Under the pieces are notes generated by a model. It did not search any database. It was given only the letters and a program-made list of their open reading frames with translations, and was not told the origin of the DNA. A DNA stretch of 64,000 nt from an uncultured Gammaproteobacteria bacterium. Lineage in GTDB: Bacteria > Patescibacteriota > Microgenomatia > Daviesbacterales > UBA10151. Position numbers and translations under genes: made by a program. Positions 1 through 64,000 of the stretch are shown piece by piece (the stretch's first letter is position 1; each line of letters begins with the position of its first letter). The stretch is from contig CAZXEW010000030.1 in NCBI GenBank assembly GCA_964640215.1, positions 17,920-81,919 on the forward strand, written 5' to 3'.

Positions 1-2
1 CT

Positions 3-524
3 TTGCTTGAGGCCGGTCAGCTGTTGAAAAATGACCAATATTTAAAAATTGGCTTAGCATCGCTTAATTTTTTGATAAAAAATTCTAAATATCAGTCAAT
101 GCCGTCTGTAGTGGGTAATCGGGGTTGGTGGGAAAAAGGACGACCAAAAGCATTGTATGATCAGCAGCCAATTGATGTATCTTATACCGTTCTGGCACTG
201 CTTAGTGCCTATCGAATTTTTGGTGAGAAGTTTTATCTTGATCAGGCTTTATTTTTTTACAGTTGGTTTCATGGTAATAACAGCCAGGGAGTAAGAATGG
301 TTGATGGGACCGGAGCCTGTTTTGATGGCCTGGGGCAAAATGGGGTAAATACAAATTGCGGAGGAGAATCCAGTGTAGTTTATTTGATGGCTGGTTTAGA
401 GTTAAAACGACTGTTAACTAATGTCAAAAGCAATTTGCGGGCAGAAATCCAATCTTTGGCAAATGGAGGTATTTTGCCACAAAAAAACCCGCACGTAGCG
501 GGTTTTCTTGAATTACTAACTTAA
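3..524 (+). CDS. hypothetical protein, 5'-truncated at window edge; possibly C-terminal part of an (alpha/alpha)6 six-hairpin glycosidase-like protein
   Basis: Open frame running in from the window start to the stop at 522-524. Weak family resemblance only (GGESSVVYLMAGLEL, NRGWWEKGRP); no catalytic motif identified. Confidence 0.3.
   Translation: MLEAGQLLKNDQYLKIGLASLNFLIKNSKYQSMPSVVGNRGWWEKGRPKALYDQQPIDVSYTVLALLSAYRIFGEKFYLDQALFFYSWFHGNNSQGVRMVDGTGACFDGLGQNGVNTNCGGESSVVYLMAGLELKRLLTNVKSNLRAEIQSLANGGILPQKNPHVAGFLELLT
486..509 (+). terminator. putative intrinsic terminator hairpin (CCCGC-acgta-GCGGG) followed by TTTTCTT
   Basis: aaaaaaaCCCGCacgtaGCGGGttttctt lies 15 nt before the stop of the 3..524 ORF. 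The upstream A-run would also allow minus-strand function. Confidence 0.35.
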
Positions 525-626
525 CAGCTAGCTTGGTATTTATATCACTCTCGCTTTTTTCCGTCAACGGCATCAAACTATGACTAATTGTATCGTGGTA
601 CAATTAGATTCAGACGACCTAGTTAC

Positions 627-690
627 TAAGGACTTAGGACCTAGTCGCTTTAATTGTTTTTAACTTAAGTCCTAACTCCTAAGTCCTAAC
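627..690. promoter_or_regulatory. inverted repeat AAGGACTTAGGA ... TCCTAAGTCCT plus direct repeat TAAGTCCTAAC x2 immediately upstream of the rpiB start
   Basis: Read directly: 627-644 taaggacttaggacctag and 664-690 cttaagtcctaactcctaagtcctaac. The rpiB ATG is at 695. Confidence 0.3.
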
Positions 691-694
691 AACT

Positions 695-1141
695 ATGATT
701 TATTTGGGTGCCGATCATCGAGGGTTTGAGTTGAAGGAGCGGCTGCGGAAGCGGTTGGTTGATGAGGGTTTTGAGGTGACGGATTTGGGAAATGATCATT
801 TTGAGCCAGGAGATGATTATGTTGATTTTGCCAAAAAAGTAGCTGATGCGGTGGCCCAGGAGCCCCAAAACCGTGGGGTGTTGCTGTGTGGATCAGGGGC
901 AGGCGTGGATATGGTGGCGAACAAGGTCGATGGGGTGCGGTCTGCATTGGTTGATGACTTAGAGCGGGCGAAACAGGCCAGAGAACATGAGGATGCTAAC
1001 GTCTTGAGCTTGCCGGCCGATAAGCTGGACGCCGAGGAGACCTATCGAATTGTTAAAGCCTTTTTAGAGACGCAGTTTTCGAATGATGCCCGCCACGAGC
1101 GGCGGTTAGAAAAGATGACAGAAGTTGAGAAAGAAAATTAA
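695..1141 (+). CDS. rpiB: ribose-5-phosphate isomerase B (RpiB/LacAB family)
   Basis: MIYLGADHRGFELKE...LLCGSGAGVDMVANK, the characteristic RpiB N-terminal and active-site region. 148 aa is typical for the family. The stop overlaps the rpe start (TAATG). Confidence 0.85.
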   Translation: MIYLGADHRGFELKERLRKRLVDEGFEVTDLGNDHFEPGDDYVDFAKKVADAVAQEPQNRGVLLCGSGAGVDMVANKVDGVRSALVDDLERAKQAREHEDANVLSLPADKLDAEETYRIVKAFLETQFSNDARHERRLEKMTEVEKEN

Positions 1142-1806
1142 TGGTTCAAATCGTACCCGGAATTTTGGCGACAACTGAGTCTGAGTATCGGCAAATGGCC
1201 GGGCAGCTGGATAAAGCGGGCGCCCTCGAGGGTGGGTGGGTCCAGATTGATTTGATGGATGGAGATTTTGTGGCGAATAAGTCGGTTTCTGCTGAGGTGG
1301 TGAAAAAATACCCATTAAATTTGCAGGTCGAAGTTCAGTTAATGGTGGTTGATCCAGCGGGGTGGATTGAAGCTTTGAGTGGTGTTGGGGTGAAGCGATT
1401 CGTGGCTCCGATTGAAACCGATGAGGCAGGTTTAGACGAATTTTTTTCGAGATGTAAAGTTAAAGATATTGAAGTTGGGCTGTCAATTAATCCAGAAACA
1501 CCAGTAGAAAAAATTGAAGAATATTTAGACATTTTGGATGCGGTGTTGATAATGTCGGTTGAGCCGGGCTTTGGGGGGCAGGAGTTTATTGATGGATCGA
1601 TCGAAAAGGTCAAGGCGTTGGCTCGACTTCGGGGGACAAACGGGTTTATGATAGAAGTGGATGGAGGCATTACACTCCAGCATGTACCCGAGCTAATAAA
1701 GGCTGGTGCAGATAATTTAGTGATTGGTGCCGGACGGTTACTGGAAGGAGATTTAGATGAAAATCTTGAGCAATTTTGGGAAGCGACCCAACAGATCGCC
1801 AGCTGA
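1141..1806 (+). CDS. rpe: ribulose-phosphate 3-epimerase
   Basis: VQIDLMDGDFV, MSVEPGFGGQEF and VDGGI motifs. 221 aa. Translationally coupled to rpiB. Confidence 0.85.
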   Translation: MVQIVPGILATTESEYRQMAGQLDKAGALEGGWVQIDLMDGDFVANKSVSAEVVKKYPLNLQVEVQLMVVDPAGWIEALSGVGVKRFVAPIETDEAGLDEFFSRCKVKDIEVGLSINPETPVEKIEEYLDILDAVLIMSVEPGFGGQEFIDGSIEKVKALARLRGTNGFMIEVDGGITLQHVPELIKAGADNLVIGAGRLLEGDLDENLEQFWEATQQIAS

Positions 1807-2425
1807 GAGAAAAGTGTCCGCCATCTCGACGGTGGCGATATTTGGCTACTCCGATACCAAAGAGGATCAACGTCTCTATAAAAGCGTGGTTGAGGTGACC
1901 AAAGGTCTGGCGGAGGCCGGTTATACGGTGGTGGATGGGGGCGGGCCGGGAGTGATGCGGGCGGCGACAGTGGGAGCCAAGATGGGCGGCGGAAAAGTGA
2001 TCGCGGTGACGATGAAGCCAAAGGACATTCCCTATTTTGAAGGTCGGGATCCGGAGAATCTGTTTGATGAGGAGATTAAGACTGACAATTATGTCGAACG
2101 GACACTGGCGATGTTGAGGGAAGGACAGGTCTACGTGGTGTTCAACGGTGGGACAGGGACGATTTCGGAGTTTGGAATGGCCTGGGGGTTGGCCAGGCTT
2201 TATTTTGGCCATCATAAACCGCTGATTTTGTATGGTAAGTTTTGGAAGAAAATTATTAGGGCGTTTCGGGAAAATATGCTGCTGCGGCCTGAGGAGTTTA
2301 AAGTCTATCGAATTGTTGACTCGCCTGATGAGGTGTTGGATGCGATTGAGGATTTCCAAAAAGAGATTGACCGAGGTGAACACACCCACCACCTGGCTGC
2401 CACCAGGGGGGATTTTTCGATCTAG
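1757..2425 (+). CDS. LOG family protein (cytokinin riboside 5'-monophosphate phosphoribohydrolase-like, TIGR00730)
   Basis: GGGPGVM and NGGTGTISE (PGGxGTxxE) motifs. The ATG at 1757 overlaps rpe by 50 nt; an alternative GTG start near 1812 (VSAISTVAIFGYS) is plausible. Confidence 0.7.
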   Translation: MKILSNFGKRPNRSPAERKVSAISTVAIFGYSDTKEDQRLYKSVVEVTKGLAEAGYTVVDGGGPGVMRAATVGAKMGGGKVIAVTMKPKDIPYFEGRDPENLFDEEIKTDNYVERTLAMLREGQVYVVFNGGTGTISEFGMAWGLARLYFGHHKPLILYGKFWKKIIRAFRENMLLRPEEFKVYRIVDSPDEVLDAIEDFQKEIDRGEHTHHLAATRGDFSI

Positions 2426-2573
2426 AAAGGACAGGTGTCAAGTTAGTACGCCTCGAAGATATATTGTGTTCTAACAGTTGGCTGATTGTAGTTACAATGT
2501 TTAGCTATAGCTTATTCTTGTAACCAGGAGATAGATCTTGGATTTTGTTTATTAGAAGGCTTAAGATAGAGGT

Positions 2574-3461
2574 ATGTATCTGTCTGATGAAGAGATTGAG
2601 CAGTTGGAGTTGACGGCTAATACGATCCGCCAGAATATTATTAGGATGCTGGTGGAGGCGGGGTCGGGGCATTCGGCCGGGCCGCTGGGGATGGCTGATG
2701 TCTTTACGGCGATGTTTTTCCATGTTTTGAATATTGATCCATCGAGGGTGGATTGGGAGGAGCGGGATCGGTTTGTACTCTCTTGCGGGCATATTTGTCC
2801 GGTGATGTATGCGACGATGGCCCGTCGCGGTTTTTTCCCGGTTGAGGAGTTGAGAAGTTTGCGAAAATTAGGGACGCGGTTGCAGGGGCATCCACATCGG
2901 GAGTCGTTGCCGGGGCTTGAAACGACTTCGGGGCCGCTTGGCTCAGGGTTGTCACAGGCAAGTGGGATGGCCTTGGTGGCCAAGATGGATCAGCTGATGT
3001 GGCGAGTCTACGTGGTGATGTCGGATGGTGAGCACGATGAGGGTAATACCTGGGAGGCAGTGATGCTGGCGGCTAAGTATAAGTTGCATAATCTGACGGC
3101 GATTTTGGACCGGAATAACATCCAGATTGATGGTTTTACTGAAGATGTGATGCCGCTGGATTCGCTTAAGGCCAAATACGAGGCGTTTGGCTGGTCGGTG
3201 ATCGAGATTGACGGGCATAATATTCGCGAAATAATCGAGGCTTGTGAGAGGGCTAAAACGATTGTCGAGGGTCCGACCCTGATCTTGGCGCACACGATCC
3301 CCGGCAAGGGCGTTGATTTTATGGAAGGCGATTTTCACTGGCACGGCTCGCCGCCGGGGACTCAAGACGTGGCGGGCGATCCACCCAAAGCTGAACAGGC
3401 CCAAATTGCCTTGAAAGAGTTGAGAACGTTAAGGGGGAAGATTAGGAGTGAACATGAATAA
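2574..3461 (+). CDS. tkt: transketolase, N-terminal (TPP-binding) subunit of a split transketolase
   Basis: GSGHSAGPLG TPP-binding motif and a DGEHDEGNTWEA region. ~295 aa matches the split-Tkt N subunit. Confidence 0.85.
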   Translation: MYLSDEEIEQLELTANTIRQNIIRMLVEAGSGHSAGPLGMADVFTAMFFHVLNIDPSRVDWEERDRFVLSCGHICPVMYATMARRGFFPVEELRSLRKLGTRLQGHPHRESLPGLETTSGPLGSGLSQASGMALVAKMDQLMWRVYVVMSDGEHDEGNTWEAVMLAAKYKLHNLTAILDRNNIQIDGFTEDVMPLDSLKAKYEAFGWSVIEIDGHNIREIIEACERAKTIVEGPTLILAHTIPGKGVDFMEGDFHWHGSPPGTQDVAGDPPKAEQAQIALKELRTLRGKIRSEHE

Positions 3462-3759
3462 CGAGAGTATATCATCTCCAAATCGTATAGTTATTTGGCT
3501 AGCAGGGCATCCGGCGATTTTTGCTTTAGTGTTTTTATTTCTCGGGTTGGCCGATGCTTTTTTAGCATTTAAAGGTTTCGGTAGAGCTAGTAATCTTTTT
3601 TTAGGTAGGTGGTACGTAGTACCGAAAAAAGCAACTAAGGAAGATCGAATAGGTTTAAGATTTTTTGCTTTCTTGGAGCTAATTATACCGGTGTTGTTAT
3701 TAATTGGTTTTTTGCAAGATAGATATACAAAGGGATCACTATTGGATATTTTTAAATGA
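3448..3759 (+). CDS. hypothetical small membrane protein (2-3 predicted TM helices)
   Basis: ORF with hydrophobic stretches AIFALVFLFLGLADAFLAF and LELIIPVLLLIGF. Overlaps the tkt N-subunit end by 14 nt. No family recognised. Confidence 0.4.
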   Translation: MNMNNESISSPNRIVIWLAGHPAIFALVFLFLGLADAFLAFKGFGRASNLFLGRWYVVPKKATKEDRIGLRFFAFLELIIPVLLLIGFLQDRYTKGSLLDIFK

Positions 3760-3812
3760 TTAACACCAAAGCTAATTTAAATCCTAAATTGTTTGAGGAT
3801 GGTGTGGAATTT
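3756..3812 (+). repeat. diverged direct copy (~50/55 nt identical) of the 5' end of the transketolase C-subunit gene (4806-4862)
   Basis: atgattaacaccaaagctaatttaaatcctaaattgtttgaggatggtgtgga versus 4806 atgattaatgacaaagctaatttgaatcctaagttgtttgaggagggtgtgga. It encodes MINTKANLNPKLFEDGVE versus MINDKANLNPKLFEEGVE. The 60-aa ORF 3756..3938 diverges after this point and is probably a relic. Confidence 0.6.
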
Positions 3813-3935
3813 TGGTCAAAAAAAATCCGCTTTGGAGCGGATCTCTTTGCGGATATACACGCCGATGCGATTATAGTACCCAGCCCGCGTATTGCTATAT
3901 TAGCAAATTGGCTGTTTGGAAACAAGGAGAAAATA

Positions 3936-4375
3936 TGAGTAGATTAATAGTACTATTTTTGATTTTGTTTTTTGGGGGAGCAATGTTGTTTTTTCTGGTG
4001 ACGAGTGTAATCAAGCCGTATAGCGTGGCTGGCGGAGATGCCGGTCCTTATATGCAGGGGGATATCGTTTTTTCGGCCTCGAAAGATCTTTATTTAATGT
4101 TTGGTCGGTTGAAAGTTGGGGATGTGGTGGTTTATGGACGCCCGCAATTTGATCAAGTTAGTGGGGCCTATATTGGAGATCTTGAATCAATTAGCCAGAT
4201 TATGGCAATGCCTGGACAAAATTTAGAGCCGGATAATCAGGCATTTTATTTTGATAACAAGCCGGTCGGTCAAGTAGTGCCTGGATATTTTTATCTGGTT
4301 CGTTTTGCCAGTGATAAGCGATGGGCAGTTCCGGAGTCAAAAATTAGCCATGTAGTCTGGTTTCCGCAAAAATGA
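3936..4375 (+). CDS. signal peptidase I (S26)-like membrane protein lacking the catalytic Ser/Lys (putative pseudo-peptidase)
   Basis: Good SD (aaggagaaaatATG at 3936) and an N-terminal TM helix. S26 landmarks are conserved: GDIVF, KVGDVVVY, VPGYFYLVRFASDKRWAVP (compare GDNRDNSxDSRYWG). The SGSM serine position reads GGDA and the catalytic Lys position reads YIGD. The longer ORF-track start at 3812 is probably not used. Confidence 0.5.
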
Positions 4376-4803
4376 TAACGACCCTGAATAGACTAAGTTT
4401 GCTAGAGATCGCAAATACCATTGCAGCCTACGTTCTACCTGTTTTTTCGTACACGTACGGTCTTTATTGTGTAGTTATTGGTATAAGAAATGATAATTTT
4501 GCCAGAGTTATATTTGGAACGATCGCTATTTTTGCCGGTTTAATAGTTGGAGCTTTGGAGGTTCGATTGGCCAACGGTATTTCCTATAATGGTCAGGGCG
4601 GGGTTTGGGAGAAAATGTTGTTTTTATCCGCGCTTGGGATAATTTTTGTTCTATTTGCTATATTTTGTTTTGATCCCCAAAAGCAAATAACCAATACTAA
4701 TTCAGTCTCGGGTACAAGGATATTTCGAATAATGTTACTGATACTAGGACTGGTTTTAATTTCATTGTCAGTATTTTTATTTTATTTTAGAGGGGTTATG
4801 TAA
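4372..4803 (+). CDS. hypothetical polytopic membrane protein (4 predicted TM helices)
   Basis: ORF coupled to the upstream gene (ATGA overlap). Hydrophobic segments throughout. No family recognised. Confidence 0.45.
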   Translation: MITTLNRLSLLEIANTIAAYVLPVFSYTYGLYCVVIGIRNDNFARVIFGTIAIFAGLIVGALEVRLANGISYNGQGGVWEKMLFLSALGIIFVLFAIFCFDPQKQITNTNSVSGTRIFRIMLLILGLVLISLSVFLFYFRGVM

Positions 4804-4805
4804 AT

Positions 4806-5828
4806 ATGATTAATGACAAAGCTAATTTGAATCCTAAGTTGTTTGAGGAGGGTGTGGAGATGAAGCCTTCGCGGGATGGGTTTGGGGAGGGGTTGGTGTT
4901 GGCGGGGGAAGAAGACAAAAATGTAGTGGCGCTATGTGCGGATTTGACGGAGTCGACGCGGATGGAGGCGTTTAAGCAGAAATTTCCGGAACGATTTATA
5001 GAAGTGGGGGTGGCTGAGCAGAATCTGGTGACAGTTGGATCTGGGATGGCGGCGGCTGGAAAGATACCGTTTGTTAGTTCGTACGCCACATTTTCGCCGG
5101 GGCGGAATTGGGAGCAGATTCGAACAACGATTTGTTACAACAACCAGCCGGTCAAGATTGTCGGTTCTCACGCCGGTATTTCAGTCGGGCCGGATGGGGC
5201 GACGCACCAAGCGTTGGAGGATATGGCCTTGATGCGGGCGTTGCCCAATATGGTGGTGATTTGTCCGGCCGATGCCATTGAGGCGCGTAAAGCCACCCAG
5301 GCGATTGCCCGGACAAAAAAACCGACCTATTTGCGTTTGTCGCGCGATAAAGTGCCGGTAATAACAACCGAACAAACTCCCTTTGAAATAGGTAGGGCGG
5401 AAGTACTCTTTTCATCACTATCGGATACAGGGTTGAACCCTAAAGCCGATAGTGTAGCCATTATTGCCTGTGGACAGATGGTGTACAGGGCGCTGCAAGC
5501 GGCGAAAGAGTTAGGGGAGCAAAAGATTGGGGTCAGGGTGATTAACTGTCATACCATCAAGCCGTTGGATAAAGAGACGATTTTAAAGGCCGCCCAGGAG
5601 TGTGGGGCGATCGTGACAGTTGAGGAGCATCAGGTGAACGGTGGACTCGGTGGAGCGGTGGCGGAATTGGTCTCTCAACATTGCCCGGTGCCGACTAAGA
5701 TTATAGGTATTGACGATCATTTTGGCGAATCAGGGAATCCTCAGGAATTGCTAAAAAAGTTCGGCTTAACCAAGGAGGCGATTGTTAAGGGCGTTTTGCA
5801 GGTCCTGAGGATGAAACCTAATAATTAA
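4806..5828 (+). CDS. tkt: transketolase, C-terminal (pyrimidine-binding plus C-terminal domain) subunit
   Basis: GFGEGLVLAGEEDKNVVALCADL, FIEVGVAEQNLV and GSHAGISVGPDGATHQALEDMALMRALPNM are typical of the Tkt C-terminal half. Confidence 0.85.
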   Translation: MINDKANLNPKLFEEGVEMKPSRDGFGEGLVLAGEEDKNVVALCADLTESTRMEAFKQKFPERFIEVGVAEQNLVTVGSGMAAAGKIPFVSSYATFSPGRNWEQIRTTICYNNQPVKIVGSHAGISVGPDGATHQALEDMALMRALPNMVVICPADAIEARKATQAIARTKKPTYLRLSRDKVPVITTEQTPFEIGRAEVLFSSLSDTGLNPKADSVAIIACGQMVYRALQAAKELGEQKIGVRVINCHTIKPLDKETILKAAQECGAIVTVEEHQVNGGLGGAVAELVSQHCPVPTKIIGIDDHFGESGNPQELLKKFGLTKEAIVKGVLQVLRMKPNN

Positions 5829-6178
5829 GAAACGACACTGTGTTGAGTTGGGGAATTTAAAACAAGATAATTGACCAAAGGGTCTGAAGGGTGTGGCTGG
5901 GCCAGGTTTGTTAAATATAAAGCTACTTCAAGGGTGGGGTTAGAAAACCAGTCTTCAGAAACCTTGCCTAGCTGTTTAGAAGAGTTGAATAAGCGTCTTT
6001 TGAGCTGTTTTCTAGCTTCGCTTTGGATGTCATAGAGTGTGGCTGAGTCAGGTGTTGGCTGGTATCTGTGGACCCATTCAGTTATGAAAGTTCCAAGAAA
6101 TTTAGTGTCAAATGGTAAAGGATCGACTGTAATCTTGTGTCTTTGGTCGGGGTTAATTTTAACATCGCTGGTGGTCAC
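5825..6178 (-). CDS. hypothetical protein
   Basis: 117-aa ORF whose start overlaps the stop of the upstream minus-strand ORF (ATGA at 6175-6178). No recognisable motifs. Confidence 0.35.
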   Translation of the reverse strand: MTTSDVKINPDQRHKITVDPLPFDTKFLGTFITEWVHRYQPTPDSATLYDIQSEARKQLKRRLFNSSKQLGKVSEDWFSNPTLEVALYLTNLAQPHPSDPLVNYLVLNSPTQHSVVS

Positions 6179-6837
6179 AAATCTGATACAGGTTTTAGTA
6201 AAAAGCGGTGGGAATGTTGTTTACTAGTGCTGAGACTTTTTAGGACAGCAGGTAGATACGACTGGGTATCTCTACGATTAGAGATGATCCCAACTATTTC
6301 CGCAATTGTAGGATAATCGCCGGTGGTATCAACGGTTAATCCGTGTGGTGTAGATATATTAAGCAAGGAGGCTTGACCAAAAGGGTTTATTACAATCGGA
6401 GATTTGGGATAGAGAAGTTGCCAATAATCGAGTGCATCAACTGATCCCAGAAATACTTGATTGGTAGGTACTCCTCTGCTTCTAATTAACGCTTCTGCTA
6501 AGTCAGATATTACCTTGCGAACAAAAAAGCGATTTAATGATTGGAATTGGGCTGATGTCATGGGAAGTGAGACATAGTTGGTATATTCCTGATAGGTGTT
6601 GATGAACTGAGTGGTTCGAGGATACTGATTGAAAAATCGAACCGGATCTGAAAAATCTAATTGAGGTAGCTGATTGCCGGGAGGGAAATTAGGTGCCTGT
6701 TCCACCATTATTTGCAACGTCTCGGCCTCTATAAAGTCGGTGTGGTCTCCAATCAGATTTTGGTCAAAGCTGTTCTTTAATCTGTCTAGTTCAAGGTGCA
6801 TGGTCTGTATTATAATTATAGCTGAGGTATAATTCAA
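6175..6837 (-). CDS. hypothetical protein
   Basis: 220-aa ORF with coding-like composition, the first gene of a two-gene minus-strand pair. No recognisable motifs. Confidence 0.4.
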   Translation of the reverse strand: MNYTSAIIIIQTMHLELDRLKNSFDQNLIGDHTDFIEAETLQIMVEQAPNFPPGNQLPQLDFSDPVRFFNQYPRTTQFINTYQEYTNYVSLPMTSAQFQSLNRFFVRKVISDLAEALIRSRGVPTNQVFLGSVDALDYWQLLYPKSPIVINPFGQASLLNISTPHGLTVDTTGDYPTIAEIVGIISNRRDTQSYLPAVLKSLSTSKQHSHRFLLKPVSDL

Positions 6838-6930
6838 TAATTATAGGTTAGGTGTCCAAGCGATTAGTTGTTTAGATTTTTTGTAATGGTTGACAGAAAG
6901 ATTGAAATCGGTCAGAATGGATTTTGTACT

Positions 6931-7725
6931 ATGGCTGAAACTCCACATGTTGAATATCGGCAAGGTTTTATGTCGACGCCGGCGGCGATTTTGGTCGGAT
7001 CGATTTTGATTTCGGTATCGATTTTGCTGAGTAGTGGGATTATCCGAATTAAGGGTGTGACGCCGAATTCTCCGGTTTTGGGAGAGGCGACGACTGGAAG
7101 CGGTGCGGTCGCGCAGGCATCTGCGGCACCAGCGGCGGCTGAGAATGCAGGTCCAGTGAAAGTATCATTGGCAGATAGTCCGGTATTGGGCGACAAAAAA
7201 GCCAAGTTAACAATGGTTGAGTTTTCGGATTATGAATGTCCGTTCTGTAAGCGTTACTATACTGATACCTACAGCCAGTTGAAGAAAGATTATGTTGATA
7301 CCGGCAAGATGAAGATAGTTTTTCGCAACTTGCCGCTGTCATTTCACCAAAATGCCCATAAAGAAGCTCAGGCAGCTCTTTGTGCCAGGGATCAAGGCGG
7401 GGACACGGTTTACTGGAAATATCACGACGAGATGTTTACGCGAACCACCTCAAATGGAACTGGTTTAAGTTTGGATCAGTTGCCGGTGATTGCCAAGGAA
7501 ATCGGTCTCAATGGGGATACTTTGAAAAGCTGCATCGATTCAGGCAAGTATGTTCAAAAGGTTGACAAAGATTTGGCCGATGCCGGGACTTATGGTGCGA
7601 CTGGAACGCCTAGCTTTTTTATCGGCAAAGATAACGGTGACGAGAGTATGACAGGGACTATTGTGGTGGGTGCTCAACCGTTTAGTGCTTTTAAGGCGCT
7701 GATTGATCAGCAATTGGCCCTGTAA
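6931..7725 (+). CDS. DsbA/BdbD-like thiol:disulfide oxidoreductase (thioredoxin fold), membrane-anchored
   Basis: CPFC active-site motif inside VEFSDYECPFCKRYY, a C-terminal GATGTPSFFIG motif (DsbA cis-Pro loop region), and an N-terminal TM helix. The start is chosen at the in-frame Met before the TM; 6970 or the ORF-track start at 6868 are alternatives. Confidence 0.65.
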   Translation: MAETPHVEYRQGFMSTPAAILVGSILISVSILLSSGIIRIKGVTPNSPVLGEATTGSGAVAQASAAPAAAENAGPVKVSLADSPVLGDKKAKLTMVEFSDYECPFCKRYYTDTYSQLKKDYVDTGKMKIVFRNLPLSFHQNAHKEAQAALCARDQGGDTVYWKYHDEMFTRTTSNGTGLSLDQLPVIAKEIGLNGDTLKSCIDSGKYVQKVDKDLADAGTYGATGTPSFFIGKDNGDESMTGTIVVGAQPFSAFKALIDQQLAL

Positions 7726-7786
7726 TTAGGTGTCAATACTAGATTAAACTCTTCCGACAGTTCCATTTTTAGGCTACACTGTAAAT

Positions 7787-8764
7787 ATGTTTGATTTGAT
7801 TTCGGTTGGCGACTCGGTAATAGATTTATTTGTACCGCTGATTGATGCGGAAACCCGGAGTGAGGATGGGCAGCGAAAATTGATACTAAGGAGTGGGGAT
7901 AAAGTGCCGGTTGGGCCATCGACGTCACTAATTGGGGGAAATGCGGCCAATAACGCTGTTGGATCGACACGGCTGAAGTTGAATAGCGCCATTTACACTA
8001 ATGTTGGGGATGATGAGGATGGGCAGCGGATTGCCGATAATTTCCGGAGCGAGGGGGTTGACTGCCGGTATTTGGTCAAAAATAAAGAGATGTTGTCGAA
8101 TCACCATGTCGTGCTTGATTTTAAGGGTGAGCGGACGATTTTGGTTCACCATCAGCCCTGGAAGTTAGAGTTGCCGGAATTAGAGCGGACAAAATGGGTC
8201 TATTTGACCTCGCTGTCGCCCTCGTTTGTGGATACTAATTTTATCGAACAGCTGATCAACTATCTCGAACGGACGCGCTCGAAGCTATTGTATAATCCGG
8301 GGACTTTCCAGATTAAGCAGGGGGTTAAGAAAAATCCGCGATTGTTGTCTTTGACAGAGGTTTTTATTGTTAATAAGGAAGAAGCCAAACTGGTGTTGGG
8401 TTTTGAAGAGGGTGAGAAAAAAGAGATGAAAGAGCTGCTGACAGGATTGCATGATCTGGGGCCGCGGCAGGTAGTTGTAACAGACGGTGAGAACGGCTCG
8501 TGGGGGTTTGACGGGGAAAATTTTTTTGAACTAGGTTTGTTTCCAGCTAATTTAGTCGAGATGACCGGGGCCGGTGATGCATATGCCACCGGGGTGTTGG
8601 CTGGATTATTACACGGGAAGAGTTTAGACTCTGCCATGCGCTGGGGTGCGGCAAATGCGGCTGGAGTAGTAGAGCAGGTTGGTCCACAGGCGGGGTTGCT
8701 GACTTATGACCAGATGCAAGAGCGATTGAAAGCTAATTCGAAGATTGTAGCCAAAAAGATTTAG
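7787..8764 (+). CDS. PfkB-family carbohydrate kinase (ribokinase-like)
   Basis: GAGDAYATGVLAGL PfkB signature 2 plus an N-terminal GGNAANNAVG region. The ribokinase role is only suggested by context (rpiB, rpe, tkt nearby). Confidence 0.8.
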   Translation: MFDLISVGDSVIDLFVPLIDAETRSEDGQRKLILRSGDKVPVGPSTSLIGGNAANNAVGSTRLKLNSAIYTNVGDDEDGQRIADNFRSEGVDCRYLVKNKEMLSNHHVVLDFKGERTILVHHQPWKLELPELERTKWVYLTSLSPSFVDTNFIEQLINYLERTRSKLLYNPGTFQIKQGVKKNPRLLSLTEVFIVNKEEAKLVLGFEEGEKKEMKELLTGLHDLGPRQVVVTDGENGSWGFDGENFFELGLFPANLVEMTGAGDAYATGVLAGLLHGKSLDSAMRWGAANAAGVVEQVGPQAGLLTYDQMQERLKANSKIVAKKI

Positions 8765-9457
8765 AATTAGGGTCCGTAGAATTAGGGTCCGACCCTTAGG
8801 TTTCAAGGGTCAATTCCCCTAAGGCTTCTTCAGTATTTTCTAGATAGTCTTCAACAAAATTTTCATACGAAAGGCAGTCTCTTAGATAGATATTGTGCGC
8901 AGTTTTGAAAAATGACAAAATAAAATCAGGTTTCACCCAATCAGCTTTAGCTAAAGATAGATAGTAACGATAGCTTGAAAAATCATATGTTTTAGGGTCG
9001 GACCCTGGATAAGGGTTAAGATGGATATAACGTGACAGGTGTAACAGGTAGATATCTTCCAGAATTATTGTTGCTTTATATTTTCCTTGAAATAACGTGC
9101 CTACCCGGTTGTATTTGAGATTGAAGAAAGTTGCATATTTAGTGCAGACGGCACGCATAAGCTTTGTTATCCCATCCTTAGTGATTTGATGTAGCATTAA
9201 ATGGAAATGATTTGGCATTAAGCAAAAGGCAAGTAAATTTACCTCTTGAGCTAGAGATTTAGGGTCCGACCCTAATGTTGGGTCAAGGTAATGTTTCAAA
9301 TAACTTAGGAAGATGGTGTAATCTTGCCTATCAAGAAAGATAATACGTTTTTCTACGCCTCGATTGTAAACATGGTAATAACTATTTTCGGAGAATTGTC
9401 TGATAGTGTTTTTTGCTGGCATTTGTTTTTTTGTTATCGGCTTTAGGGTCCGACCCC
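8765..9457. repeat. cluster of five copies of a 13-nt REP-like palindrome AGGGTC(C/G)GACCCT: 8765-8778 (imperfect), 8784-8796, 8994-9006, 9261-9273, 9445-9457
   Basis: Palindromes read directly. Two copies flank the RAYT gene on each side and two lie inside its CDS, each encoding G-S-D-P. Confidence 0.6.
8796..9422 (-). CDS. REP-associated tyrosine transposase (RAYT; IS200/IS605 TnpA-like HUH Y1 transposase)
   Basis: YHVYNRG N-terminal motif, HFHLML HUH motif, and a catalytic Tyr region QGKYKA. 208 aa. Flanked by REP palindromes. Confidence 0.75.
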   Translation of the reverse strand: MPAKNTIRQFSENSYYHVYNRGVEKRIIFLDRQDYTIFLSYLKHYLDPTLGSDPKSLAQEVNLLAFCLMPNHFHLMLHQITKDGITKLMRAVCTKYATFFNLKYNRVGTLFQGKYKATIILEDIYLLHLSRYIHLNPYPGSDPKTYDFSSYRYYLSLAKADWVKPDFILSFFKTAHNIYLRDCLSYENFVEDYLENTEEALGELTLET

Positions 9458-9525
9458 AGGCAGGAGTGCATGTGCGTAGTTTAGCAGTAATGGTGAGTTT
9501 GTCAAATTGTGATATTATCTACTGG

Positions 9526-10389
9526 ATGAGTGCACGGGAGTGGTTGGAGAAAGCTAAAAGGGAGAAATTTGCGATTGGGGCCTTTAATGTGGCCAATTTG
9601 GAGACGTTTAAGGCGGTGGCGCAGGCGGCGGCGAATAAAAAATCGCCGGTGATAATTGAGAGCTCGCCGGGGGAGACGGAATGGATGGGGGCGGAAAATG
9701 TGGTTGATTTGGCGCGCAATTATTCGTTAGAATGCGGGGTGCCGATTTTGGTCAATTTGGATCATTCGTTGGAGGTCAAAGATTGTTTGAGTGCGATCGA
9801 GGCGGGTTATGATCTGATTCATTTTGATGGCTCGAAGTTGCCAATTGTGGAAAATATCCGTTTAACCAAACAGGTGGCCGAAGCGGCGCATGCTAAGGGT
9901 TTGACGGCCGAGGGGGAGCTTGATCATATCGGTGGATCGTCCGAGGTTCATGCCGGGGCGGCAGCTGATGAAGCCAGCAAAGTACCAATGACTGAACCAG
10001 AAAACGCTAAGAGGTTTGTTGAGGAGACGGGGGTGGATATATTCGCGGCTTTTGTGGGAAATGTCCATGGATTATATACCGGTGGAATGAAAAAATTGGA
10101 TGTGGAGCGGGTTAAGGCGATTGCCGAGGCGACGGGGGTGTTTTTGTCGCTGCACGGATCCTCGGGCATACCCGAGGATCAGGTTAAGGCCGCGATTCAA
10201 AACGGAATCGTCAAGGTAAACCTGAACTCTGAAGTTCGCCAGGCTTTTAAGGATGAGTTAGAAAAAATTCTCCAACAAAATCCGGATGAGTATGCGATGT
10301 ATAAAGCCCTCCCTCCGGTGGTTGATGCAATCCGCCAATTAGTAGAACACAAAATCGACCTTTTCGGATCAGCCGGGAAAGCAGTTTAA
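9526..10389 (+). CDS. fba: class II fructose-bisphosphate aldolase
   Basis: NLDHS, HFDGS, GNVHG and LHGSSG motifs of class II FBP/tagatose-BP aldolases. The start is placed at MSAREWLEKAK; the ORF-track start at 9406 lies over the REP/RAYT region. Confidence 0.85.
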   Translation: MSAREWLEKAKREKFAIGAFNVANLETFKAVAQAAANKKSPVIIESSPGETEWMGAENVVDLARNYSLECGVPILVNLDHSLEVKDCLSAIEAGYDLIHFDGSKLPIVENIRLTKQVAEAAHAKGLTAEGELDHIGGSSEVHAGAAADEASKVPMTEPENAKRFVEETGVDIFAAFVGNVHGLYTGGMKKLDVERVKAIAEATGVFLSLHGSSGIPEDQVKAAIQNGIVKVNLNSEVRQAFKDELEKILQQNPDEYAMYKALPPVVDAIRQLVEHKIDLFGSAGKAV

Positions 10390-10523
10390 CTAAAGCTGAG
10401 GCAGGATTTCGGTGATAGCTTGGTCAATTGTTTTGACAGTAACTCCGCTTTGTTTGATCATCTCCAGCTCGGCTGGGAAAACCGTCTAAGCTATTTTGTT
10501 TGGTTTATCAGCTAAGAAGAAAC

Positions 10524-10541
10524 TCCGACGTACGTCGGAGA
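10524..10541 (-). terminator. perfect 18-nt hairpin CTCCGACGTACGTCGGAG between convergent genes, with a T-run on the minus strand
   Basis: The palindrome reads directly. The minus strand continues TTTCTTCTT after the stem, immediately downstream of the GT2 fusion gene end at 10561. Confidence 0.5.
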
Positions 10542-10560
10542 GCTTCATTGATGGGTAATA

Positions 10561-13479
10561 TTACTTGGTGCTTATTAAAGTAGATTTTGAGGAAACAGAA
10601 TAAAGATCTTGTCCATTTTCAGACAAATCGTTTTTACCAACATAATTTTTCGTGCCTTTAAAAGTCTTTGTATAAATACCAAAATCCCAGTTGTTCTTAA
10701 TTATATTATTTGCGACCTTATTACTTGAGGCATCATCAACAAAATAAACACCAACTTTGTTATTTGTAATATTGTTGTCATTGATCTGGTTCGAATCTGT
10801 TTTTACATAAACTGCAGTTTGGTTTTGGCTAAAAATATTATTTGAAACAGTATTGTTATCTGCTTGGCCGTAAAGATATACTCCATATTGCTTATTTTTA
10901 CTAAACTCATTGAGAGTAATTTGGTTTTTTTGGGATCTGGTGTTGGCTCTGAAGCCCCTCTGATTCCCGTATATTTTATTATTCTTAACTATATTATTGC
11001 TTGAGTCATAGAAGGCAATACCGTCTTTATTACCATAAACGGTATTATTTTCGACGATATTACTATTTGAATCCCGATCCAACATTATTCCGTGGAGTTT
11101 ATTGTTGTAAGAGAGGTTATTTCTAATAATATTATTAACACATCTTTTAGAGAAAATTATTCCGTGGTTGCCATTGTTGCGAGAAATATTATTCTCAACT
11201 AAAAATCCATTTGAATCATCGTGTGGATCCAGTCCATATTGGATGTTTTCATAAAACTCATTACCTGCCCAAACCATACCAACCGCACCGTATGTATATG
11301 CTCCGAAGTAATTATGGTGGAATTTTGAATTTTTAACCTCTCCTGTTACAAAATACTTACCGGCTGTTCCATCTGGTAATTTCCAGGAAACTCCATAAGA
11401 TGAACCATCCAAACTTGAATGAGGATCAAATCCTAAGTAACCCAAATCAGAATTTAGAATATCCATTCTTGAGCTATATTTGGCCATAATAAAACTTCTG
11501 CCATCTTTGTCATTCTTATCATAGTCATTTTTAGTCGTGTCCCAAGAAGATATTCTGACCCCATCAATGTGGACATTTCCGCCCCATGTTCGAATAGATA
11601 CAAAGTTCCCAGGCTCACTCTTAAGTTTTAACCATTCAACCTCATCCTTACTTAAGTATAAAGAGACTCCTTTTTCAATCTTAAGGTTGGCTTTGAGTAG
11701 CCACTCTTTAGGTTTGGTTTGTTCAATTTTGTCATTTCCTAATTTTGTCTGTAAATCGGCCAGTTTTATTGGGTTACCTCTGCCAAAAACATGAATTGTG
11801 TTATCTTCCTTATCATAGATAATCTCAAGCTTTGTGACTTTCTTAATTGTGTATGAGTTGGTATGAGGAGACTCTAAGCTAAATTGTTGATAAGGGATGC
11901 TGAGGATTGTTCCTGGCTCAATTCTGTTCCAATTAGGTAAGATATTTAAGTTTGCTTCAACTATATCTTGAACATCTGTATCAAAAGCAACCGCAATTCC
12001 AGATAGGATATCTCCCTGCTTAACAACATATTTTTTTATTAACAAACCATTATCATTAATATAAGTTTTAGAGTCTAAATCACTAACTTGCTCTAATTTA
12101 ATATTGCTGTCTAAAACTATATTCTCAGCCTGTATTTTAGTATCTACCAGATTTTGAGCAAGCTGTCTATTCGGTTCCGGAAAAGTGAGGCCCGTTTTCT
12201 GGGAATAAACAAGTCCAGTCAGAACAAAAAGCAGTATTGCAGACATAGCATATGCTGGAACATAACTTAAAAATTTAAATTGAGGTAACCTGCTTTTATC
12301 CCATCGGGTAATCCAACTTTGAGTATTTAAAGTAAACAGAGCATATATTTTCAAAATTGCTGAAACAAATGTATACAATACATAAAAAGGTAAAATAGTT
12401 ACATGAGCGGGTCTTCTTTGTAAATGAGGGTAAATTTTAATAGCTCTTGAAATAAACCACCAAATGAAAATTAAACCTGCTCCTAAATATAGACTTAAGT
12501 AAAGAGATATTAAAAAGTAGATCGGGCTTAAAATCATGGCAAAGGCTTGAACAACTTTGTCAATTTGGTAAAACGCTAGAGCTGGATGTCTAAATGGCCA
12601 GCCTTGAAAAATTGCTCTTAAGTCTGCCCTTAAACTATTTCTAGTCCATCTGAGCCTTTGTTTCAAGTAGGATTTCAAATCAGTCATTCCCGGGGTATAT
12701 ACTCTGGCATTCTTTTGATAGGCAACCTTCCAACCACTAGCTAAAACTAAATAGGTTAATCTCTTGTCGTCTCCCGCGATAACTGGCTTACCCATAAAAG
12801 TCTCATTCACCAGCTCATCACACATTGGTAAAACAACACTTCTTCGATAAAATGCTGTTCTTCCAGATAAACAAACTAGAGCATCTCCAGCTGCAGCTAA
12901 AAAAGTAAATTCCTCGCAGTATCTTAAATCCAATTGAATATCAAACAATTTTTGAGCTAAGGTATGGGTTTGTAGCACGTTCTGTCTAGTTGTGACTCCG
13001 GCAACTTTAGGGTCAATAAACGGAGGTAGTGAGTTTTTCAGAACTGTTTCTGCCCAGAGAGTGTCTGAATCAACTAAAGCCACCAGCTCTCCCTTAGCAA
13101 TTTTAATTCCGTCAGCCAAAGCTGCTCTTTTACCAGGTTTTTTAGTAATAATTAGTTGTGTGTGAGAATAAGTTCTAGAAAATTTTCTAAAGATCTCTAT
13201 CGATTGTTTATCAGTGTAGTCAATTACAGCAATAATCTCAAAAGGAGCATTTTCTGCCCAAGAAAAAAGAGCTGCTTTAAATATACTTGGGTCTTCGTTA
13301 TAAACTGGCGTAATAATAGAAACAGACGCTTTGAAGTTATTCTTTTTAACTTTGTAAAATGATCCAATAACTTTTTTAACAACCCAAGTAAGCCAACGCC
13401 AAACTCCAATAATTCCGATTGGTAAATAAAATAGTATTATGGATAAGTAATGTTGGATGTAGGACAGTGTATTTTCCAT
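10561..13479 (-). CDS. membrane GT2 processive synthase of the HAS/NodC/chitin-synthase type, fused to a LysM domain and a C-terminal right-handed parallel beta-helix (PbH1) domain
   Basis: N-terminal TM helix. GT-A motifs: VDSDTLW (DxD), AGDDKRLT (GDDRxLT of HAS/NodC/CHS), QRLRWTRNS (QxxRW). Multiple TM helices follow the GT domain. A LysM domain (YVVKQGDILSGIAVAFDTDVQDIVEANL) is followed by ~12 NNxIxxN/GIxx beta-helix repeats. Confidence 0.8.
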   Translation of the reverse strand: MENTLSYIQHYLSIILFYLPIGIIGVWRWLTWVVKKVIGSFYKVKKNNFKASVSIITPVYNEDPSIFKAALFSWAENAPFEIIAVIDYTDKQSIEIFRKFSRTYSHTQLIITKKPGKRAALADGIKIAKGELVALVDSDTLWAETVLKNSLPPFIDPKVAGVTTRQNVLQTHTLAQKLFDIQLDLRYCEEFTFLAAAGDALVCLSGRTAFYRRSVVLPMCDELVNETFMGKPVIAGDDKRLTYLVLASGWKVAYQKNARVYTPGMTDLKSYLKQRLRWTRNSLRADLRAIFQGWPFRHPALAFYQIDKVVQAFAMILSPIYFLISLYLSLYLGAGLIFIWWFISRAIKIYPHLQRRPAHVTILPFYVLYTFVSAILKIYALFTLNTQSWITRWDKSRLPQFKFLSYVPAYAMSAILLFVLTGLVYSQKTGLTFPEPNRQLAQNLVDTKIQAENIVLDSNIKLEQVSDLDSKTYINDNGLLIKKYVVKQGDILSGIAVAFDTDVQDIVEANLNILPNWNRIEPGTILSIPYQQFSLESPHTNSYTIKKVTKLEIIYDKEDNTIHVFGRGNPIKLADLQTKLGNDKIEQTKPKEWLLKANLKIEKGVSLYLSKDEVEWLKLKSEPGNFVSIRTWGGNVHIDGVRISSWDTTKNDYDKNDKDGRSFIMAKYSSRMDILNSDLGYLGFDPHSSLDGSSYGVSWKLPDGTAGKYFVTGEVKNSKFHHNYFGAYTYGAVGMVWAGNEFYENIQYGLDPHDDSNGFLVENNISRNNGNHGIIFSKRCVNNIIRNNLSYNNKLHGIMLDRDSNSNIVENNTVYGNKDGIAFYDSSNNIVKNNKIYGNQRGFRANTRSQKNQITLNEFSKNKQYGVYLYGQADNNTVSNNIFSQNQTAVYVKTDSNQINDNNITNNKVGVYFVDDASSNKVANNIIKNNWDFGIYTKTFKGTKNYVGKNDLSENGQDLYSVSSKSTLISTK

Positions 13480-13496
13480 AAGCGTAAAAACTTAAA

Positions 13497-14414
13497 TTAA
13501 AGAGGTAAACCTGTTGTGAAAGATGAGTGAATTTTTCTAGAAGGAGTTTTGGTGTTTTTAAAGGTATTATTTACTTCTATTGTTGTCTCAAGTAGATTTG
13601 CTTCTAAACCTTTCTTTTGCGCCCAGGCTAAGAATGCCTGAGTGTCTTTTGGTAAACAAGCACCAGAGAAAGGACCAAAATCTCGGGTACCATATTTAGG
13701 GTTCCAAATACCCTCGCAGCTTTTAGTTGTAAGCTCAAACATATGGTCTGAATCAACCTTTATAGCTTTAGCAATTGTTCTCATTTCGTTAAAGAAGGTA
13801 ATCTTGAAGGCGTTAAAAAGATTATGAACGTATTTTTGCATCTCAGCTTCTATTAGGGGAACCCTGTAAATTGGACAGTTGAATTTCTGATACACTTTTT
13901 CAAGTAAGTCGCCAGATCTTTTATCAAATTCTCCAATAACAACTACCCAAGGATTTGCAAAATCTTCGACTGAGGATACTTCTCTTAAGTATTCTGGATT
14001 CATACAAACTCCAAAATCTATACCTACTTTTTTACCGGAGTATTTTTCAAGGATTTTAACAATGCTTTCGGTTGTTCCTGGAGGTACAGTACTTCTAACC
14101 ACAGCTAAGTGGTATTTTGGCATTTTTACAAGTCTTTTGCCCAAGTCTTTAGCAGCAAGTTTTATATAATCTAACTGGATTTCACCGTTAAGAGTAGGGG
14201 TTGGAACAGTAAATATAGATATATCGGTATTATTTGGTATATCAGAATCACTTGCCAGGTTGGCTATAAAACCCTGATCTTTAAGTTTCTCAATAATGTT
14301 TTGATTTACATCAATAAAGTTTATATCAAAACCCTTGGAGATAAATCCTTTTCCTGTAGCCTGGCCAACTACACCGGAACCAATGATTGATAATTTAAGT
14401 TTCTTATTTCTCAT
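13497..14414 (-). CDS. UDP-glucose/GDP-mannose 6-dehydrogenase family protein, lacking the C-terminal UDP-binding domain
   Basis: IGSGVVGQATG Rossmann motif and the catalytic-Cys motif GACLPKD (GGxCxxKD). Only 305 aa, and the stop lies 18 nt upstream of the GT2 gene. Confidence 0.7.
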   Translation of the reverse strand: MRNKKLKLSIIGSGVVGQATGKGFISKGFDINFIDVNQNIIEKLKDQGFIANLASDSDIPNNTDISIFTVPTPTLNGEIQLDYIKLAAKDLGKRLVKMPKYHLAVVRSTVPPGTTESIVKILEKYSGKKVGIDFGVCMNPEYLREVSSVEDFANPWVVVIGEFDKRSGDLLEKVYQKFNCPIYRVPLIEAEMQKYVHNLFNAFKITFFNEMRTIAKAIKVDSDHMFELTTKSCEGIWNPKYGTRDFGPFSGACLPKDTQAFLAWAQKKGLEANLLETTIEVNNTFKNTKTPSRKIHSSFTTGLPL

Positions 14415-14558
14415 TTTATTTTCTAATTTTCTATGAGCTAACTAATACAGACATATATTAAAGATTTGAGCCTAAAATATATCCAGTAGTAATTATTACA
14501 AGCTATTCTACTATAACACCAATAGTTTGTCAAGGATTAATTATAGGATACTCTTTGA

Positions 14559-15842
14559 TTAGAGTATGATCTTGCTGAGGTAGATTGGGAAGTTTAGTTC
14601 TTTAGTGGAAAAAAGAATTAAGCTGTTTTGGGTTTTAGATTGAGATAAAATATTGGGAAAAAAGGAGTCCTTCGCAATTTGAAGTTTTTCTGAGAAGGAC
14701 GCTTCAGCTTCTTTTTTAACGACTAAGTAGGATGTGCCTTCATGTGGATTATCCTCAGGAAATTCAGATTCTTTATCTGTCTCAAGCCAGGTAATAAATA
14801 AACTATTATCTATACTTACCCCTATCTGAGGAAAGAATTGAAAAGTTGCGGATTCTGACACAATTTCTGATTTTGACCAATCTTTGCCATCAAATTTTGC
14901 GTACCTAACTTGTGTTTTTCTATTACTTAGGCTAAATTCTCTCCAAGTAAGGTGTAGCCTATTTTTTGAGTCTAGTGTGACAGATAAGTGTCTGTTGTCT
15001 TGGGAGGAATTAGAAATATTTTTCCACTCAGACCAGCTGCCCCCTTCGTTTAAAGATATTGAATACCAAATTTGAGAATTATTGAGATTTTGTTTGGAGT
15101 ACATAAAAACATAAAGCAGTCCATTTTTATCCTGAATAATTGTTGGCCTGGATTGAGATCCTGATGATAAATTTATATCTTTCCAACCGGACCAATCTTT
15201 CCCATCCTTTGATTTGGAAAACTTTATCAGCTGATTATTGCTATCTTTATCTTTTCCCTCCCAGACTACAAATAAGTTATCATCCCCACCTACCAAAATA
15301 TTAGGGTGTTCCTGCCAGAGAGTTTGGTTTTTGTACCCTTCTACATAGGAAATATTAACGGCTTTCGACCAAGTTTCCCCCCCATCCTGAGAGCCAGAAT
15401 ATTTGATCTGTCGATCCCCGTCCGGGTTATTTGAATCTGCACCATACCAAATGAGATGTAGGTTATCCCTGGAATCTATAGCAATAGAGGGTACTCTTTG
15501 GCTAGCTTTATTATCAACAATGGAGACATTCTTTATAAAATCTACTTTATAGGACACGTCCCCATCTTTTTTTAATTTGGCGACAAAAATTTCATAATAA
15601 TTATTTGCTTTTTTTCTGTAAGCTACAAAAATATTCCCTTTAGAGTCAGAAACCAGTTTTTTTTGCCCACTAAAACCTAGTGCTTTATAGTCTTCTGAGA
15701 CATCGACTAAGATATTATTTATCATAAAATCTTTAGTTTCTTTCATACTTACATCCGTAGATACTTGTTTTTGAGCTGTTTTAAAAGATATCAATATAGC
15801 AGTCAGAACAACAATAATTAGTATTGGGATAATTTTTAGCAT
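14559..15842 (-). CDS. BNR/Asp-box repeat (sialidase-like beta-propeller) protein, N-terminally membrane-anchored
   Basis: Asp-box repeats SQDGGETWS, SKDGKDWS, NEGGSWSEW, DGKDWSKS. N-terminal TM helix. Confidence 0.6.
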   Translation of the reverse strand: MLKIIPILIIVVLTAILISFKTAQKQVSTDVSMKETKDFMINNILVDVSEDYKALGFSGQKKLVSDSKGNIFVAYRKKANNYYEIFVAKLKKDGDVSYKVDFIKNVSIVDNKASQRVPSIAIDSRDNLHLIWYGADSNNPDGDRQIKYSGSQDGGETWSKAVNISYVEGYKNQTLWQEHPNILVGGDDNLFVVWEGKDKDSNNQLIKFSKSKDGKDWSGWKDINLSSGSQSRPTIIQDKNGLLYVFMYSKQNLNNSQIWYSISLNEGGSWSEWKNISNSSQDNRHLSVTLDSKNRLHLTWREFSLSNRKTQVRYAKFDGKDWSKSEIVSESATFQFFPQIGVSIDNSLFITWLETDKESEFPEDNPHEGTSYLVVKKEAEASFSEKLQIAKDSFFPNILSQSKTQNSLILFSTKELNFPIYLSKIIL

Positions 15843-15956
15843 GTCGTGATTAGTGTAATAGTATCACCAAAATACCTGTTGAGATACGATCAAAGATAAA
15901 GTGGGGTATTTAGTGTTTGGCTGAATTGGTCGGATTGTTTTAGAGGAAAGTTAAAT

Positions 15957-17618
15957 TTACGATCCATGTTTGACGTCGGGGTGGGGCTTGGCGAGATGTT
16001 GGTAGGAGTAATCGAGGGTGGCGTCGACCTTTTTGTGAGGATTGAAGATGTCGTTTGGGTCGAAGATGTGTTTGACTCTTTTAAATAGTTGATAAACTTT
16101 TTGGCCGTACATTTGTTCTAAATAAGCGCCCCGGACCAAGCCGTCGTTGTGTTCGCCGGACATCGAGCCGTGATATTCAAAGACTAGACTATAAACTTTT
16201 TGGGCAATTTCCGGTAAGATTTGGCGGATTTTCGGATTGGCAAAATCGATTAGCGGAATAATGTGGAAATTGCCGTTACCGGCGTGGCCGGCGATAGTAT
16301 AGATCATCATTTTCTGATACTGGCTGAGGATTTTTTTGAGCTTGGGTAGAAAAGCTGGCAGGTCTTGGTGGCGGACGACGAGGTCGTCAATGAACGGGGC
16401 TGTTCGTTTGTGGGTGGCGTGGTGGCGAAGCAGATTAAAACTTTCCCGGCGGATGGTCCAGTATTTTTTGGACTCTGCTTCGCTTTGGGTGATGTGGGTT
16501 TTGAGATGGAACGGTTTAAGATCTGACTGAGCTTCCAGTAGTTTTTGGTTGACCTCCTCCATCGAATCGCCGGTAAATTCGGCCAGCAAAATTAGTTTCG
16601 GCAGGCCGCCGGTCAGAGACATCCACATCTCGGGAATAAATTGCCAAGCGAGTTTAAGCATACTAGTAGGGTTGATGACTTTGAAAATATCACCGATGAA
16701 GCGGGTGGCAACTTTGAGTGTCTGATCGTCGAAGGATTCCAGGCTTTCGGGCTGATGAGTCAGAAGCTGATTGATGATTTCGGCTAAATTGTTGAGATCT
16801 TTAAGGAAAATAACCAACAAGTTGGAATAGGGTTTGGGTTTGACCAGAGCAAACTCTATTTCCGTGACGATACCCAGAGTGCCTTGTGAGCCAACAATCA
16901 GTTTGTTTAAATCGAAAGTTTGGCCGTCCCAGACGTTCCAAAGCGAGTAGCCGGTTGAATTTTTAGTGACGTTCGGTTTGGCGGATTTTATCAGGTCGTA
17001 GTTGGTAGTGATTAGGTCGTAGAGCTGTTTGTAAAGCCGGCCTTCGAAATCTGGCTGAGAGAGCTTAGAGCTTAGAGCTTGAGAGGTTAGTGGTGTAATA
17101 GTGTATTCGTGGCCATCGGACAAAACAACTTTGAGGCGTTTGACGTAACGCTGCGTTTGGCCGTAGGAGAGGGTTTTTTCACCGGCCGAGTTGTTGCCGA
17201 CCATCCCGCCGACCGTGTTTATTTCGCGCGAGGCGGTATAACAGGGTAGAAGCAGTCCTTTTTTGAGGGTTTGTTTCTCAAAGTCGCGATAATAAACACC
17301 GGGTTGGGTGACGACACTATCAACTTTGACCTCCCCCATTTGGTTGAAGTGTTTGGTCATATCGAGAATAATCGAGTCGTTGATGGCGCCGCCGGACATG
17401 CAGGTACCGCCGCTGCGGGCGGTTAGAGAGAGGTTTTGATCCGGATGCTCGTTGACGAATTTGACCAGAGACTGGATATCTTTGGTGTTGGCCGGATAAA
17501 CGACGGCTTGGGGTTTAATTTCGAAAATTGAGGCATCCTGGCTGTAGGCAGTTAAGGTTTCATCGTCGGTTTTGACCTCGCCTTTGATCGCTTTTTTGAT
17601 ATCTGAAATTGTATCCAT
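15957..17618 (-). CDS. FAD-linked oxidase (GlcD/D-lactate dehydrogenase-like, PCMH-type FAD-binding)
   Basis: RSGGTCMSGG (RGGGTxxxGG motif) in an N-terminal FAD-binding domain. 553 aa with a C-terminal oxidase domain. Confidence 0.75.
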   Translation of the reverse strand: MDTISDIKKAIKGEVKTDDETLTAYSQDASIFEIKPQAVVYPANTKDIQSLVKFVNEHPDQNLSLTARSGGTCMSGGAINDSIILDMTKHFNQMGEVKVDSVVTQPGVYYRDFEKQTLKKGLLLPCYTASREINTVGGMVGNNSAGEKTLSYGQTQRYVKRLKVVLSDGHEYTITPLTSQALSSKLSQPDFEGRLYKQLYDLITTNYDLIKSAKPNVTKNSTGYSLWNVWDGQTFDLNKLIVGSQGTLGIVTEIEFALVKPKPYSNLLVIFLKDLNNLAEIINQLLTHQPESLESFDDQTLKVATRFIGDIFKVINPTSMLKLAWQFIPEMWMSLTGGLPKLILLAEFTGDSMEEVNQKLLEAQSDLKPFHLKTHITQSEAESKKYWTIRRESFNLLRHHATHKRTAPFIDDLVVRHQDLPAFLPKLKKILSQYQKMMIYTIAGHAGNGNFHIIPLIDFANPKIRQILPEIAQKVYSLVFEYHGSMSGEHNDGLVRGAYLEQMYGQKVYQLFKRVKHIFDPNDIFNPHKKVDATLDYSYQHLAKPHPDVKHGS

Positions 17619-17649
17619 TACTCTAGCTTAAGGGAGATGTGGGTTGGCG

Positions 17650-18183
17650 TCAATGACGGGACTTTTTTAGTAATGACGGTAAAAACCGATCCAGACCGAA
17701 GTAGCCGGCAGTCCGCCAGGCTAGTAACAGTAAAAATTGGAGTAGTAAAAGGACTGGATTCGTGCTGAGAGTTCCGGCCAGCAGGTAATTCATATTCATG
17801 AAGGCTCCGAAGAATGCAGCCACCGGGGTAAACGCTCCCAGGATGAGTCCAATTCCGACAGCTATTTCTCCGTAGGTAACAAGGTAGGAAAATATGGTGG
17901 AATTAGGCAGAACAAAATTTTTTAAGAACTCAGCGTACCAGAGAGAGACATCGGGATGGGCTCCGCCGGTCTTGGCTAAAGCGCCTTTGACAAAGCCTTG
18001 GATGGCAGTGCCGGCGGCGTTGCCGGTCCAGGCAGCGCTTTGGGATTTTTCAAAGCCGGCCACCAGCCATTGCCAGCCGACATAAAGGCGGATTACCAGC
18101 CAGACGACAGCCAGCCGGTGGTCACCAAACAGGAAGCTAAGTAGTCTGGGTTGCGAATTTTGACTGTCGCTGGAGTTGGCCAT
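17650..18183 (-). CDS. DoxX family membrane protein
   Basis: 4-TM protein with the DoxX-like region WLVIRLYVGWQWLVAGFEK. Confidence 0.6.
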   Translation of the reverse strand: MANSSDSQNSQPRLLSFLFGDHRLAVVWLVIRLYVGWQWLVAGFEKSQSAAWTGNAAGTAIQGFVKGALAKTGGAHPDVSLWYAEFLKNFVLPNSTIFSYLVTYGEIAVGIGLILGAFTPVAAFFGAFMNMNYLLAGTLSTNPVLLLLQFLLLLAWRTAGYFGLDRFLPSLLKKSRH

Positions 18184-18232
18184 CTATATTTATGATACAT
18201 CCAGAACTGTCAACAGTAAATATCTAGTTTAC

Positions 18233-18799
18233 TTAACCTAGGTGGGGTTTGAGGTATTTTTTGAAGAAGAAATAGATCAAGTTGGTAAGAATGCCGAAGG
18301 TGAAGATGAGCAGAAGAAGGGTTGGTGAGGTCAGGCTTTTTTCGATGTCGGAGATGACCCGCAAAGGGTTGAAGAGCGCGTACCAGGATTGGGTCCGTTG
18401 GACTTTGCCGAGAGTGACGCCGAGGGCGATCAGGAAGTTGAAAAAAATGATCAGCAAGTTAAGATTTTGTCGGCTGATTTTGAAGAGTTTATTAAGATGA
18501 CGTTCCATCGGGTAAAGAGCATATAGATAGGTGGTGATGCCGATGATGATTACTCCAATATACTGAATAAGTAGAAATAGTTTAGTCTGGGAATCGGCCA
18601 GCCAGAATTGGTCAGGCAGGTACTGTAGGTCGGTCAATAGATAAATGGTGTTGGGGATGAAGAGAACCCAGAGGACAAAAAAGATCAGTTTAAATGGTTT
18701 TTCGGGAGTTTTGATGGTCAAATAACAAGTCAAATTCCCCAGCAGGGCCAATGCGACGTTGACAATAATCCAATCCAGGTTGTTTGAGAGGACAGACAT
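18233..18799 (-). CDS. hypothetical polytopic membrane protein (possibly DUF1361-like, RTQSWY motif)
   Basis: Hydrophobic throughout. Weak resemblance to the RxNSWD motif. Confidence 0.4.
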   Translation of the reverse strand: MSVLSNNLDWIIVNVALALLGNLTCYLTIKTPEKPFKLIFFVLWVLFIPNTIYLLTDLQYLPDQFWLADSQTKLFLLIQYIGVIIIGITTYLYALYPMERHLNKLFKISRQNLNLLIIFFNFLIALGVTLGKVQRTQSWYALFNPLRVISDIEKSLTSPTLLLLIFTFGILTNLIYFFFKKYLKPHLG

Positions 18800-18860
18800 A
18801 AAGGTAATTTAAGTAATTTTAACAGATTGAGTTTTTAAATTTGCGGAAGTTGGGTATGAT

Positions 18861-20375
18861 ATGGGGATGAAATGGCTGTTGGGGATATTTATTTTGGCAC
18901 TGATGGTCCGGTTTTTCTACTTTCCAGGAAATATCTATTTTGGTTTTGATCAGGCCAGAGATGCTTTTTCGATCCGGGAGATTTTGGATGGACATTTAAA
19001 GTTAGTTGGTCCCTCGACCTCGACTGAAGGATTAAATCATGGACCGCTGTTTTATTATTTGTACGCGCCATTTTACTTGATTGGTCAGGGTGATCCGATG
19101 TGGATGGCAGGATTTGTCCGTGTGGCCAATGCTATGGCTGCAGTGTTGGTTTTTATGATTGCTTCAATATTATTTAACAAAAAAACCGGGTTGATCGCGG
19201 CGTTGCTGTTTGCCGTTTCGTTTGAGCAAACCCAATGGGCACTTTATACGGGTAATCCGTCTTTGGGCGTTTTGTCGGTGCTGTTGATGTACCTGGGACT
19301 AGCAATGTTAATTTTTAGGCGTCAACCGTATGGTTTGATGTTGGCGCTGGTTGGGTATGGCTTATCAATCAACTTCGAATTTGCTAATTTGCATTTGTTA
19401 ATTCCATTGGTATTGTCTCTAGCATTTTATCGGAAAAAAATTTGGCCGATCGGAAAAAAATATTTATTGGCTGCGGTGATTGGATTTGGTCTGTCGATTT
19501 CGACCTTTATCATTACTGATTTAAAATTTGGCTTTCAGACTACTAAAAATATTCTGCTGCTTGTGCGTTTGCGACAAGGTGGCGAAATGCCGAATTATTT
19601 GGGAAATCTTTATTATATTTCGTTGAGGTTTGTGCATGACAATTTAATGAGTTTTGAGGGGTTGAGTAGTGTGGTGGTGTTTGGATTATTGGCGATTTTT
19701 TTATATTTCATGTTGAGGTTTAAAACAGATCGAAGACAATTGATTTTTTTATTGATTTGGTTTAGCGGTGGATGGGTAGCATACCTTCGAAATTTTTCGA
19801 ATTTGCCTCTTTATTATTACAGCGCGGCAGCTAGTGTTAGTTTGCTGATTTTTGCAGCTATGTTGATTGAGAAAATATCTTTGAAAAATAGACTAATGGC
19901 TTCGTTGCTAGTGCTGATTATTCTTTGGTCGAATTTAAGCCTGATCGGTCAGTTTAACTGGCAAGGTACGATTCCGGAGCTGTACGTTCAGTCAGGAATG
20001 CTGTTAAAGGATGAAAAACAGGTGATCGACTATACTTACATTATGGCCGAAGGTCAGCCGTTTGCAGTCAACTCACTGAGTATGCCTTTTAATATCAATA
20101 CCACCTGGAGTTATTTATATGAGTGGTACGGGCAAAAGCGCTATGGGTATTTACCTATCTGGGGAGCAGACGTGGCGGTGGGTTTCCCGGGGAATTTAAA
20201 GGTGATTAGTGCCAGGTCTACGTTGCCGGAAAAACGATTTTCGATTATCGAGCCGACCCGGGGGGTGGCGGGTTGGTTTATAGAGGATTTTTTCACCAAC
20301 GAAAATTATTTTACTAAAGTGGTCGAGCAAAAAAAGTTTGGTAAGCTGATGGTTCAGTTGAGAGAGCCAATTTAG
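18861..20375 (+). CDS. GT-C fold membrane glycosyltransferase (ArnT/PMT family-39/83-like)
   Basis: ~12 predicted TM helices, an N-terminal loop motif FDQARDAF in the DE/Dx position typical of GT-C enzymes, and a long C-terminal periplasmic domain. Confidence 0.5.
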   Translation: MGMKWLLGIFILALMVRFFYFPGNIYFGFDQARDAFSIREILDGHLKLVGPSTSTEGLNHGPLFYYLYAPFYLIGQGDPMWMAGFVRVANAMAAVLVFMIASILFNKKTGLIAALLFAVSFEQTQWALYTGNPSLGVLSVLLMYLGLAMLIFRRQPYGLMLALVGYGLSINFEFANLHLLIPLVLSLAFYRKKIWPIGKKYLLAAVIGFGLSISTFIITDLKFGFQTTKNILLLVRLRQGGEMPNYLGNLYYISLRFVHDNLMSFEGLSSVVVFGLLAIFLYFMLRFKTDRRQLIFLLIWFSGGWVAYLRNFSNLPLYYYSAAASVSLLIFAAMLIEKISLKNRLMASLLVLIILWSNLSLIGQFNWQGTIPELYVQSGMLLKDEKQVIDYTYIMAEGQPFAVNSLSMPFNINTTWSYLYEWYGQKRYGYLPIWGADVAVGFPGNLKVISARSTLPEKRFSIIEPTRGVAGWFIEDFFTNENYFTKVVEQKKFGKLMVQLREPI

Positions 20376-20395
20376 CGTGGTATAATATTGCCATT

Positions 20396-21043
20396 ATGGA
20401 GGCTAGTCCTCGCAGCAGCGATTTTTTTTACTCGGTTGTTTGGTCGGATGAACGCGTAGAGGGAACATTATTCCCATTGGGGGTTTATAGCTTTTCGAGT
20501 TTGAAACATTGTGAAAGAGTTGGTTTGTTGGCTCTGAATTATGCGATGGAGTTGGGATGGAGTGATCAGGATTGTCGAATAATCGGTTTGGCAGGGGCAG
20601 TGCACGATGTCGGGAAGGCGGATATATCTTTAGCAGTATTGCACAAACCGGATGGATTAACCCTAGCTGAGCGTGAACATATGAAAACACACGTTTGGAA
20701 GGGCTACCAACGGGTGTTAGAATCCTTTGAAGGAGTTCCCGAAGTACCGCGGTTACTAGGTGGACACCATAGATTACAAATTATAGATCCTTATCCACTA
20801 AGAGGTTTTGAGCGAGGGATGGTTATAAGAGAAACAGGTCGCAACAGTTTGGGGGGAGCTGTCAATTATTTTAATAAATTGTCGGTGTTAGTGGCAGCTG
20901 ACATGAGAGTCGCATTAGAGGAGGATCGAGGCTATAGACCGCCTGTTGATTCGAAATTAATTCCGGAGATGATTAGAAGAAATTTTAAGGGTAACTTGAC
21001 TCTTTTAGATCGACTCGATCCATTAGTGCCGCTGGCTGCTTAG
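20396..21043 (+). CDS. HD-GYP-like HD-domain phosphohydrolase (degenerate GYP)
   Basis: HCERV ... AGAVHDVGK ... EREHMKTHVWKG ... GGHHRLQ. The spacing matches the HD-GYP family, but GYP reads DPYP. Confidence 0.5.
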   Translation: MEASPRSSDFFYSVVWSDERVEGTLFPLGVYSFSSLKHCERVGLLALNYAMELGWSDQDCRIIGLAGAVHDVGKADISLAVLHKPDGLTLAEREHMKTHVWKGYQRVLESFEGVPEVPRLLGGHHRLQIIDPYPLRGFERGMVIRETGRNSLGGAVNYFNKLSVLVAADMRVALEEDRGYRPPVDSKLIPEMIRRNFKGNLTLLDRLDPLVPLAA

Positions 21044-21762
21044 TTGACGACAACCCGGGTGCCGGGGTTTTCGGGAGAAGCCCGGAGAGCGTTTTGGTTG
21101 GCAGCTAAGACCGGGCCGGTCCATTCGAAGAGTTGGGCGACTTGGCCAAGTGGAGAGTTGACACAGCCATGGGACATCGGATGCCCAAAGTTGTTATGCC
21201 AATAGGCGCCGTGAATAGCAAATCCCTGATAAAAGAACATGTTGCTGGGTACGTTGGGTAAATTGTAGTAAGTCCCAAGGTCTTTTGAACCTCCAATCAT
21301 GCTTTGATGGCGGGTCTTGTACCAGATGTTGAAGGTGCCCTTGGGGGTGGGATACCAGAGGCCTGATGAGATCGGAAATTCCATGACGACTTTGTTGCCT
21401 TCATAAGCGCGCAGTTTTTGTTCGCTTAAAGATACTTGGATCCATTTTTCTTCACCGGAGGAGTTAGTAGTACCGAGGACGTTGGCAGTGGGGTCGTAAT
21501 CGTTGGTTTGAGCCAGCGAAGTTTTAGGGTAATCGACAGTTTGTCCCTCAAAGATAGCAATGGTTGAGCTTTCATCAAAAGCCCCGTTTTGGTTAAGTAT
21601 ATTGCTGGCATTGCAGCAGGAGGTGGTGGTATCTCCCGAGATGTGAAGATTGTAGGCGACGAAACGGCGGACTGGCAACAAAGAGGCGACGAAAACCACG
21701 AGTAATATGATAACCAACAGGGGCAGAAACCGGGACATATTCTCATTGTCAGTCATGCTCAA
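21040..21762 (-). CDS. L,D-transpeptidase (YkuD domain) with N-terminal membrane anchor
   Basis: HGAYWHNNFGHPMSHGCVNS contains the catalytic His/Cys motif. N-terminal TM helix. Confidence 0.75.
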   Translation of the reverse strand: MSMTDNENMSRFLPLLVIILLVVFVASLLPVRRFVAYNLHISGDTTTSCCNASNILNQNGAFDESSTIAIFEGQTVDYPKTSLAQTNDYDPTANVLGTTNSSGEEKWIQVSLSEQKLRAYEGNKVVMEFPISSGLWYPTPKGTFNIWYKTRHQSMIGGSKDLGTYYNLPNVPSNMFFYQGFAIHGAYWHNNFGHPMSHGCVNSPLGQVAQLFEWTGPVLAANQNALRASPENPGTRVVVN

Positions 21763-21831
21763 ATTTTAGTCAAGGGGAGAATTAATCCCTCGTTGTGTCC
21801 TCCAGAAAGCGTTCGCTAGGTAATTACTTTG

Positions 21832-21854
21832 TCATTCCCGCGGAGGCGGGAATC
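21832..21854. repeat. hairpin repeat element copy (GTCATTCCCGCGGAGGCGGGAAT)
   Basis: Member of the dispersed ATTCCCGC-N3-GCGGGAATGAC family. Intergenic. Confidence 0.6.
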
Positions 21855-22040
21855 TATGTCTTTGGATTCGCTCACTCATGAATCCTCGAAACCAGGTTTT
21901 AGGTGGTGTTTACATATCTTGGAATCAGAATTTCGGATACAATGTTTCTGGAAAACCCAACTTCGGGATTAATTTTCCCTCTGGGAAATTTCTGAATTTC
22001 TAATTGCTAATTTCTAATGAAATTTAATCAGCTAGCTCTT

Positions 22041-22583
22041 TTATGCCTCGAGGATTACAAATTGCATATTTTCTTTAGCAAAGACAGTGGGTTTTTGGGG
22101 GAAATAACTTTGGGAAGGCATAGTTTCTTCTGTATCACCTGCCCAAGAGAGAAAAAACATATATGATCGACCAGTCCGATTAAGCTCGACGGCATCATAA
22201 TCACTGACTCCTTTGAGTGTCCTAGCGTTTAGCATCATCACAGCGGTATATCGATCGACTTGTTCTTGTGATAGATTATTCAAATAGATACTGATTTCAA
22301 TTGGTAGAGTGGTTAGTTTTGGAGCTAATATACTGCTATGAGCTTCAAACTCAACATTAAATGGGCCAGCCGGCGTACTGACACCATCGAAATCCTCCAG
22401 AAACTGTTCAGCCGAAGGGTGGGTAAAGAGTAGCTTACCTGGGCCAACGCCAATTATATCGAGGAGAGCTGTTTGTTCAGGTAGTGCCAGTCCTGTAGGA
22501 GAAGTGTCAATACTAGGGGGAATAGGAAACGGTACGCCAACCCTGACTGGAGTAGGTGTGATTTCAGCGGATTCAAGAGACAT
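22041..22583 (-). CDS. hypothetical protein
   Basis: 180-aa ORF with coding-like composition. No motifs recognised. Confidence 0.4.
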   Translation of the reverse strand: MSLESAEITPTPVRVGVPFPIPPSIDTSPTGLALPEQTALLDIIGVGPGKLLFTHPSAEQFLEDFDGVSTPAGPFNVEFEAHSSILAPKLTTLPIEISIYLNNLSQEQVDRYTAVMMLNARTLKGVSDYDAVELNRTGRSYMFFLSWAGDTEETMPSQSYFPQKPTVFAKENMQFVILEA

Positions 22584-22774
22584 ATCTTGGGTACAATATA
22601 TGGTATCCAGGATGATGTCAAGTAGATAGAGAGTGATTGACTGCAGAAGAATTAATATCGAAGTCAGGTTTTTTAAAACTAAAGTGTAGTCAGTTGAGAT
22701 AGAGTCAGTATGGAACTAGGCAATCAGAGATGGTACTGACGTAACTTGAGTGAGGGTGGGACAAACCAGAGTAG

Positions 22775-22817
22775 ATTCCCGACTTCTCGGGAATGACAAA
22801 GGGGAAACGGGAATGAC
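22775..22817. repeat. hairpin repeat element copy (ATTCCCGACTTCTCGGGAATGAC plus a second GGGAATGAC unit)
   Basis: Read directly. Intergenic. Confidence 0.6.
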
Positions 22818-22881
22818 CCCAACCAAACAGCGCGAACGTTTTTTAACAAAATCTGACGAGGTGTTAGTTCTTCTGAGTCTT

Positions 22882-22934
22882 GAGATCCTTCGCTAGGACG
22901 CTCAGGATGACAAAAGGGAATGGTCAGGATGACA
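22882..22934. repeat. variant repeat element (GAGATCCTTCGCTAGGACGCTCAGGATGACA ... GGTCAGGATGACA)
   Basis: Related to the copy at 58848-58878 (GAGATCCTTCGCTAAGACGCTTCAGGATGACA). Confidence 0.5.
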
Positions 22935-23046
22935 ATTTGAGACTAGCGAGGGGTGACACGAAGGAAGGGCTCCCGCTCGCGCGGACTGTAAAGGAGCACG
23001 TGCGGGAGGGAATTCGGGGCAGGACCCGGAGCCGATTTTGTGGGCA

Positions 23047-23055
23047 TGGTATAAT
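23047..23055 (+). promoter_or_regulatory. extended -10 element TGGTATAAT 12 nt upstream of the dac ATG (leaderless or short-leader mRNA)
   Basis: catggtataatttttgggcgcagATG. Confidence 0.35.
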
Positions 23056-23067
23056 TTTTGGGCGCAG

Positions 23068-23991
23068 ATGGATAAATTGTGGCTGAGTGTGTTGATGGTT
23101 GGGGTGTTGGCGGGGGGAGTTTTGGCGGTTTGGCGGAGTTTACCAGGGCCGAAGCCGCTGGTTAATCCGGTGTTGGGTGTTAGCGTGATGGGTGTGGCCG
23201 AGAATATTTGGTCGCCGAAGGAGGCCTCGGCCAGTGGGGGTGGACCGGAGGTGGATGCCAGGGCGGCTTTTTTTGTGGAGACGAAGACTGGTAAGATAAT
23301 GTATCAGAAAAATGCTCATTTTCGGATGCCGATAGCCTCGCTGACGAAGATTATGACGGTGATTGTAGCGATGGAGCATCGGCAGCTGAGTGATATGATG
23401 GCGGTGTCTGAGGCGGCGGCAAATATGGAACCGGATCGAATGACGCTGAAAGCGGGGGAGCAGCTGTCGCTTGAGGAGCTGCTTGATGGGATTTTTTTAG
23501 TGTCGGGTAATGATGCCTCCGAGGTGTTGGCAGAAGGTGTAACTGGACGGCGGGAGGAGTTTATTAATTTGATGAATTCAAAAGCAGCCTCACTCGGGAT
23601 GAATGATACCCGATTTATAAATCCATCGGGCCTTGAAGAGGAGGGAAAGGTGCAGTATTCAAGCGCTTATGATGTGGCATTGATGTCTCGATATGCAATC
23701 TCGCGTTGGCCATATTTGGTGGAAATATCGGCCCAGCCCCATATTTTTTTACCGGCCACTGCCACACACCAGGATTATGATTTGTATTCGGGAATAAGTT
23801 TATTGACGACGTACCCGGGAGTGGTTGGTTTTAAAACTGGTTTTACTGAGCCAGCGGGTTTGACCTTAGTGACGCTGGCCCGCCGTGGTAATGCGGAAGT
23901 GTTAGGGGTGATTCTGAATTCAGATGATCGTCGGGAGATGGCCAAAAAGTTGTTGGATTACTCATTTGAGGAGTGGGGGTTTATTGAATGA
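23068..23991 (+). CDS. D-alanyl-D-alanine carboxypeptidase (serine-type, S11/PBP5 family)
   Basis: SxxK (ASLTKIMT), SxN (SGNDAS) and KTG (FKTGFT) motifs. N-terminal signal/TM. The start is taken at MDKLW (23068); the ORF-track start at 23038 is unlikely. Confidence 0.75.
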   Translation: MDKLWLSVLMVGVLAGGVLAVWRSLPGPKPLVNPVLGVSVMGVAENIWSPKEASASGGGPEVDARAAFFVETKTGKIMYQKNAHFRMPIASLTKIMTVIVAMEHRQLSDMMAVSEAAANMEPDRMTLKAGEQLSLEELLDGIFLVSGNDASEVLAEGVTGRREEFINLMNSKAASLGMNDTRFINPSGLEEEGKVQYSSAYDVALMSRYAISRWPYLVEISAQPHIFLPATATHQDYDLYSGISLLTTYPGVVGFKTGFTEPAGLTLVTLARRGNAEVLGVILNSDDRREMAKKLLDYSFEEWGFIE

Positions 23992-24545
23992 TTGTTATTA
24001 TCTATCTGTTTGCCATTTTGAGTTTGGTGTTGGCATTTGTGACCTTGGCGTTTGTAGTGATGGGTTTTTTAGGGCAGTGGTATGGGGCGCCGTTTGTGCC
24101 GACGAGCAGTGAGCGTTTGCGGGCGGTTTTGGCCCGGGCAGATTTGAAAAAAGGTCAGATGTTAGTAGAGCTGGGGAGCGGGGATGGCAGAGTGATTCGA
24201 GAGGCGGCCGAAAAGTATGGGGTGAAGGGAGTCGGTTTTGAGATTCATCCGATGCTGGTTGGTTATTCGAGGCTGAGAGCGGTTATGAAACGGCTGAAAA
24301 ATATCAAATATAGGCGCGGCAATTTTTACAAAGCGGATATTTCTAAAGCGGATGTGATCTTTATGTTTTTACTGCCGAAAACTCTCAAAAAGCTACGGAC
24401 TAAATTGACTGAAGAGTCGAAAAAAGGAGCTTTGATTATATCGCATGGTTTTAAGATCGAAGGTTTTGATAGATATTTAATTGATCTGATGGATGACAAT
24501 TATTATCCGACGTATTTTTATCGGTTAAAAGGGGGGGGTGATTAG
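23988..24545 (+). CDS. class I SAM-dependent methyltransferase-like protein with N-terminal TM helix
   Basis: VELGSGDGRV glycine-rich SAM-binding motif. Translationally coupled (ATGA) to dac. Confidence 0.5.
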   Translation: MIVIIYLFAILSLVLAFVTLAFVVMGFLGQWYGAPFVPTSSERLRAVLARADLKKGQMLVELGSGDGRVIREAAEKYGVKGVGFEIHPMLVGYSRLRAVMKRLKNIKYRRGNFYKADISKADVIFMFLLPKTLKKLRTKLTEESKKGALIISHGFKIEGFDRYLIDLMDDNYYPTYFYRLKGGGD

Positions 24546-24570
24546 AGAGAGAATCTGGTAGAATGTTAGT

Positions 24571-24735
24571 ATGTCAAGAAAGTCGCTAGTGATGCTGGGA
24601 ATGGTGGTTGGGTCGACCGCGGGTGGGTGGTTGCCGATGATGTTTGGGGTAGGAGCTTTTTCGCTAACGGCAATTATTACTACAGCTGTTGGGGGTTTAC
24701 TAGGGGTGTGGATTGCTTTTAAGCTGACTAACTGA
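24571..24735 (+). CDS. small hydrophobic protein (54 aa, 2 TM)
   Basis: MSRKSLVMLGMVVGSTAGGWLPMMFGVGAFSLTAIITTAVGGLLGVWIAFKLTN. Below the ORF-track length cutoff. Preceded by tagaat. Confidence 0.35.
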   Translation: MSRKSLVMLGMVVGSTAGGWLPMMFGVGAFSLTAIITTAVGGLLGVWIAFKLTN

Positions 24736-24984
24736 ACTGGCAGATTGGGGTTTGAGGCTGGCTGAGGCGCTGGAGGATGAAGGTGTGAGAGTGGAAACCG
24801 GGATGATCTGAACTCCGATTTTGGGTTGCTGTTTAGGTAAGTAATGGCCGACGAGTCCGATACTTAGAGCCAGAAAAAATACAATTAAACTAACAACTTT
24901 GAGGATGTGGGTGGTTCCGGATAGACGTGGTATGTTTTTATGATGACTGATTGAGTGTAGATAAAGCAAATAAAGTAGTATGGC

Positions 24985-25410
24985 TTAGAAACGGAAGGGA
25001 ATACCTATATTAGTGAATTTGAGTCTAGCTATGCGATTTACCTCTTCAGGATTTTCTAGATCGCGATAGGACTGACCATCAGGATTTTCAAAGCCAATAA
25101 TCCAAGGGTCTTCGATGGTTTGTAAAGTTTTCGGATCAAATGGAGCTACACGGATGACTGCACGGCCGCTTGATCCTAAGGCATACGAGACCAAAGTACT
25201 TAATAAATAAACGCCGATTTGTCGCCTAATTTCTCTAACGGTTTTGATTTGTTCTTGACTAGATTCTGCTAACAGAGGTAGTGGAATGAAATTATCGGCA
25301 AGATTTGGAAAAAGTGGAGGAAAATCCCCGGTTGTTTGCTGTTCTTGGCGCGTCAGGAAGTGTCGGATTTCTGCGTAATTTAATGAAAGTGCTTCGAATT
25401 TATGCTCCAT
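24985..25410 (-). CDS. hypothetical protein, divergently transcribed from small membrane protein A1
   Basis: 141-aa ORF. No motifs recognised. Confidence 0.4.
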   Translation of the reverse strand: MEHKFEALSLNYAEIRHFLTRQEQQTTGDFPPLFPNLADNFIPLPLLAESSQEQIKTVREIRRQIGVYLLSTLVSYALGSSGRAVIRVAPFDPKTLQTIEDPWIIGFENPDGQSYRDLENPEEVNRIARLKFTNIGIPFRF

Positions 25411-25497
25411 AGCTGTATTATAGTTAATCGCGACCCGAATATCAAACTATAGGATGGAAGTATTTGTTAGTAAGTTGTTTTTTAGTCATGATATACT

Positions 25498-25767
25498 ATG
25501 TTTATGCCTAAGATTTCGAAAAGAATGGTGGGTATTTTAGCACTAAGCGTATTAGTGTGGTTTGTCAGTGGTTTTATCCAGGTGTTTTTGGGTTGGTCGG
25601 AGAGTTTTATGGGGTATAGGGGGTGTAACTTGACTGGTTTTCCGATCGCGTTATGTATTTTGGGCAATGACGGCTTGGTTTGGGCGGTGTCGATTGCCAA
25701 TATTTTGATCTGGTTCGTGGTGTTGCAGTTTTTGGGGAAGTATGTAGGTGAAAAAAATAGAAACTGA
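25498..25767 (+). CDS. small 2-TM membrane protein, paralogue A1 (conserved GCxLTGxPIAxCI loop)
   Basis: Paralogous to 27243..27509 (GCNLTGFPIALCI versus [13 protein letters not shown]). TGATATACTAT extended -10 just upstream. Confidence 0.5.
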   Translation: MFMPKISKRMVGILALSVLVWFVSGFIQVFLGWSESFMGYRGCNLTGFPIALCILGNDGLVWAVSIANILIWFVVLQFLGKYVGEKNRN

Positions 25768-25774
25768 ATTTAAG

Positions 25775-26449
25775 TTATATTTCTAAATATAACCGATCAA
25801 GTAATGATTGAATGGCAGCTTCACAGTAACCTACGTCTTGGAGTGACAAGGGGGGTTTAGTATATTTGATTGATGACTCAGGTAATCTGAAATATGGCCC
25901 TAATGCATCAAAATTAGCAGGTAATGGGTAGGCTTTAATGCAGTTTCCGCGAGAGTCAAAAAAGTAGTGGGTATAAAAATCATTTCTTCTTTCAGGATAT
26001 GCAGCGATAAGTTGTCTGGCAGCATCTAGATACTGTGGATCACCCAGAACTCCCAAGTGTAAAGAATTAACCGAGTTGAAATGGAGTGCATGAGCCCAAA
26101 GAGACTCCCGAGGATCTTCATGGACAAAAGTGACTGATCCTCCGCCGATTTCAGTTGGTATCTGTGCGTCTCGGATGCTGGCCACTAAGCGGGTACCCTG
26201 TCTATCGATCGTTGCGTTGGTAAATAACGGGATAGAATCCCGGCCATTATGGTTATTCAATCTCAGCTGATAGGAAATCTCATTGATAATTAGTGGGAAT
26301 TTACGTGAGATTGATAGAGTTCGACGACTGAATTCATTCGCTTCTAATAACCTCTGTGGCTTTGGGGTATCTGGTAATCCGAGTATTCTTAATACTTCAT
26401 TGATAGCATCTTCGGAATTGAAAGGTTCCTGCTCGGGTGATGTAGGCAT
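25775..26449 (-). CDS. hypothetical cytoplasmic protein, paralogue B1
   Basis: ~30% identical to 26514..27176. Shared blocks: PEQ..NSE.AI, IGxGS..F..ED.R, PER..F..YFD..GNC.KA..LPA.F. No known family recognised. Confidence 0.5.
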   Translation of the reverse strand: MPTSPEQEPFNSEDAINEVLRILGLPDTPKPQRLLEANEFSRRTLSISRKFPLIINEISYQLRLNNHNGRDSIPLFTNATIDRQGTRLVASIRDAQIPTEIGGGSVTFVHEDPRESLWAHALHFNSVNSLHLGVLGDPQYLDAARQLIAAYPERRNDFYTHYFFDSRGNCIKAYPLPANFDALGPYFRLPESSIKYTKPPLSLQDVGYCEAAIQSLLDRLYLEI

Positions 26450-26513
26450 AGAGAATATATTATATGGTTTTGGATTTTAGAGTCAAGATTAAATAGCTTC
26501 TGGAGATGTTTTA

Positions 26514-27176
26514 TTAATATAGGTGTTCAAATAATATGCGAGTGGCGGCTACACAAGTGTGCATGTCTTGGTTTGTCATTGCTGATCTGACCCATTTGAC
26601 TGCCATGTCAGGTATGATTAGAGAAGGCCGAGAGTCTTTGAATTCAGCAGGCAAGGAGAGGGCTTTGGCACAATTGCCGTCGTTATCAAAATAATAATAG
26701 CTGAAAAACTCATAATTTCTTTCAGGATCGTCATGAATATAGTTTAGGGCGTCGACTAGTGAATTTGGATCGTCTTGGATCCCCAGGCGCAACAAATGAT
26801 CTGATTTAATACCGAGAAATTGAGCCATATCAGATCGTCGATGGTCTTCATACATAAAGAGAATTGATCCTTCGCCAATCTGGGTAGGTAATCTAGTGTC
26901 AAGAATTGTTGCTTTTAGATGCCCTATTGTTTGATTGATGCGTAATCCTGGCAACAATGTCTCCTGCAGCTGAGGAGTATAATGCAGCCTTCCTATTTTT
27001 TTAAGAATTGAGTTGACTAGGTGATCATGAGAAGATGCAATCGCTCGAGCCGAACCTCTGGCTGCAGCCTGTAATCGTAACTCTTCTGATCGGGCGTCAT
27101 CTGATAAACTAAACCATCTTTCGGCTTCTGCGATTGCAGCCTCGGAATTTAGGGGTTGTTCAGGAACGAGAGACAT
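26514..27176 (-). CDS. hypothetical cytoplasmic protein, paralogue B2
   Basis: See B1. Divergent from A2 across a 66-bp shared promoter region. Confidence 0.5.
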   Translation of the reverse strand: MSLVPEQPLNSEAAIAEAERWFSLSDDARSEELRLQAAARGSARAIASSHDHLVNSILKKIGRLHYTPQLQETLLPGLRINQTIGHLKATILDTRLPTQIGEGSILFMYEDHRRSDMAQFLGIKSDHLLRLGIQDDPNSLVDALNYIHDDPERNYEFFSYYYFDNDGNCAKALSLPAEFKDSRPSLIIPDMAVKWVRSAMTNQDMHTCVAATRILFEHLY

Positions 27177-27242
27177 ACCGGATATATTATAGTATTTTGA
27201 TTTTTTTCGTCAAGGTTTTTAGATGGGTGATATACTATAGAC

Positions 27243-27509
27243 ATGTTGGGATTCACAAAATGGAGGTTTTTGGCGACGTTGGGGTTGAGTGTGGTGGTTT
27301 ATTTCCTCAGTGTACTAATTCAATTTTTAACTGGTTTTAATGTTAGTTACAGTTTTTTATCTGATACTGGGTGTCAACTTACGGGATACCCTATTGCGAA
27401 ATGTATATATAATAAATCGTTTTTATTTGTAGATTTGGTGAATATTGTAATTTGGTTTTGGGTGATTCATTTGGTGTGGGGTTTTGTGAGTCCGCGAAAG
27501 GTAAAGTGA
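27243..27509 (+). CDS. small 2-TM membrane protein, paralogue A2
   Basis: See A1. The 3' end overlaps the 3' end of the convergent lipase gene. Confidence 0.5.
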
Positions 27510-30487
27510 TCTGCGATAAATTGGTAGGGTGGTAGAGTTTGGAAAAAGTGAAATAGCTGTTGAAATAGCTGGGTAAGATTACGGTTTTCAGTTGGTGAAT
27601 GAGTTGGGGAGGGTTTGGGGGTAGGTTTTGGTGTTGAGGCAGGTGATGGTTTAGATGAGTGGGTCGGTCGTGGTGATTTTATGGGTTTTGGACTTGCGGA
27701 AGGCCTGAGAGCAGGACTTGGTTTCGGTGAGGGAGTAGGATATGGAGTAAATAACGGTAAGGGTGTGGGAGAAATAGTTGGTGTAGGTGTTGGGGTTGGT
27801 GAGGGGGTGGGTGATGACGTTGGAGATGGTGAAGAAGTTGGTGAAAGTGTCGCTTCTGGAGTTGGTGAGGGACTCGGTGATGAAGAGGGTTCTGCTGTAG
27901 GTGTCGGATCTGGGCTAGGGGTTGGTGTAGGTGAAGGAGTTGGTGATGGAGAAGAAGTTGGAGTTGGCGGCAAAACGATGTTGATAATTGTGGTTTGAGG
28001 CTGTTCTTGATTGCCGGCATTGTCGGTTGAGAAGAATTGGAGAGTGGTTTGGCCTGGTTTTGAGATGATGAATGGTTCGGTATAGATGTTGATTGCTTGA
28101 CCGTTATCCAAGCTATACTCGGTTTTGAGAATTCCTGAGCCGTTGTCGTTGCTGGCCAATTTGACAGTAACTGGTTCAGTATAGTTGTCTTGGTTATCGG
28201 TAGGCTGCTCGATTTGGAGATTAGTGATCGGAGGAGTTTGGTCAGTTCCGGCGATGGTTGAACTTGATGGAGTGTCAATTCCATTGACCGTGATGCTTTG
28301 AGGGGTGAGTGTAGCGGGGTCGATTGGAATCTCAACCGGTGAGCTGGTAGTGATTGGGATGTTTATGTAAGTGGTTGTTTGGGCGATTTGGTCATTAGCG
28401 TAATCTCGGATTTTGGGACTAACTTTGATGTTGGTTGTCGAGCTGATTTTAGCTTTGAGTTTAGGGGCCTTCTTTTTAGCAAAAGCGTGTTTGGTTTTGT
28501 CCTGGACGTTATAGAAAGTATCAGGGATATTGGTTTCGATCTCGCCACTACTGTTTAGACCGGTGTGATTACCGGCATCATCATAGAGGTCTAAATTGCC
28601 ATCATCGATGGTGATCTGTTTGCCTTCGAGGTCGATTTTTTGGCTTTTGATCTCGATCGGATAGCTGTCACCTTCGTTCAGAATAGTTTTGGCGGTTTTC
28701 ATACAGGCGCCGTTTTCATTGATCAAATCGTTGTGGATCTGCTCGGAATAGAAGATTTGAGCGCCAGCAGATAGATCAAGTGAGCCTTTTTTGAGAGAGG
28801 CGCTGTAAAGCGGAACGGTGTGGTCGCCGTTGATATAGGTCTCGTCTTTTTTGGGGAAAAGATTAATTGGCCAGGTGACAGCGTAGGTTTCTTTGATCTG
28901 GCCGATGGTTGGTTGGCCGGTTCCAACACATTGGTAGAGTTTGACTCCGTTGTTTTGGTTAAAAGTGGCGTCTAGGTTAATGTGAAACTGTTCAGCCAGG
29001 TTGAAGGCGGTCATGTTGGAATTTATATTTTTTAGGAGAACCTTAGTTTGGTAGTAATCAAGATCGCCGGTGGCGCCGTTGTTATCGACATCGCTCATAT
29101 CGCTGAATGGGAACGGTAGCTGAGGAGTGGAGTTGTCGTAGAAATCGAAGTACCTAGAAGCTGGTAATAGATCAAACATACTTGTAAAATTTTGAGATAA
29201 ATCCTTAACTTCGCTGTCTGGAATAATATTGAGGTTTAAAAACAGAAATTTAGACTTGATTGGATTACCATAGAGGAGGGTTTTTAATGCTAACGAGGTG
29301 CCTAAATGGGGTGTCCCGAGCTCGATTAGTTTATTAACTTTGGTGGCTCTGGTAGGATTGGAGGTGTAATTTCGGGCGACTAAACCGCCCATGGAGTGGG
29401 AGAGGATATTGACTTTGGGTTGGCCAGTTTTGAGTTTGGCTTGTTCGATCAGGGCATCCAAGTCCTCGACTGTTCCCCCAACGTCTTTTCGCCAATCGTA
29501 GGTGAAGACGAAATAATCCACCCCTTTGGTGTAGCCGTTGTGTTCAAAAAAAGCATCGATCCCGCCGTAACCTTGGGGGGTTGGCCAGCCGGTTAAGCCA
29601 ATATCCGCCTCAGAAGTGACCCCGTCTGATTTTAGCTTCAAAACATCAAAATAATCATCGTTGCCGAGCTGAACAGCCTCGTTTTCATTAACCCAGATTT
29701 TTTCGCCGCTCAGGTAAGTATGTGAGTAGGTGCCGCTATGGCCATTATCGCCCGAGTAGTTAATATCTTGGTTGGCCTTCAGCTCTGAACCGCCAAGTCC
29801 GGGAATAAAGACGACCGGAAATTTTTGTTTACTAAGTGAGGTGACTACGACATTGTCGAAACGGACGATCGAAGTACCGATATCTCCTGTCCAGTAGGAT
29901 AGGGATAATCCGCCGGTTTTGACTTGTGTTCCTGTATCGTCCAAATCAAAAGCCAGGGTTGAGTCAATCCACATTTGGAGGTGTTCGTTGACTATTTCGA
30001 GCTTGAGGTGATAATTTTGGTTTTTTTTGAGCGGGATGGCGTGAGTGTCGACGAGAGTAGAATGGACACCGTTTTCGACTTTAGCTAGGATAACCTCGGG
30101 GGTGTTGTAGGTATTAGCACCGTCATTGAAGCGCATAGTAACCTCGTAGGTGTTGTTGGGGTCTTTTCGGCGGAAACCAATGCCGGCATCGACTCCCCCG
30201 TCCATCCGAATATCCAGTTCGGCTCGGTAGTTGTCCCAGGGTTGGTCTTTGTTGATGCGCCCGGTGTTAAGCCGGCCGGTTTTGAAGCCGAGTAGGCGCT
30301 GTTCTGAGTCGATTGACCAGTTGCCTGATTCAATGGTCCAATTATTGAGATTAGTGGTGAAATTATCGGAAAAAAGAGTGGATCCGGTTTGGTAATTTTC
30401 GGTGGCAAAGGCATTTTTGGGCCAAAGAAAAGCGAAGAGGAGGAGGATTGTCAGAAAACTAGTAAAGACTTTTAATGATCTAGCCAC
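27467..30487 (-). CDS. secreted multidomain protein: LamG/DUF1080-like lectin domain, LCAT/lipase-like alpha/beta hydrolase, Ig-like domains and a C-terminal P/S/T-rich region
   Basis: Signal peptide [39 protein letters not shown] ... [14 protein letters not shown] (GxSxG nucleophile elbow). ~150 aa of PTPSP low complexity near the C-terminus. Confidence 0.65.
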
Positions 30488-30543
30488 TTTTTAGGCAGTG
30501 GCTTACGTAACTGTTAAGTTGGGCGAATTATGGGCTCTTTTTA

Positions 30544-31137
30544 TCAAAAAAGCAATGGTGAGTCTGAGATTGGTGGGTTGACTGGTTTGGGGGTAAGACC
30601 GAGGGGTGGCAGCCAGGGTTTATATTGGCAATTTGATCGTGGGGTGCACAGAGGTAGGGTACAAACCCAGATTGGATCATTGGAGGTGAGGTGAAGGATT
30701 GGTGGGTGTTCGGACGAAATTTCGAGACGGCGACCGCCGCCTCGACTTCTAACAGCTTGGATCTGCGGGGCGATGAATATAGGGTTAAGTGAGTCGGCTC
30801 CGGCAATATTAATGCTTGCGAGCATTTGGAAGCGTTGCTCCGGGTTACTGGGATGAAAACTGGCTGATAATAAGCGATATGCACCGGGTTGTGCCAGATA
30901 AGCATTTTCCAATTGAATTTTTAGGCTAAGGATTAGTTCGAGCGTCATCTGTCGTTGTGTCATTTCCGTGCGAGGGTAGCCGATCCGGCGGGACTGTGCA
31001 ATGTGGCGAAAGGGTTGAGGCATGCGATCTATTTTTGCTGACCAGCCTCGGAGTATAGCCAAGTCAGACTCAGCTAATGCAGACAAAACTTGGTACTGTG
31101 TTGTTAGATCTGGAATATCGATGTGTTCAACGCTCAC
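30544..31137 (-). CDS. hypothetical protein
   Basis: 197-aa ORF whose start overlaps the S51 fragment ORF. No motifs recognised; possibly spurious. Confidence 0.3.
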   Translation of the reverse strand: MSVEHIDIPDLTTQYQVLSALAESDLAILRGWSAKIDRMPQPFRHIAQSRRIGYPRTEMTQRQMTLELILSLKIQLENAYLAQPGAYRLLSASFHPSNPEQRFQMLASINIAGADSLNPIFIAPQIQAVRSRGGGRRLEISSEHPPILHLTSNDPIWVCTLPLCTPRSNCQYKPWLPPLGLTPKPVNPPISDSPLLF

Positions 31138-31492
31138 TGGTATATTTTAACAACTTCCCCATAAAAATGGGGAGTTTGGTTAAAGAAAATGCCGCTTTGG
31201 TCATTGCAAGTGTAGATTGTGTGGGTGGTTTGGGCGGCGTAGGTGCGTATTGCGGGAGATCCGCAGGGGTGAAGTGAGGTGAAAATTCAAAGTTGACAAA
31301 GTTGAGGGCGGTTAGGTCTTTGAGACCGATATCGTTGGGATCGGCGAAGGGTAGGGTAGCGACGGCGATGTTGGGAGTAAAAACGATCGTACCGGCGCTG
31401 ACGCCGATGATCAGGCCGCCGTGATCGAGATGGGTTTTGAGGATTCGGCCAAATCGGCGATGGTTAATGTAGTTGAGAAACTCATTGGTCAA
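31127..31492 (-). pseudogene. peptidase S51 (PepE/cyanophycinase-like) fragment lacking the N-terminal ~90 aa
   Basis: HLDHGGLIIGVSAGTIVF (GxSAG nucleophile) and FSPHF (His region). There is no room for the N-terminal half before the divergent ppi gene at 31668. Confidence 0.35.
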
Positions 31493-31667
31493 ATGACTTA
31501 TATTCGGCCTCGGTTTGGTGAAACCAGCTTCTGGCTGCGTCCTGAGGTGAGGAAGAAATATAGGCTATGTTGTGGTCATGGGCGCTGATTTCTGAGGCTA
31601 TTCTAGTTATTATCCAAAATGTTTAAAGAAAGTTGCAGATTGAAGTATTTTTGGGTATAAAGGGGGC

Positions 31668-32348
31668 GTGAATCAGAAGTCGTTTAGTATTATTTTTTTG
31701 ATTGTTTTGGGGATTGCGGTGGCGGTGGTGGTGATATCGAGGCTGAGCGAGGGAGTCAATAGATCGTCGGCTAGCCCGACGCCGGTGCCGAGAATTGATA
31801 GTTTATTTCAACAGAGGGTTGAGTCTTCAGCGCAGGTTTCTCTAGCCACTGCAAGTCCTCAGGTTAGACAGACCAAGCAGTATCCTCACTTTCCGGGGAT
31901 TTATTTGCCGGAGCAGCTTAAGAATAAAAAAATCGTGATTTCAACGGCCAAGGGGAATATTGAATTTGAGATTTATCCGGAAGCGACCAAAGCGGCCTCG
32001 AATTTTATCTATTTGGCTCAGGATAAGTTTTATAATGGTTTAACTTTTCATCGAGTGGAGCCCTTTTTTGTGATCCAAGGTGGTGATCCGAAGAGGGATG
32101 GGTCCGGCGGGCCGGGTTATGTGTTCGAAGATGAAATGGTCAAGCGCGCCTATTCTAAAGGGATTGTAGCCATGGCCAATGCCGGGTCGAATACCAATGG
32201 TTCGCAGTTTTTTATTATGCTATCCGACCACCCGGAGTTACCGCCTAAGTACACCATCTTTGGCAAAGTTATTGCCGGACTTGACGTTGTGGATAAAATC
32301 CAAGCCGGAGACGTCATGCAGTCGGTTTCTGTGGCGAATTTGAAGTGA
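31668..32348 (+). CDS. ppiB: peptidyl-prolyl cis-trans isomerase, cyclophilin type, N-terminally membrane-anchored
   Basis: FHRVEPFFVIQGGDP, MANAGSNTNGSQFFI and TIFGKV are cyclophilin hallmarks. Confidence 0.8.
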   Translation: MNQKSFSIIFLIVLGIAVAVVVISRLSEGVNRSSASPTPVPRIDSLFQQRVESSAQVSLATASPQVRQTKQYPHFPGIYLPEQLKNKKIVISTAKGNIEFEIYPEATKAASNFIYLAQDKFYNGLTFHRVEPFFVIQGGDPKRDGSGGPGYVFEDEMVKRAYSKGIVAMANAGSNTNGSQFFIMLSDHPELPPKYTIFGKVIAGLDVVDKIQAGDVMQSVSVANLK

Positions 32349-32462
32349 AAGTTGAGTTGACATACCGATTCTCGATTGGGTAAAAAGCGCTATATCTTGT
32401 ATATTGACAGAAGTTGGAAACGGTATGGTATGTTAGATATGTTGAAGAGAAAAAGACTTGGG

Positions 32463-32478
32463 ATACAAGATGTTGTAT
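32463..32478 (+). promoter_or_regulatory. candidate NrdR-box-like palindrome ATACAAGATGTTGTAT overlapping the nrdR RBS
   Basis: 6-4-6 inverted repeat read directly. The NrdR box consensus is a 16-bp AT-rich palindrome (acaCwAtATaTwGtgt). A TTGACA (32403-32408) with TGGTATGTT lies upstream. Confidence 0.3.
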
Positions 32479-32483
32479 AAGCT

Positions 32484-32951
32484 ATGAAGTGCTGCTACTG
32501 CGCAAGTGTACTTAGCAAAGTTATTGACAAGCGAGAGGTTCAATCAACAGGGGAAATAAGGCGGCGGCGGGAGTGTTTGAAATGCCATAAACGGTATACG
32601 ACCTATGAGCGGGTGGCGGGTTTGGAGTTGATGGTGATCAAAAGGGATGGTCGCAAGGAGGCCTTTAGCCGGGATAAAATTCGCAGTGGGTTGGAGAGGG
32701 CATTGGAGAAGCGGCCCGGGATCGGTCAGGTGGGTGAGATCGTCGAGCGGATTGAGGCGAAGCTGAGAAGCAAAGGTGAAAAGATGGTAGCCTCGAAAGT
32801 GATCGGTCAGGCGGTGCTGATTGAGCTGCGAAAGATAGATAAAGTGGCTTATTTGCGGTTTGCGTCGGTTTATCGCTCCTTTCAGACGATGGGAGATTTT
32901 TCGAAGGAGCTGGAGTCGCTGGATAAGGTTCATCATAGCGAACATATATGA
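32484..32951 (+). CDS. nrdR: transcriptional repressor NrdR (zinc ribbon plus ATP-cone)
   Basis: MKCCYCAS...RRRRECLKCHKRYTTYER zinc ribbon followed by an ATP-cone. Overlaps the nrdJ start. Confidence 0.85.
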   Translation: MKCCYCASVLSKVIDKREVQSTGEIRRRRECLKCHKRYTTYERVAGLELMVIKRDGRKEAFSRDKIRSGLERALEKRPGIGQVGEIVERIEAKLRSKGEKMVASKVIGQAVLIELRKIDKVAYLRFASVYRSFQTMGDFSKELESLDKVHHSEHI

Positions 32952-35900
32952 AAAAAATTCAAAAACAGCGAGCAGTCTATCAACAAATTAGCCCGGTGAC
33001 CCGGTCGGTTCAGGACAGCGGTGAGATCCGTCCCCGTGTAGACAAGCAGATATTAGGTAAAAAATTTACGCCATGGTTTACTCCTGAGGTGTCGAGTCCG
33101 ACTCAATTGGAAGGTGTCAGACAGAAGGTTTTTTTGGACCGCTACGCCAACAAAGATGAGAAAGGTCAGCCGATTGAGCAAACGCCCGAGGAGATGTGGA
33201 CTAGGGTAGCCAACGGCATCGCTGAGATGGAGAAGACTCCAAAGTTAAAGCGCTATTGGGCGGAGCAATTTTATAAAGCGATGGAAGGGTTTAAGTTTGT
33301 ACCTGGCGGCAGGATTCTGTCTGGTGCCGGGACGGGTTATCAGGTGACGTTTTTTAATTGTTATGTTATCCCCTCCCCTGAGGATTCGCGCCGGGGGATT
33401 ATGGAAAATATTATGCACACAGTCGAGATTCAATCCCGGGCCGGTGGGGTGGGGGTCAATCTATCGTCGCTACGTCCAAACGGGGCCCGGGTTCGTAAGG
33501 TCAATGGGACATCGTCCGGTCCGGTCAATTGGGCGGCGCTATATTCAACAGCTAATCATGATGTGATCCAACACGGGGGTTCGAGGCGGGGGGCGTTAAT
33601 GCTGATGCTGCATGACTGGCATCCGGATTTGGTGGAGTTTATCCATGTTAAAGAAGATCTGTCAAAGATCCCCGGGGCTAATTTGTCGATTTGCGTCTCG
33701 GATAAATTTATGAAGGCGGTTAAAGAGGATGGGGAGTGGACGACCCGGTTTCCAGATCACTCAGATCCGGAGTATGACGAGCTGTGGGATGGCGATATCG
33801 AAGCTTGGGAGGCGAAGGGTAAACCGGTTATGATTTTTGCAACCTATAAAGCCCGGGATCTCTGGCGGCAAATTTGTACGGCGGCCTGGCAGTCAGCTGA
33901 GCCTGGCTTGCATTTTCTGGAGCGGTCAAATAAGCAATCAAACACTTTTTATTTTGAGAAACTTTTGAGCACAAATCCGTGCTTGACAGGAGATACCTGG
34001 GTTCATACCAATGATGGGCCTAAGCAAGTTAGCGATTTAATTGGGACCGAGTTTTTGGCTAGGATTAACGGTCAAAATTATTTATCGGGTCCAGGAGGCT
34101 TCTTTAAAACGGGAACAAAGCAGGTTATCAGGCTCCAAACTGTTGAAGGTTATCATCTGAGGTTAACCCGGAATCACTTGATTAAACGAGTACTTCCGAC
34201 GGCTTCTAGGCAGATAGAGACGGAGTGGTGCGAGGCAGGACAACTCAAGATAGGCGATCAAATTTTGCTTCACGATCATCGAGCGAATCCCTATTGGACT
34301 GGAGAATACAATGATAAGGAAGGATATTTAATGGGGCTGCTGGTTGGTGATGGTACTTTGAAGACTGATAAAGCCGTTTTGTCGGTCTGGGGTGGCGAAA
34401 ATGTTCATAACTTGGCTTATATTCCGGGGGTCCATGAAGTGATGCAGTTTGCCCTGCAAAATGCCTTTTCAGTTCCTCATCGGCGCGATTTTACGGGTTG
34501 GATGGCCATTCCAGGGCGTAACGAACATCGGTTGGCATTAGGATATATCAAACACTTAGCTCACCAACTGGGGATGTTTCCGGGTCGAAAAACAATTACA
34601 CCGGAGGTCGAAAAGACTTCGAGCGATTTTTACCGCGGTTTTTTGAAGGGATTGTTTGATGCTGATGGTTCGGTGCAAGGATTGGATGGTCGCATTTCGG
34701 TTCGGTTAGCTCAATCAGATTTGGGTTTTCTGGAAGCAGTTCAGCGGATGTTACTGCGTCTTGGAATTTTTTCCCACATCTACAAAAATAGACGAAAAGC
34801 TGGTTTGAAACTGCTCCCGGATGGTAAAGGTGGGTATAAAGAATATGCCACTCGGGCCCAGCACGAACTTTCGATCACTAAGGATAATGTGGAAGTTTTT
34901 AACGATTTGATCGGTTTTGCTAACAGTAAGAAAGCAACTGATTTAGCGAATAAGATAAGAGCCCATAGCAAGAGAGGTTTTTACAGTGAAAGGTTTGTGG
35001 TCAGGGTTGAAAGTTTAGAAACTGAAGCTAAAACTGAGGTTTTTGATGTTAAGATTCCGGGTGTAAACTATTTTGATGCCAACGGAATAGTGGCCCATAA
35101 TTGTGGGGAGCAGCCGTTGGGGGCTTGGGCGGTTTGTAATTTGGGGGCGATGAATCTGGCCGCCTATGTCAAGGATGGACAGTTTGATTACACGGGTTTG
35201 GATGCTGATGTGCGGGTGGCGATGCGGTTTATGGATAATGTGGTTAATGCTAATTATTATTTCTACGATATTAATGAAGAGAAAGCCAAAGAGATTCGCC
35301 GGACTGGAATAGGGACGATGGGGTTGGGGGACGCACTGATTAAGATGCAGATGCCGTATGGTTCAGCGGAGAGTTTGGCGGAGATTGAGAAGATTTACAA
35401 AACAATTAGGGACGCGGCCTATGAGACTTCAGCGGATTTAGCAACTGAGAAAGGTCCGTTTCCGATGTTTGTGGCTGAAAAGTTTGCCAAAGGTCATTTT
35501 ATTCGTCAATTGTCACCCTCACTCCAAGCTAAGATTGCTAAGCAGGGGATCAGAAATGCGGTGATACTGACACAGGCGCCGACTGGAACGACCTCGCTGG
35601 TGTCAGGCGTGTCTTCGGGGATTGAGCCGGTTTATGATTTTGCGATGATTAGAAAAGACCGGATCGGGGAGCATGTAATTTATCATCCCCTGTATCAAAA
35701 ATGGATGGAAGAAAATCCGGGGGCGAGTCAGAAACCGGACTATTTTGTGTCAGCCAACGACCTGACGCCAGATGAGCATGTTCAAGTTCAAGCCTTGATT
35801 CAAAAATATACTGACTCGTCGATTTCAAAAACTGTCAACGCGCCGAACAACCACACGATTGAGGATGTCGAAAAATTGTATATGGATGCTTACGATCTGG

Positions 35901-36568
35901 GGTGCAAGGGTGTGACTTATATGCGGGATGGTTCGCGTCTGGGGGTGCTAAGTCATATTGAAGAGAAAAAAGAAGCTGAGCCGGAGGTAGCTGCGCAGCC
36001 GGTGATCATGCATCGGCCGATGATGTTGGCCGGCCGAACTTATAAGGTTGAGACTCCGATGGGCGAGGCATTTATGACTATTAACCGGGACGATCAGAAC
36101 AACCCTTACGAGGTGTTTGTTAATATTGCCAAAGGCGGGATGCATACCAGTGCTGACGCTGAAGCGATCGGCCGGTTGATCTCGATGAATTTGCGCTACT
36201 CAAAGGGCAGTCGAATTGATACGGCCAGGCGGATTGTGTCCCAGCTGCGGGGGATCGGTGGTTCGCACAGTGTCGGGTTTGGTAAAGACCGGGTGATGAG
36301 TTTGGCGGACGCGGTGGCGAAAGTGCTGGCTGAAGAGATTGATTTAGCGACGGGTCAAGGTCAAACACCCGAGCCGGAGATGATGTCACTTCCATTGACT
36401 GTCGAGAGTCCGGCGGTCGATGAGGCAGTGTCTGCGCCCGCTGTTGAATTTAAAAATGGCTTGGCCAAGCACAACCATGCTGATCTTTGTCCGGAATGCG
36501 GCGGGGCCAGCCTGGTTCGGGAAGAGGGTTGCTCGAAATGCTACTCCTGCGGATATTCTAAGTGCTAA
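32948..36568 (+). CDS. nrdJ: ribonucleoside-diphosphate/triphosphate reductase, class II (adenosylcobalamin-dependent), containing an intein
   Basis: Catalytic block NP|CGEQPLGAWAVCNL split by an insertion. C-terminal zinc ribbon CPECGG...CSKCYSCGYSKC. 1206 aa including a 374-aa intein. Confidence 0.9.
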   Translation: MKKIQKQRAVYQQISPVTRSVQDSGEIRPRVDKQILGKKFTPWFTPEVSSPTQLEGVRQKVFLDRYANKDEKGQPIEQTPEEMWTRVANGIAEMEKTPKLKRYWAEQFYKAMEGFKFVPGGRILSGAGTGYQVTFFNCYVIPSPEDSRRGIMENIMHTVEIQSRAGGVGVNLSSLRPNGARVRKVNGTSSGPVNWAALYSTANHDVIQHGGSRRGALMLMLHDWHPDLVEFIHVKEDLSKIPGANLSICVSDKFMKAVKEDGEWTTRFPDHSDPEYDELWDGDIEAWEAKGKPVMIFATYKARDLWRQICTAAWQSAEPGLHFLERSNKQSNTFYFEKLLSTNPCLTGDTWVHTNDGPKQVSDLIGTEFLARINGQNYLSGPGGFFKTGTKQVIRLQTVEGYHLRLTRNHLIKRVLPTASRQIETEWCEAGQLKIGDQILLHDHRANPYWTGEYNDKEGYLMGLLVGDGTLKTDKAVLSVWGGENVHNLAYIPGVHEVMQFALQNAFSVPHRRDFTGWMAIPGRNEHRLALGYIKHLAHQLGMFPGRKTITPEVEKTSSDFYRGFLKGLFDADGSVQGLDGRISVRLAQSDLGFLEAVQRMLLRLGIFSHIYKNRRKAGLKLLPDGKGGYKEYATRAQHELSITKDNVEVFNDLIGFANSKKATDLANKIRAHSKRGFYSERFVVRVESLETEAKTEVFDVKIPGVNYFDANGIVAHNCGEQPLGAWAVCNLGAMNLAAYVKDGQFDYTGLDADVRVAMRFMDNVVNANYYFYDINEEKAKEIRRTGIGTMGLGDALIKMQMPYGSAESLAEIEKIYKTIRDAAYETSADLATEKGPFPMFVAEKFAKGHFIRQLSPSLQAKIAKQGIRNAVILTQAPTGTTSLVSGVSSGIEPVYDFAMIRKDRIGEHVIYHPLYQKWMEENPGASQKPDYFVSANDLTPDEHVQVQALIQKYTDSSISKTVNAPNNHTIEDVEKLYMDAYDLGCKGVTYMRDGSRLGVLSHIEEKKEAEPEVAAQPVIMHRPMMLAGRTYKVETPMGEAFMTINRDDQNNPYEVFVNIAKGGMHTSADAEAIGRLISMNLRYSKGSRIDTARRIVSQLRGIGGSHSVGFGKDRVMSLADAVAKVLAEEIDLATGQGQTPEPEMMSLPLTVESPAVDEAVSAPAVEFKNGLAKHNHADLCPECGGASLVREEGCSKCYSCGYSKC
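33980..35101 (+). mobile_element. intein (374 aa) with LAGLIDADG homing-endonuclease domain inserted in the NrdJ active-site motif
   Basis: Starts with Cys (CLTGDTWVHT), ends with HN followed by the +1 Cys of the CGEQ motif. Two LAGLIDADG motifs: LMGLLVGDGT and LKGLFDADGSV. Confidence 0.8.
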
Positions 36569-36587
36569 CGAGCTATTAATCATTAGG

Positions 36588-36596
36588 TGATATAAT
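36588..36596 (+). promoter_or_regulatory. extended -10 TGATATAAT 7 nt upstream of the mntA ATG (leaderless transcript)
   Basis: ggtgatataatatttccATG. Confidence 0.4.
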
Positions 36597-36602
36597 ATTT
36601 CC

Positions 36603-36890
36603 ATGAAAAATAGGATTGATCAGATTAAGGCTAAGGCATTGCCTATTCTTCAACAAGCAGGAGTAACTCGTTCTGCTATTTTTGGGTCGGTGGCTAGAGG
36701 TGAGGCGAAAGCTGAAAGTGATATTGATATTTTAGTAGATTTTCCGAGGGGTAAGGGTTTATTTGATTTTGTGGGGTTGAAACTTGATTTAGAGGAGGCC
36801 TTAGGTCGGAAAGTCGATTTAGTCCAGTATGGTACTATCAAACCGGCGATTCGAGAATATGTCCTCCGTGATCAAATTCAGATATTATGA
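36603..36890 (+). CDS. mntA: minimal nucleotidyltransferase (MntA-like antitoxin of an NTase/HEPN type VII TA pair)
   Basis: GSVARGEAKAESDIDILVDF (GS...DxD NTase motif). 95 aa. Confidence 0.75.
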   Translation: MKNRIDQIKAKALPILQQAGVTRSAIFGSVARGEAKAESDIDILVDFPRGKGLFDFVGLKLDLEEALGRKVDLVQYGTIKPAIREYVLRDQIQIL

Positions 36891-37237
36891 AGCGGACGAT
36901 AAAGCTATATTTAGATGATATCTTAGAAAGCATTGAGCTTATTCAAAAATACACTGTTAGCCTAACGGAAGAAGAATTTGGTGATAACGTCGCAGTTCAA
37001 GATGCGGTGCTTAGGAGGTTGGAGATAATTGGTGAAGCTAGTAACCACCTACCAGAGGATGTTAGACAGGAATATTCGAATGTCCCCTGGAAAAAGGTCG
37101 TTGGTATGCGTAATCTAATCAGTCACGAATACTTTGCTGCTGACATTGAGGTTGTTTGGGATACTGTAAAAATAGATTTGCCCAAGCTAAAAATAGCCGT
37201 GGAGAGATCAACGCTAGCCAAGGTATCCGAAAACTAA
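36887..37237 (+). CDS. hepT: HepT-like HEPN toxin (DUF86)
   Basis: MRNLISHEY (Rx4-6H HEPN motif). Overlaps the mntA stop. Confidence 0.75.
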   Translation: MKRTIKLYLDDILESIELIQKYTVSLTEEEFGDNVAVQDAVLRRLEIIGEASNHLPEDVRQEYSNVPWKKVVGMRNLISHEYFAADIEVVWDTVKIDLPKLKIAVERSTLAKVSEN

Positions 37238-37248
37238 TAGCTTGTAGG

Positions 37249-37303
37249 CCGCGAAGACGGTTGCGAAAAATGCTGCAGTTGCGGATATTCTAGGTGCTAA
37301 GGA
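37249..37303 (+). repeat. ~55-bp imperfect direct repeat of the nrdJ 3' end (36519-36572)
   Basis: gaagacggttgcgaaaaatgctgcagttgcggatattctaggtgctaaggag versus nrdJ gaagagggttgctcgaaatgctactcctgcggatattctaagtgctaacgag. It would encode EDGCEKCCSCGYSRC* against NrdJ EEGCSKCYSCGYSKC*. Confidence 0.65.
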
Positions 37304-37665
37304 GAAGTGTTGGGGTGTGTTTGTTGGTAGGCTTCAAGGTCAGAGGGGTGAATAAAGTAACCCGGGCCAATACGCACTGCTGGCATCAGACCATTTATTA
37401 CGTTTCGCCAAACAGTCTGTCTTGAAATACCAAGTATTGACCCAGCCTGACCTAGTATAAGCAAATTTTCTCCTGATGATTCGAGTGAGGCATCTGGAAT
37501 TCGTAGACGTTTTCCTAGAGTTGTACGGGCGATATCTATTGTAAGGTCGTCTGCAAGGGCAAGTAGATCAGTTATTGATAATTTTTTAAGATAATCGAAT
37601 TTAGGTTTGCCTAGCGTATCCTGAATTCGTCTGATAATGGATGCATCTGTTTCAGGATTGACCAT
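37297..37665 (-). CDS. DNA-binding protein with C-terminal excisionase/MerR-type HTH (HTH_17)
   Basis: LGISRQTVWRNVINGLMPAVRIGPGYFIHPSDLEAY. Confidence 0.5.
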   Translation of the reverse strand: MVNPETDASIIRRIQDTLGKPKFDYLKKLSITDLLALADDLTIDIARTTLGKRLRIPDASLESSGENLLILGQAGSILGISRQTVWRNVINGLMPAVRIGPGYFIHPSDLEAYQQTHPNTSP

Positions 37666-37753
37666 AGAAGGATTATATGTCGAATGTGAATACTGTCAAT
37701 TGGTACTATATATAGTAGCTTGCTAAGCACGGCACACTAGCTATACTACTATC

Positions 37754-38332
37754 ATGGCTGAAAAACGGGTGGTGAATAGGGGGTTTAAAAGGAAGTATTT
37801 CGAGTCGGATAAGGGGTTGGTGATTGTTTATACCGGTGAAGGGAAGGGGAAGACCACGGCGGCGCTGGGGTTGGCTTTGCGCTCGGCCGGGTATAAAAAA
37901 CGGGTGTTGATTGTTCAATTTGGCAAGACTTGGTTTACCGGCGAGATCGAGGGGGTTAAAAAATTAGCGCCGTACGTCAAGCTGATCCAAGGGGGGTTGG
38001 GGTTTGTCAAAATTTTTGATGATAATTCAACTACTCTGGAACACGTCGAGATGGCTAATAAGACCTTTGAGCTGGTCTACGATGAGCTGACATCTGGTAA
38101 ATGGGATGTAGTGGTCGCCGACGAGATTGTCGGGGCGATTGCGGCCAAGTTGTTGAAATTTGAACAAGTCGCAAAATTGATTAAAGATAAACCCTACCGG
38201 GTGGATTTGGTCTTGACCGGTCATTACGCCAGCAAAAATTTGCTGGAACTGGCTGATACAGCCACTGAAATGGTCCAAATTAAGCATGTTTATCAAAAAG
38301 GTATCCTGGCCAAGCCGGGGGTGGATTACTAA
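37754..38332 (+). CDS. btuR: cob(I)yrinic acid a,c-diamide / cob(I)alamin adenosyltransferase (BtuR/CobA/CobO family)
   Basis: VIVYTGEGKGKTTAALGLALR P-loop typical of CobA/BtuR. ~190 aa. Confidence 0.8.
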   Translation: MAEKRVVNRGFKRKYFESDKGLVIVYTGEGKGKTTAALGLALRSAGYKKRVLIVQFGKTWFTGEIEGVKKLAPYVKLIQGGLGFVKIFDDNSTTLEHVEMANKTFELVYDELTSGKWDVVVADEIVGAIAAKLLKFEQVAKLIKDKPYRVDLVLTGHYASKNLLELADTATEMVQIKHVYQKGILAKPGVDY

Positions 38333-38346
38333 TACTATCGGTTTTA

Positions 38347-38359
38347 GGGTTGAACCCTT
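38347..38359. repeat. REP-like 13-nt palindrome AGGGTTGAACCCT downstream of btuR (possible terminator hairpin)
   Basis: Same 6-1-6 architecture as the RAYT-associated AGGGTCCGACCCT. Confidence 0.35.
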
Positions 38360-38573
38360 AATCTTATAGTTTAATGGACCTTTTAAACCAGATGATTTTG
38401 AAGTTGAGGCTGTGGAATTTTTCGGTTTAGACGAGGTTCAGAAGATGATTGATAGTGGTGAAACTTTCGCATCTGAGACGTTGTTTGTTCTGGGGAAGTA
38501 TTTTTGGTTAAAGATGTCGAGCGGATAAATGAAGCAAGGGTAGATTATTAAACCTGAAGAACTTTCAACGATA

Positions 38574-39257
38574 GTGAAGCCAACGTTCGGTTCAATCAGA
38601 GCCGAAGATTTTCGGTTCAAACGGGAATTACCAGCAGATCAGCTCCTGTTGATGTATCGGGATTTTGAGCGGGAATGCATCGATAAACAAGCTACGACTA
38701 TTGCTAGACGAGAGTATAAGAGCCTACCGTTTATTAGAGCAGGTTGGGAGTGGTCGGTTTTTCGACTGGATGATTGGTCAGTGGTAAAAATCCCAGCTGG
38801 GATTTTTACGGAGGTGGCGGACGAGCGATATCTAGAGAATAGTCGAGAGGCTTATTTGCAATTAGGACGCTTTTTTCCAGCAGCATTTATCGCTAAAAGT
38901 CAGTTTCGACGCGAAGATGACTTGAGTATCATCGAGCAGGAATATATCGAAGGACCCTGGGCGATAGAGGTAGTATACGATGAGATTGATTTTCAGTTAA
39001 AGGGTCGGTTAGTTGAATTTTTAAGCGCGGCTAAGCAGATGGTAATGGAGTTGCATTGGAATCCGGATTTTCATCTAAACCCGTCGCCGGCAGGATTTAA
39101 GTTACGTAATACAATGTTGCAAATTTCGACAGGTTTACCAAAACTGATCGATTTTACATCGTTGATTGATACCTATCGAATATTTCCTCAGATGACCGAG
39201 CGGGTGGTGCAACATCAGATTCAGAGGATTGATGAAGTATTAGCCCGGTTAAAATGA
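38574..39257 (+). CDS. hypothetical protein
   Basis: 227-aa ORF. No motifs recognised. Confidence 0.4.
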   Translation: MKPTFGSIRAEDFRFKRELPADQLLLMYRDFERECIDKQATTIARREYKSLPFIRAGWEWSVFRLDDWSVVKIPAGIFTEVADERYLENSREAYLQLGRFFPAAFIAKSQFRREDDLSIIEQEYIEGPWAIEVVYDEIDFQLKGRLVEFLSAAKQMVMELHWNPDFHLNPSPAGFKLRNTMLQISTGLPKLIDFTSLIDTYRIFPQMTERVVQHQIQRIDEVLARLK

Positions 39258-39299
39258 CCTATAATTGATTGTGATCCCGATATTTGTTATTATAGACTC

Positions 39300-40124
39300 A
39301 TGAAATTGCTGTTTGATGTCGGTGGAACAAATATACGGTTAGGGGTTTCTGAGACTGGCGAGAAGATAGATCAGCAGACGATTTTCCCGAATCCGGAAAA
39401 ATTTGAAGATGCTTTGGTTAGGATGTGGGATGAGTCTCGAAAATTAGTTGGTCAACAACCGATCGAGATGGTGGTTGCAGGACTTGCCGCCCCGGTATCT
39501 AAAGATCGTTCACACATATTAAATGGAGGTAATATACCAGCGTGGTTTGACCGGCGTTTGTTAGATGAAATTGGCCGAAAATTTGAAACAGAGAAGGTTT
39601 ATTTAGAAAACGATGCCAAGATGGCTGCCTTGGGGGAGGCGGGATATGGAGCTGCGAAAGGATATGATTATGCGGCTTATTTAACTATTAGTACTGGAGT
39701 TGGGGGTGCGATTGTGCGGGGTGGTCGAGAAGTTCGTGGTTTTGAGCCTGCATATCAGATTGTGGCTTACGACAGGCCGTTGGATCCAATCGAAAATAGA
39801 CATGGATTAGGTGATCAACTGGATGGTTGGAAGATTGCGCAGCGGTATGGGTTGAAAGCAGAACACATCGAAGATCCGCGGGTCTGGAAAGAGATAACTC
39901 GTTGGAGCGGAGTACTGGTTCGGAACACCATCGTTAACCACGATCCTGATATTATCGTAATTGGTGGGTCATTAACCAAAAGTTTGAATTTAGAAGAGAT
40001 AGTCGCGGTGGCTAAGGAGCCGCCTCAAGCATATCCAGAGTTGCCACCAATAGTTTATGCGTCTTTGGGGGATTATGGTGGGTTGTATGGGGCATTGCAG
40101 CTCTCGAATCTGGTTGATAGTTAA
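39300..40124 (+). CDS. ROK family sugar kinase (glucokinase-like)
   Basis: LLFDVGGTNIRLGV N-terminal ATPase motif, ENDAKMAALGE, ISTGVGGAIV. Confidence 0.75.
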   Translation: MKLLFDVGGTNIRLGVSETGEKIDQQTIFPNPEKFEDALVRMWDESRKLVGQQPIEMVVAGLAAPVSKDRSHILNGGNIPAWFDRRLLDEIGRKFETEKVYLENDAKMAALGEAGYGAAKGYDYAAYLTISTGVGGAIVRGGREVRGFEPAYQIVAYDRPLDPIENRHGLGDQLDGWKIAQRYGLKAEHIEDPRVWKEITRWSGVLVRNTIVNHDPDIIVIGGSLTKSLNLEEIVAVAKEPPQAYPELPPIVYASLGDYGGLYGALQLSNLVDS

Positions 40125-40370
40125 GACGGGATTCTGGAGGTGCAGGCTTCCCAGAATGACAGGGTTAGAAGATTGCCACTCCGACGGTTGCTGGATCGTA
40201 ATGACGTGGTAGTGTTTAGCGGTAGTCGGTCAGCGGTAAGCTGATTTGGAGGGTTGACAGGAGTTAGCACTCGTGATAATATTCTGCTAATTATTAAGCG
40301 AAACTCTGAGAATAAAGGTAACTTCTCGACTTCGCTTAGAAGAAAATATAGAGGCTCGGAGAATATATAG

Positions 40371-40413
40371 ATTCCCGCCTTCGCGGGAATGACGAAAATA
40401 AAATGGGAATGAC
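40371..40413. repeat. hairpin repeat element copy (ATTCCCGCCTTCGCGGGAATGAC plus a second GGGAATGAC) ending 2 nt before the lon ATG
   Basis: Read directly. Degenerate relatives at 40130-40200. Confidence 0.6.
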
Positions 40414-40415
40414 GA

Positions 40416-42824
40416 ATGAATATGCCGATTGACGTAATATCACATCCCCTGAAACTCAAAAGCGTGCTGCCGGTTGGACCGCTGCGCGGGACGGTTATTT
40501 ATCCGGGAGCCAATGTGCCGATTATCTGCGGGCGGGCCAAATCGCGCTCTGCCTTGGATGCGGCTTTTGCGACCGATCGGTTGATCGTCTTTGTGACCCA
40601 GAAAAATGAACGGTTGGATGAGCCGACGGTCAAAGATTTGTTTCAGGTCGGGACGGTCTGTCTGATCAAGCGGGTGGTTAGAGTCGAAAACGAGTATCAA
40701 GTTCAGGCTGAGGGTTTGGTGCGGGTCTTTTTGAAAAATTATACCCAGTTGGAGCCTTTCTTTGAGGCCGAAATTGATGAAATCCCGGAGCTGTTTGAGA
40801 AAAATGAAGAGACCGAGGCGCTGAGCCGGACGGTCCGAGAGCAGCTCAAACGCTATTTAGAGCTAAGCGGCAATCCGTGGATTGATCCGACCACTCTTCA
40901 AAACTGGTCGATGTTGTCGTTTAACGACGATCCGAATCAGCTGGTCAATACGATCTGCCAGGCGATTGATTTTAAGACCATTGATAAGCAGCAAATTTTG
41001 GAAACGATCTCGGCGGTCGAGCGGTTACGGAGGGTGTCGGAGCTGCTGGCCAAGGAGCTGAGGATTTTAGAGATTTCCCAGAAAATTTCCTCACATACTC
41101 AGGAGCGGGTGTCGCGAATGACTAAAGAGGCGATTTTGCGTGAGCAGATGCGTTCGATCGAGGAGGAGTTGGGGGAGAATAATGAGAATCAGGAAATTCG
41201 CGAATTTGAATTGAAGATCCGTAAGGCGACCATGCCTAAAGAGGTTCGGGAGAAGGCCATCAAAGAGCTATCGCGGCTGGCCAAGATGTCGACCTATAAC
41301 CCGGAGGCAGGTTATATCCGCAATTATTTGGAATGGCTGACTGATTTGCCCTGGAAGGTGTCTGGCAAGACCAAAGTCGATATGAGATCAGCTGAAAAGA
41401 TTTTGGATGAAGATCATTATGGGCTGAAAAAGGTCAAGGAGCGGATTTTGGAATATTTGGCGGTCTATAAATTGTCGGGCAAAATTAAGGGTCCGATTTT
41501 GTGTTTTGCCGGACCTCCGGGAGTAGGTAAGACGTCGATTGGTAAATCAATTGCCCGCTCTCTTGGGCGAAAATTTGTCAAAGTATCTTTAGGTGGAATA
41601 CGGGATGAGGCGGAGATTCGGGGTCATCGACGAACTTATGTTGGCTCGATGCCGGGGCGAATCGTCCAATCGATCAAGCAGGCCGGGGTGACCAATCCGG
41701 TGTTTATGCTGGATGAGATTGATAAAGTTGGGGCAGACTACCGTGGTGATCCGTCGGCGGCTTTGCTGGAGGCGTTGGATCCGGAGCAAAATAACCAGTT
41801 TTCTGACCATTATTTGGAGGTGCCGTTTGATCTGTCGAATGTGATGTTTATTACGACTGCTAATGTGCTTGATACGATTCCACCGGCCCTGCGGGATCGG
41901 TTAGAGGTGATCCGCTACGCGGGCTACACCCAGGATGAGAAGTTTCATATCGCCAAGAAATATTTGATTCCTAAAACTGTCGAGTCGAGCGGGTTGAAGC
42001 CTAATCAGATCGAGTTTGAAGATAAAGCGGTTGAAAAGATCATTGATAGTTATACTCGTGAGGCTGGAGTGCGCAGTTTGGAGCGGGAGATTGCGGGAGT
42101 GGTCCGAAAAGTGGTCCGTAAGATCGCTGATGGAGATGTCAAAAAGACCTTTGTAGTGACCAGCGAAGAGATTGAAAAGCTGCTGGGGCCGATTAAGTTC
42201 TTTCCGCAGCTGGCTGAGATTGAAGATATGGTTGGTGCGACTACGGGGTTGGCTTGGACTGAAGCTGGTGGGGATATTTTGTTTATCGAAGTGTCGTTGA
42301 TGCCAGGTCGAGGCCAAATTGTGCTGACCGGGCAGCTTGGAGATGTGATGAAGGAGTCGGCACAGGCGGCGATGTCGTATGTCCGCTCAAACTGGCACAA
42401 GATCGGTCTGCCGGAGCGGTTTTTCCATAAAGTTGATGTCCATGTCCATGTGCCGGACGGCGCGACTCCCAAAGATGGCCCATCAGCCGGGAGTGCGTTG
42501 ACCACGGCGATTGTGTCGGCTTTTACTAAGGTGCCGGTTCGAAAAGACGTGGCGATGACCGGTGAGGTGACACTGAGAGGTCGGGTGTTGGAGATCGGGG
42601 GTTTGAAGGAAAAAGTGATAGCGGCTCACCGGGCTGGAGTCAAAACCGTGATTGCTCCTGAAAATAATCGAAAAGACCTGGAGGATATTCCAGATTACGT
42701 TCGAAACGAGATGAATTTTGTGTTTGTCAAACACATGGATGATGTTTTGGCCGTCGCCCTGTCACGCCCACCGGTTGCCGGCAGCCTCAAACACCGCCCT
42801 CTCCCCGCTCCGGCGTTTGCCTAG
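40416..42824 (+). CDS. lon: ATP-dependent protease La (Lon)
   Basis: Lon N-domain, Walker A GPPGVGKTS, and a protease domain with PKDGPSAG around the catalytic Ser. Confidence 0.9.
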   Translation: MNMPIDVISHPLKLKSVLPVGPLRGTVIYPGANVPIICGRAKSRSALDAAFATDRLIVFVTQKNERLDEPTVKDLFQVGTVCLIKRVVRVENEYQVQAEGLVRVFLKNYTQLEPFFEAEIDEIPELFEKNEETEALSRTVREQLKRYLELSGNPWIDPTTLQNWSMLSFNDDPNQLVNTICQAIDFKTIDKQQILETISAVERLRRVSELLAKELRILEISQKISSHTQERVSRMTKEAILREQMRSIEEELGENNENQEIREFELKIRKATMPKEVREKAIKELSRLAKMSTYNPEAGYIRNYLEWLTDLPWKVSGKTKVDMRSAEKILDEDHYGLKKVKERILEYLAVYKLSGKIKGPILCFAGPPGVGKTSIGKSIARSLGRKFVKVSLGGIRDEAEIRGHRRTYVGSMPGRIVQSIKQAGVTNPVFMLDEIDKVGADYRGDPSAALLEALDPEQNNQFSDHYLEVPFDLSNVMFITTANVLDTIPPALRDRLEVIRYAGYTQDEKFHIAKKYLIPKTVESSGLKPNQIEFEDKAVEKIIDSYTREAGVRSLEREIAGVVRKVVRKIADGDVKKTFVVTSEEIEKLLGPIKFFPQLAEIEDMVGATTGLAWTEAGGDILFIEVSLMPGRGQIVLTGQLGDVMKESAQAAMSYVRSNWHKIGLPERFFHKVDVHVHVPDGATPKDGPSAGSALTTAIVSAFTKVPVRKDVAMTGEVTLRGRVLEIGGLKEKVIAAHRAGVKTVIAPENNRKDLEDIPDYVRNEMNFVFVKHMDDVLAVALSRPPVAGSLKHRPLPAPAFA

Positions 42825-42834
42825 GTTAATGCAG

Positions 42835-43365
42835 TCAGCGAAACATTGCACGGTTAGCTATTTCGTCTAGCATGTCACGCATATCTAATTCATCCTCATC
42901 TATGATTGGTCCTATTTCGCGAGTTAATAATTGAAAAAATCGATTTTCAACTGAGTCTGATTTAGGAGTGTAGTGGATTTTAAGATAGTCAAGTTCGGCC
43001 AAATGTCGTTTTTTCCGTCTGTTATCTGGAGCAAAGCTGCTGATGTCAAGTAAGTGTCGTAGGTCGGGGTAATATATTTCTGGTTCGCTGAAACCAAAGA
43101 TAAACTGGCCGACTTTTGTGGTTGCTGCCCAAGCTTGGCTAAAATATTCTTGGGTAGTTCGGTTGTGGCGACTAATTGCAACTTGGCGTTGGTGCTCAAA
43201 AAGGGTTGCTAAGTCAGAATCTGTTTTTGCATCAAAAACATAGTCGGGGTTAAAGTGGCGATAGCCGTAAAAGTCCTCCATGTACGGAATGATGTACTTT
43301 GGAGTTGATTTTGTTATACGTTCAAGATGATGACTCATTAGGAGGATTTTAGACCTGATGGTCAT
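42835..43365 (-). CDS. hypothetical protein
   Basis: 176-aa ORF. No motifs recognised. Confidence 0.4.
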   Translation of the reverse strand: MTIRSKILLMSHHLERITKSTPKYIIPYMEDFYGYRHFNPDYVFDAKTDSDLATLFEHQRQVAISRHNRTTQEYFSQAWAATTKVGQFIFGFSEPEIYYPDLRHLLDISSFAPDNRRKKRHLAELDYLKIHYTPKSDSVENRFFQLLTREIGPIIDEDELDMRDMLDEIANRAMFR

Positions 43366-43445
43366 AAAAAATCAAGTATATGTTAATTGGCTTGACACTG
43401 GTGGTATTATATCTGTATAAAAAGTAAAAAAAAAGGGAGTGTTTT

Positions 43446-43802
43446 ATGAGCTTAAATATACAGCAGAAGTATCATCTACCCTCAGAAATAGAGGTAGCAA
43501 TCAGTCGTAGTAAAAATGAATATTATGCGAAATTGACTGATTACCCTGGATGTTTCACTGTGGCCGACAGTTGGTTGGAATTAATTCAAAATATTACTGA
43601 TGCTGTTTTAACCTATTTTGAAGTTCCCAGAGAAGAGGCCCAGAATTGTAACATTTATTATTTACCGACTATGCCGGAATTGGTGGATTTTGAGAGTAGG
43701 GTGAGCCAGCCATCTTCGGATTCTCGAATTAGTGCGAAGTTTTTGTACCTTTACCATTCTGCCCAGAACGGTTCTTATGCCAAGCATTCCCGTATTCGGT
43801 AG
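43446..43802 (+). CDS. hicB: HicB-like antitoxin (UPF0150 fold)
   Basis: YYAKLTDYPGCFTVADSWLELIQNITDAV resembles the HicB N-terminal domain (xxxPGCxxxGxTxEEA pattern). Confidence 0.5.
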   Translation: MSLNIQQKYHLPSEIEVAISRSKNEYYAKLTDYPGCFTVADSWLELIQNITDAVLTYFEVPREEAQNCNIYYLPTMPELVDFESRVSQPSSDSRISAKFLYLYHSAQNGSYAKHSRIR

Positions 43803-44076
43803 AAAACAAGCAGAGAAGGGGTTGAAGATTTTAGGATTTGAGATATACGAGGATAGGGGTAAAGGTGGACATGGGTTAGCTAAACACCCGACCAGAAAGC
43901 CAGATCCGCTACGACAAATTGCGAATATAACCATCCCTCATACAAAAAATAAAGCTTTTGATGATCCTAATTTACGAAGTGATTTCGTCAAGGAAGTGAT
44001 GGCTTTTGGTTTTACAAAGGAGCAAGTTATAGCTGCGTTAACTGGTAAAAAGGGCAGCATTCTTAATGCGGCTTGA
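43777..44076 (+). CDS. hicA: HicA-like mRNA interferase toxin (YcfA family) with C-terminal extension
   Basis: KGLKILGFEIYEDRGKGGHGLAKHP ... ITIPHTKNKAF matches the HicA dsRBD-like motif (GSHxxxxHP ... PxHxxKxL). The start is taken at internal MPSIPVF; the ORF-track start at 43732 overlaps hicB more. Confidence 0.5.
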   Translation: MPSIPVFGRKQAEKGLKILGFEIYEDRGKGGHGLAKHPTRKPDPLRQIANITIPHTKNKAFDDPNLRSDFVKEVMAFGFTKEQVIAALTGKKGSILNAA

Positions 44077-44220
44077 CTCGTGAGGCTATTTTTAGTAAAT
44101 TTAACCAATTATAAGGACCTGCGTCGAGCTTCGGTGAGGGATAATTATACCTCGCTCTAGCAGAACCTTGCCTTTTTAATTTAAAAGCAGCTATCATAGT
44201 TTAAAGGGGAAATTAAAAAC

Positions 44221-44727
44221 GTGAACATTAAGAACTTACCTAGAGGGAAAAAATATCCGGAAGAGTTTAATTTGGTGGTGGAGATGCCGAAAAAGTCGCA
44301 CAATAAGTACGAGTATGATGAGGAGCTCGATATTATCAAAATCGATCGGGTATTTTATTCGGCGATGGCGCTGCCGCTGGATTATGGCTTTATTCCGCAA
44401 ACCCGATCAGAGGACGGGGATCATTTGGATGGAATCGTGCTGCTGGATGATCCGGCTTATCCTGGCATAATGGTGCCTTGCCGACCGGTTGGGGTGCTGT
44501 ATATGGTTGATTCCGGTGAAAAAGATGAAAAAATTATCGCCGTGCCAGTTGATGATCCGAGATATAAACATGTTACCGAGCTTGATCAATTGGGGGAGCA
44601 CTTGCAGAAAGAGCTGACTCATTATTTTGAAAACTACAAAACTTTACAAGGCAAAAAGGTCGAGGTAACAGGCTGGGGAAATCGCGAACAAGCTCTTAAA
44701 GTAATGAACGAATCGGTTGAAAAATAA
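44221..44727 (+). CDS. ppa: inorganic pyrophosphatase (family I)
   Basis: VVEMPKKSHNKYEYD, DGDHLDGIVLLDD, KIIAVPVDDPRY. Confidence 0.85.
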   Translation: MNIKNLPRGKKYPEEFNLVVEMPKKSHNKYEYDEELDIIKIDRVFYSAMALPLDYGFIPQTRSEDGDHLDGIVLLDDPAYPGIMVPCRPVGVLYMVDSGEKDEKIIAVPVDDPRYKHVTELDQLGEHLQKELTHYFENYKTLQGKKVEVTGWGNREQALKVMNESVEK

Positions 44728-45478
44728 TCCCGAGTTGCCTCAAATAATCCAAGAAAACATTTCTCCGACCGCGGTGGTTTCACAGGTCGATGAGTTAGTT
44801 TGGCGAATAGACAGTAATTCAGAGCCTCAAAGTTATGAGGGTAAAACTCTATCAGCTAAAGCTGAGAAGAAACCGCGACCATCAGGTCGCGGAGCTTCAT
44901 TAATCGTTAGCGGTCCGTCTGGGGTGGGAAAGGATACTGTTGTGAACTTGCTTGACTGGGCGAAGTTTACCCGGGTTCGGACAGCCACGACTAGGCAGAG
45001 GCGAGAAGGTGAGGGTGAGGATGATTATTATTGGTTGAGCCGGGAGGAGTTTGAGGACTTGGAAGGACGAGGGGAGTTCATTGAAACGAATCAATATGCA
45101 GAAAATTGGTATGGAACTTGGCGGGTCAAGGTGGAAGAGGTGATGGGTGGGGGGAAGATACCGGTTTTCAGGATTGATCCCAGAGGAGCCAGACATCTCA
45201 AAGAATTACAGCAGGAGGGAGAGAGGTTATTTCAAGGGACTAGGTTGGTCTATTTCTTTGTGGTGACTGAAAGTGAGGAAGAGTTGAGGGAGCGATTGGT
45301 TGGTCGGGGTTTGAGGGGGGCTGTTGATGAAAATTTGGAAAAACGGCTTGATATTATGAAGGAAGATTTAAGTTTAATGAAATACGCGGATTTTGTGGTG
45401 ATGAATGAATTTGGGAAAGAGGCAGAGGCGGCAGCGGAAATAGAGAAACAGGTGTTAGATTTGGCTCAAGAACGATAG
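44717..45478 (+). CDS. gmk: guanylate kinase with ~65-aa N-terminal extension
   Basis: SGPSGVGKDT P-loop. TTRQRREGE..GEDDYYWLSREEFE. Confidence 0.8.
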   Translation: MKNNPELPQIIQENISPTAVVSQVDELVWRIDSNSEPQSYEGKTLSAKAEKKPRPSGRGASLIVSGPSGVGKDTVVNLLDWAKFTRVRTATTRQRREGEGEDDYYWLSREEFEDLEGRGEFIETNQYAENWYGTWRVKVEEVMGGGKIPVFRIDPRGARHLKELQQEGERLFQGTRLVYFFVVTESEEELRERLVGRGLRGAVDENLEKRLDIMKEDLSLMKYADFVVMNEFGKEAEAAAEIEKQVLDLAQER

Positions 45479-45672
45479 GGTGTCTTTGGATTTTGGAGTT
45501 TTTGTTCGTGTTCGAGGACATTGGTGGCGACGCGGTCGAGTTTTTGACCAACTTTTGCCAGATCTTCTTTTGTGGCTAATGTTTCGAATACGGGGAAAAG
45601 TACTTCTTTCATAACATCGACGATGATATCTCTGATATCTTCTTTGTCCTGAGTCGTTAACATTGTCGGCAT
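45466..45672 (-). CDS. hypothetical small protein
   Basis: 68-aa ORF with weak similarity to 59945..60238. Confidence 0.3.
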   Translation of the reverse strand: MPTMLTTQDKEDIRDIIVDVMKEVLFPVFETLATKEDLAKVGQKLDRVATNVLEHEQKLQNPKTPYRS

Positions 45673-45704
45673 ATTCTAGTCTTCTGGTTTTGGGTAGTCA
45701 ATAG

Positions 45705-46181
45705 TTAAATAGAAGTGGCTGGAGGCGTCGGATTGGGGTTGGGAGAGCCGGCTTGTTTACCGGCGAGAGCATTTTGGATTTCATTAACAATCTGCCCAGG
45801 AGTATAGGAGGCTTTGATTAGATAGCCTTGGGCCCCAAGTTCGAAGCCTTCTTTGATAACGGCATCCTGGCCGAGGTTGGTTAGAAGTAGAATCGGCATT
45901 TGGGAGTTGGGATTTTTGGCGCGCCACTCCTTGAGGAGCTCGAGGCCGTTAATCCCAGGCAACATGATATCGAGCAGTAGTAAATCGAAGGTTTGGCTGT
46001 TGAGTTGCTGGAGACCGGTGGTACCATCATGGGCAATTTGGACGGCGAAGCCGGCGCCGGTGAGTTGCCTGGAATAAAGATCAGCGATGAATGTCTCATC
46101 TTCGACCAACAAGATTTTCTTAGGTTGAGCGGTTGGCGGTTGAGTTGGTGGTGAAGGGGGTTGTGGGTCCATTACCTTCAA
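45705..46181 (-). CDS. response regulator receiver-domain protein (stand-alone CheY-like)
   Basis: KKILLVEDE ... DLLLLDIMLPGINGLELL ... receiver motifs. Pro-rich N-terminal tail. Confidence 0.8.
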   Translation of the reverse strand: MKVMDPQPPSPPTQPPTAQPKKILLVEDETFIADLYSRQLTGAGFAVQIAHDGTTGLQQLNSQTFDLLLLDIMLPGINGLELLKEWRAKNPNSQMPILLLTNLGQDAVIKEGFELGAQGYLIKASYTPGQIVNEIQNALAGKQAGSPNPNPTPPATSI

Positions 46182-46183
46182 GG

Positions 46184-47662
46184 TTATTCGCTTTTGTGCT
46201 GAAAGTCAATCCTTTGTAAGTTGGATGGAAGGGGTTGTTGTTGGACTATTGGCAGTGAAAAGTAGAAAGTGGAGCCCTGGTTGAGAGTGGATTCGACCCA
46301 GATGCGGCCGTGGTGCAAGTCGATGATCGATTTGGCAAGGTAGAGGCCAAGGCCGGTGCCTTTGGAGTTGCTGGAGGTGTCGAGGGCGCCTTGGACACGG
46401 AAAAATTTAGTAAAAAGGTGGGCGAGCGCTTCCTGTGGGATGCCGACACCGGTATCTTTGACAAAAGTGACGATTTCCTTGTTGTCTGTTTTGGCTCCAA
46501 CCGTGATGTTACCACCTTCTTTGGTGTAATTGATGGCATTTCCGATAATATTATTTAAAACTTCGGCGATTCTGATTGGGTCAGCTAAAACTTGGGGTAG
46601 TGGGAAGGTGGTGGTGTCGAGAGTCAGAGAGATATTCTTTTGGGCAGCCTGGAGGCGATTATCTTCAACCATTTTGGTCAGGAGAGTTTGCCAATCGACA
46701 TGTTGAGTAGTGATAGAGAAGGCATTGCGCTCGACTTTAGAGACATTGAGGAGGTTTTCGATCAGCGAGTTGAGTTGTTTGGCACTAATCATAATCCGAT
46801 CCAAAAATTCGGTCTGGACTTTGTTGAATGTAGCTTTATTTTCATCCATAAAAACCGACAAATAACCGATGATGCTGGTTAGGGGTGTTCGGAGTTCGTG
46901 GGAAGCCATTGAAACGAAATCAATTTGGATGCCTTGGAGAGCTTTTTCCTTACTGACGTCGTGTAGAATCAGCAGGCATTTGAGGTTGTTGGCTGTTTGA
47001 CTGACGATCTGAGAGGTTTGGACTTTGACAGAATTTTGGAGGTTGTTTTTGCCGACAATTGTTAGGGTTTCGGGTAGGGTGTTTTGAGAGAGGTGGTTGG
47101 GGTTGCAGAGCATTGCCAGATCAACTTTTATCCCATCTTTTTCGTTAAAACGGACGAAATTATCAAGGGCTTTGTATTCGAGTTCTTGGTTGGTGTAGCC
47201 GGTCAGTTTTTGAGCGGTGGAGTTTTGGATCACGACTTGATTGTTGAAATCAAGGGCGATAACTCCGTCAGAGACGGCGTTGATAATCGAGGCCATTTTG
47301 AGTTTTTCCGAGTCGAGTGAAAGCTGATATTGGGTGAGGCGGCCGGAAGAAGTTTTGAGATGAGTGGAGAAATCAGTAATAATTTGGGCCAATTGGCCGA
47401 TTTCATCCGAGGTTTTGACGGTGAGCGGGTTTTGAAAATTGCCTTGGAGGAAAAGATTAGCGGTAATCAGAATTTTATTTAGTGGGTGAAGCAGCACGAA
47501 AATTGCGGCGATAAGGACCGAAAAAACGACCAGTGAGATGAGAGCAAGAAGTATTTTATCGCTGAGGAAAAAAACAGAGCTGATTTGGATGACAGCGGCC
47601 AAAATGATGATGACCGAGAATTTAGTAACGAGCGGAAATTTGGGTTTGGTTGTTGGTGGCAT
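46184..47662 (-). CDS. sensor histidine kinase (TM, HAMP, PAS, HisKA, HATPase_c)
   Basis: H-box HELRTPLTSIIGY and G2 box GTGLGLYLAKS. Confidence 0.8.
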   Translation of the reverse strand: MPPTTKPKFPLVTKFSVIIILAAVIQISSVFFLSDKILLALISLVVFSVLIAAIFVLLHPLNKILITANLFLQGNFQNPLTVKTSDEIGQLAQIITDFSTHLKTSSGRLTQYQLSLDSEKLKMASIINAVSDGVIALDFNNQVVIQNSTAQKLTGYTNQELEYKALDNFVRFNEKDGIKVDLAMLCNPNHLSQNTLPETLTIVGKNNLQNSVKVQTSQIVSQTANNLKCLLILHDVSKEKALQGIQIDFVSMASHELRTPLTSIIGYLSVFMDENKATFNKVQTEFLDRIMISAKQLNSLIENLLNVSKVERNAFSITTQHVDWQTLLTKMVEDNRLQAAQKNISLTLDTTTFPLPQVLADPIRIAEVLNNIIGNAINYTKEGGNITVGAKTDNKEIVTFVKDTGVGIPQEALAHLFTKFFRVQGALDTSSNSKGTGLGLYLAKSIIDLHHGRIWVESTLNQGSTFYFSLPIVQQQPLPSNLQRIDFQHKSE

Positions 47663-47875
47663 TAGTCATTTTCCATCGTAACAGCCAAGTTGGTTCTTGA
47701 CAAGGTTGGGGAAGATGTCTAGACTAGAATTCCAGAGGCATGAACTGCTGGAGATTTATTAGAATCAAAAAAACGATAAAAAAAGTAAATATGTGTTGTC
47801 GTTTTGAGCCGAGAGGCTCTATTTTTTTGGGAAAAAATTGTCATCCCCGATCCAATCGGGGATCCAGTTGGATAG

Positions 47876-47932
47876 ATTCCCGCCTCCGCGGGAATGACAA
47901 AGGGAGCGAGGATGATAATGGGAGGAATGACA
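47876..47932. repeat. hairpin repeat element copy (ATTCCCGCCTCCGCGGGAATGAC plus GGATGATAATGGGAGGAATGAC), preceded by a second hairpin TCATCCCCGATCCAATCGGGGATCC
   Basis: Read directly. Sits in the promoter region of the AsnA-like gene. Confidence 0.6.
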
Positions 47933-47955
47933 GGATTAGAAAGGAGGTGATAAAG

Positions 47956-49044
47956 ATGAAAAAACTGAAGCTAAAGGTTCAAAATCAACCAATAAGCTTG
48001 GATTACAATCAGCATTTCAGCAATGTGGTGCTGGTTAACCAGAGTCTGAATTTGGGTGCTCAGAGTAGTTTTCGGGCGCGGGGAAGAGTGTATGTTGACG
48101 TGCCGGAGATTGTGGGGATTACTGGGGCGTGCGAGAATGTCGATACGCTATTTAAGGTTGGGAGCCGGGTCGGTCGAGCGTTGTTTTTTACTCAAACTGG
48201 GCAGTTGGCTTTGGAACAGGCTCTGCAGTCTTTCTCGGCGGTCAATACGGTGATCCATTCGGGTCGGGATGAGGAGCAAGAGGACGGGCGGCACTTGCGG
48301 CAATTTAGGTTGACCGAAGAGGAGTTTGACTCTGAAAGTGTCGGAATGGCGCGAGAGGATTACGATGAAGAGGTAATGTATGAGGCGCTTTTAACGAGTA
48401 TCCAGACTATGGTCCAGGCGATGATTAAGCAAGTACTGGCAGACTGTGGGAGTTTGCTGAAAAAGAGCTACGGACGCGATTTAAAACGGTTGGAGGAGGC
48501 GGCCAAAATAGATTTTTTGAGGATTAGCTATGAAGGGGCGGTTAAGTTGCTTAACGCTAATGGCTATCCGAAGGTGCGGTTTGGGGATGATCTAAAGGCG
48601 GAGCATGAGGCCAAAGTGGTTGAGTTGTTAAATGGTCGAGGCGCAGAGAGGCCGGTATTTATCATGAAGTATCCCAAGCAGATCAAGTTCTTTAATATGA
48701 AAGTGGCGGGTAGTGATGAGCAGGTCTGCTTGTCAGCGGATTTGATTTTTCCATACGCAGGTGAGGGGGTAGGGTCGGCGGTTCGGGAGCATGATTTTGG
48801 GCGGTTGAATGAGCGGTTGGTTGGCTCGACGATGTATGCGCTTCATCTGAAGCGAGGCGGGAAATATGAGGATTTTGGCTGGTATTTAAAGATTATTGAA
48901 AGTGGTGCCACCAATCCGCATGCCGGTTTTGGGATCGGCAACGAGCGGGTGATGCAGTACATTTTTGGCGAGTCGGACATTCGTAACGTTTCGACCTTCT
49001 CTTTGTTAAACTCGCAGACAGGAGATTGGGGAGAGAGGGGTTAA
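47956..49044 (+). CDS. aspartate--ammonia ligase (AsnA)-like / class II aaRS-like catalytic-core protein
   Basis: Strong SD aaggaggtgataaagATG. C-terminal GFGIGNERVMQYIF (class II motif-3-like, compare AsnA GGGIGQSRL). N-terminal QPISLDYNQHFS resembles AsnA QISFVKSHFS. The ORF-track 5' extension (47740) covers the repeat elements and is not coding. Confidence 0.5.
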   Translation: MKKLKLKVQNQPISLDYNQHFSNVVLVNQSLNLGAQSSFRARGRVYVDVPEIVGITGACENVDTLFKVGSRVGRALFFTQTGQLALEQALQSFSAVNTVIHSGRDEEQEDGRHLRQFRLTEEEFDSESVGMAREDYDEEVMYEALLTSIQTMVQAMIKQVLADCGSLLKKSYGRDLKRLEEAAKIDFLRISYEGAVKLLNANGYPKVRFGDDLKAEHEAKVVELLNGRGAERPVFIMKYPKQIKFFNMKVAGSDEQVCLSADLIFPYAGEGVGSAVREHDFGRLNERLVGSTMYALHLKRGGKYEDFGWYLKIIESGATNPHAGFGIGNERVMQYIFGESDIRNVSTFSLLNSQTGDWGERG

Positions 49045-49658
49045 GGGAGCATTGAGAGGATGGATTGGGTGACATCTGGTAAAGAGGTACAGCTGGTGGT
49101 ATTGTCGACAGGACCGGAGAAGTGACCCATTTGGTGTTTGGTGATTAGCTTGGCGCCAAGTTTTTGTTTGAGAATATCGCCGTATTTGAGGGGGACGTAG
49201 GGATCGTCATCAGATTGAATCGCCACAAAGTGGTGGGCTTTGGTTTTTATTTTTCGCCGAGGCGGGAAAGAAACTGCGTCTGTTGAGACGCGTAGTTTCA
49301 CTTTTTCGAAATCGATGGGAGTCTCAAAAAAGTTGGATAATTCAGGAAAACCTAAATCATCGGTAAATCCGGCCACGAAAACGACTCCGCCGATTTTTTG
49401 ATTTGCTCCGAGTGTTTCCAGGAAGCGCATTATTGTGATGCAGCCTGAGCTGTGACCTATTAAAAATAGATTTTGGTCAGGTTGACCGATTGTTTCCTGA
49501 AGTTTTGGTAGCCAAAGAGAGAGTTTGGGCAAGTTCGTTTCCGGCATTTCTGGGATGAGGACTTTAAAGCCCTTTTCTTCAAGCTCTTTTTTAGTCTGCG
49601 GATACCAGCAATAGTCGGGGTAACCATCCCAACAATGGACAATAACTGCCCGTTTCAT
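49041..49658 (-). CDS. alpha/beta serine hydrolase of the YdeN/RBBP9 family
   Basis: MKRAVIVHCWDG start and FLIGHSSGC nucleophile elbow. ~200 aa. Confidence 0.55.
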   Translation of the reverse strand: MKRAVIVHCWDGYPDYCWYPQTKKELEEKGFKVLIPEMPETNLPKLSLWLPKLQETIGQPDQNLFLIGHSSGCITIMRFLETLGANQKIGGVVFVAGFTDDLGFPELSNFFETPIDFEKVKLRVSTDAVSFPPRRKIKTKAHHFVAIQSDDDPYVPLKYGDILKQKLGAKLITKHQMGHFSGPVDNTTSCTSLPDVTQSILSMLP

Positions 49659-49716
49659 GGTGATATTTTAAACCATTTACCGATTGGTGTATACTCTGCA
49701 CAGGAATTAATTTTAC

Positions 49717-50229
49717 ATGGCAGAAAGCTTGTTTGATGAAGTCGAAGATCGGATTGTAACAGCATTCGATATCGACGATAAGCCACACCTATTGCCGTTG
49801 AAGTCGTTTCGATTAAGAGTGTCAGTTTATGGAATTTTGCAGGAGGGAGATAAGGTTTTTGTCCAAAGGCATCCCAATATTGAACAATATAGTTTACCCG
49901 GAGGGGGTATTGGCTTGGGTGAGGGTTTGGAAGTGGCGTTAAAGCGCGAATATCTGGAGGAAACCGGCATAAAAATAAAACCGGTCAGAATCTTTGCAGC
50001 TATAGAAGATTTTATCACCTACGGAATGGAGAATGCTTTTGGGATTTTGGTCATATACTTAGTTGAGAAAGCGGACAATGCAGTGAGGCCAATTGCCTCG
50101 ACAGAGGATTCGGCTGAAGCTAAGTTTGTGCCTATTGAAGAGTTGTTAAACGGAAAGATCCGGCGGGTTTTTAGAAGTATTATTAGGGAATTGACTCTTA
50201 GCAAAAGTAATAAAAAGAATGAAAAATAA
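49717..50229 (+). CDS. NUDIX hydrolase
   Basis: Nudix box LPGGGIGLGEGLEVALKREYLEETGI. Confidence 0.7.
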   Translation: MAESLFDEVEDRIVTAFDIDDKPHLLPLKSFRLRVSVYGILQEGDKVFVQRHPNIEQYSLPGGGIGLGEGLEVALKREYLEETGIKIKPVRIFAAIEDFITYGMENAFGILVIYLVEKADNAVRPIASTEDSAEAKFVPIEELLNGKIRRVFRSIIRELTLSKSNKKNEK

Positions 50230-50887
50230 AGTTGTTTTAATTACCGGTTCGAGCATTGGGATTGGGAGGGAGATGGCGTATGTGTTTGCTAAAGAAGGGG
50301 CGAAAGTGATTGTTACATATTATAAGGATCGGATGGAGGCGGAAAAGGTGGTGAAGAGGTGTCGGGAGTTGGGGGCCAGTGATGTTTTGCTGCTGCACTT
50401 GGATGTGATGGATGATAAAAGTATTGTCGATGCGGTGGAGAGGACTATTGAAAAGTTTGGAAAGATCTCGGTGCTGGTAAATAACGCCGGGGTGTCGCAT
50501 TGGATGAGTTTTGCCGACCAAAGTTTTGAGGACATTGAGGTGGAGGTGCGGACCAATCTGGAGGGTTTGATAAAGATGACTCGCCAGAGCATCGAGCATA
50601 TCGAGGATGCGATCATTAATGTGGCCAGCATTTTGGGTTTTCTGGTGGAAGAAAAAGAGACGGTTTATTGTGCTACCAAGTGGGGGGTGCGGGGGTTTAC
50701 GAAGGCTTTGGCTCTTGAATACCCAGACAAGAAAATTTATGTCGTAAACCCGGCCGGAACAGCTACCCAGATGAATGATTTTCTCGGTACACCCCCCGAA
50801 AAGGTGGCGGAAATAGTTTTAAAACTAGTCAAAGGTGATTATGATTTGGAATCAGGAGCTGATGTGAATGTTTTGGACTATATTTAA
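50219..50887 (+). CDS. short-chain dehydrogenase/reductase (SDR)
   Basis: VVLITGSSIGIGREMA (TGxxxGxG) and NNAG motifs. Confidence 0.75.
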   Translation: MKNKVVLITGSSIGIGREMAYVFAKEGAKVIVTYYKDRMEAEKVVKRCRELGASDVLLLHLDVMDDKSIVDAVERTIEKFGKISVLVNNAGVSHWMSFADQSFEDIEVEVRTNLEGLIKMTRQSIEHIEDAIINVASILGFLVEEKETVYCATKWGVRGFTKALALEYPDKKIYVVNPAGTATQMNDFLGTPPEKVAEIVLKLVKGDYDLESGADVNVLDYI

Positions 50888-51098
50888 AGTTTCGTTGGCC
50901 AAGTTTTTACTTCGATGGAAAGAGTAGTTCGGGAGCATCATCAGTTAAAGCAGCGAATAATCTTGGATGGCAGCACTTGGGGTTAAAACCCGAAGTGGCA
51001 AAGATTCTCCCATTAACTTCTATGAGAGTACCCCCGGATGTTGTATAATAATTCGTCTTAATTTTGCAAGCTATTGTCTAATGTAAAAAAAAGTAAAG

Positions 51099-52538
51099 AT
51101 GTCAATCTCAATTGAAGAAAAAGAACGTGATCGGGTAGAAAGATATGAACCTTTCAGGCGCATTCTTAAAGACGGTGAGACGAGGTTGGGGATACCTCCT
51201 GAAAGATGGTGGCGCTCGAGCGTGATGTTTCTGGAACATACTCAAAAAAAGCTAGGTAGATCACCGGCTGATTATCCGATGCCTATTCAGGAATTCTTCG
51301 GGACGTACGGTACCAAGGTGTTAGAGGTCCTGAAATGTGAAGCTAAAAGTGGTGATACCGACCATGATTTAGCGGCTCGAGCTGTTATGGTGATGCATAA
51401 AATATCAGATGTTTTGATGGCTGATGAGACTATTGACCATGAACAAAGGACAATTAGTCATCTGAGTCTTGAAGAAATTTGCACCAGGTCTGCCCGGTTT
51501 AAATTAGTTGAGACTCATGGGGCAGCAACGAATTGTCGGTTTTTAAGTATCATGTCAGATAAACGAAACAGTTGGCATAATTATCCGTTGCCCAGGACCA
51601 ATAAGGTGCTGCATAAAGGGGGAGTCGGTCGGACCATTTTAAAAATATTGGCCGGAGCCAATCCAAACACCATCGAGTCTGAGTTACCACCGAATGATTT
51701 TGATTATTTAGTTATTAAAGACAGCGAAGGCTTTAGGGATGCCAGAGAGTTAGGTGCTGATCCTGATGGTATTGAAGCTGTTGATGGCTTTGATTTACAA
51801 GAATTAATGAATAACCGCGATCTTGATATTAACAACGCATTTATCGGTCGTGACGGAATTTATTTTGCGACTGATGCCTTTGAAGCAGCCAGAACAGGTA
51901 AGATTGCAATTGTCTCAACTAAGCGGGGAATCTATGGGTCGGAAGTGTTTTATCATGATGGTGACCGAATTTTGAAAAATCGCGGTATTATGCGGCTGTT
52001 GAAAACAGTAGCCGAAAGTAAAGCGTTATCTTTTGATTTTCTACCAGTCAATCGTCAGGTAAATTTGGGAATCTACTGGTTAGTTTTAGCAAAACGGTTT
52101 GAGAGAAAGGATCAATTTCCGGTTATCATGGATCGGTTGTTTGTTTTAGGGTCCCAGATTGGCCAGGTGCCTGAAGGTGCCAGTAGTGTGATTGATGTTC
52201 TTGAAGCGGTACATACCAGGTATCCGTTTTACGATATTGATGGTGCGCCGCTTGATGGGGTTGGTGTTGCCAGGTGGTTGGGCAAAAAATTAATGAGACA
52301 GATTGATAAAAAGTACCGGGATGTCATGGATATTCCATCAATGATGCCATTGATTAGACAGCCTGGTGATACTGTTCCATACGAAGTTAACTTAGACGGT
52401 TATATAGCCGACTCACGCCGCCTGGAAGACATGAAGAAAGAGTGGGTCAATTTTATTGAACGGTGTCGACGCCGGACTGCCGATCATGTTAAAAGTTTAC
52501 AGGGTGAGGAGTACGTAGATGATGATCCGGAGGAGTAA
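51099..52538 (+). CDS. hypothetical protein with possible nucleotidyltransferase-like motif
   Basis: 479-aa ORF. LHKGGVGRTILKILAGANPNTIESELPPNDFDYLVI could be a G[GS]-x(n)-DxD NTase core. Nothing else recognised. Confidence 0.4.
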   Translation: MSISIEEKERDRVERYEPFRRILKDGETRLGIPPERWWRSSVMFLEHTQKKLGRSPADYPMPIQEFFGTYGTKVLEVLKCEAKSGDTDHDLAARAVMVMHKISDVLMADETIDHEQRTISHLSLEEICTRSARFKLVETHGAATNCRFLSIMSDKRNSWHNYPLPRTNKVLHKGGVGRTILKILAGANPNTIESELPPNDFDYLVIKDSEGFRDARELGADPDGIEAVDGFDLQELMNNRDLDINNAFIGRDGIYFATDAFEAARTGKIAIVSTKRGIYGSEVFYHDGDRILKNRGIMRLLKTVAESKALSFDFLPVNRQVNLGIYWLVLAKRFERKDQFPVIMDRLFVLGSQIGQVPEGASSVIDVLEAVHTRYPFYDIDGAPLDGVGVARWLGKKLMRQIDKKYRDVMDIPSMMPLIRQPGDTVPYEVNLDGYIADSRRLEDMKKEWVNFIERCRRRTADHVKSLQGEEYVDDDPEE

Positions 52539-52589
52539 TTAGATCTAACCCGCTTTTCAAAGCGAGATTTAATTTGTATACTCGAAAAG

Positions 52590-53225
52590 GTGCCAAGTGA
52601 AAGTTTAGCTAGTCTTGATCCCGAAACTGCTGATGCGCGTGGTGAAGCGTCGGTTGAGCATATCCGAACGATCTACTCTAATCGGCGGATATTTCCATTT
52701 ATTCAGCAAATCACGACGATAGCCCGATTTAGCGAACTTGATGGTCAAGGTGTAGATATTGTGGCAGATCTTGAATCAAATCATCCGCTGACTCAATCAC
52801 TGGATTCGTCAATTCTATATATTCAGTCAAAATCAATGGATCTTAATGTGATTAATTTCCTAAAGGCACGTCGGGCAAATGGACAACTAGAACAACCCGC
52901 TCGGCAGCCTTTAGTGGCCATTAATGGTCAAAGACCTGAAGTCGATGTTATTGGTGATACTTATACGCAGCTGTTGCTGTATATGGGATTATTGCATAAC
53001 TGTTATGAACTACAATTTCCAAATCTTTGGCAACCTGAAATTGAAGGCTTACTGGATACCTGTGGTGATGAAGCGAAGCAGATTACGCTTGATCAGCTAA
53101 ATCAGGGGATATTTCGGAGAAATAGAGGGGTAAATAGAGAGCTGGCGGCAATTGATCCCTATTTTTTTAGCCGCCGCGACGAAACACTGCAAAGATTGAC
53201 CAGGATTTTACCTACTTACCAATGA
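52590..53225 (+). CDS. hypothetical protein
   Basis: 211-aa ORF. No motifs. Confidence 0.35.
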   Translation: MPSESLASLDPETADARGEASVEHIRTIYSNRRIFPFIQQITTIARFSELDGQGVDIVADLESNHPLTQSLDSSILYIQSKSMDLNVINFLKARRANGQLEQPARQPLVAINGQRPEVDVIGDTYTQLLLYMGLLHNCYELQFPNLWQPEIEGLLDTCGDEAKQITLDQLNQGIFRRNRGVNRELAAIDPYFFSRRDETLQRLTRILPTYQ

Positions 53226-53252
53226 GATTTAGAGAGATGATATGCTTTACTT

Positions 53253-53540
53253 ATGAGTGAGACAAGTGAAGAAGTACCGCAGAATATTATTGATGAGTAT
53301 GGGGATACGATTGACCAAAATCCAAGAAGAAAGTCCTGGATTCGCGATCAGCTTGACGGAGCATTAGCGATGTTCAATTGGGCAGTTGAAAATATTAGAC
53401 GAGGTAACCATTTGCCTGTTAAACCAGGTCAAGTCACTCGAAATTTAGATGATTTAAGAAGCAAGCTTCAGAATGCGGAAGAAATAACAGTTGGAAAAAA
53501 GGGAGAAATACTTCCAAAGCCCCAAAATTCTGTAGAATAA
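53253..53540 (+). CDS. hypothetical small protein
   Basis: 95-aa ORF ending 20 nt before the tRNA-Glu 3' end. Confidence 0.35.
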   Translation: MSETSEEVPQNIIDEYGDTIDQNPRRKSWIRDQLDGALAMFNWAVENIRRGNHLPVKPGQVTRNLDDLRSKLQNAEEITVGKKGEILPKPQNSVE

Positions 53541-53559
53541 CCAGGAATAATCCTGAGCT

Positions 53560-53636
53560 TGGCACCGCTAGCGGGATTCGAACCCGCGATTTGTTGAATG
53601 AGAATCAACTGTCCTAGGCCTCTAGACGATAGCGGC
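53560..53636 (-). tRNA. tRNA-Glu (anticodon CTC), CCA encoded
   Basis: The reverse complement gives GCCGCTATCGTCTAGAGGCCTAGGACAGTTGATTCTCATTCAACAAATCGCGGGTTCGAATCCCGCTAGCGGTGCCA. There is a 7-bp acceptor stem (G1-U72 wobble). The D-arm GTCTAGAGGCCTAGGAC matches E. coli tRNA-Glu. The anticodon stem is GTTGA/TCAAC with loop TTCTCAT, and the T-arm is GCGGGTTCGAATCCCGC. Confidence 0.8.
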
Positions 53637-53638
53637 TC

Positions 53639-53820
53639 GTGTGCGAGCCAGCCGCGTTCGACGCGGCGGCTTATTAAGATGTCAAGGTTGCTACGTCTGC
53701 GAGTATTTCACTAACTATCTAGATCGTTGTCAGATAGTGCTCCATACTCTAATGACGTAGCTGCTCGCGTGCGAGCCAGCCGCGTTTGTGAAAACCACGT
53801 TTGACGTGGACGCGGCGGCG
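53639..53820. repeat. two direct copies of a GC-rich hairpin repeat (TCG(T/C)GTGCGAGCCAGCCGCGTT...ACGCGGCGGC) at 53639-53670 and 53765-53820, with an A/T-rich inverted repeat (CTATCTAGATCG...AGATAG) between them; 5' flank of tRNA-Glu
   Basis: Read directly. A third, reverse-orientation copy lies inside secA at 62272-62318. Confidence 0.55.
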
Positions 53821-53902
53821 TATCAGATTTTTTAAATCCTCATGCCTGTGGATTATACCAAATTGTCATCTCCTATCCAATTTAATCGGGTACAATGTAG
53901 GT

Positions 53903-55234
53903 ATGGGACGAATATTTGCGGGGTTTTGGTGGATGGGATTGTTTGGTTTGGCGGTCTGTTTTGGATTAATTTTTGGGATAAACGATATTTTAAAGCATGT
54001 CCCGCTTTTTCTAGTTTGGTTTGGATTGGCTTTTGTCTGTTGGGGAATGTTGATAATTGGTGTTTTGTATAGGCCGAAACCTGACTTAAAAATTCCCCTG
54101 CTAATAGTTAGTATAATAATAGTTTTGCTTTGGTTGATGCCAACGACTCTGTCGACTGATGTTTATACCTACCTGTGGGACGGGGAAACTCTGGTATCGG
54201 GGTTCAACCCCTATTTGCATAAACCTTCGGATGCGGTATTTGATGTCCGGCACTCGTCTGATTTGTATCAAAAGATATATTGGAAAGGTGAGTACACGGT
54301 TTATCCGCCGCTGGCTGAATTGGTATTTTCGATCGGGCATTATTTTTATCAATGGTTTGGGTTGGTGGGTGCCAAGATTTGGTTGAGTTTGCCAACGATC
54401 GTGTTAGCCGGGTTGTTATTTAAAGTGTTGGATCGTCGGTATTGGCTGGTTTTTGTGACCAATCCGTTACTTTTGTTTGAGTCGTTTAACGGCGGACATA
54501 TTGATGTTTGGATGATGTTGTTTGGTTGGTTGGCATATTGGTCTTACCTGCGAAAACACTACTACATATCGGCCGGCTGGTTGGGGTTGGCAACAGCGGT
54601 CAAAATAATTCCGATTGTATTTTTGCCGATTATTGCGATTGATTTAGTCAAGTCGAAAAGATGGAGGGACGGGGTCGTGTATAGTCTGTTAGTAGGTTTG
54701 ATACTGTTGGTATTTTACCTGCCGTTTATCAGTGTGTCGCTGTTTCCGGTTTTTCGTTACGTGACCTATTCAGATGTCAATGAATTTAATGCCAGTGTTT
54801 ATCGATACCTGCATTTTTTGGGTGGAATTTGGTCGGTGTTAACTCATCAAAATATTAAAATAATCTTGGCGGTCGGATTAATTTTGGGGGTAGTGGTGGT
54901 AGCAATGCGTAAGTTTTCGGTTAATAGTTTGGTTTTGGCAGGAATTATTTTTCTAATTCTGAATTCGGTAGTTTATCCTTGGTACCTGTTGTTTTTGTTG
55001 CCATTGATATTTTGGACAATTGAAAAATCGAGAGCGAATTATTGGTTTATCGAACTTTGGGTGGTGGAACTATTTTTGGCAATGACTTATTTCGACCAGA
55101 TTTCAACTAGCTTAATTTCTTATGAGCAAAAAAAGGAGATAGTTTATAAATTATCGATGATTGGTTATGGGGTGATTTTGCTGGTCGCTTGTGGACTGGT
55201 TTGGTATAACAGAAAAAATATGAGGTTGAAGTAG
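53903..55234 (+). CDS. polytopic integral membrane protein, possibly a GT-C/DUF2029-type glycosyltransferase
   Basis: ~12 TM helices. The start is placed at MGRIFAGFWWMGL (53903), not the ORF-track 53801. Confidence 0.45.
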   Translation: MGRIFAGFWWMGLFGLAVCFGLIFGINDILKHVPLFLVWFGLAFVCWGMLIIGVLYRPKPDLKIPLLIVSIIIVLLWLMPTTLSTDVYTYLWDGETLVSGFNPYLHKPSDAVFDVRHSSDLYQKIYWKGEYTVYPPLAELVFSIGHYFYQWFGLVGAKIWLSLPTIVLAGLLFKVLDRRYWLVFVTNPLLLFESFNGGHIDVWMMLFGWLAYWSYLRKHYYISAGWLGLATAVKIIPIVFLPIIAIDLVKSKRWRDGVVYSLLVGLILLVFYLPFISVSLFPVFRYVTYSDVNEFNASVYRYLHFLGGIWSVLTHQNIKIILAVGLILGVVVVAMRKFSVNSLVLAGIIFLILNSVVYPWYLLFLLPLIFWTIEKSRANYWFIELWVVELFLAMTYFDQISTSLISYEQKKEIVYKLSMIGYGVILLVACGLVWYNRKNMRLK

Positions 55235-55288
55235 GGTTATTTGATGCTGGATCTTTAAAAAAGGCGGTGGGTTAGCTATACTTTAGGC

Positions 55289-56803
55289 ATGGCATTAGAG
55301 GAGGTTAAGAAAGACCGGCTCAAAAAGCTGGCGAATATCAAGAATCTGGGGATTGATCCTTATCCGGCGAAAGCGGAGCGAAAGCAAGCGGTAGCGCAAG
55401 CCTTGGATTTGTTAGGTAAAAAAGTGACCGTGGTGGGACGTATTAGGTCTCTTAGACCGCATGGCAAAATTGCCTTTGCGGATTTGGAGGATGAGTCAGG
55501 GAAGATTCAGTTGCTGTTTACGGAGATGGGTTCCCGCCTACGCGGGAATGACAGCAGAGGGAGTGGGAATGACAAGGGGAGGAGTGGGAATGACAAGAAA
55601 GAATGGAATGGAGGCGGCGGGTTTGATTTTTTGAATAATTTGGATCTCGGGGATTTTTTGGAGGCATCGGGTGAGGTTATAAAAACTCAAGCAGGGCAAA
55701 CGACGGTTCAGGTCGATGATTTTAGGTTGTTGACGAAATCTTTGCGGCCGCTGCCGGTCGAGCATTTCGGGTTGAAGGATACGGAAGAAAGATTGCGTAA
55801 GCGTTATTTAGACCTGATTTTGAATCCGGAAGTTAAAGAAATGTTTCGGCTAAAAACCAAGTTTTGGGCCAGCCTGCGCAGCTTTTTGATCGAAAAAGGC
55901 TTTTTGGAGGTTGAGACGCCGGTGCTGCAGGCGATTCCGGGAGGAGCTGATGCCCGGCCGTTTGTGACTCATCACAACGCCCAGGATATGGACCTATATT
56001 TACGGATTTCTTTGGAGCTGCCGCTGAAACGGTTACTGGTTGGCGGTTTTGAGAAGGTCTTTGAGATCGGCCGGATTTTCCGAAACGAGGGGATTGATGA
56101 CGAGCATTTGCAGGATTATACTCAACTGGAGTTTTATTGGGCGTACGCTGATTACAACCAGCTGATGGATTTTGTTCAGGAGATGTATCAGCGGGTGATA
56201 TCGGAGACTTTTGGGAGATTAACCACCAGTTGGCATGGTCATGAGATAAATTGGGAAGGTGATTGGTCGAGGATGGATTATACCCAATTGCTTGACGAAT
56301 ACTGGAAGGTGAAAACCAGTGAAATGTCGGTCGATGATTTGTATGAATTGGCCAAAAAATTAGGGGTTAATGTTGAACCGAAGCTTGGAAAGTGGCGGTT
56401 GCTGGATTATCTTTATAAAAAAACGATCCGGCCGAAAATTATTCAACCGATGTTTGTGATTAATCATCCGGTCGAGGTTGAACCACTGGCTAAACGACTG
56501 GAATCGGATCTGACCAAGGTCCAAAGGATGCAGGTTTTGGCGACCGGTTCGGAGCTTGGTAAGGGTTTTTCAGAGTTGAATGACCCGATTGATCAAAAAG
56601 AGCGGTTTGTGGAGCAGGAAAAGCTGCGTAAAGGCGGCGATGAGGAGGCCCAGATGATGGATGAAGATTTTGTCGAAGCGCTGGAGTACGGGATGCCGCC
56701 GGCGGCTGGCTTTGGGATTTCGGAGAGACTGTTTTGGAGGTTGGTTGATAAAACCGCCCGGGAATGCGTCTTTTTCCCGACGATGAGGGCTGAGAAAGAA
56801 TGA
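55289..56803 (+). CDS. lysS: lysyl-tRNA synthetase (class II) carrying a ~30-aa in-frame repeat-encoded insertion in the N-terminal OB domain
   Basis: OB-fold anticodon-binding domain, motif 2 FRNEG, motif 3 AGFGISERL. The insertion MGSRLRGNDSRGSGNDKGRSGNDKKEWNGGGG is encoded by the repeat at 55531-55594. Confidence 0.9.
   Translation: MALEEVKKDRLKKLANIKNLGIDPYPAKAERKQAVAQALDLLGKKVTVVGRIRSLRPHGKIAFADLEDESGKIQLLFTEMGSRLRGNDSRGSGNDKGRSGNDKKEWNGGGGFDFLNNLDLGDFLEASGEVIKTQAGQTTVQVDDFRLLTKSLRPLPVEHFGLKDTEERLRKRYLDLILNPEVKEMFRLKTKFWASLRSFLIEKGFLEVETPVLQAIPGGADARPFVTHHNAQDMDLYLRISLELPLKRLLVGGFEKVFEIGRIFRNEGIDDEHLQDYTQLEFYWAYADYNQLMDFVQEMYQRVISETFGRLTTSWHGHEINWEGDWSRMDYTQLLDEYWKVKTSEMSVDDLYELAKKLGVNVEPKLGKWRLLDYLYKKTIRPKIIQPMFVINHPVEVEPLAKRLESDLTKVQRMQVLATGSELGKGFSELNDPIDQKERFVEQEKLRKGGDEEAQMMDEDFVEALEYGMPPAAGFGISERLFWRLVDKTARECVFFPTMRAEKE
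55531..55594. repeat. hairpin repeat element (TTCCCGCCTACGCGGGAATGAC plus two GGGAATGAC units) inserted in-frame in lysS
   Basis: Read directly. Reading frame preserved. Confidence 0.7.
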
Positions 56804-57384
56804 CCAGAGATGAAGCCTATGTTTTGCTTTGTCAGATGATCCAGAGCCCGAATTTGCGTAAACATGGATTGGCGGTGGAGGCGATAATGAGGGCTCTCGC
56901 ACGCGAATTAAGAATGAACAATGAACAATTAGGCAAAGAAGAATTTGATGAGGAGGAGTGGGCGATTGTCGGGCTTTTACATGACGCGGATTATGAGTTA
57001 GTTGCTAAAGATTTGTCGCAGCATACTTTGGTGACTGAGAAAAAGCTTCGAGAATTTGGGGCGTCGGAGCGAATAATTAACGGTGTCAAAGCCCACCATC
57101 CTGATCATGTAGCTGAGCGGAATAATTTGATGGGTAAGGCGGTTTACTGTGCGGATGAGTTGTCCGGGTTGATTACGGCGGTAGCTTTGGTCCAACCTGA
57201 CAAAAAGTTGGCTTCGGTAACCGTTAATTCAGTAATGAGAAAGTTTAAGGTTCCAGCATTTGCAGCGGGCGCGTTAAGGAACCAGATTGAAGACTGTGAA
57301 AAGGAACTCGGGATTCCGCTTGAAGAATTTGTTAAAATAGCGCTTGAAGCAATGCAGCGAATATCAGGGGAGTTGGGATTATAA
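56800..57384 (+). CDS. HD-domain (HDIG-type) phosphohydrolase
   Basis: H..AVEAIMRALA ... GLLHDADYE. Translationally coupled to lysS. Confidence 0.6.
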   Translation: MTRDEAYVLLCQMIQSPNLRKHGLAVEAIMRALARELRMNNEQLGKEEFDEEEWAIVGLLHDADYELVAKDLSQHTLVTEKKLREFGASERIINGVKAHHPDHVAERNNLMGKAVYCADELSGLITAVALVQPDKKLASVTVNSVMRKFKVPAFAAGALRNQIEDCEKELGIPLEEFVKIALEAMQRISGELGL

Positions 57385-57405
57385 TTGAAGGAAGTTCTCC
57401 ACTCC

Positions 57406-57500
57406 GGTCGAACAATAATTAGGATGGTCGAACAATAATTAGGATGGTCGAACAATAATTAGGATGGTCGAACAATAATTAGGATGGTCGAACAATATTT
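57406..57500. repeat. tandem repeat, 20-bp unit GGTCGAACAATAATTAGGAT x4.7, between the HD gene and serS
   Basis: Four perfect copies (57406, 57426, 57446, 57466) plus a partial fifth. No spacers. Confidence 0.85.
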
Positions 57501-57549
57501 TTTGAGCACCTCATTAATATTCTTCGAAGCCTAGTCGAGAAGTACAGAT

Positions 57550-58839
57550 ATGTTAGACATTAAATTTATTAGAGAAAATACAGATTTGGTTAGGAAGGCG
57601 GTTCGAGATAAGAACTCGAGTGTGGATTTGGATCAGTTGCTAAGGGTTGATGAGAAGAGACGAGTTTTGACCACTCAAGTCGAAGCTCTGCGTCAGCAGC
57701 GAAATGAAGCAGCGGCAAGTAAGGACGTTGAGCGAGGTAGATCGATAAAGGGAGAGTTGGGGAAACTAGAGGCGGATTTGGTCGTCGTCAGTAAGGATTA
57801 TTTTGAGTTGATGATTCAGGTGCCGAATATACCGCTGGCTGATGTGCCTATCGGTAAAGATGACAGCGAGAATGTGGTGGTCCGGAAATGGGGAGAGCCG
57901 AAAAAGTTTGATTTTGAGGTCAAAGATCATTTTGAGTTAGGTAAAGCGCTCGACTTAATTGATACGGAGACGGCGGCGGCGGTGACGGGGTCGCGATTTA
58001 CATATTTGAAAAATCAAGCGGTCGGGCTGCAATTTGCGCTGATTCAATATGCTTTTTCGATTTTGCAGGACCAGGCTATCTTAAAAGAGATTGCCGAGAA
58101 AGTAGCACCGGGTTTTAGTTCAAAAGTGTTTACTCCAGTTGTTCCGCCGGTGATGATCCGCCCGGAGGTCTATACAAAAATGGCCCGACTCGATCCGGAA
58201 CAGGCTGAGGAGCGCTACTATCTTCAAAAAGACGATATTTATTTGATTGGTAGTGCCGAGCACACATTAGGACCGATGCATATGGACCAGATTTTGGATG
58301 AGGAAGGGTTGCCGATTAGGTATGTCGGTTATTCAACCAGTTTTCGGAGAGAGGCTGGTTCGTATGGTCGCGATGTTAAGGGGATTTTGCGGATGCATCA
58401 GTTCGATAAAGTCGAAATGGAGTCGTTTTGTTTGCCGGAGAATTCAGCGCAGGAGCAGGAATTTTTTGTCGCAATCCAGGAGCATTTAATGCAGATGTTG
58501 AAGATTCCCTACCAAATCGTCAACGTCTGTACTGGTGATATGGGTGGACCGGATGCGCGTCATTTTGATGTGGAATGTTGGGTACCGGCCCAAAAGAAAT
58601 ACCGGGAGACGCATAGTGCGGATTTAGTGACTGACTATCAGGCTAGACGATTGGGAACTAAGTGTCGACGAAAAGATGGAAAGGTCGAGTTTATCCATAT
58701 GAATGATGCGACTGTTTTTGCGATTGGACGGACTTTAATTGCGATTATGGAAAATTATCAGCGGATGGATGGTTCGATTGAAGTGCCAGAGGTGTTGGTT
58801 CCATATACTGGTTTTACAGAGATTACCCCAAAAAATTAA
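57550..58839 (+). CDS. serS: seryl-tRNA synthetase
   Basis: N-terminal coiled-coil MLDIKFIRENTDLVRKAVRDK. Class II core with motifs 2 and 3. 429 aa. Confidence 0.9.
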   Translation: MLDIKFIRENTDLVRKAVRDKNSSVDLDQLLRVDEKRRVLTTQVEALRQQRNEAAASKDVERGRSIKGELGKLEADLVVVSKDYFELMIQVPNIPLADVPIGKDDSENVVVRKWGEPKKFDFEVKDHFELGKALDLIDTETAAAVTGSRFTYLKNQAVGLQFALIQYAFSILQDQAILKEIAEKVAPGFSSKVFTPVVPPVMIRPEVYTKMARLDPEQAEERYYLQKDDIYLIGSAEHTLGPMHMDQILDEEGLPIRYVGYSTSFRREAGSYGRDVKGILRMHQFDKVEMESFCLPENSAQEQEFFVAIQEHLMQMLKIPYQIVNVCTGDMGGPDARHFDVECWVPAQKKYRETHSADLVTDYQARRLGTKCRRKDGKVEFIHMNDATVFAIGRTLIAIMENYQRMDGSIEVPEVLVPYTGFTEITPKN

Positions 58840-58847
58840 TTAGTTTA

Positions 58848-58878
58848 GAGATCCTTCGCTAAGACGCTTCAGGATGAC
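58848..58878. repeat. variant repeat element GAGATCCTTCGCTAAGACGCTTCAGGATGACA downstream of serS
   Basis: Near-identical to 22882-22912. Confidence 0.5.
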
Positions 58879-58894
58879 ATGTTTAGCAGAAAAA

Positions 58895-59887
58895 TTATTT
58901 TGATTTGGGTGTTGGTGAGGCTGGTGATGCGGACGGTGAGCCAATAATGCTGCCTAAAGTGGCAGGGCCAGTGACTGATGAGCCGCTGGCAGTGGCCGGA
59001 GCGGGCGTAGGTTGAATTAGTAGTTTAGGAGGGTTGGTTAAGGGTGGTTGGGTAACGGCAGGGACAGAGGCAGGGGCGGTGGAGGCGCTGGTGTTACCTC
59101 GGCCGAAGAAAAAATATATCGAACCAGCCGCAACTAATAAGACGACGATAACAGCCCCAATTATCATTAGTAGTGTAACCTTGCTGGATTGAGTTCCTTT
59201 GGGTGGTTCTGAGGCTGGGGTAGGTGCGGGGGCAGCAGCGAATTGATTATTGGAGTTGTAGGTCGAAGGATTGTAGACAGAGGAGTTGTTTTGATTATCA
59301 GGCGAGAGGGCAGCGATGTGGGAGAGGTCAGTGGGGGCTGGTTCTGACATTTCCGGTGGAGCTGTGTTAGCAGGAGGCGGAGGAGAGTCGGTGGTTGGTG
59401 GTGCTGGAGGAGGTGTGGGGTCGGAAGTTGGGTTGTTTGGCCAGGGCGGAGTTGGTGGTGGAGTGAAAGGCGGGGAAGTGGGGGTTGGAAATGGTGAGGT
59501 GCCGATGGTGGAGGTGTTTGGGTCGAGGGTGGTGTTGATAGATTGTGGAGTTTGAGGAGGTGGAATTTGAAGAGGATCTACGGTTGGGGTTGGAAAAGGT
59601 GGATTGGTGGATGGTGGTATCGAATCGAACGGTTGGCTCGGCGGATCAGGTGCATGAGGTTGGATGGGAGGGGTTGGATATATAGATGGACCCGTTGGGT
59701 TGTTGAAATTCGGTGCAGGAGGATCGTTAGGGGGAGTTGGAGTGGGAGGCCATGGCAAAGTGGCACCAGGAATGCTAGCAGCGGTGGGATCGTTGGCTAG
59801 AGGTGTGGGTTGAGGTGGTGGGATAGCGGCGCCAGGGACGTTATTGTTTGGATCGCTAGGTGGATTTTGGTTGTTTTGATCGTCCAT
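58895..59887 (-). CDS. proline-rich low-complexity protein with C-terminal TM helix
   Basis: PPxP-rich throughout, one hydrophobic helix LLMIIGAVIVVLLVAAGSIYFFF. Gene status uncertain. Confidence 0.4.
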   Translation of the reverse strand: MDDQNNQNPPSDPNNNVPGAAIPPPQPTPLANDPTAASIPGATLPWPPTPTPPNDPPAPNFNNPTGPSIYPTPPIQPHAPDPPSQPFDSIPPSTNPPFPTPTVDPLQIPPPQTPQSINTTLDPNTSTIGTSPFPTPTSPPFTPPPTPPWPNNPTSDPTPPPAPPTTDSPPPPANTAPPEMSEPAPTDLSHIAALSPDNQNNSSVYNPSTYNSNNQFAAAPAPTPASEPPKGTQSSKVTLLMIIGAVIVVLLVAAGSIYFFFGRGNTSASTAPASVPAVTQPPLTNPPKLLIQPTPAPATASGSSVTGPATLGSIIGSPSASPASPTPKSK

Positions 59888-59944
59888 TTGGGCAGAACTA
59901 CTAGTTTCAAGTTTAAATTAGCCGAGAGTAGTTGTCAATGAGGT

Positions 59945-60238
59945 CTAAGCTTCTGAAATATGAGGAAGTTTGGCAAGTCCCAGGTGGTCTTTGATTTCGT
60001 CGATTTCGCGCTTGTTGCGTTCGTAGGTCAGGGAGATTTTGTCCCAGATCGCTCCGGTTTGCTGATGGATATCTTGAGCTTCTGCGGTAAGTGCGTCAAT
60101 TTTGTCAGTATGTTCTTCTAGGAATTTGGTATGCTCAGACAGAGTCTGTTTAATCGGCGCCAAAGCTTTATCTAAAGCAGTTTCGATTTCTTCTCGGATC
60201 AGAGTACGGAGTCTGTTGATTAAATCATCCTCATTCAT
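59945..60238 (-). CDS. hypothetical small coiled-coil protein
   Basis: 97-aa ORF with weak similarity to 45466..45672. Confidence 0.35.
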   Translation of the reverse strand: MNEDDLINRLRTLIREEIETALDKALAPIKQTLSEHTKFLEEHTDKIDALTAEAQDIHQQTGAIWDKISLTYERNKREIDEIKDHLGLAKLPHISEA

Positions 60239-60351
60239 GGCGTAATTTTACTCCAGGCTTAGGGTAAATACAATACCGAAGCTGGGCGTGCGTTGGTGGC
60301 GTCTCATTTTTGTGAGACATGCGTCTCAATCTGCGATATAATACAGCAACA

Positions 60352-63300
60352 ATGTTGAATATTTTTAATAATTTTCTAGACGCGAATAGGCGGGAGATCA
60401 ATCGGTTGAGTGCGATTGTGGTAAAGATAAATTCCTTTGACGGTAAAATAAAAAAACTGACCGATAAACAACTCAAAGAGAAAACGGCTGATTTTAAAAA
60501 GCGTCTGACAAAAGGTGAATCTCTGGTTGATTTGTTGCCAGAGTCATTCGCGGTGGTGAAAGAGGCCTTTCGGCGGACTCTCAAAATTGATTTATTTGAT
60601 GTCCAGATGATGGCGGCGATCGCGGTCCACTTGGGTAAGATTGCGGAGCAGAAGACGGGAGAGGGTAAGACTTTCTCAGTGGTGCCGGCGATTTATCTGA
60701 ATGCTTTGATCGAGCGGGGGGTGCATGTGGTGACTGTCAATGACTACTTGGCGAGGCGGGATTGCGGGTGGGTGGCGCCGGTGTTTGAGATGCTTGGTTT
60801 GAGGTGTGCGGCGATTATTCATGAAGAAGCGTTTATTTTTAATCCGAGACACAAAGCCGAAGGGATTGATGATCCGCGATTGAAACATCTTCATCCAGTG
60901 TCTCGAAAAGAGGCCTACGACGCGGATATTACCTATGGAACGAATAACGAGTTTGGCTTTGACTATTTGCGTGATAACATGGCTCATACCCTGGCGGATC
61001 AAAAACAACGGGGGCATTATTTTGCGATTGTTGACGAGGTTGACTCAATATTAATCGATGAAGCTAGGACACCGCTGATTATCTCCGCGCCAGCCCAGGA
61101 ACCGACGGATAAATATGTCCGGTTTGGTAAAGTGATTGATCAGTTGTCAGCAGCGACGGATTTTGTGGTTGATGAGAAGCTGCGGACAGCTCACTTGACC
61201 GAGCATGGGACGATCAAGATTGAGAAAATTTTGGGGGTGGAAAATTTGTATGAGAATGATTTTTCGACGCTGCATCATTTGGAAGAGGCTCTGAAAGCCC
61301 GGACGCTGTTTTCGAAAGATAAGGATTATGTGGTTCGAGACGACGAGGTGATTATTGTTGATGAGTTTACGGGGCGGTTGATGCCGGGAAGGCGGTATTC
61401 GGAAGGATTGCATCAGGCGATTGAGGCTAAGGAGGGTGTGACGATCCAGCAGGAGTCTAAGACGATGGCGACGGTTTCGTTTCAGAATTATTTTCGGATG
61501 TATGAAAAGCTAGCCGGGATGACCGGGACAGCGGCGACGGAGGCGGAGGAGTTTCATAAAATTTATAAGCTGGATGTGGTGATCGTGCCGACTAATATGC
61601 CGACCCAGCGCAAAGATCACCCGGATTCGATATTTAAAACAGTTTCAGCCAAATACACGGCGGTGGCGGAGGAGATTGGTAAAATTCATGAGAGCGGCCA
61701 GCCGGTGTTGGTAGGGACGACTTCGATTGAGAAAAATGAGTTTTTATCGGAGCTGCTGAAGCGCAAAAAGATCTCGCATGCCTTGCTGAATGCTAAAAAC
61801 CACCAACGTGAGGCGGAGATCATCGCTGATGCTGGGCAGAAGGGGTCGGTGACGGTGGCGACTAATCTAGCCGGACGAGGAGTGGATATTAAGTTGGCTA
61901 AAGGAGTGCCGGACTTGGGCGGATTGTATGTAATCGGAACCGAGCGACATGAATCGAGGCGGATTGATAATCAGCTGCGGGGGCGCTCAGGCAGGCAGGG
62001 TGATCCAGGGGCGAGTAAATTTTTCGTGTCGCTGGAAGATGATTTGATGCGGATTTTTGGTGGGGAGCAGGTGGCTAAGGTGATGAACTTTTTGAAGGTG
62101 CCGGAGGACACACCGATTGAGAACCCACTAGTGTCGCGGGCGCTGGAAGGGGCCCAGAAAAAAGTCGAGGGGCATAACTTTGATATGCGAAAACACACCG
62201 TTGAATATGACGATGTGATGAATCAGCAGCGCAAGATTATTTACGGGGTCCGCCAGCAGATTTTGGTGGCCGCGTCCACGTCGAACGTGGCTAGCGCAAA
62301 CGCGGCTGGCGCGGCGGCAAATGTGGGTTCATCTTCTGTCATTCCCGCGAAGGTCGAAGATCCCCGAACGGGGGCGGGAATCCATGGATCCCCGAACGGG
62401 GTCGGGGATGACAAAAATGTCGGCTTGAAAGACGACATTTTGGAGAAGGTCCGTAAAGAAGTTGATCAGATCGTCTCGGTTAATGCGCTGGAGGAGGTTA
62501 ATAAAGAGAAGATTATTGAGGAATTTTGCGCGATTATTCCGTTTGATGAGAACAGTCAAAAGGGGTTGGTCCAACAGTTGGGGCAGTTTAGTTCAGGAGA
62601 GCAGATTGGCGAATTTTTAGGGAAGTTGGCGATGGATCTATACGTCCAAAAGGAAAAACAAATGGGGACGGAGGCCGCTCGCCAAATCGAAACTTTTGTC
62701 TATTTGCAGACAATGGATGAGCTATGGATAGAGCATTTGGATACGGTTGATGATCTGCGGAGCGGGATTAATTTGCGGGCTTACGCGCAACGTGATCCGC
62801 TGGTCGAGTATAAGCGCGAGGCTTTTGATCTGTTTGATAAATTGATTCAGGCGATTGACAGTGCTGTAGTCCACCGGATTTACCGGGTGTCGATACCAAA
62901 TCAGCAGCCGATTATGGTCCAGCCAGTCCAGGAAATTCACCAAGAGGCTTTGGATGAAGATTTGTTGAAGGAGGAAGTTGGTCAGCTGATCAGTCCTTTA
63001 GATAGAGACTTGGAAAAATCGGATGCGAACGTACGGGTTGAACGCGATTCATCACCCGTAATTGCCGCTTCTTCTGTCATTCCCGCGGAGGCGGGAACCC
63101 AGTTAAGTCATCCTGAACTCGATTCAGGATCCGGTAATTCCAACACCCGAGTCACTATCGAGCGGGCCGGTGCTAATCCTATTGTTCAGGAAATCCGCGG
63201 CGACGGAGCCACCACCCGGACTCACGCCAAAATCGGCCGCAACGATCCCTGCTGGTGTGGGAGCGGAAAAAAATATAAAAAGTGCCACTATCCCAATTAA
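60352..63300 (+). CDS. secA: preprotein translocase ATPase SecA, with two repeat-encoded in-frame insertions
   Basis: Start placed at MLNIFNNF. DEAD-like motor DEVDSILIDEARTPLIIS. C-terminal zinc finger CWCGSGKKYKKCH. Extra segments VAASTSNVASANAAGAAANVGSSSVIPAKVEDPRTGAGIHGSPNGVGDDKNVG (62272-62412) and SSVIPAEAGT (63076-63097) are encoded by repeats. Confidence 0.9.
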   Translation: MLNIFNNFLDANRREINRLSAIVVKINSFDGKIKKLTDKQLKEKTADFKKRLTKGESLVDLLPESFAVVKEAFRRTLKIDLFDVQMMAAIAVHLGKIAEQKTGEGKTFSVVPAIYLNALIERGVHVVTVNDYLARRDCGWVAPVFEMLGLRCAAIIHEEAFIFNPRHKAEGIDDPRLKHLHPVSRKEAYDADITYGTNNEFGFDYLRDNMAHTLADQKQRGHYFAIVDEVDSILIDEARTPLIISAPAQEPTDKYVRFGKVIDQLSAATDFVVDEKLRTAHLTEHGTIKIEKILGVENLYENDFSTLHHLEEALKARTLFSKDKDYVVRDDEVIIVDEFTGRLMPGRRYSEGLHQAIEAKEGVTIQQESKTMATVSFQNYFRMYEKLAGMTGTAATEAEEFHKIYKLDVVIVPTNMPTQRKDHPDSIFKTVSAKYTAVAEEIGKIHESGQPVLVGTTSIEKNEFLSELLKRKKISHALLNAKNHQREAEIIADAGQKGSVTVATNLAGRGVDIKLAKGVPDLGGLYVIGTERHESRRIDNQLRGRSGRQGDPGASKFFVSLEDDLMRIFGGEQVAKVMNFLKVPEDTPIENPLVSRALEGAQKKVEGHNFDMRKHTVEYDDVMNQQRKIIYGVRQQILVAASTSNVASANAAGAAANVGSSSVIPAKVEDPRTGAGIHGSPNGVGDDKNVGLKDDILEKVRKEVDQIVSVNALEEVNKEKIIEEFCAIIPFDENSQKGLVQQLGQFSSGEQIGEFLGKLAMDLYVQKEKQMGTEAARQIETFVYLQTMDELWIEHLDTVDDLRSGINLRAYAQRDPLVEYKREAFDLFDKLIQAIDSAVVHRIYRVSIPNQQPIMVQPVQEIHQEALDEDLLKEEVGQLISPLDRDLEKSDANVRVERDSSPVIAASSVIPAEAGTQLSHPELDSGSGNSNTRVTIERAGANPIVQEIRGDGATTRTHAKIGRNDPCWCGSGKKYKKCHYPN
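62272..62412. repeat. two adjacent repeat elements inside secA: the GC-rich tRNA-flank family (62272-62318, reverse orientation) and the hairpin family (62338-62412, nested CCCCGAACGGGG hairpins)
   Basis: Read directly. Frame preserved across both. Confidence 0.7.
63076..63097. repeat. hairpin repeat core GTCATTCCCGCGGAGGCGGGAA inside the secA C-terminal linker
   Basis: Identical core to the copy at 21832-21854. Confidence 0.65.
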
Positions 63301-63412
63301 ATTAAATTGGGAGTGTACTTTTCTGCTTTGCAGTAAACGCTGTCACTACCCGAATTAGTGATCGCTTCTGCTAGGCAGTAAGAAGTGTAGTTATCTTATT
63401 TGTGAGTATAAA

Positions 63413-63913
63413 ATGACTGAAAGATTAGTAATTACCGCACCAGAGCAGCGGGAGGTAAATTAGCCGATTATTTTTTTAGCAGGGCCAATTCAAGGAGCAG
63501 AGGATTGGCAAGCTGAAGCCATTAGAATTATTTACGATTTCAATCCTAAAGCGGTAATCGCTTCGCCTCGAAGAAGATCGCTTTCTGAAGAGTTTAATTT
63601 TGATGAGCAGGTAGATTGGGAGACAAAATATTTAGAAAAAGCCGGCCAAAACGGGGTGATTATGTTTTGGTTAGCTAAAGAGGCCGAAGTTGTAGAAGGT
63701 CGAGAGTATGCACAAACAACCAGATGGGAATTGGCCACCTGGAAAGAAAGACATTTAACTAGGGGAGTAAAATTAGTTGTTGGTATTGAAGAAGGATTTT
63801 CTGGTGCAAGATATATAAGAAAAGTGTTAACAAATGAGTGTCCCAGCGTCCCATTGTTCAAAAGGCTTGAAGAAACGTGTTTGGCGGCTTTAGTTATGAA
63901 TGCCGGAAAATAG
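63413..63913 (+). pseudogene. nucleoside 2-deoxyribosyltransferase-like (Rossmann-like) gene interrupted by an in-frame TAG at 63461-63463
   Basis: Translates as MTERLVITAPEQREVN*PIIFLAGPIQGAEDWQAEAIRIIYDF.... The FLAGP motif near the N-terminus is typical of Ndt/LOG-like folds. The ORF track only sees the 85-aa tail from 63656. Confidence 0.4.
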
Positions 63914-64000
63914 GTTCATAATAATTATACTATTGATTGTTAATGTAGCTAAGTCTATCTGCTATACTAAAAAAGTCATGTTTCGTCTGCCTAAAACTTC

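Follow-up and report, generated by a model that had tools for sequence, protein, structure and literature searches.

The 64-kb stretch of metagenome-assembled DNA analysed here (the window) raises the question of what kind of repeat can lie both between genes and, translated in frame, within two genes for essential proteins, lysS and secA. The original prediction had described one short hairpin repeat with this double distribution, and the repeat was indeed present at the coordinates given for it. We counted at least 12 elements of the form GTCAT-hairpin-ATC in the window, five of them intragenic (one in lysS and four in secA), with the reading frame kept in every case (Table 1). The earlier inventory had given nine or more sites, and its two proposed variants, at 22882 and 58848, were both found; its list of intragenic copies was incomplete, lacking the fourth secA element (63107-63131). 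Analysis with Pfam identified the host genes as those of a class II lysyl-tRNA synthetase (LysRS) and SecA, as had been stated, and the peptides quoted for the insertions in the two proteins were correct.

The repeat occurred far more often than expected by chance. Specifically, the half-site GGGAATGAC was found 12 times in the window versus 0.46 expected, a count reached in none of 100 shuffles, and the full canonical hairpin, TTCCCG-N6-CGGGAA, was found six times versus 0.12 expected (21835, 22776, 40372, 47877, 55531 and 63080). The core had been proposed to be ATTCCCGC-N3-GCGGGAATGAC, a pattern that has no match in the window even when three mismatches are allowed; the loop of the hairpin is 4 nt long (CTCC, CTTC or CTAC). 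The layout of the element is GTC, a palindrome with AT at both ends, and C. All seven perfect-stem copies have GTC on the 5' side and C on the 3' side of the palindrome, as do the copies in lysS and at 63076 in secA. The stems vary by compensating changes between fixed flanks (TTCCCGC, TTCCCGA, TCCCCGA and TCCTGAA), and the core is identical in three of the copies. The element is often accompanied on its 5' side by one to three half-sites (GTCATTCCC) at a spacing of ~20 nt. Single units span 24-30 nt and doublets 60-75 nt, with 75 nt as the maximum for a composite. Folded as single-stranded DNA (ssDNA), the canonical hairpins gave energies of -8.4 to -8.9 kcal/mol (z = -3.2 to -3.9), and the CCTGAGCG variants gave a weak fold. 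No target-site duplication was evident when the flanks of the copies were read by eye. The closest relatives are ~70% identical in protein, so there is no empty site for comparison at the DNA level. A palindrome at 3266-3282 was considered as a further insertion and rejected, being native transketolase coding sequence (GPTL).

Table 1. GTCAT-hairpin elements of the window and the two genes that host intragenic copies.
Feature	Position	Strand	Context and remarks
Canonical NTS-like hairpin GTCATTCCCGCGGAGGCGGGAATC	21831..21854	+	Intergenic, between the YkuD gene and ORF 22041-22583; -8.9 kcal/mol, z = -3.85
Hairpin with compensated stem change GTCATTCCCGAGAAGTCGGGAATC (family D4) and one upstream half-site GTCATTCCC, 20-nt spacing	22774..22817	-	Intergenic
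Variant element GTCATCCTGAGCGTCCTAGCGAAGGATCTC and half-site GTCATCCTGACC	22882..22933	-	Intergenic; weak ssDNA fold
Canonical hairpin and upstream half-site, 20-nt spacing	40370..40413	-	Ends 2 nt ahead of the Lon start codon
Inverted doublet of a variant hairpin GTCATCCCCGATCCAATCGGGGATC (+) and a canonical hairpin (-)	47840..47898	.	Intergenic
lysS insertion, 75 nt, MGSRLRGNDSRGSGNDKGRSGNDKK	55526..55600	-	In frame; LysRS residues 80-104
Variant element GTCATCCTGAAGCGTCTTAGCGAAGGATCTC	58848..58878	-	9 nt past the serS stop codon
secA site 1, VIPAKVEDPRTGAGIHGSPNGVGDD, inverted doublet	62338..62412	.	In frame
secA site 2a, canonical hairpin with T>C in the terminal stem pair	63076..63099	+	In frame, peptide VIPAEAGT; C-terminal linker
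secA site 2b, variant hairpin GTCATCCTGAACTCGATTCAGGATC (GTCATCCTGAACTCGATTCAGGATCC)	63107..63131	+	In frame, peptide SHPELDSGS
lysS, class II lysyl-tRNA synthetase, 504 aa	55289..56803	+	Host gene (Pfam)
secA, 993-aa ORF	60319..63300	+	Host gene (Pfam); P0121, its database protein, begins 11 codons downstream

Several of these elements are composite. The lysS insertion consists of a hairpin (55529-55552) and two half-sites (55565-55573 and 55586-55594) spaced by 21 nt. At secA site 1, a canonical hairpin on the plus strand (62338-62383), with 21 extra nt in its loop, is followed by ATG and by a variant hairpin on the minus strand (62387-62412). From the intergenic doublet at 47840, degenerate half-sites extend to ~47932. 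An element of the same class as the variant at 22882 is carried in frame by a Daviesbacteria SecA.

No described family had been named for the repeat in the original prediction. Its core is that of the dRS3/NTS repeat known from Neisseria and conforms to the class of Ssn-related motifs (SRMs; PMC11893778, Nat Commun 2025). According to that paper, the Neisseria Transformation Sequence (NTS) contains dRS3 and is part of the wider SRM class; its consensus is the 28-nt sequence CGTCATTCCCGCGMAVGCGGGAATCYRG, and a degenerate SRM pattern is published with it. SRMs are described there as ssDNA hairpins that are bound and cut by small GIY-YIG nucleases, the Ssn proteins, whose genes typically have repeats of the NTS/SRM type on their flanks. 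Neisseria SsnA, a 94-aa GIY-YIG nuclease, binds NTS as ssDNA and cleaves a few nucleotides upstream of it; the C that follows the palindrome and the three bases that precede it are critical, and the enzyme does not act on RNA (PMC11893778).

The correspondence between the window elements and these repeats is close. The copy at 40367-40394(-) differs from the NTS consensus at one position in 28; four copies have at most three mismatches, and all six canonical copies have at most four. The SRM pattern matched four times in the window versus 0.18 expected and a maximum of two in 100 shuffles, and two stem variants and the copy in lysS were among the matches. The dRS3 pattern, ATTCCC-N8-GGGAAT, was matched exactly at 21834, 22775, 40371 and 47876, and the corresponding sequence of the lysS and secA 63076 copies reads GTTCCC...GGGAAT. 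An exact 22-mer of the element recurs widely: at least 119 genome stretches contain it, and these represent more than 10 phyla, with many CPR groups and Rickettsiales among the hosts. It was also found in at least 120 viral-contig stretches. An upstream half-site accompanied 18 of 132 hits, mostly at a distance of 19-24 nt, versus only four hits with a downstream one. The gene order NTS-ssn-NTS was found in three other genomes with the same 22-mer (L003, L118 and L050).

Thus, the window elements share with NTS/SRM repeats a near-identical sequence, the GTC-palindrome-C orientation, a predicted ssDNA hairpin, a high copy number, stem variants within fixed flanks, and a 22-mer that recurs exactly across phyla. 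They differ in that five of the 12 copies are intragenic and translated in frame, whereas 2% of NTS copies are reported to be intragenic in N. meningitidis (PMC11893778). Moreover, the host belongs to the CPR, and neither that group nor half-site arrays with the 20-21-nt spacing seen here are mentioned in the available text of PMC11893778. Finally, regular-expression and jackhmmer searches found no GIY-YIG/Ssn gene (cd10448-type) within the 64-kb window, and the way in which the elements spread is therefore a matter that we infer. Near the hits in CPR genomes, one GIY-YIG ORF alone was found (L031), and a homology search with it revealed a clade of GIY-YIG proteins of 80-90 aa that extends across the CPR. 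This clade gives no evidence of a partner for the NTS-like repeats: its genes adjoin tRNA genes and have no NTS flanks, which leaves no CPR genome with a demonstrated cognate nuclease. Some of these small GIY-YIG genes lie between disrupted and intact copies of a tRNA gene.

To place the intragenic copies, LysRS and SecA were each aligned with 119 homologues. The lysS segment was absent from 118 of the 119 LysRS sequences, and the SecA loop at the insertion is 53 aa long here versus a median of 11. Judged from these alignments, the segments in both proteins are lineage-specific insertions, as had been predicted. An independent, decaying copy of the element, with a mutated stem, occupies the same LysRS loop in one of the related Microgenomates (P0041), and the surrounding 22 kb held no further copy. 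In related Microgenomates DNA, other GTCAT-hairpin elements occur at the same two SecA sites. In the AF2 models, LysRS residues 79-109 form coil with pLDDT below 50 at 89-109; residues 648-689 of P0121, at SecA site 1, are coil and likewise have pLDDT below 50; and for the C-terminal linker with site 2a, pLDDT is below 50 over residues 851-934. The models accordingly place the inserts in loops and linkers of low confidence, and the host positions are variable, as had been claimed. The orientation of the element sets the translated peptide, which reads SRLRGND... or VIPAxAG....

Based on these data, we consider it likely that the window elements are oriented hairpin repeats of the NTS/SRM class that have multiplied in a CPR genome, with some copies in loops of essential proteins. 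In a Levybacteria/Daviesbacteria-like CPR genome, the repeat would have multiplied to ~12 copies per 64 kb. Most of these would have come to lie between genes, and a few would have landed in, or been copied into, permissive surface loops or linkers of essential proteins. An intragenic copy would persist only if it added nucleotides in multiples of three and brought no in-frame stop codon. The element core is open in five of its six frames, which would make this filter easy to pass. The translated peptides, modelled as disordered, would be passengers and not functional modules, and the inserts are presumably neutral. The source of new copies may be an ssDNA enzyme specific for hairpins, of the Ssn type or another, whose gene would lie in another part of the genome or arrive with mobile DNA. 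For Neisseria, PMC11893778 offers the hypothesis of an IS-like origin and no demonstration of the way in which NTS spread.

Short abundant hairpins, occasional inverted doublets and presumed recognition as ssDNA hairpins also characterise REP/REPIN-type elements mobilised by a RAYT (REP-associated tyrosine transposase, IS200/IS605 Y1 family), and the window does contain a RAYT-like gene (8796-9422(-); Pfam Y1_Tnp, 3e-8; NCBIfam REP_Tyr_transpos, 32 bits) with HFHLML and YIHLNP motifs. REPIN-like inverted doublets occur at two sites, 47840-47898 and 62338-62412. However, the NCBIfam score is far below the 80-bit cut-off, and the gene both contains and is flanked by a different palindrome, TAGGGTCGGACCCTAA (the GGGTCGGACCC palindrome; 12 strand-hits versus 0.19 expected), with no GTCAT hairpin adjoining it. 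The GTCAT hairpins themselves agree with the NTS consensus nearly base for base. REP elements are extragenic by definition. We regard a REP/REPIN origin as distinctly unlikely. It is still less probable, and in our estimate very improbable, that the copies are RNA-level signals, that is, intrinsic terminators, attenuators or mRNA stabilisers. A lax consensus scan found three of them terminator-like (21834+, 40390- and 47863-), but the terminator reading was rejected because the strand of the flagged copies does not suit the neighbouring genes. In each of the three, the terminator-like strand either opposes these genes or lies upstream of them, 21834(+) lying between two minus-strand genes and 40390(-) between two plus-strand genes, and genuine T runs are missing from the tails. 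Further, five copies are in the middle of ORFs of essential genes, an Rfam scan of the window at the gathering threshold returned nothing except one tRNA, and SsnA is inactive on RNA (PMC11893778). That the repeats result from misassembly or a chimera is suggested by nothing more specific than the origin of the window in a metagenome-assembled contig; the frames run uninterrupted through all five intragenic copies, the protein sequence flanking the inserts aligns cleanly with homologues, and analogous in-frame copies occur in independent assemblies from other samples. Such an artefact is barely conceivable.

A different question is whether copies are kept because they benefit the host, either as barriers or markers through which Ssn would modulate the recombination of incoming DNA or as Gly/Asn/Asp-rich loops with a role in the protein. 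In N. meningitidis, NTS in transforming DNA reduces its integration in an SsnA-dependent manner (PMC11893778). Repeated strikes in the same SecA and LysRS loops across lineages, and the perfect conservation of the core in three copies, would also fit a benefit. Nevertheless, the same DNA in its two orientations yields unrelated peptides (SRLRGND versus VIPAEAG), disorder is modelled for the inserts, most homologues have none, and the P0041 copy is decaying and alone in its 22 kb. A barrier role presumes, in addition, natural competence and Ssn in this organism. We therefore hold a host benefit to be unlikely.

The recurrence of the insertions bears on how they arise. In several Microgenomates lineages, insertion has occurred independently at the two SecA positions and in the LysRS loop that are occupied here, with elements of at least four stem families. 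A CTTCTTC-like junction stands directly 5' of GTCAT in four intragenic copies: the two sense-strand canonical secA copies and those of L127 and L128. It is possible, if doubtful, that the intragenic copies are not random survivors and reflect either site-directed ssDNA integration linked to Ssn-type nucleases or positive selection. In the latter case, hairpins in essential genes could, for example, serve as Ssn-dependent guards against foreign allelic replacement.

The original prediction had likened the repeat to the Rickettsia palindromic elements (RPEs; Ogata et al. 2000, reviewed in PMC2229807), which are 105-146 bp long. The likeness holds for behaviour: in both cases, palindromic repeats occur between genes and fused in frame, at permissive positions, in conserved genes for essential proteins, with open reading frames through the element. 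It does not extend to membership. RPEs form one long stem-loop of about 100-150 bp, whereas single units in the window span 24-30 nt and composites reach 75 nt at most; three insert peptides gave no match to any NCBIfam family, and hence to no RPE domain model, at E values up to 10; and the element type of the window extends beyond Rickettsia. The elements may fairly be described as behaving like RPEs without belonging to them. Since Rickettsiales carry the 22-mer and Rickettsia is among the SRM-rich genomes (PMC11893778), a deeper link between RPEs and SRMs is possible. Coding-capable MITEs (the 107-bp form of Correia/NEMIS, ERIC and YPAL; PMC2229807) are likewise small and non-autonomous, and in some cases form in-frame fusions with ORFs, but they are 100-200 bp long, with terminal inverted repeats and target-site duplications, and no such duplication was evident here by eye.

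These findings extend the NTS/SRM class of hairpins to CPR (Patescibacteria) genomes. We found no earlier description of in-frame copies of such elements in the CPR in the open-access literature. In these streamlined genomes, such repeats can become translated parts of essential proteins, a behaviour best known from Rickettsia. Recurrent insertion marks tolerant positions in two such proteins: the scaffold-to-wing loop and C-terminal linker of SecA and the OB-fold loop of LysRS. Odd stretches in CPR proteins that are rich in Gly, Arg, Asn and Asp, or of the VIPAxAG type, may be repeat-derived passengers. Such segments lengthen proteins and can mislead alignments, phylogenies and domain calls. 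If the shared junction reflects targeting, it would offer a handle on the spread of NTS/SRM repeats. If the intragenic copies are indeed not random survivors, protein-coding palindromes like the RPEs of Rickettsia would join one pan-bacterial system of hairpins and nucleases.

The GTCAT-hairpin-ATC repeat is present as at least 12 elements in the 64-kb window, five of them intragenic. GGGAATGAC occurs 12 times (0.46 expected) and the full hairpin, TTCCCG-N6-CGGGAA, six times (0.12 expected). A stricter scan returned seven elements in which a perfect palindrome with AT at its start stands between GTC and C. The inventory comprises these seven, the lysS and secA 63076 copies (each with one terminal pair changed), the secA composite and two CCTGAGCG-type variants. 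The original prediction had counted nine or more sites. Its coordinates and peptides were all correct when checked in the window, and its intragenic sites in lysS and secA stand; the list was nevertheless incomplete, lacking one secA copy (see table). Taken literally, with a spacer of 3 nt, its pattern matches nowhere in the window; the real loop is 4 nt.

In GTCAT orientation, the unit reads GTC-ATTCCCGC-GNAG-GCGGGAAT-C. Although the stems vary between copies through compensating changes (TTCCCGC/GCGGGAA, TTCCCGA/TCGGGAA, TCCCCGA/TCGGGGA, TCCTGAA/TTCAGGA), the GTC...C flanks are constant. The folding check proposed earlier, performed on ssDNA, yielded stable canonical hairpins (−8.4 to −8.9 kcal/mol, z about −3 to −4). 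On direct reading, five of the six frames of the core are free of stops. Upstream of the hairpin come one to three half-sites, GTCATTCCC; their spacing is 20 nt in the intergenic elements and 21 nt in lysS. At the 40370 element, the second half-site (GGGAATGAC, within window 40405-40418) stops 2 nt short of the start codon of Lon protease, so this element may supply or overlap the Lon ribosome-binding region.

Repeat elements, host genes and other features of the window
Position (strand)	Feature	Location
55289-56803	lysS, class II LysRS	
55531-55594	GTTCCCGCCTACGCGGGAATGAC, then two further GGGAATGAC units (read in the window sequence)	lysS
60319-63300	secA, SecA	
62265-62330	About 20 extra residues, STSNVASANAAGAAANVGSS; GC-rich DNA with short palindrome CCACGTCGAACGTGG	secA, directly upstream of hairpins
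62338-62412	Inverted doublet, variant and canonical hairpin; canonical loop with 21 extra nt	secA
63107-63131	Additional intragenic copy	secA
47840-47898	Inverted doublet, variant and canonical hairpin	
8796-9422 (-)	208-aa RAYT-like protein; Pfam Y1_Tnp 3e-8; motifs HFHLML, YIHLNP	
near 9443-9459, 9259-9275, 8992-9008, 8782-8798	TAGGGTCGGACCCTAA palindromes	flanks and interior of RAYT-like gene
5417-5456	Palindrome CACTATCGG..AGGGTTGAACCCT..CCGATAGTG	ORF 4806-5828
38334-38373	Palindrome of the same type	intergenic
32948-36568 (+)	Large subunit of ribonucleotide reductase, 1206 aa; intein-splicing and LAGLIDADG domains (Pfam)	
57406-57505	Exact tandem array of the 20-nt unit GGTCGAACAATAATTAGGAT, four to five copies	between HD-domain gene and serS
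58895-59887 (-)	330-aa proline-rich low-complexity ORF; no Pfam match	
27591-27973	GTTGGTGA-type 6-12-nt periodic repeat; low-complexity coding	1006-aa hydrolase-like ORF

A full-text search with the element's DNA string led to PMC11893778. That paper describes the Neisseria repeat dRS3 as ATTCCC-N8-GGGAAT, with about half of the copies inside a 28-nt oriented Neisseria Transformation Sequence (NTS), CGTCATTCCCGCGMAVGCGGGAATCYRG, whose critical positions are the three bases 5' of the palindrome and the C 3' of it. It further reports that Ssn-related motif (SRM) repeats flank genes for Ssn, a small GIY-YIG ssDNA nuclease, in many phyla and that SRM-rich genomes include Rickettsia and Wolbachia; its main text does not mention Patescibacteria/CPR. 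The best copy in the window, at 40367-40394, differs from the NTS consensus by one mismatch, all six canonical copies by no more than four, and the published SRM pattern has four matches against 0.18 expected. Judged by sequence and architecture, the element belongs to the dRS3/NTS/SRM class, a described family where the original prediction could name none. The earlier likening to Rickettsia palindromic elements (RPEs) holds for behaviour; membership does not follow, as the element falls outside the RPE length and peptide-model criteria. We found no description of in-frame NTS/SRM copies in CPR proteins in the open-access literature.

The proposed search for the core in other genomes located the exact 22-mer GTCATTCCCGCGKAGGCGGGAA in at least 119 stretches of a species-representative genome collection. 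Hosts among the matches listed were Proteobacteria, Desulfobacterota, Bacteroidota, Chloroflexota, Planctomycetota, Nitrospirota, Rickettsiales and many CPR groups (Saccharibacteria, Roizman-, Buchanan-, Magasanik-, Nomura-, Wolfe- and Moranbacteria, Paceibacterota). Among viral contigs, at least 120 stretches match the pattern with the loop base open, GTCATTCCCGCGNAGGCGGGAA. Having half-sites upstream is a general property of the repeat: one was seen in 18 of 132 listed matches, mostly at a distance of 19-24 nt, against four matches with a downstream half-site. Among the matches listed, the repeat flanks a small GIY-YIG gene in three stretches (L003, L118, L050), and in L049 such a gene lies within 100 bp of the exact 22-mer. 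Candidate in-frame NTS insertions were seen in long ORFs of other phyla: L015 (3029-3050), L094 (5879-5900), L091 (324-345) and L079 (3398-3419). Among these candidates are GDSRLRGNDNSGNDN in a 727-aa ORF of Flavobacterium paronense and WIPASAGMTRGGAGMT in a methyltransferase-like ORF from Patescibacteria; the array DSRLRGNDEGGCGNDESGCGNDES occurs in a Chloroflexota ORF.

The nearest LysRS and SecA homologues, from Levybacteria, Daviesbacteria and other Microgenomates, are 60-70% identical. LysRS residues 80-104 (25 residues, MGSRLRGNDSRGSGNDKGRSGNDKK) are absent from 118 of 119 aligned homologues, in keeping with the predicted lineage-specific insertion. The sole exception is the homologue P0041, in which VDSRLRGND stands a few residues farther on in this loop; the DNA encoding it, GGATTCCCGCCTTCGCGGAAATGAC, is a copy of the element that differs by one mutation in the stem. 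Because of this mutation and because no second copy occurs in the surrounding 22 kb, we consider the P0041 copy an independent, older event. For LysRS, the AlphaFold model (mean pLDDT 80) agrees with the predicted loop location: residues 79-109 form a coil that links OB-fold strand 71-78 to helix 110-117, with pLDDT <50 at 89-109.

SecA likewise bore out the prediction of lineage-specific insertion at variable positions. Following the NQQRxIIYGxR helix, the window's SecA has a loop of 53 residues, versus a median of 11 in 120 sequences, and the C-terminal linker is hypervariable. In the AlphaFold model (mean pLDDT 74.5), pLDDT is <50 at 648-689, between the long scaffold helix and the next helix, and at 851-934, in the C-terminal linker. 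Several homologues carry VIP- or VIA-starting peptides at the same sites (VIPSEARNP, VIPSGARNL, VIASEAKQS...ARNDD, VIARSE..., VIATP...); the DNA of two contains GTCAT-hairpin-ATC elements with other stems, that of L128 including an inverted doublet. The STSNVASANAAGAAANVGSS segment, missing in most SecA homologues, may be the remnant of an older insertion.

An NTS/SRM-class repeat is abundant in the window, and some copies are lineage-specific in-frame insertions in low-confidence loops and linkers. Assembly artefact, which the original prediction had named as a possible refutation, is very unlikely because the reading frames are intact and analogous copies occur in independent assemblies. Mobilization by the product of the window's RAYT-like (REP-associated tyrosine transposase) gene is unlikely, since that gene has a different palindrome, TAGGGTCGGACCCTAA, on both sides and within its sequence. 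A terminator role was rejected: the strand logic is wrong, and an Rfam scan of the window returned nothing for the hairpins. The copies could conceivably benefit the host, for example in recombination control, but the data are explained without such a benefit.

The window holds further repeats and selfish elements. The TAGGGTCGGACCCTAA family gave 12 strand-hits (0.19 expected), and the palindrome stands twice in frame within the RAYT-like gene (LGSDPKS, PGSDPKT). A longer related palindrome reads in frame (SLSDTGLNPKADSV) in the Transket_pyr/Transketolase_C linker of a transketolase subunit and may represent another type of palindrome that codes for protein. The ribonucleotide reductase intein is another selfish element within an essential gene.

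New NTS/SRM-class copies would arise through a hairpin-specific ssDNA enzyme of the Ssn type, and intragenic copies would be those surviving a filter for length divisible by three, open frame and tolerant position. The 21-nt half-site spacing in lysS, versus 20 nt in intergenic copies, hints at in-situ duplication under this filter, weakly because spacings of 15-24 nt occur elsewhere. No ssn gene lies within the 64-kb window, and the CPR GIY-YIG clade found adjoins tRNA genes and has no NTS flanks. Its CPR-wide small genes (83-84 aa) have a disrupted tRNA copy on one side and an intact one on the other in L123 (2709-2960) and L031 (4163-4492), and two different tRNAs as neighbours in L125 (5001-5252); in L121 (5001-5255), the 3' end of a tRNA stands next to the gene as an inverted repeat. 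They look like a homing-type element targeting tRNA genes, without a link to NTS. Most worth pursuing are the insertions that recur at the same sites of the proteins, together with the CTTCTTC-like junction just 5' of GTCAT, shared by four intragenic copies (two in secA, L127 and L128).
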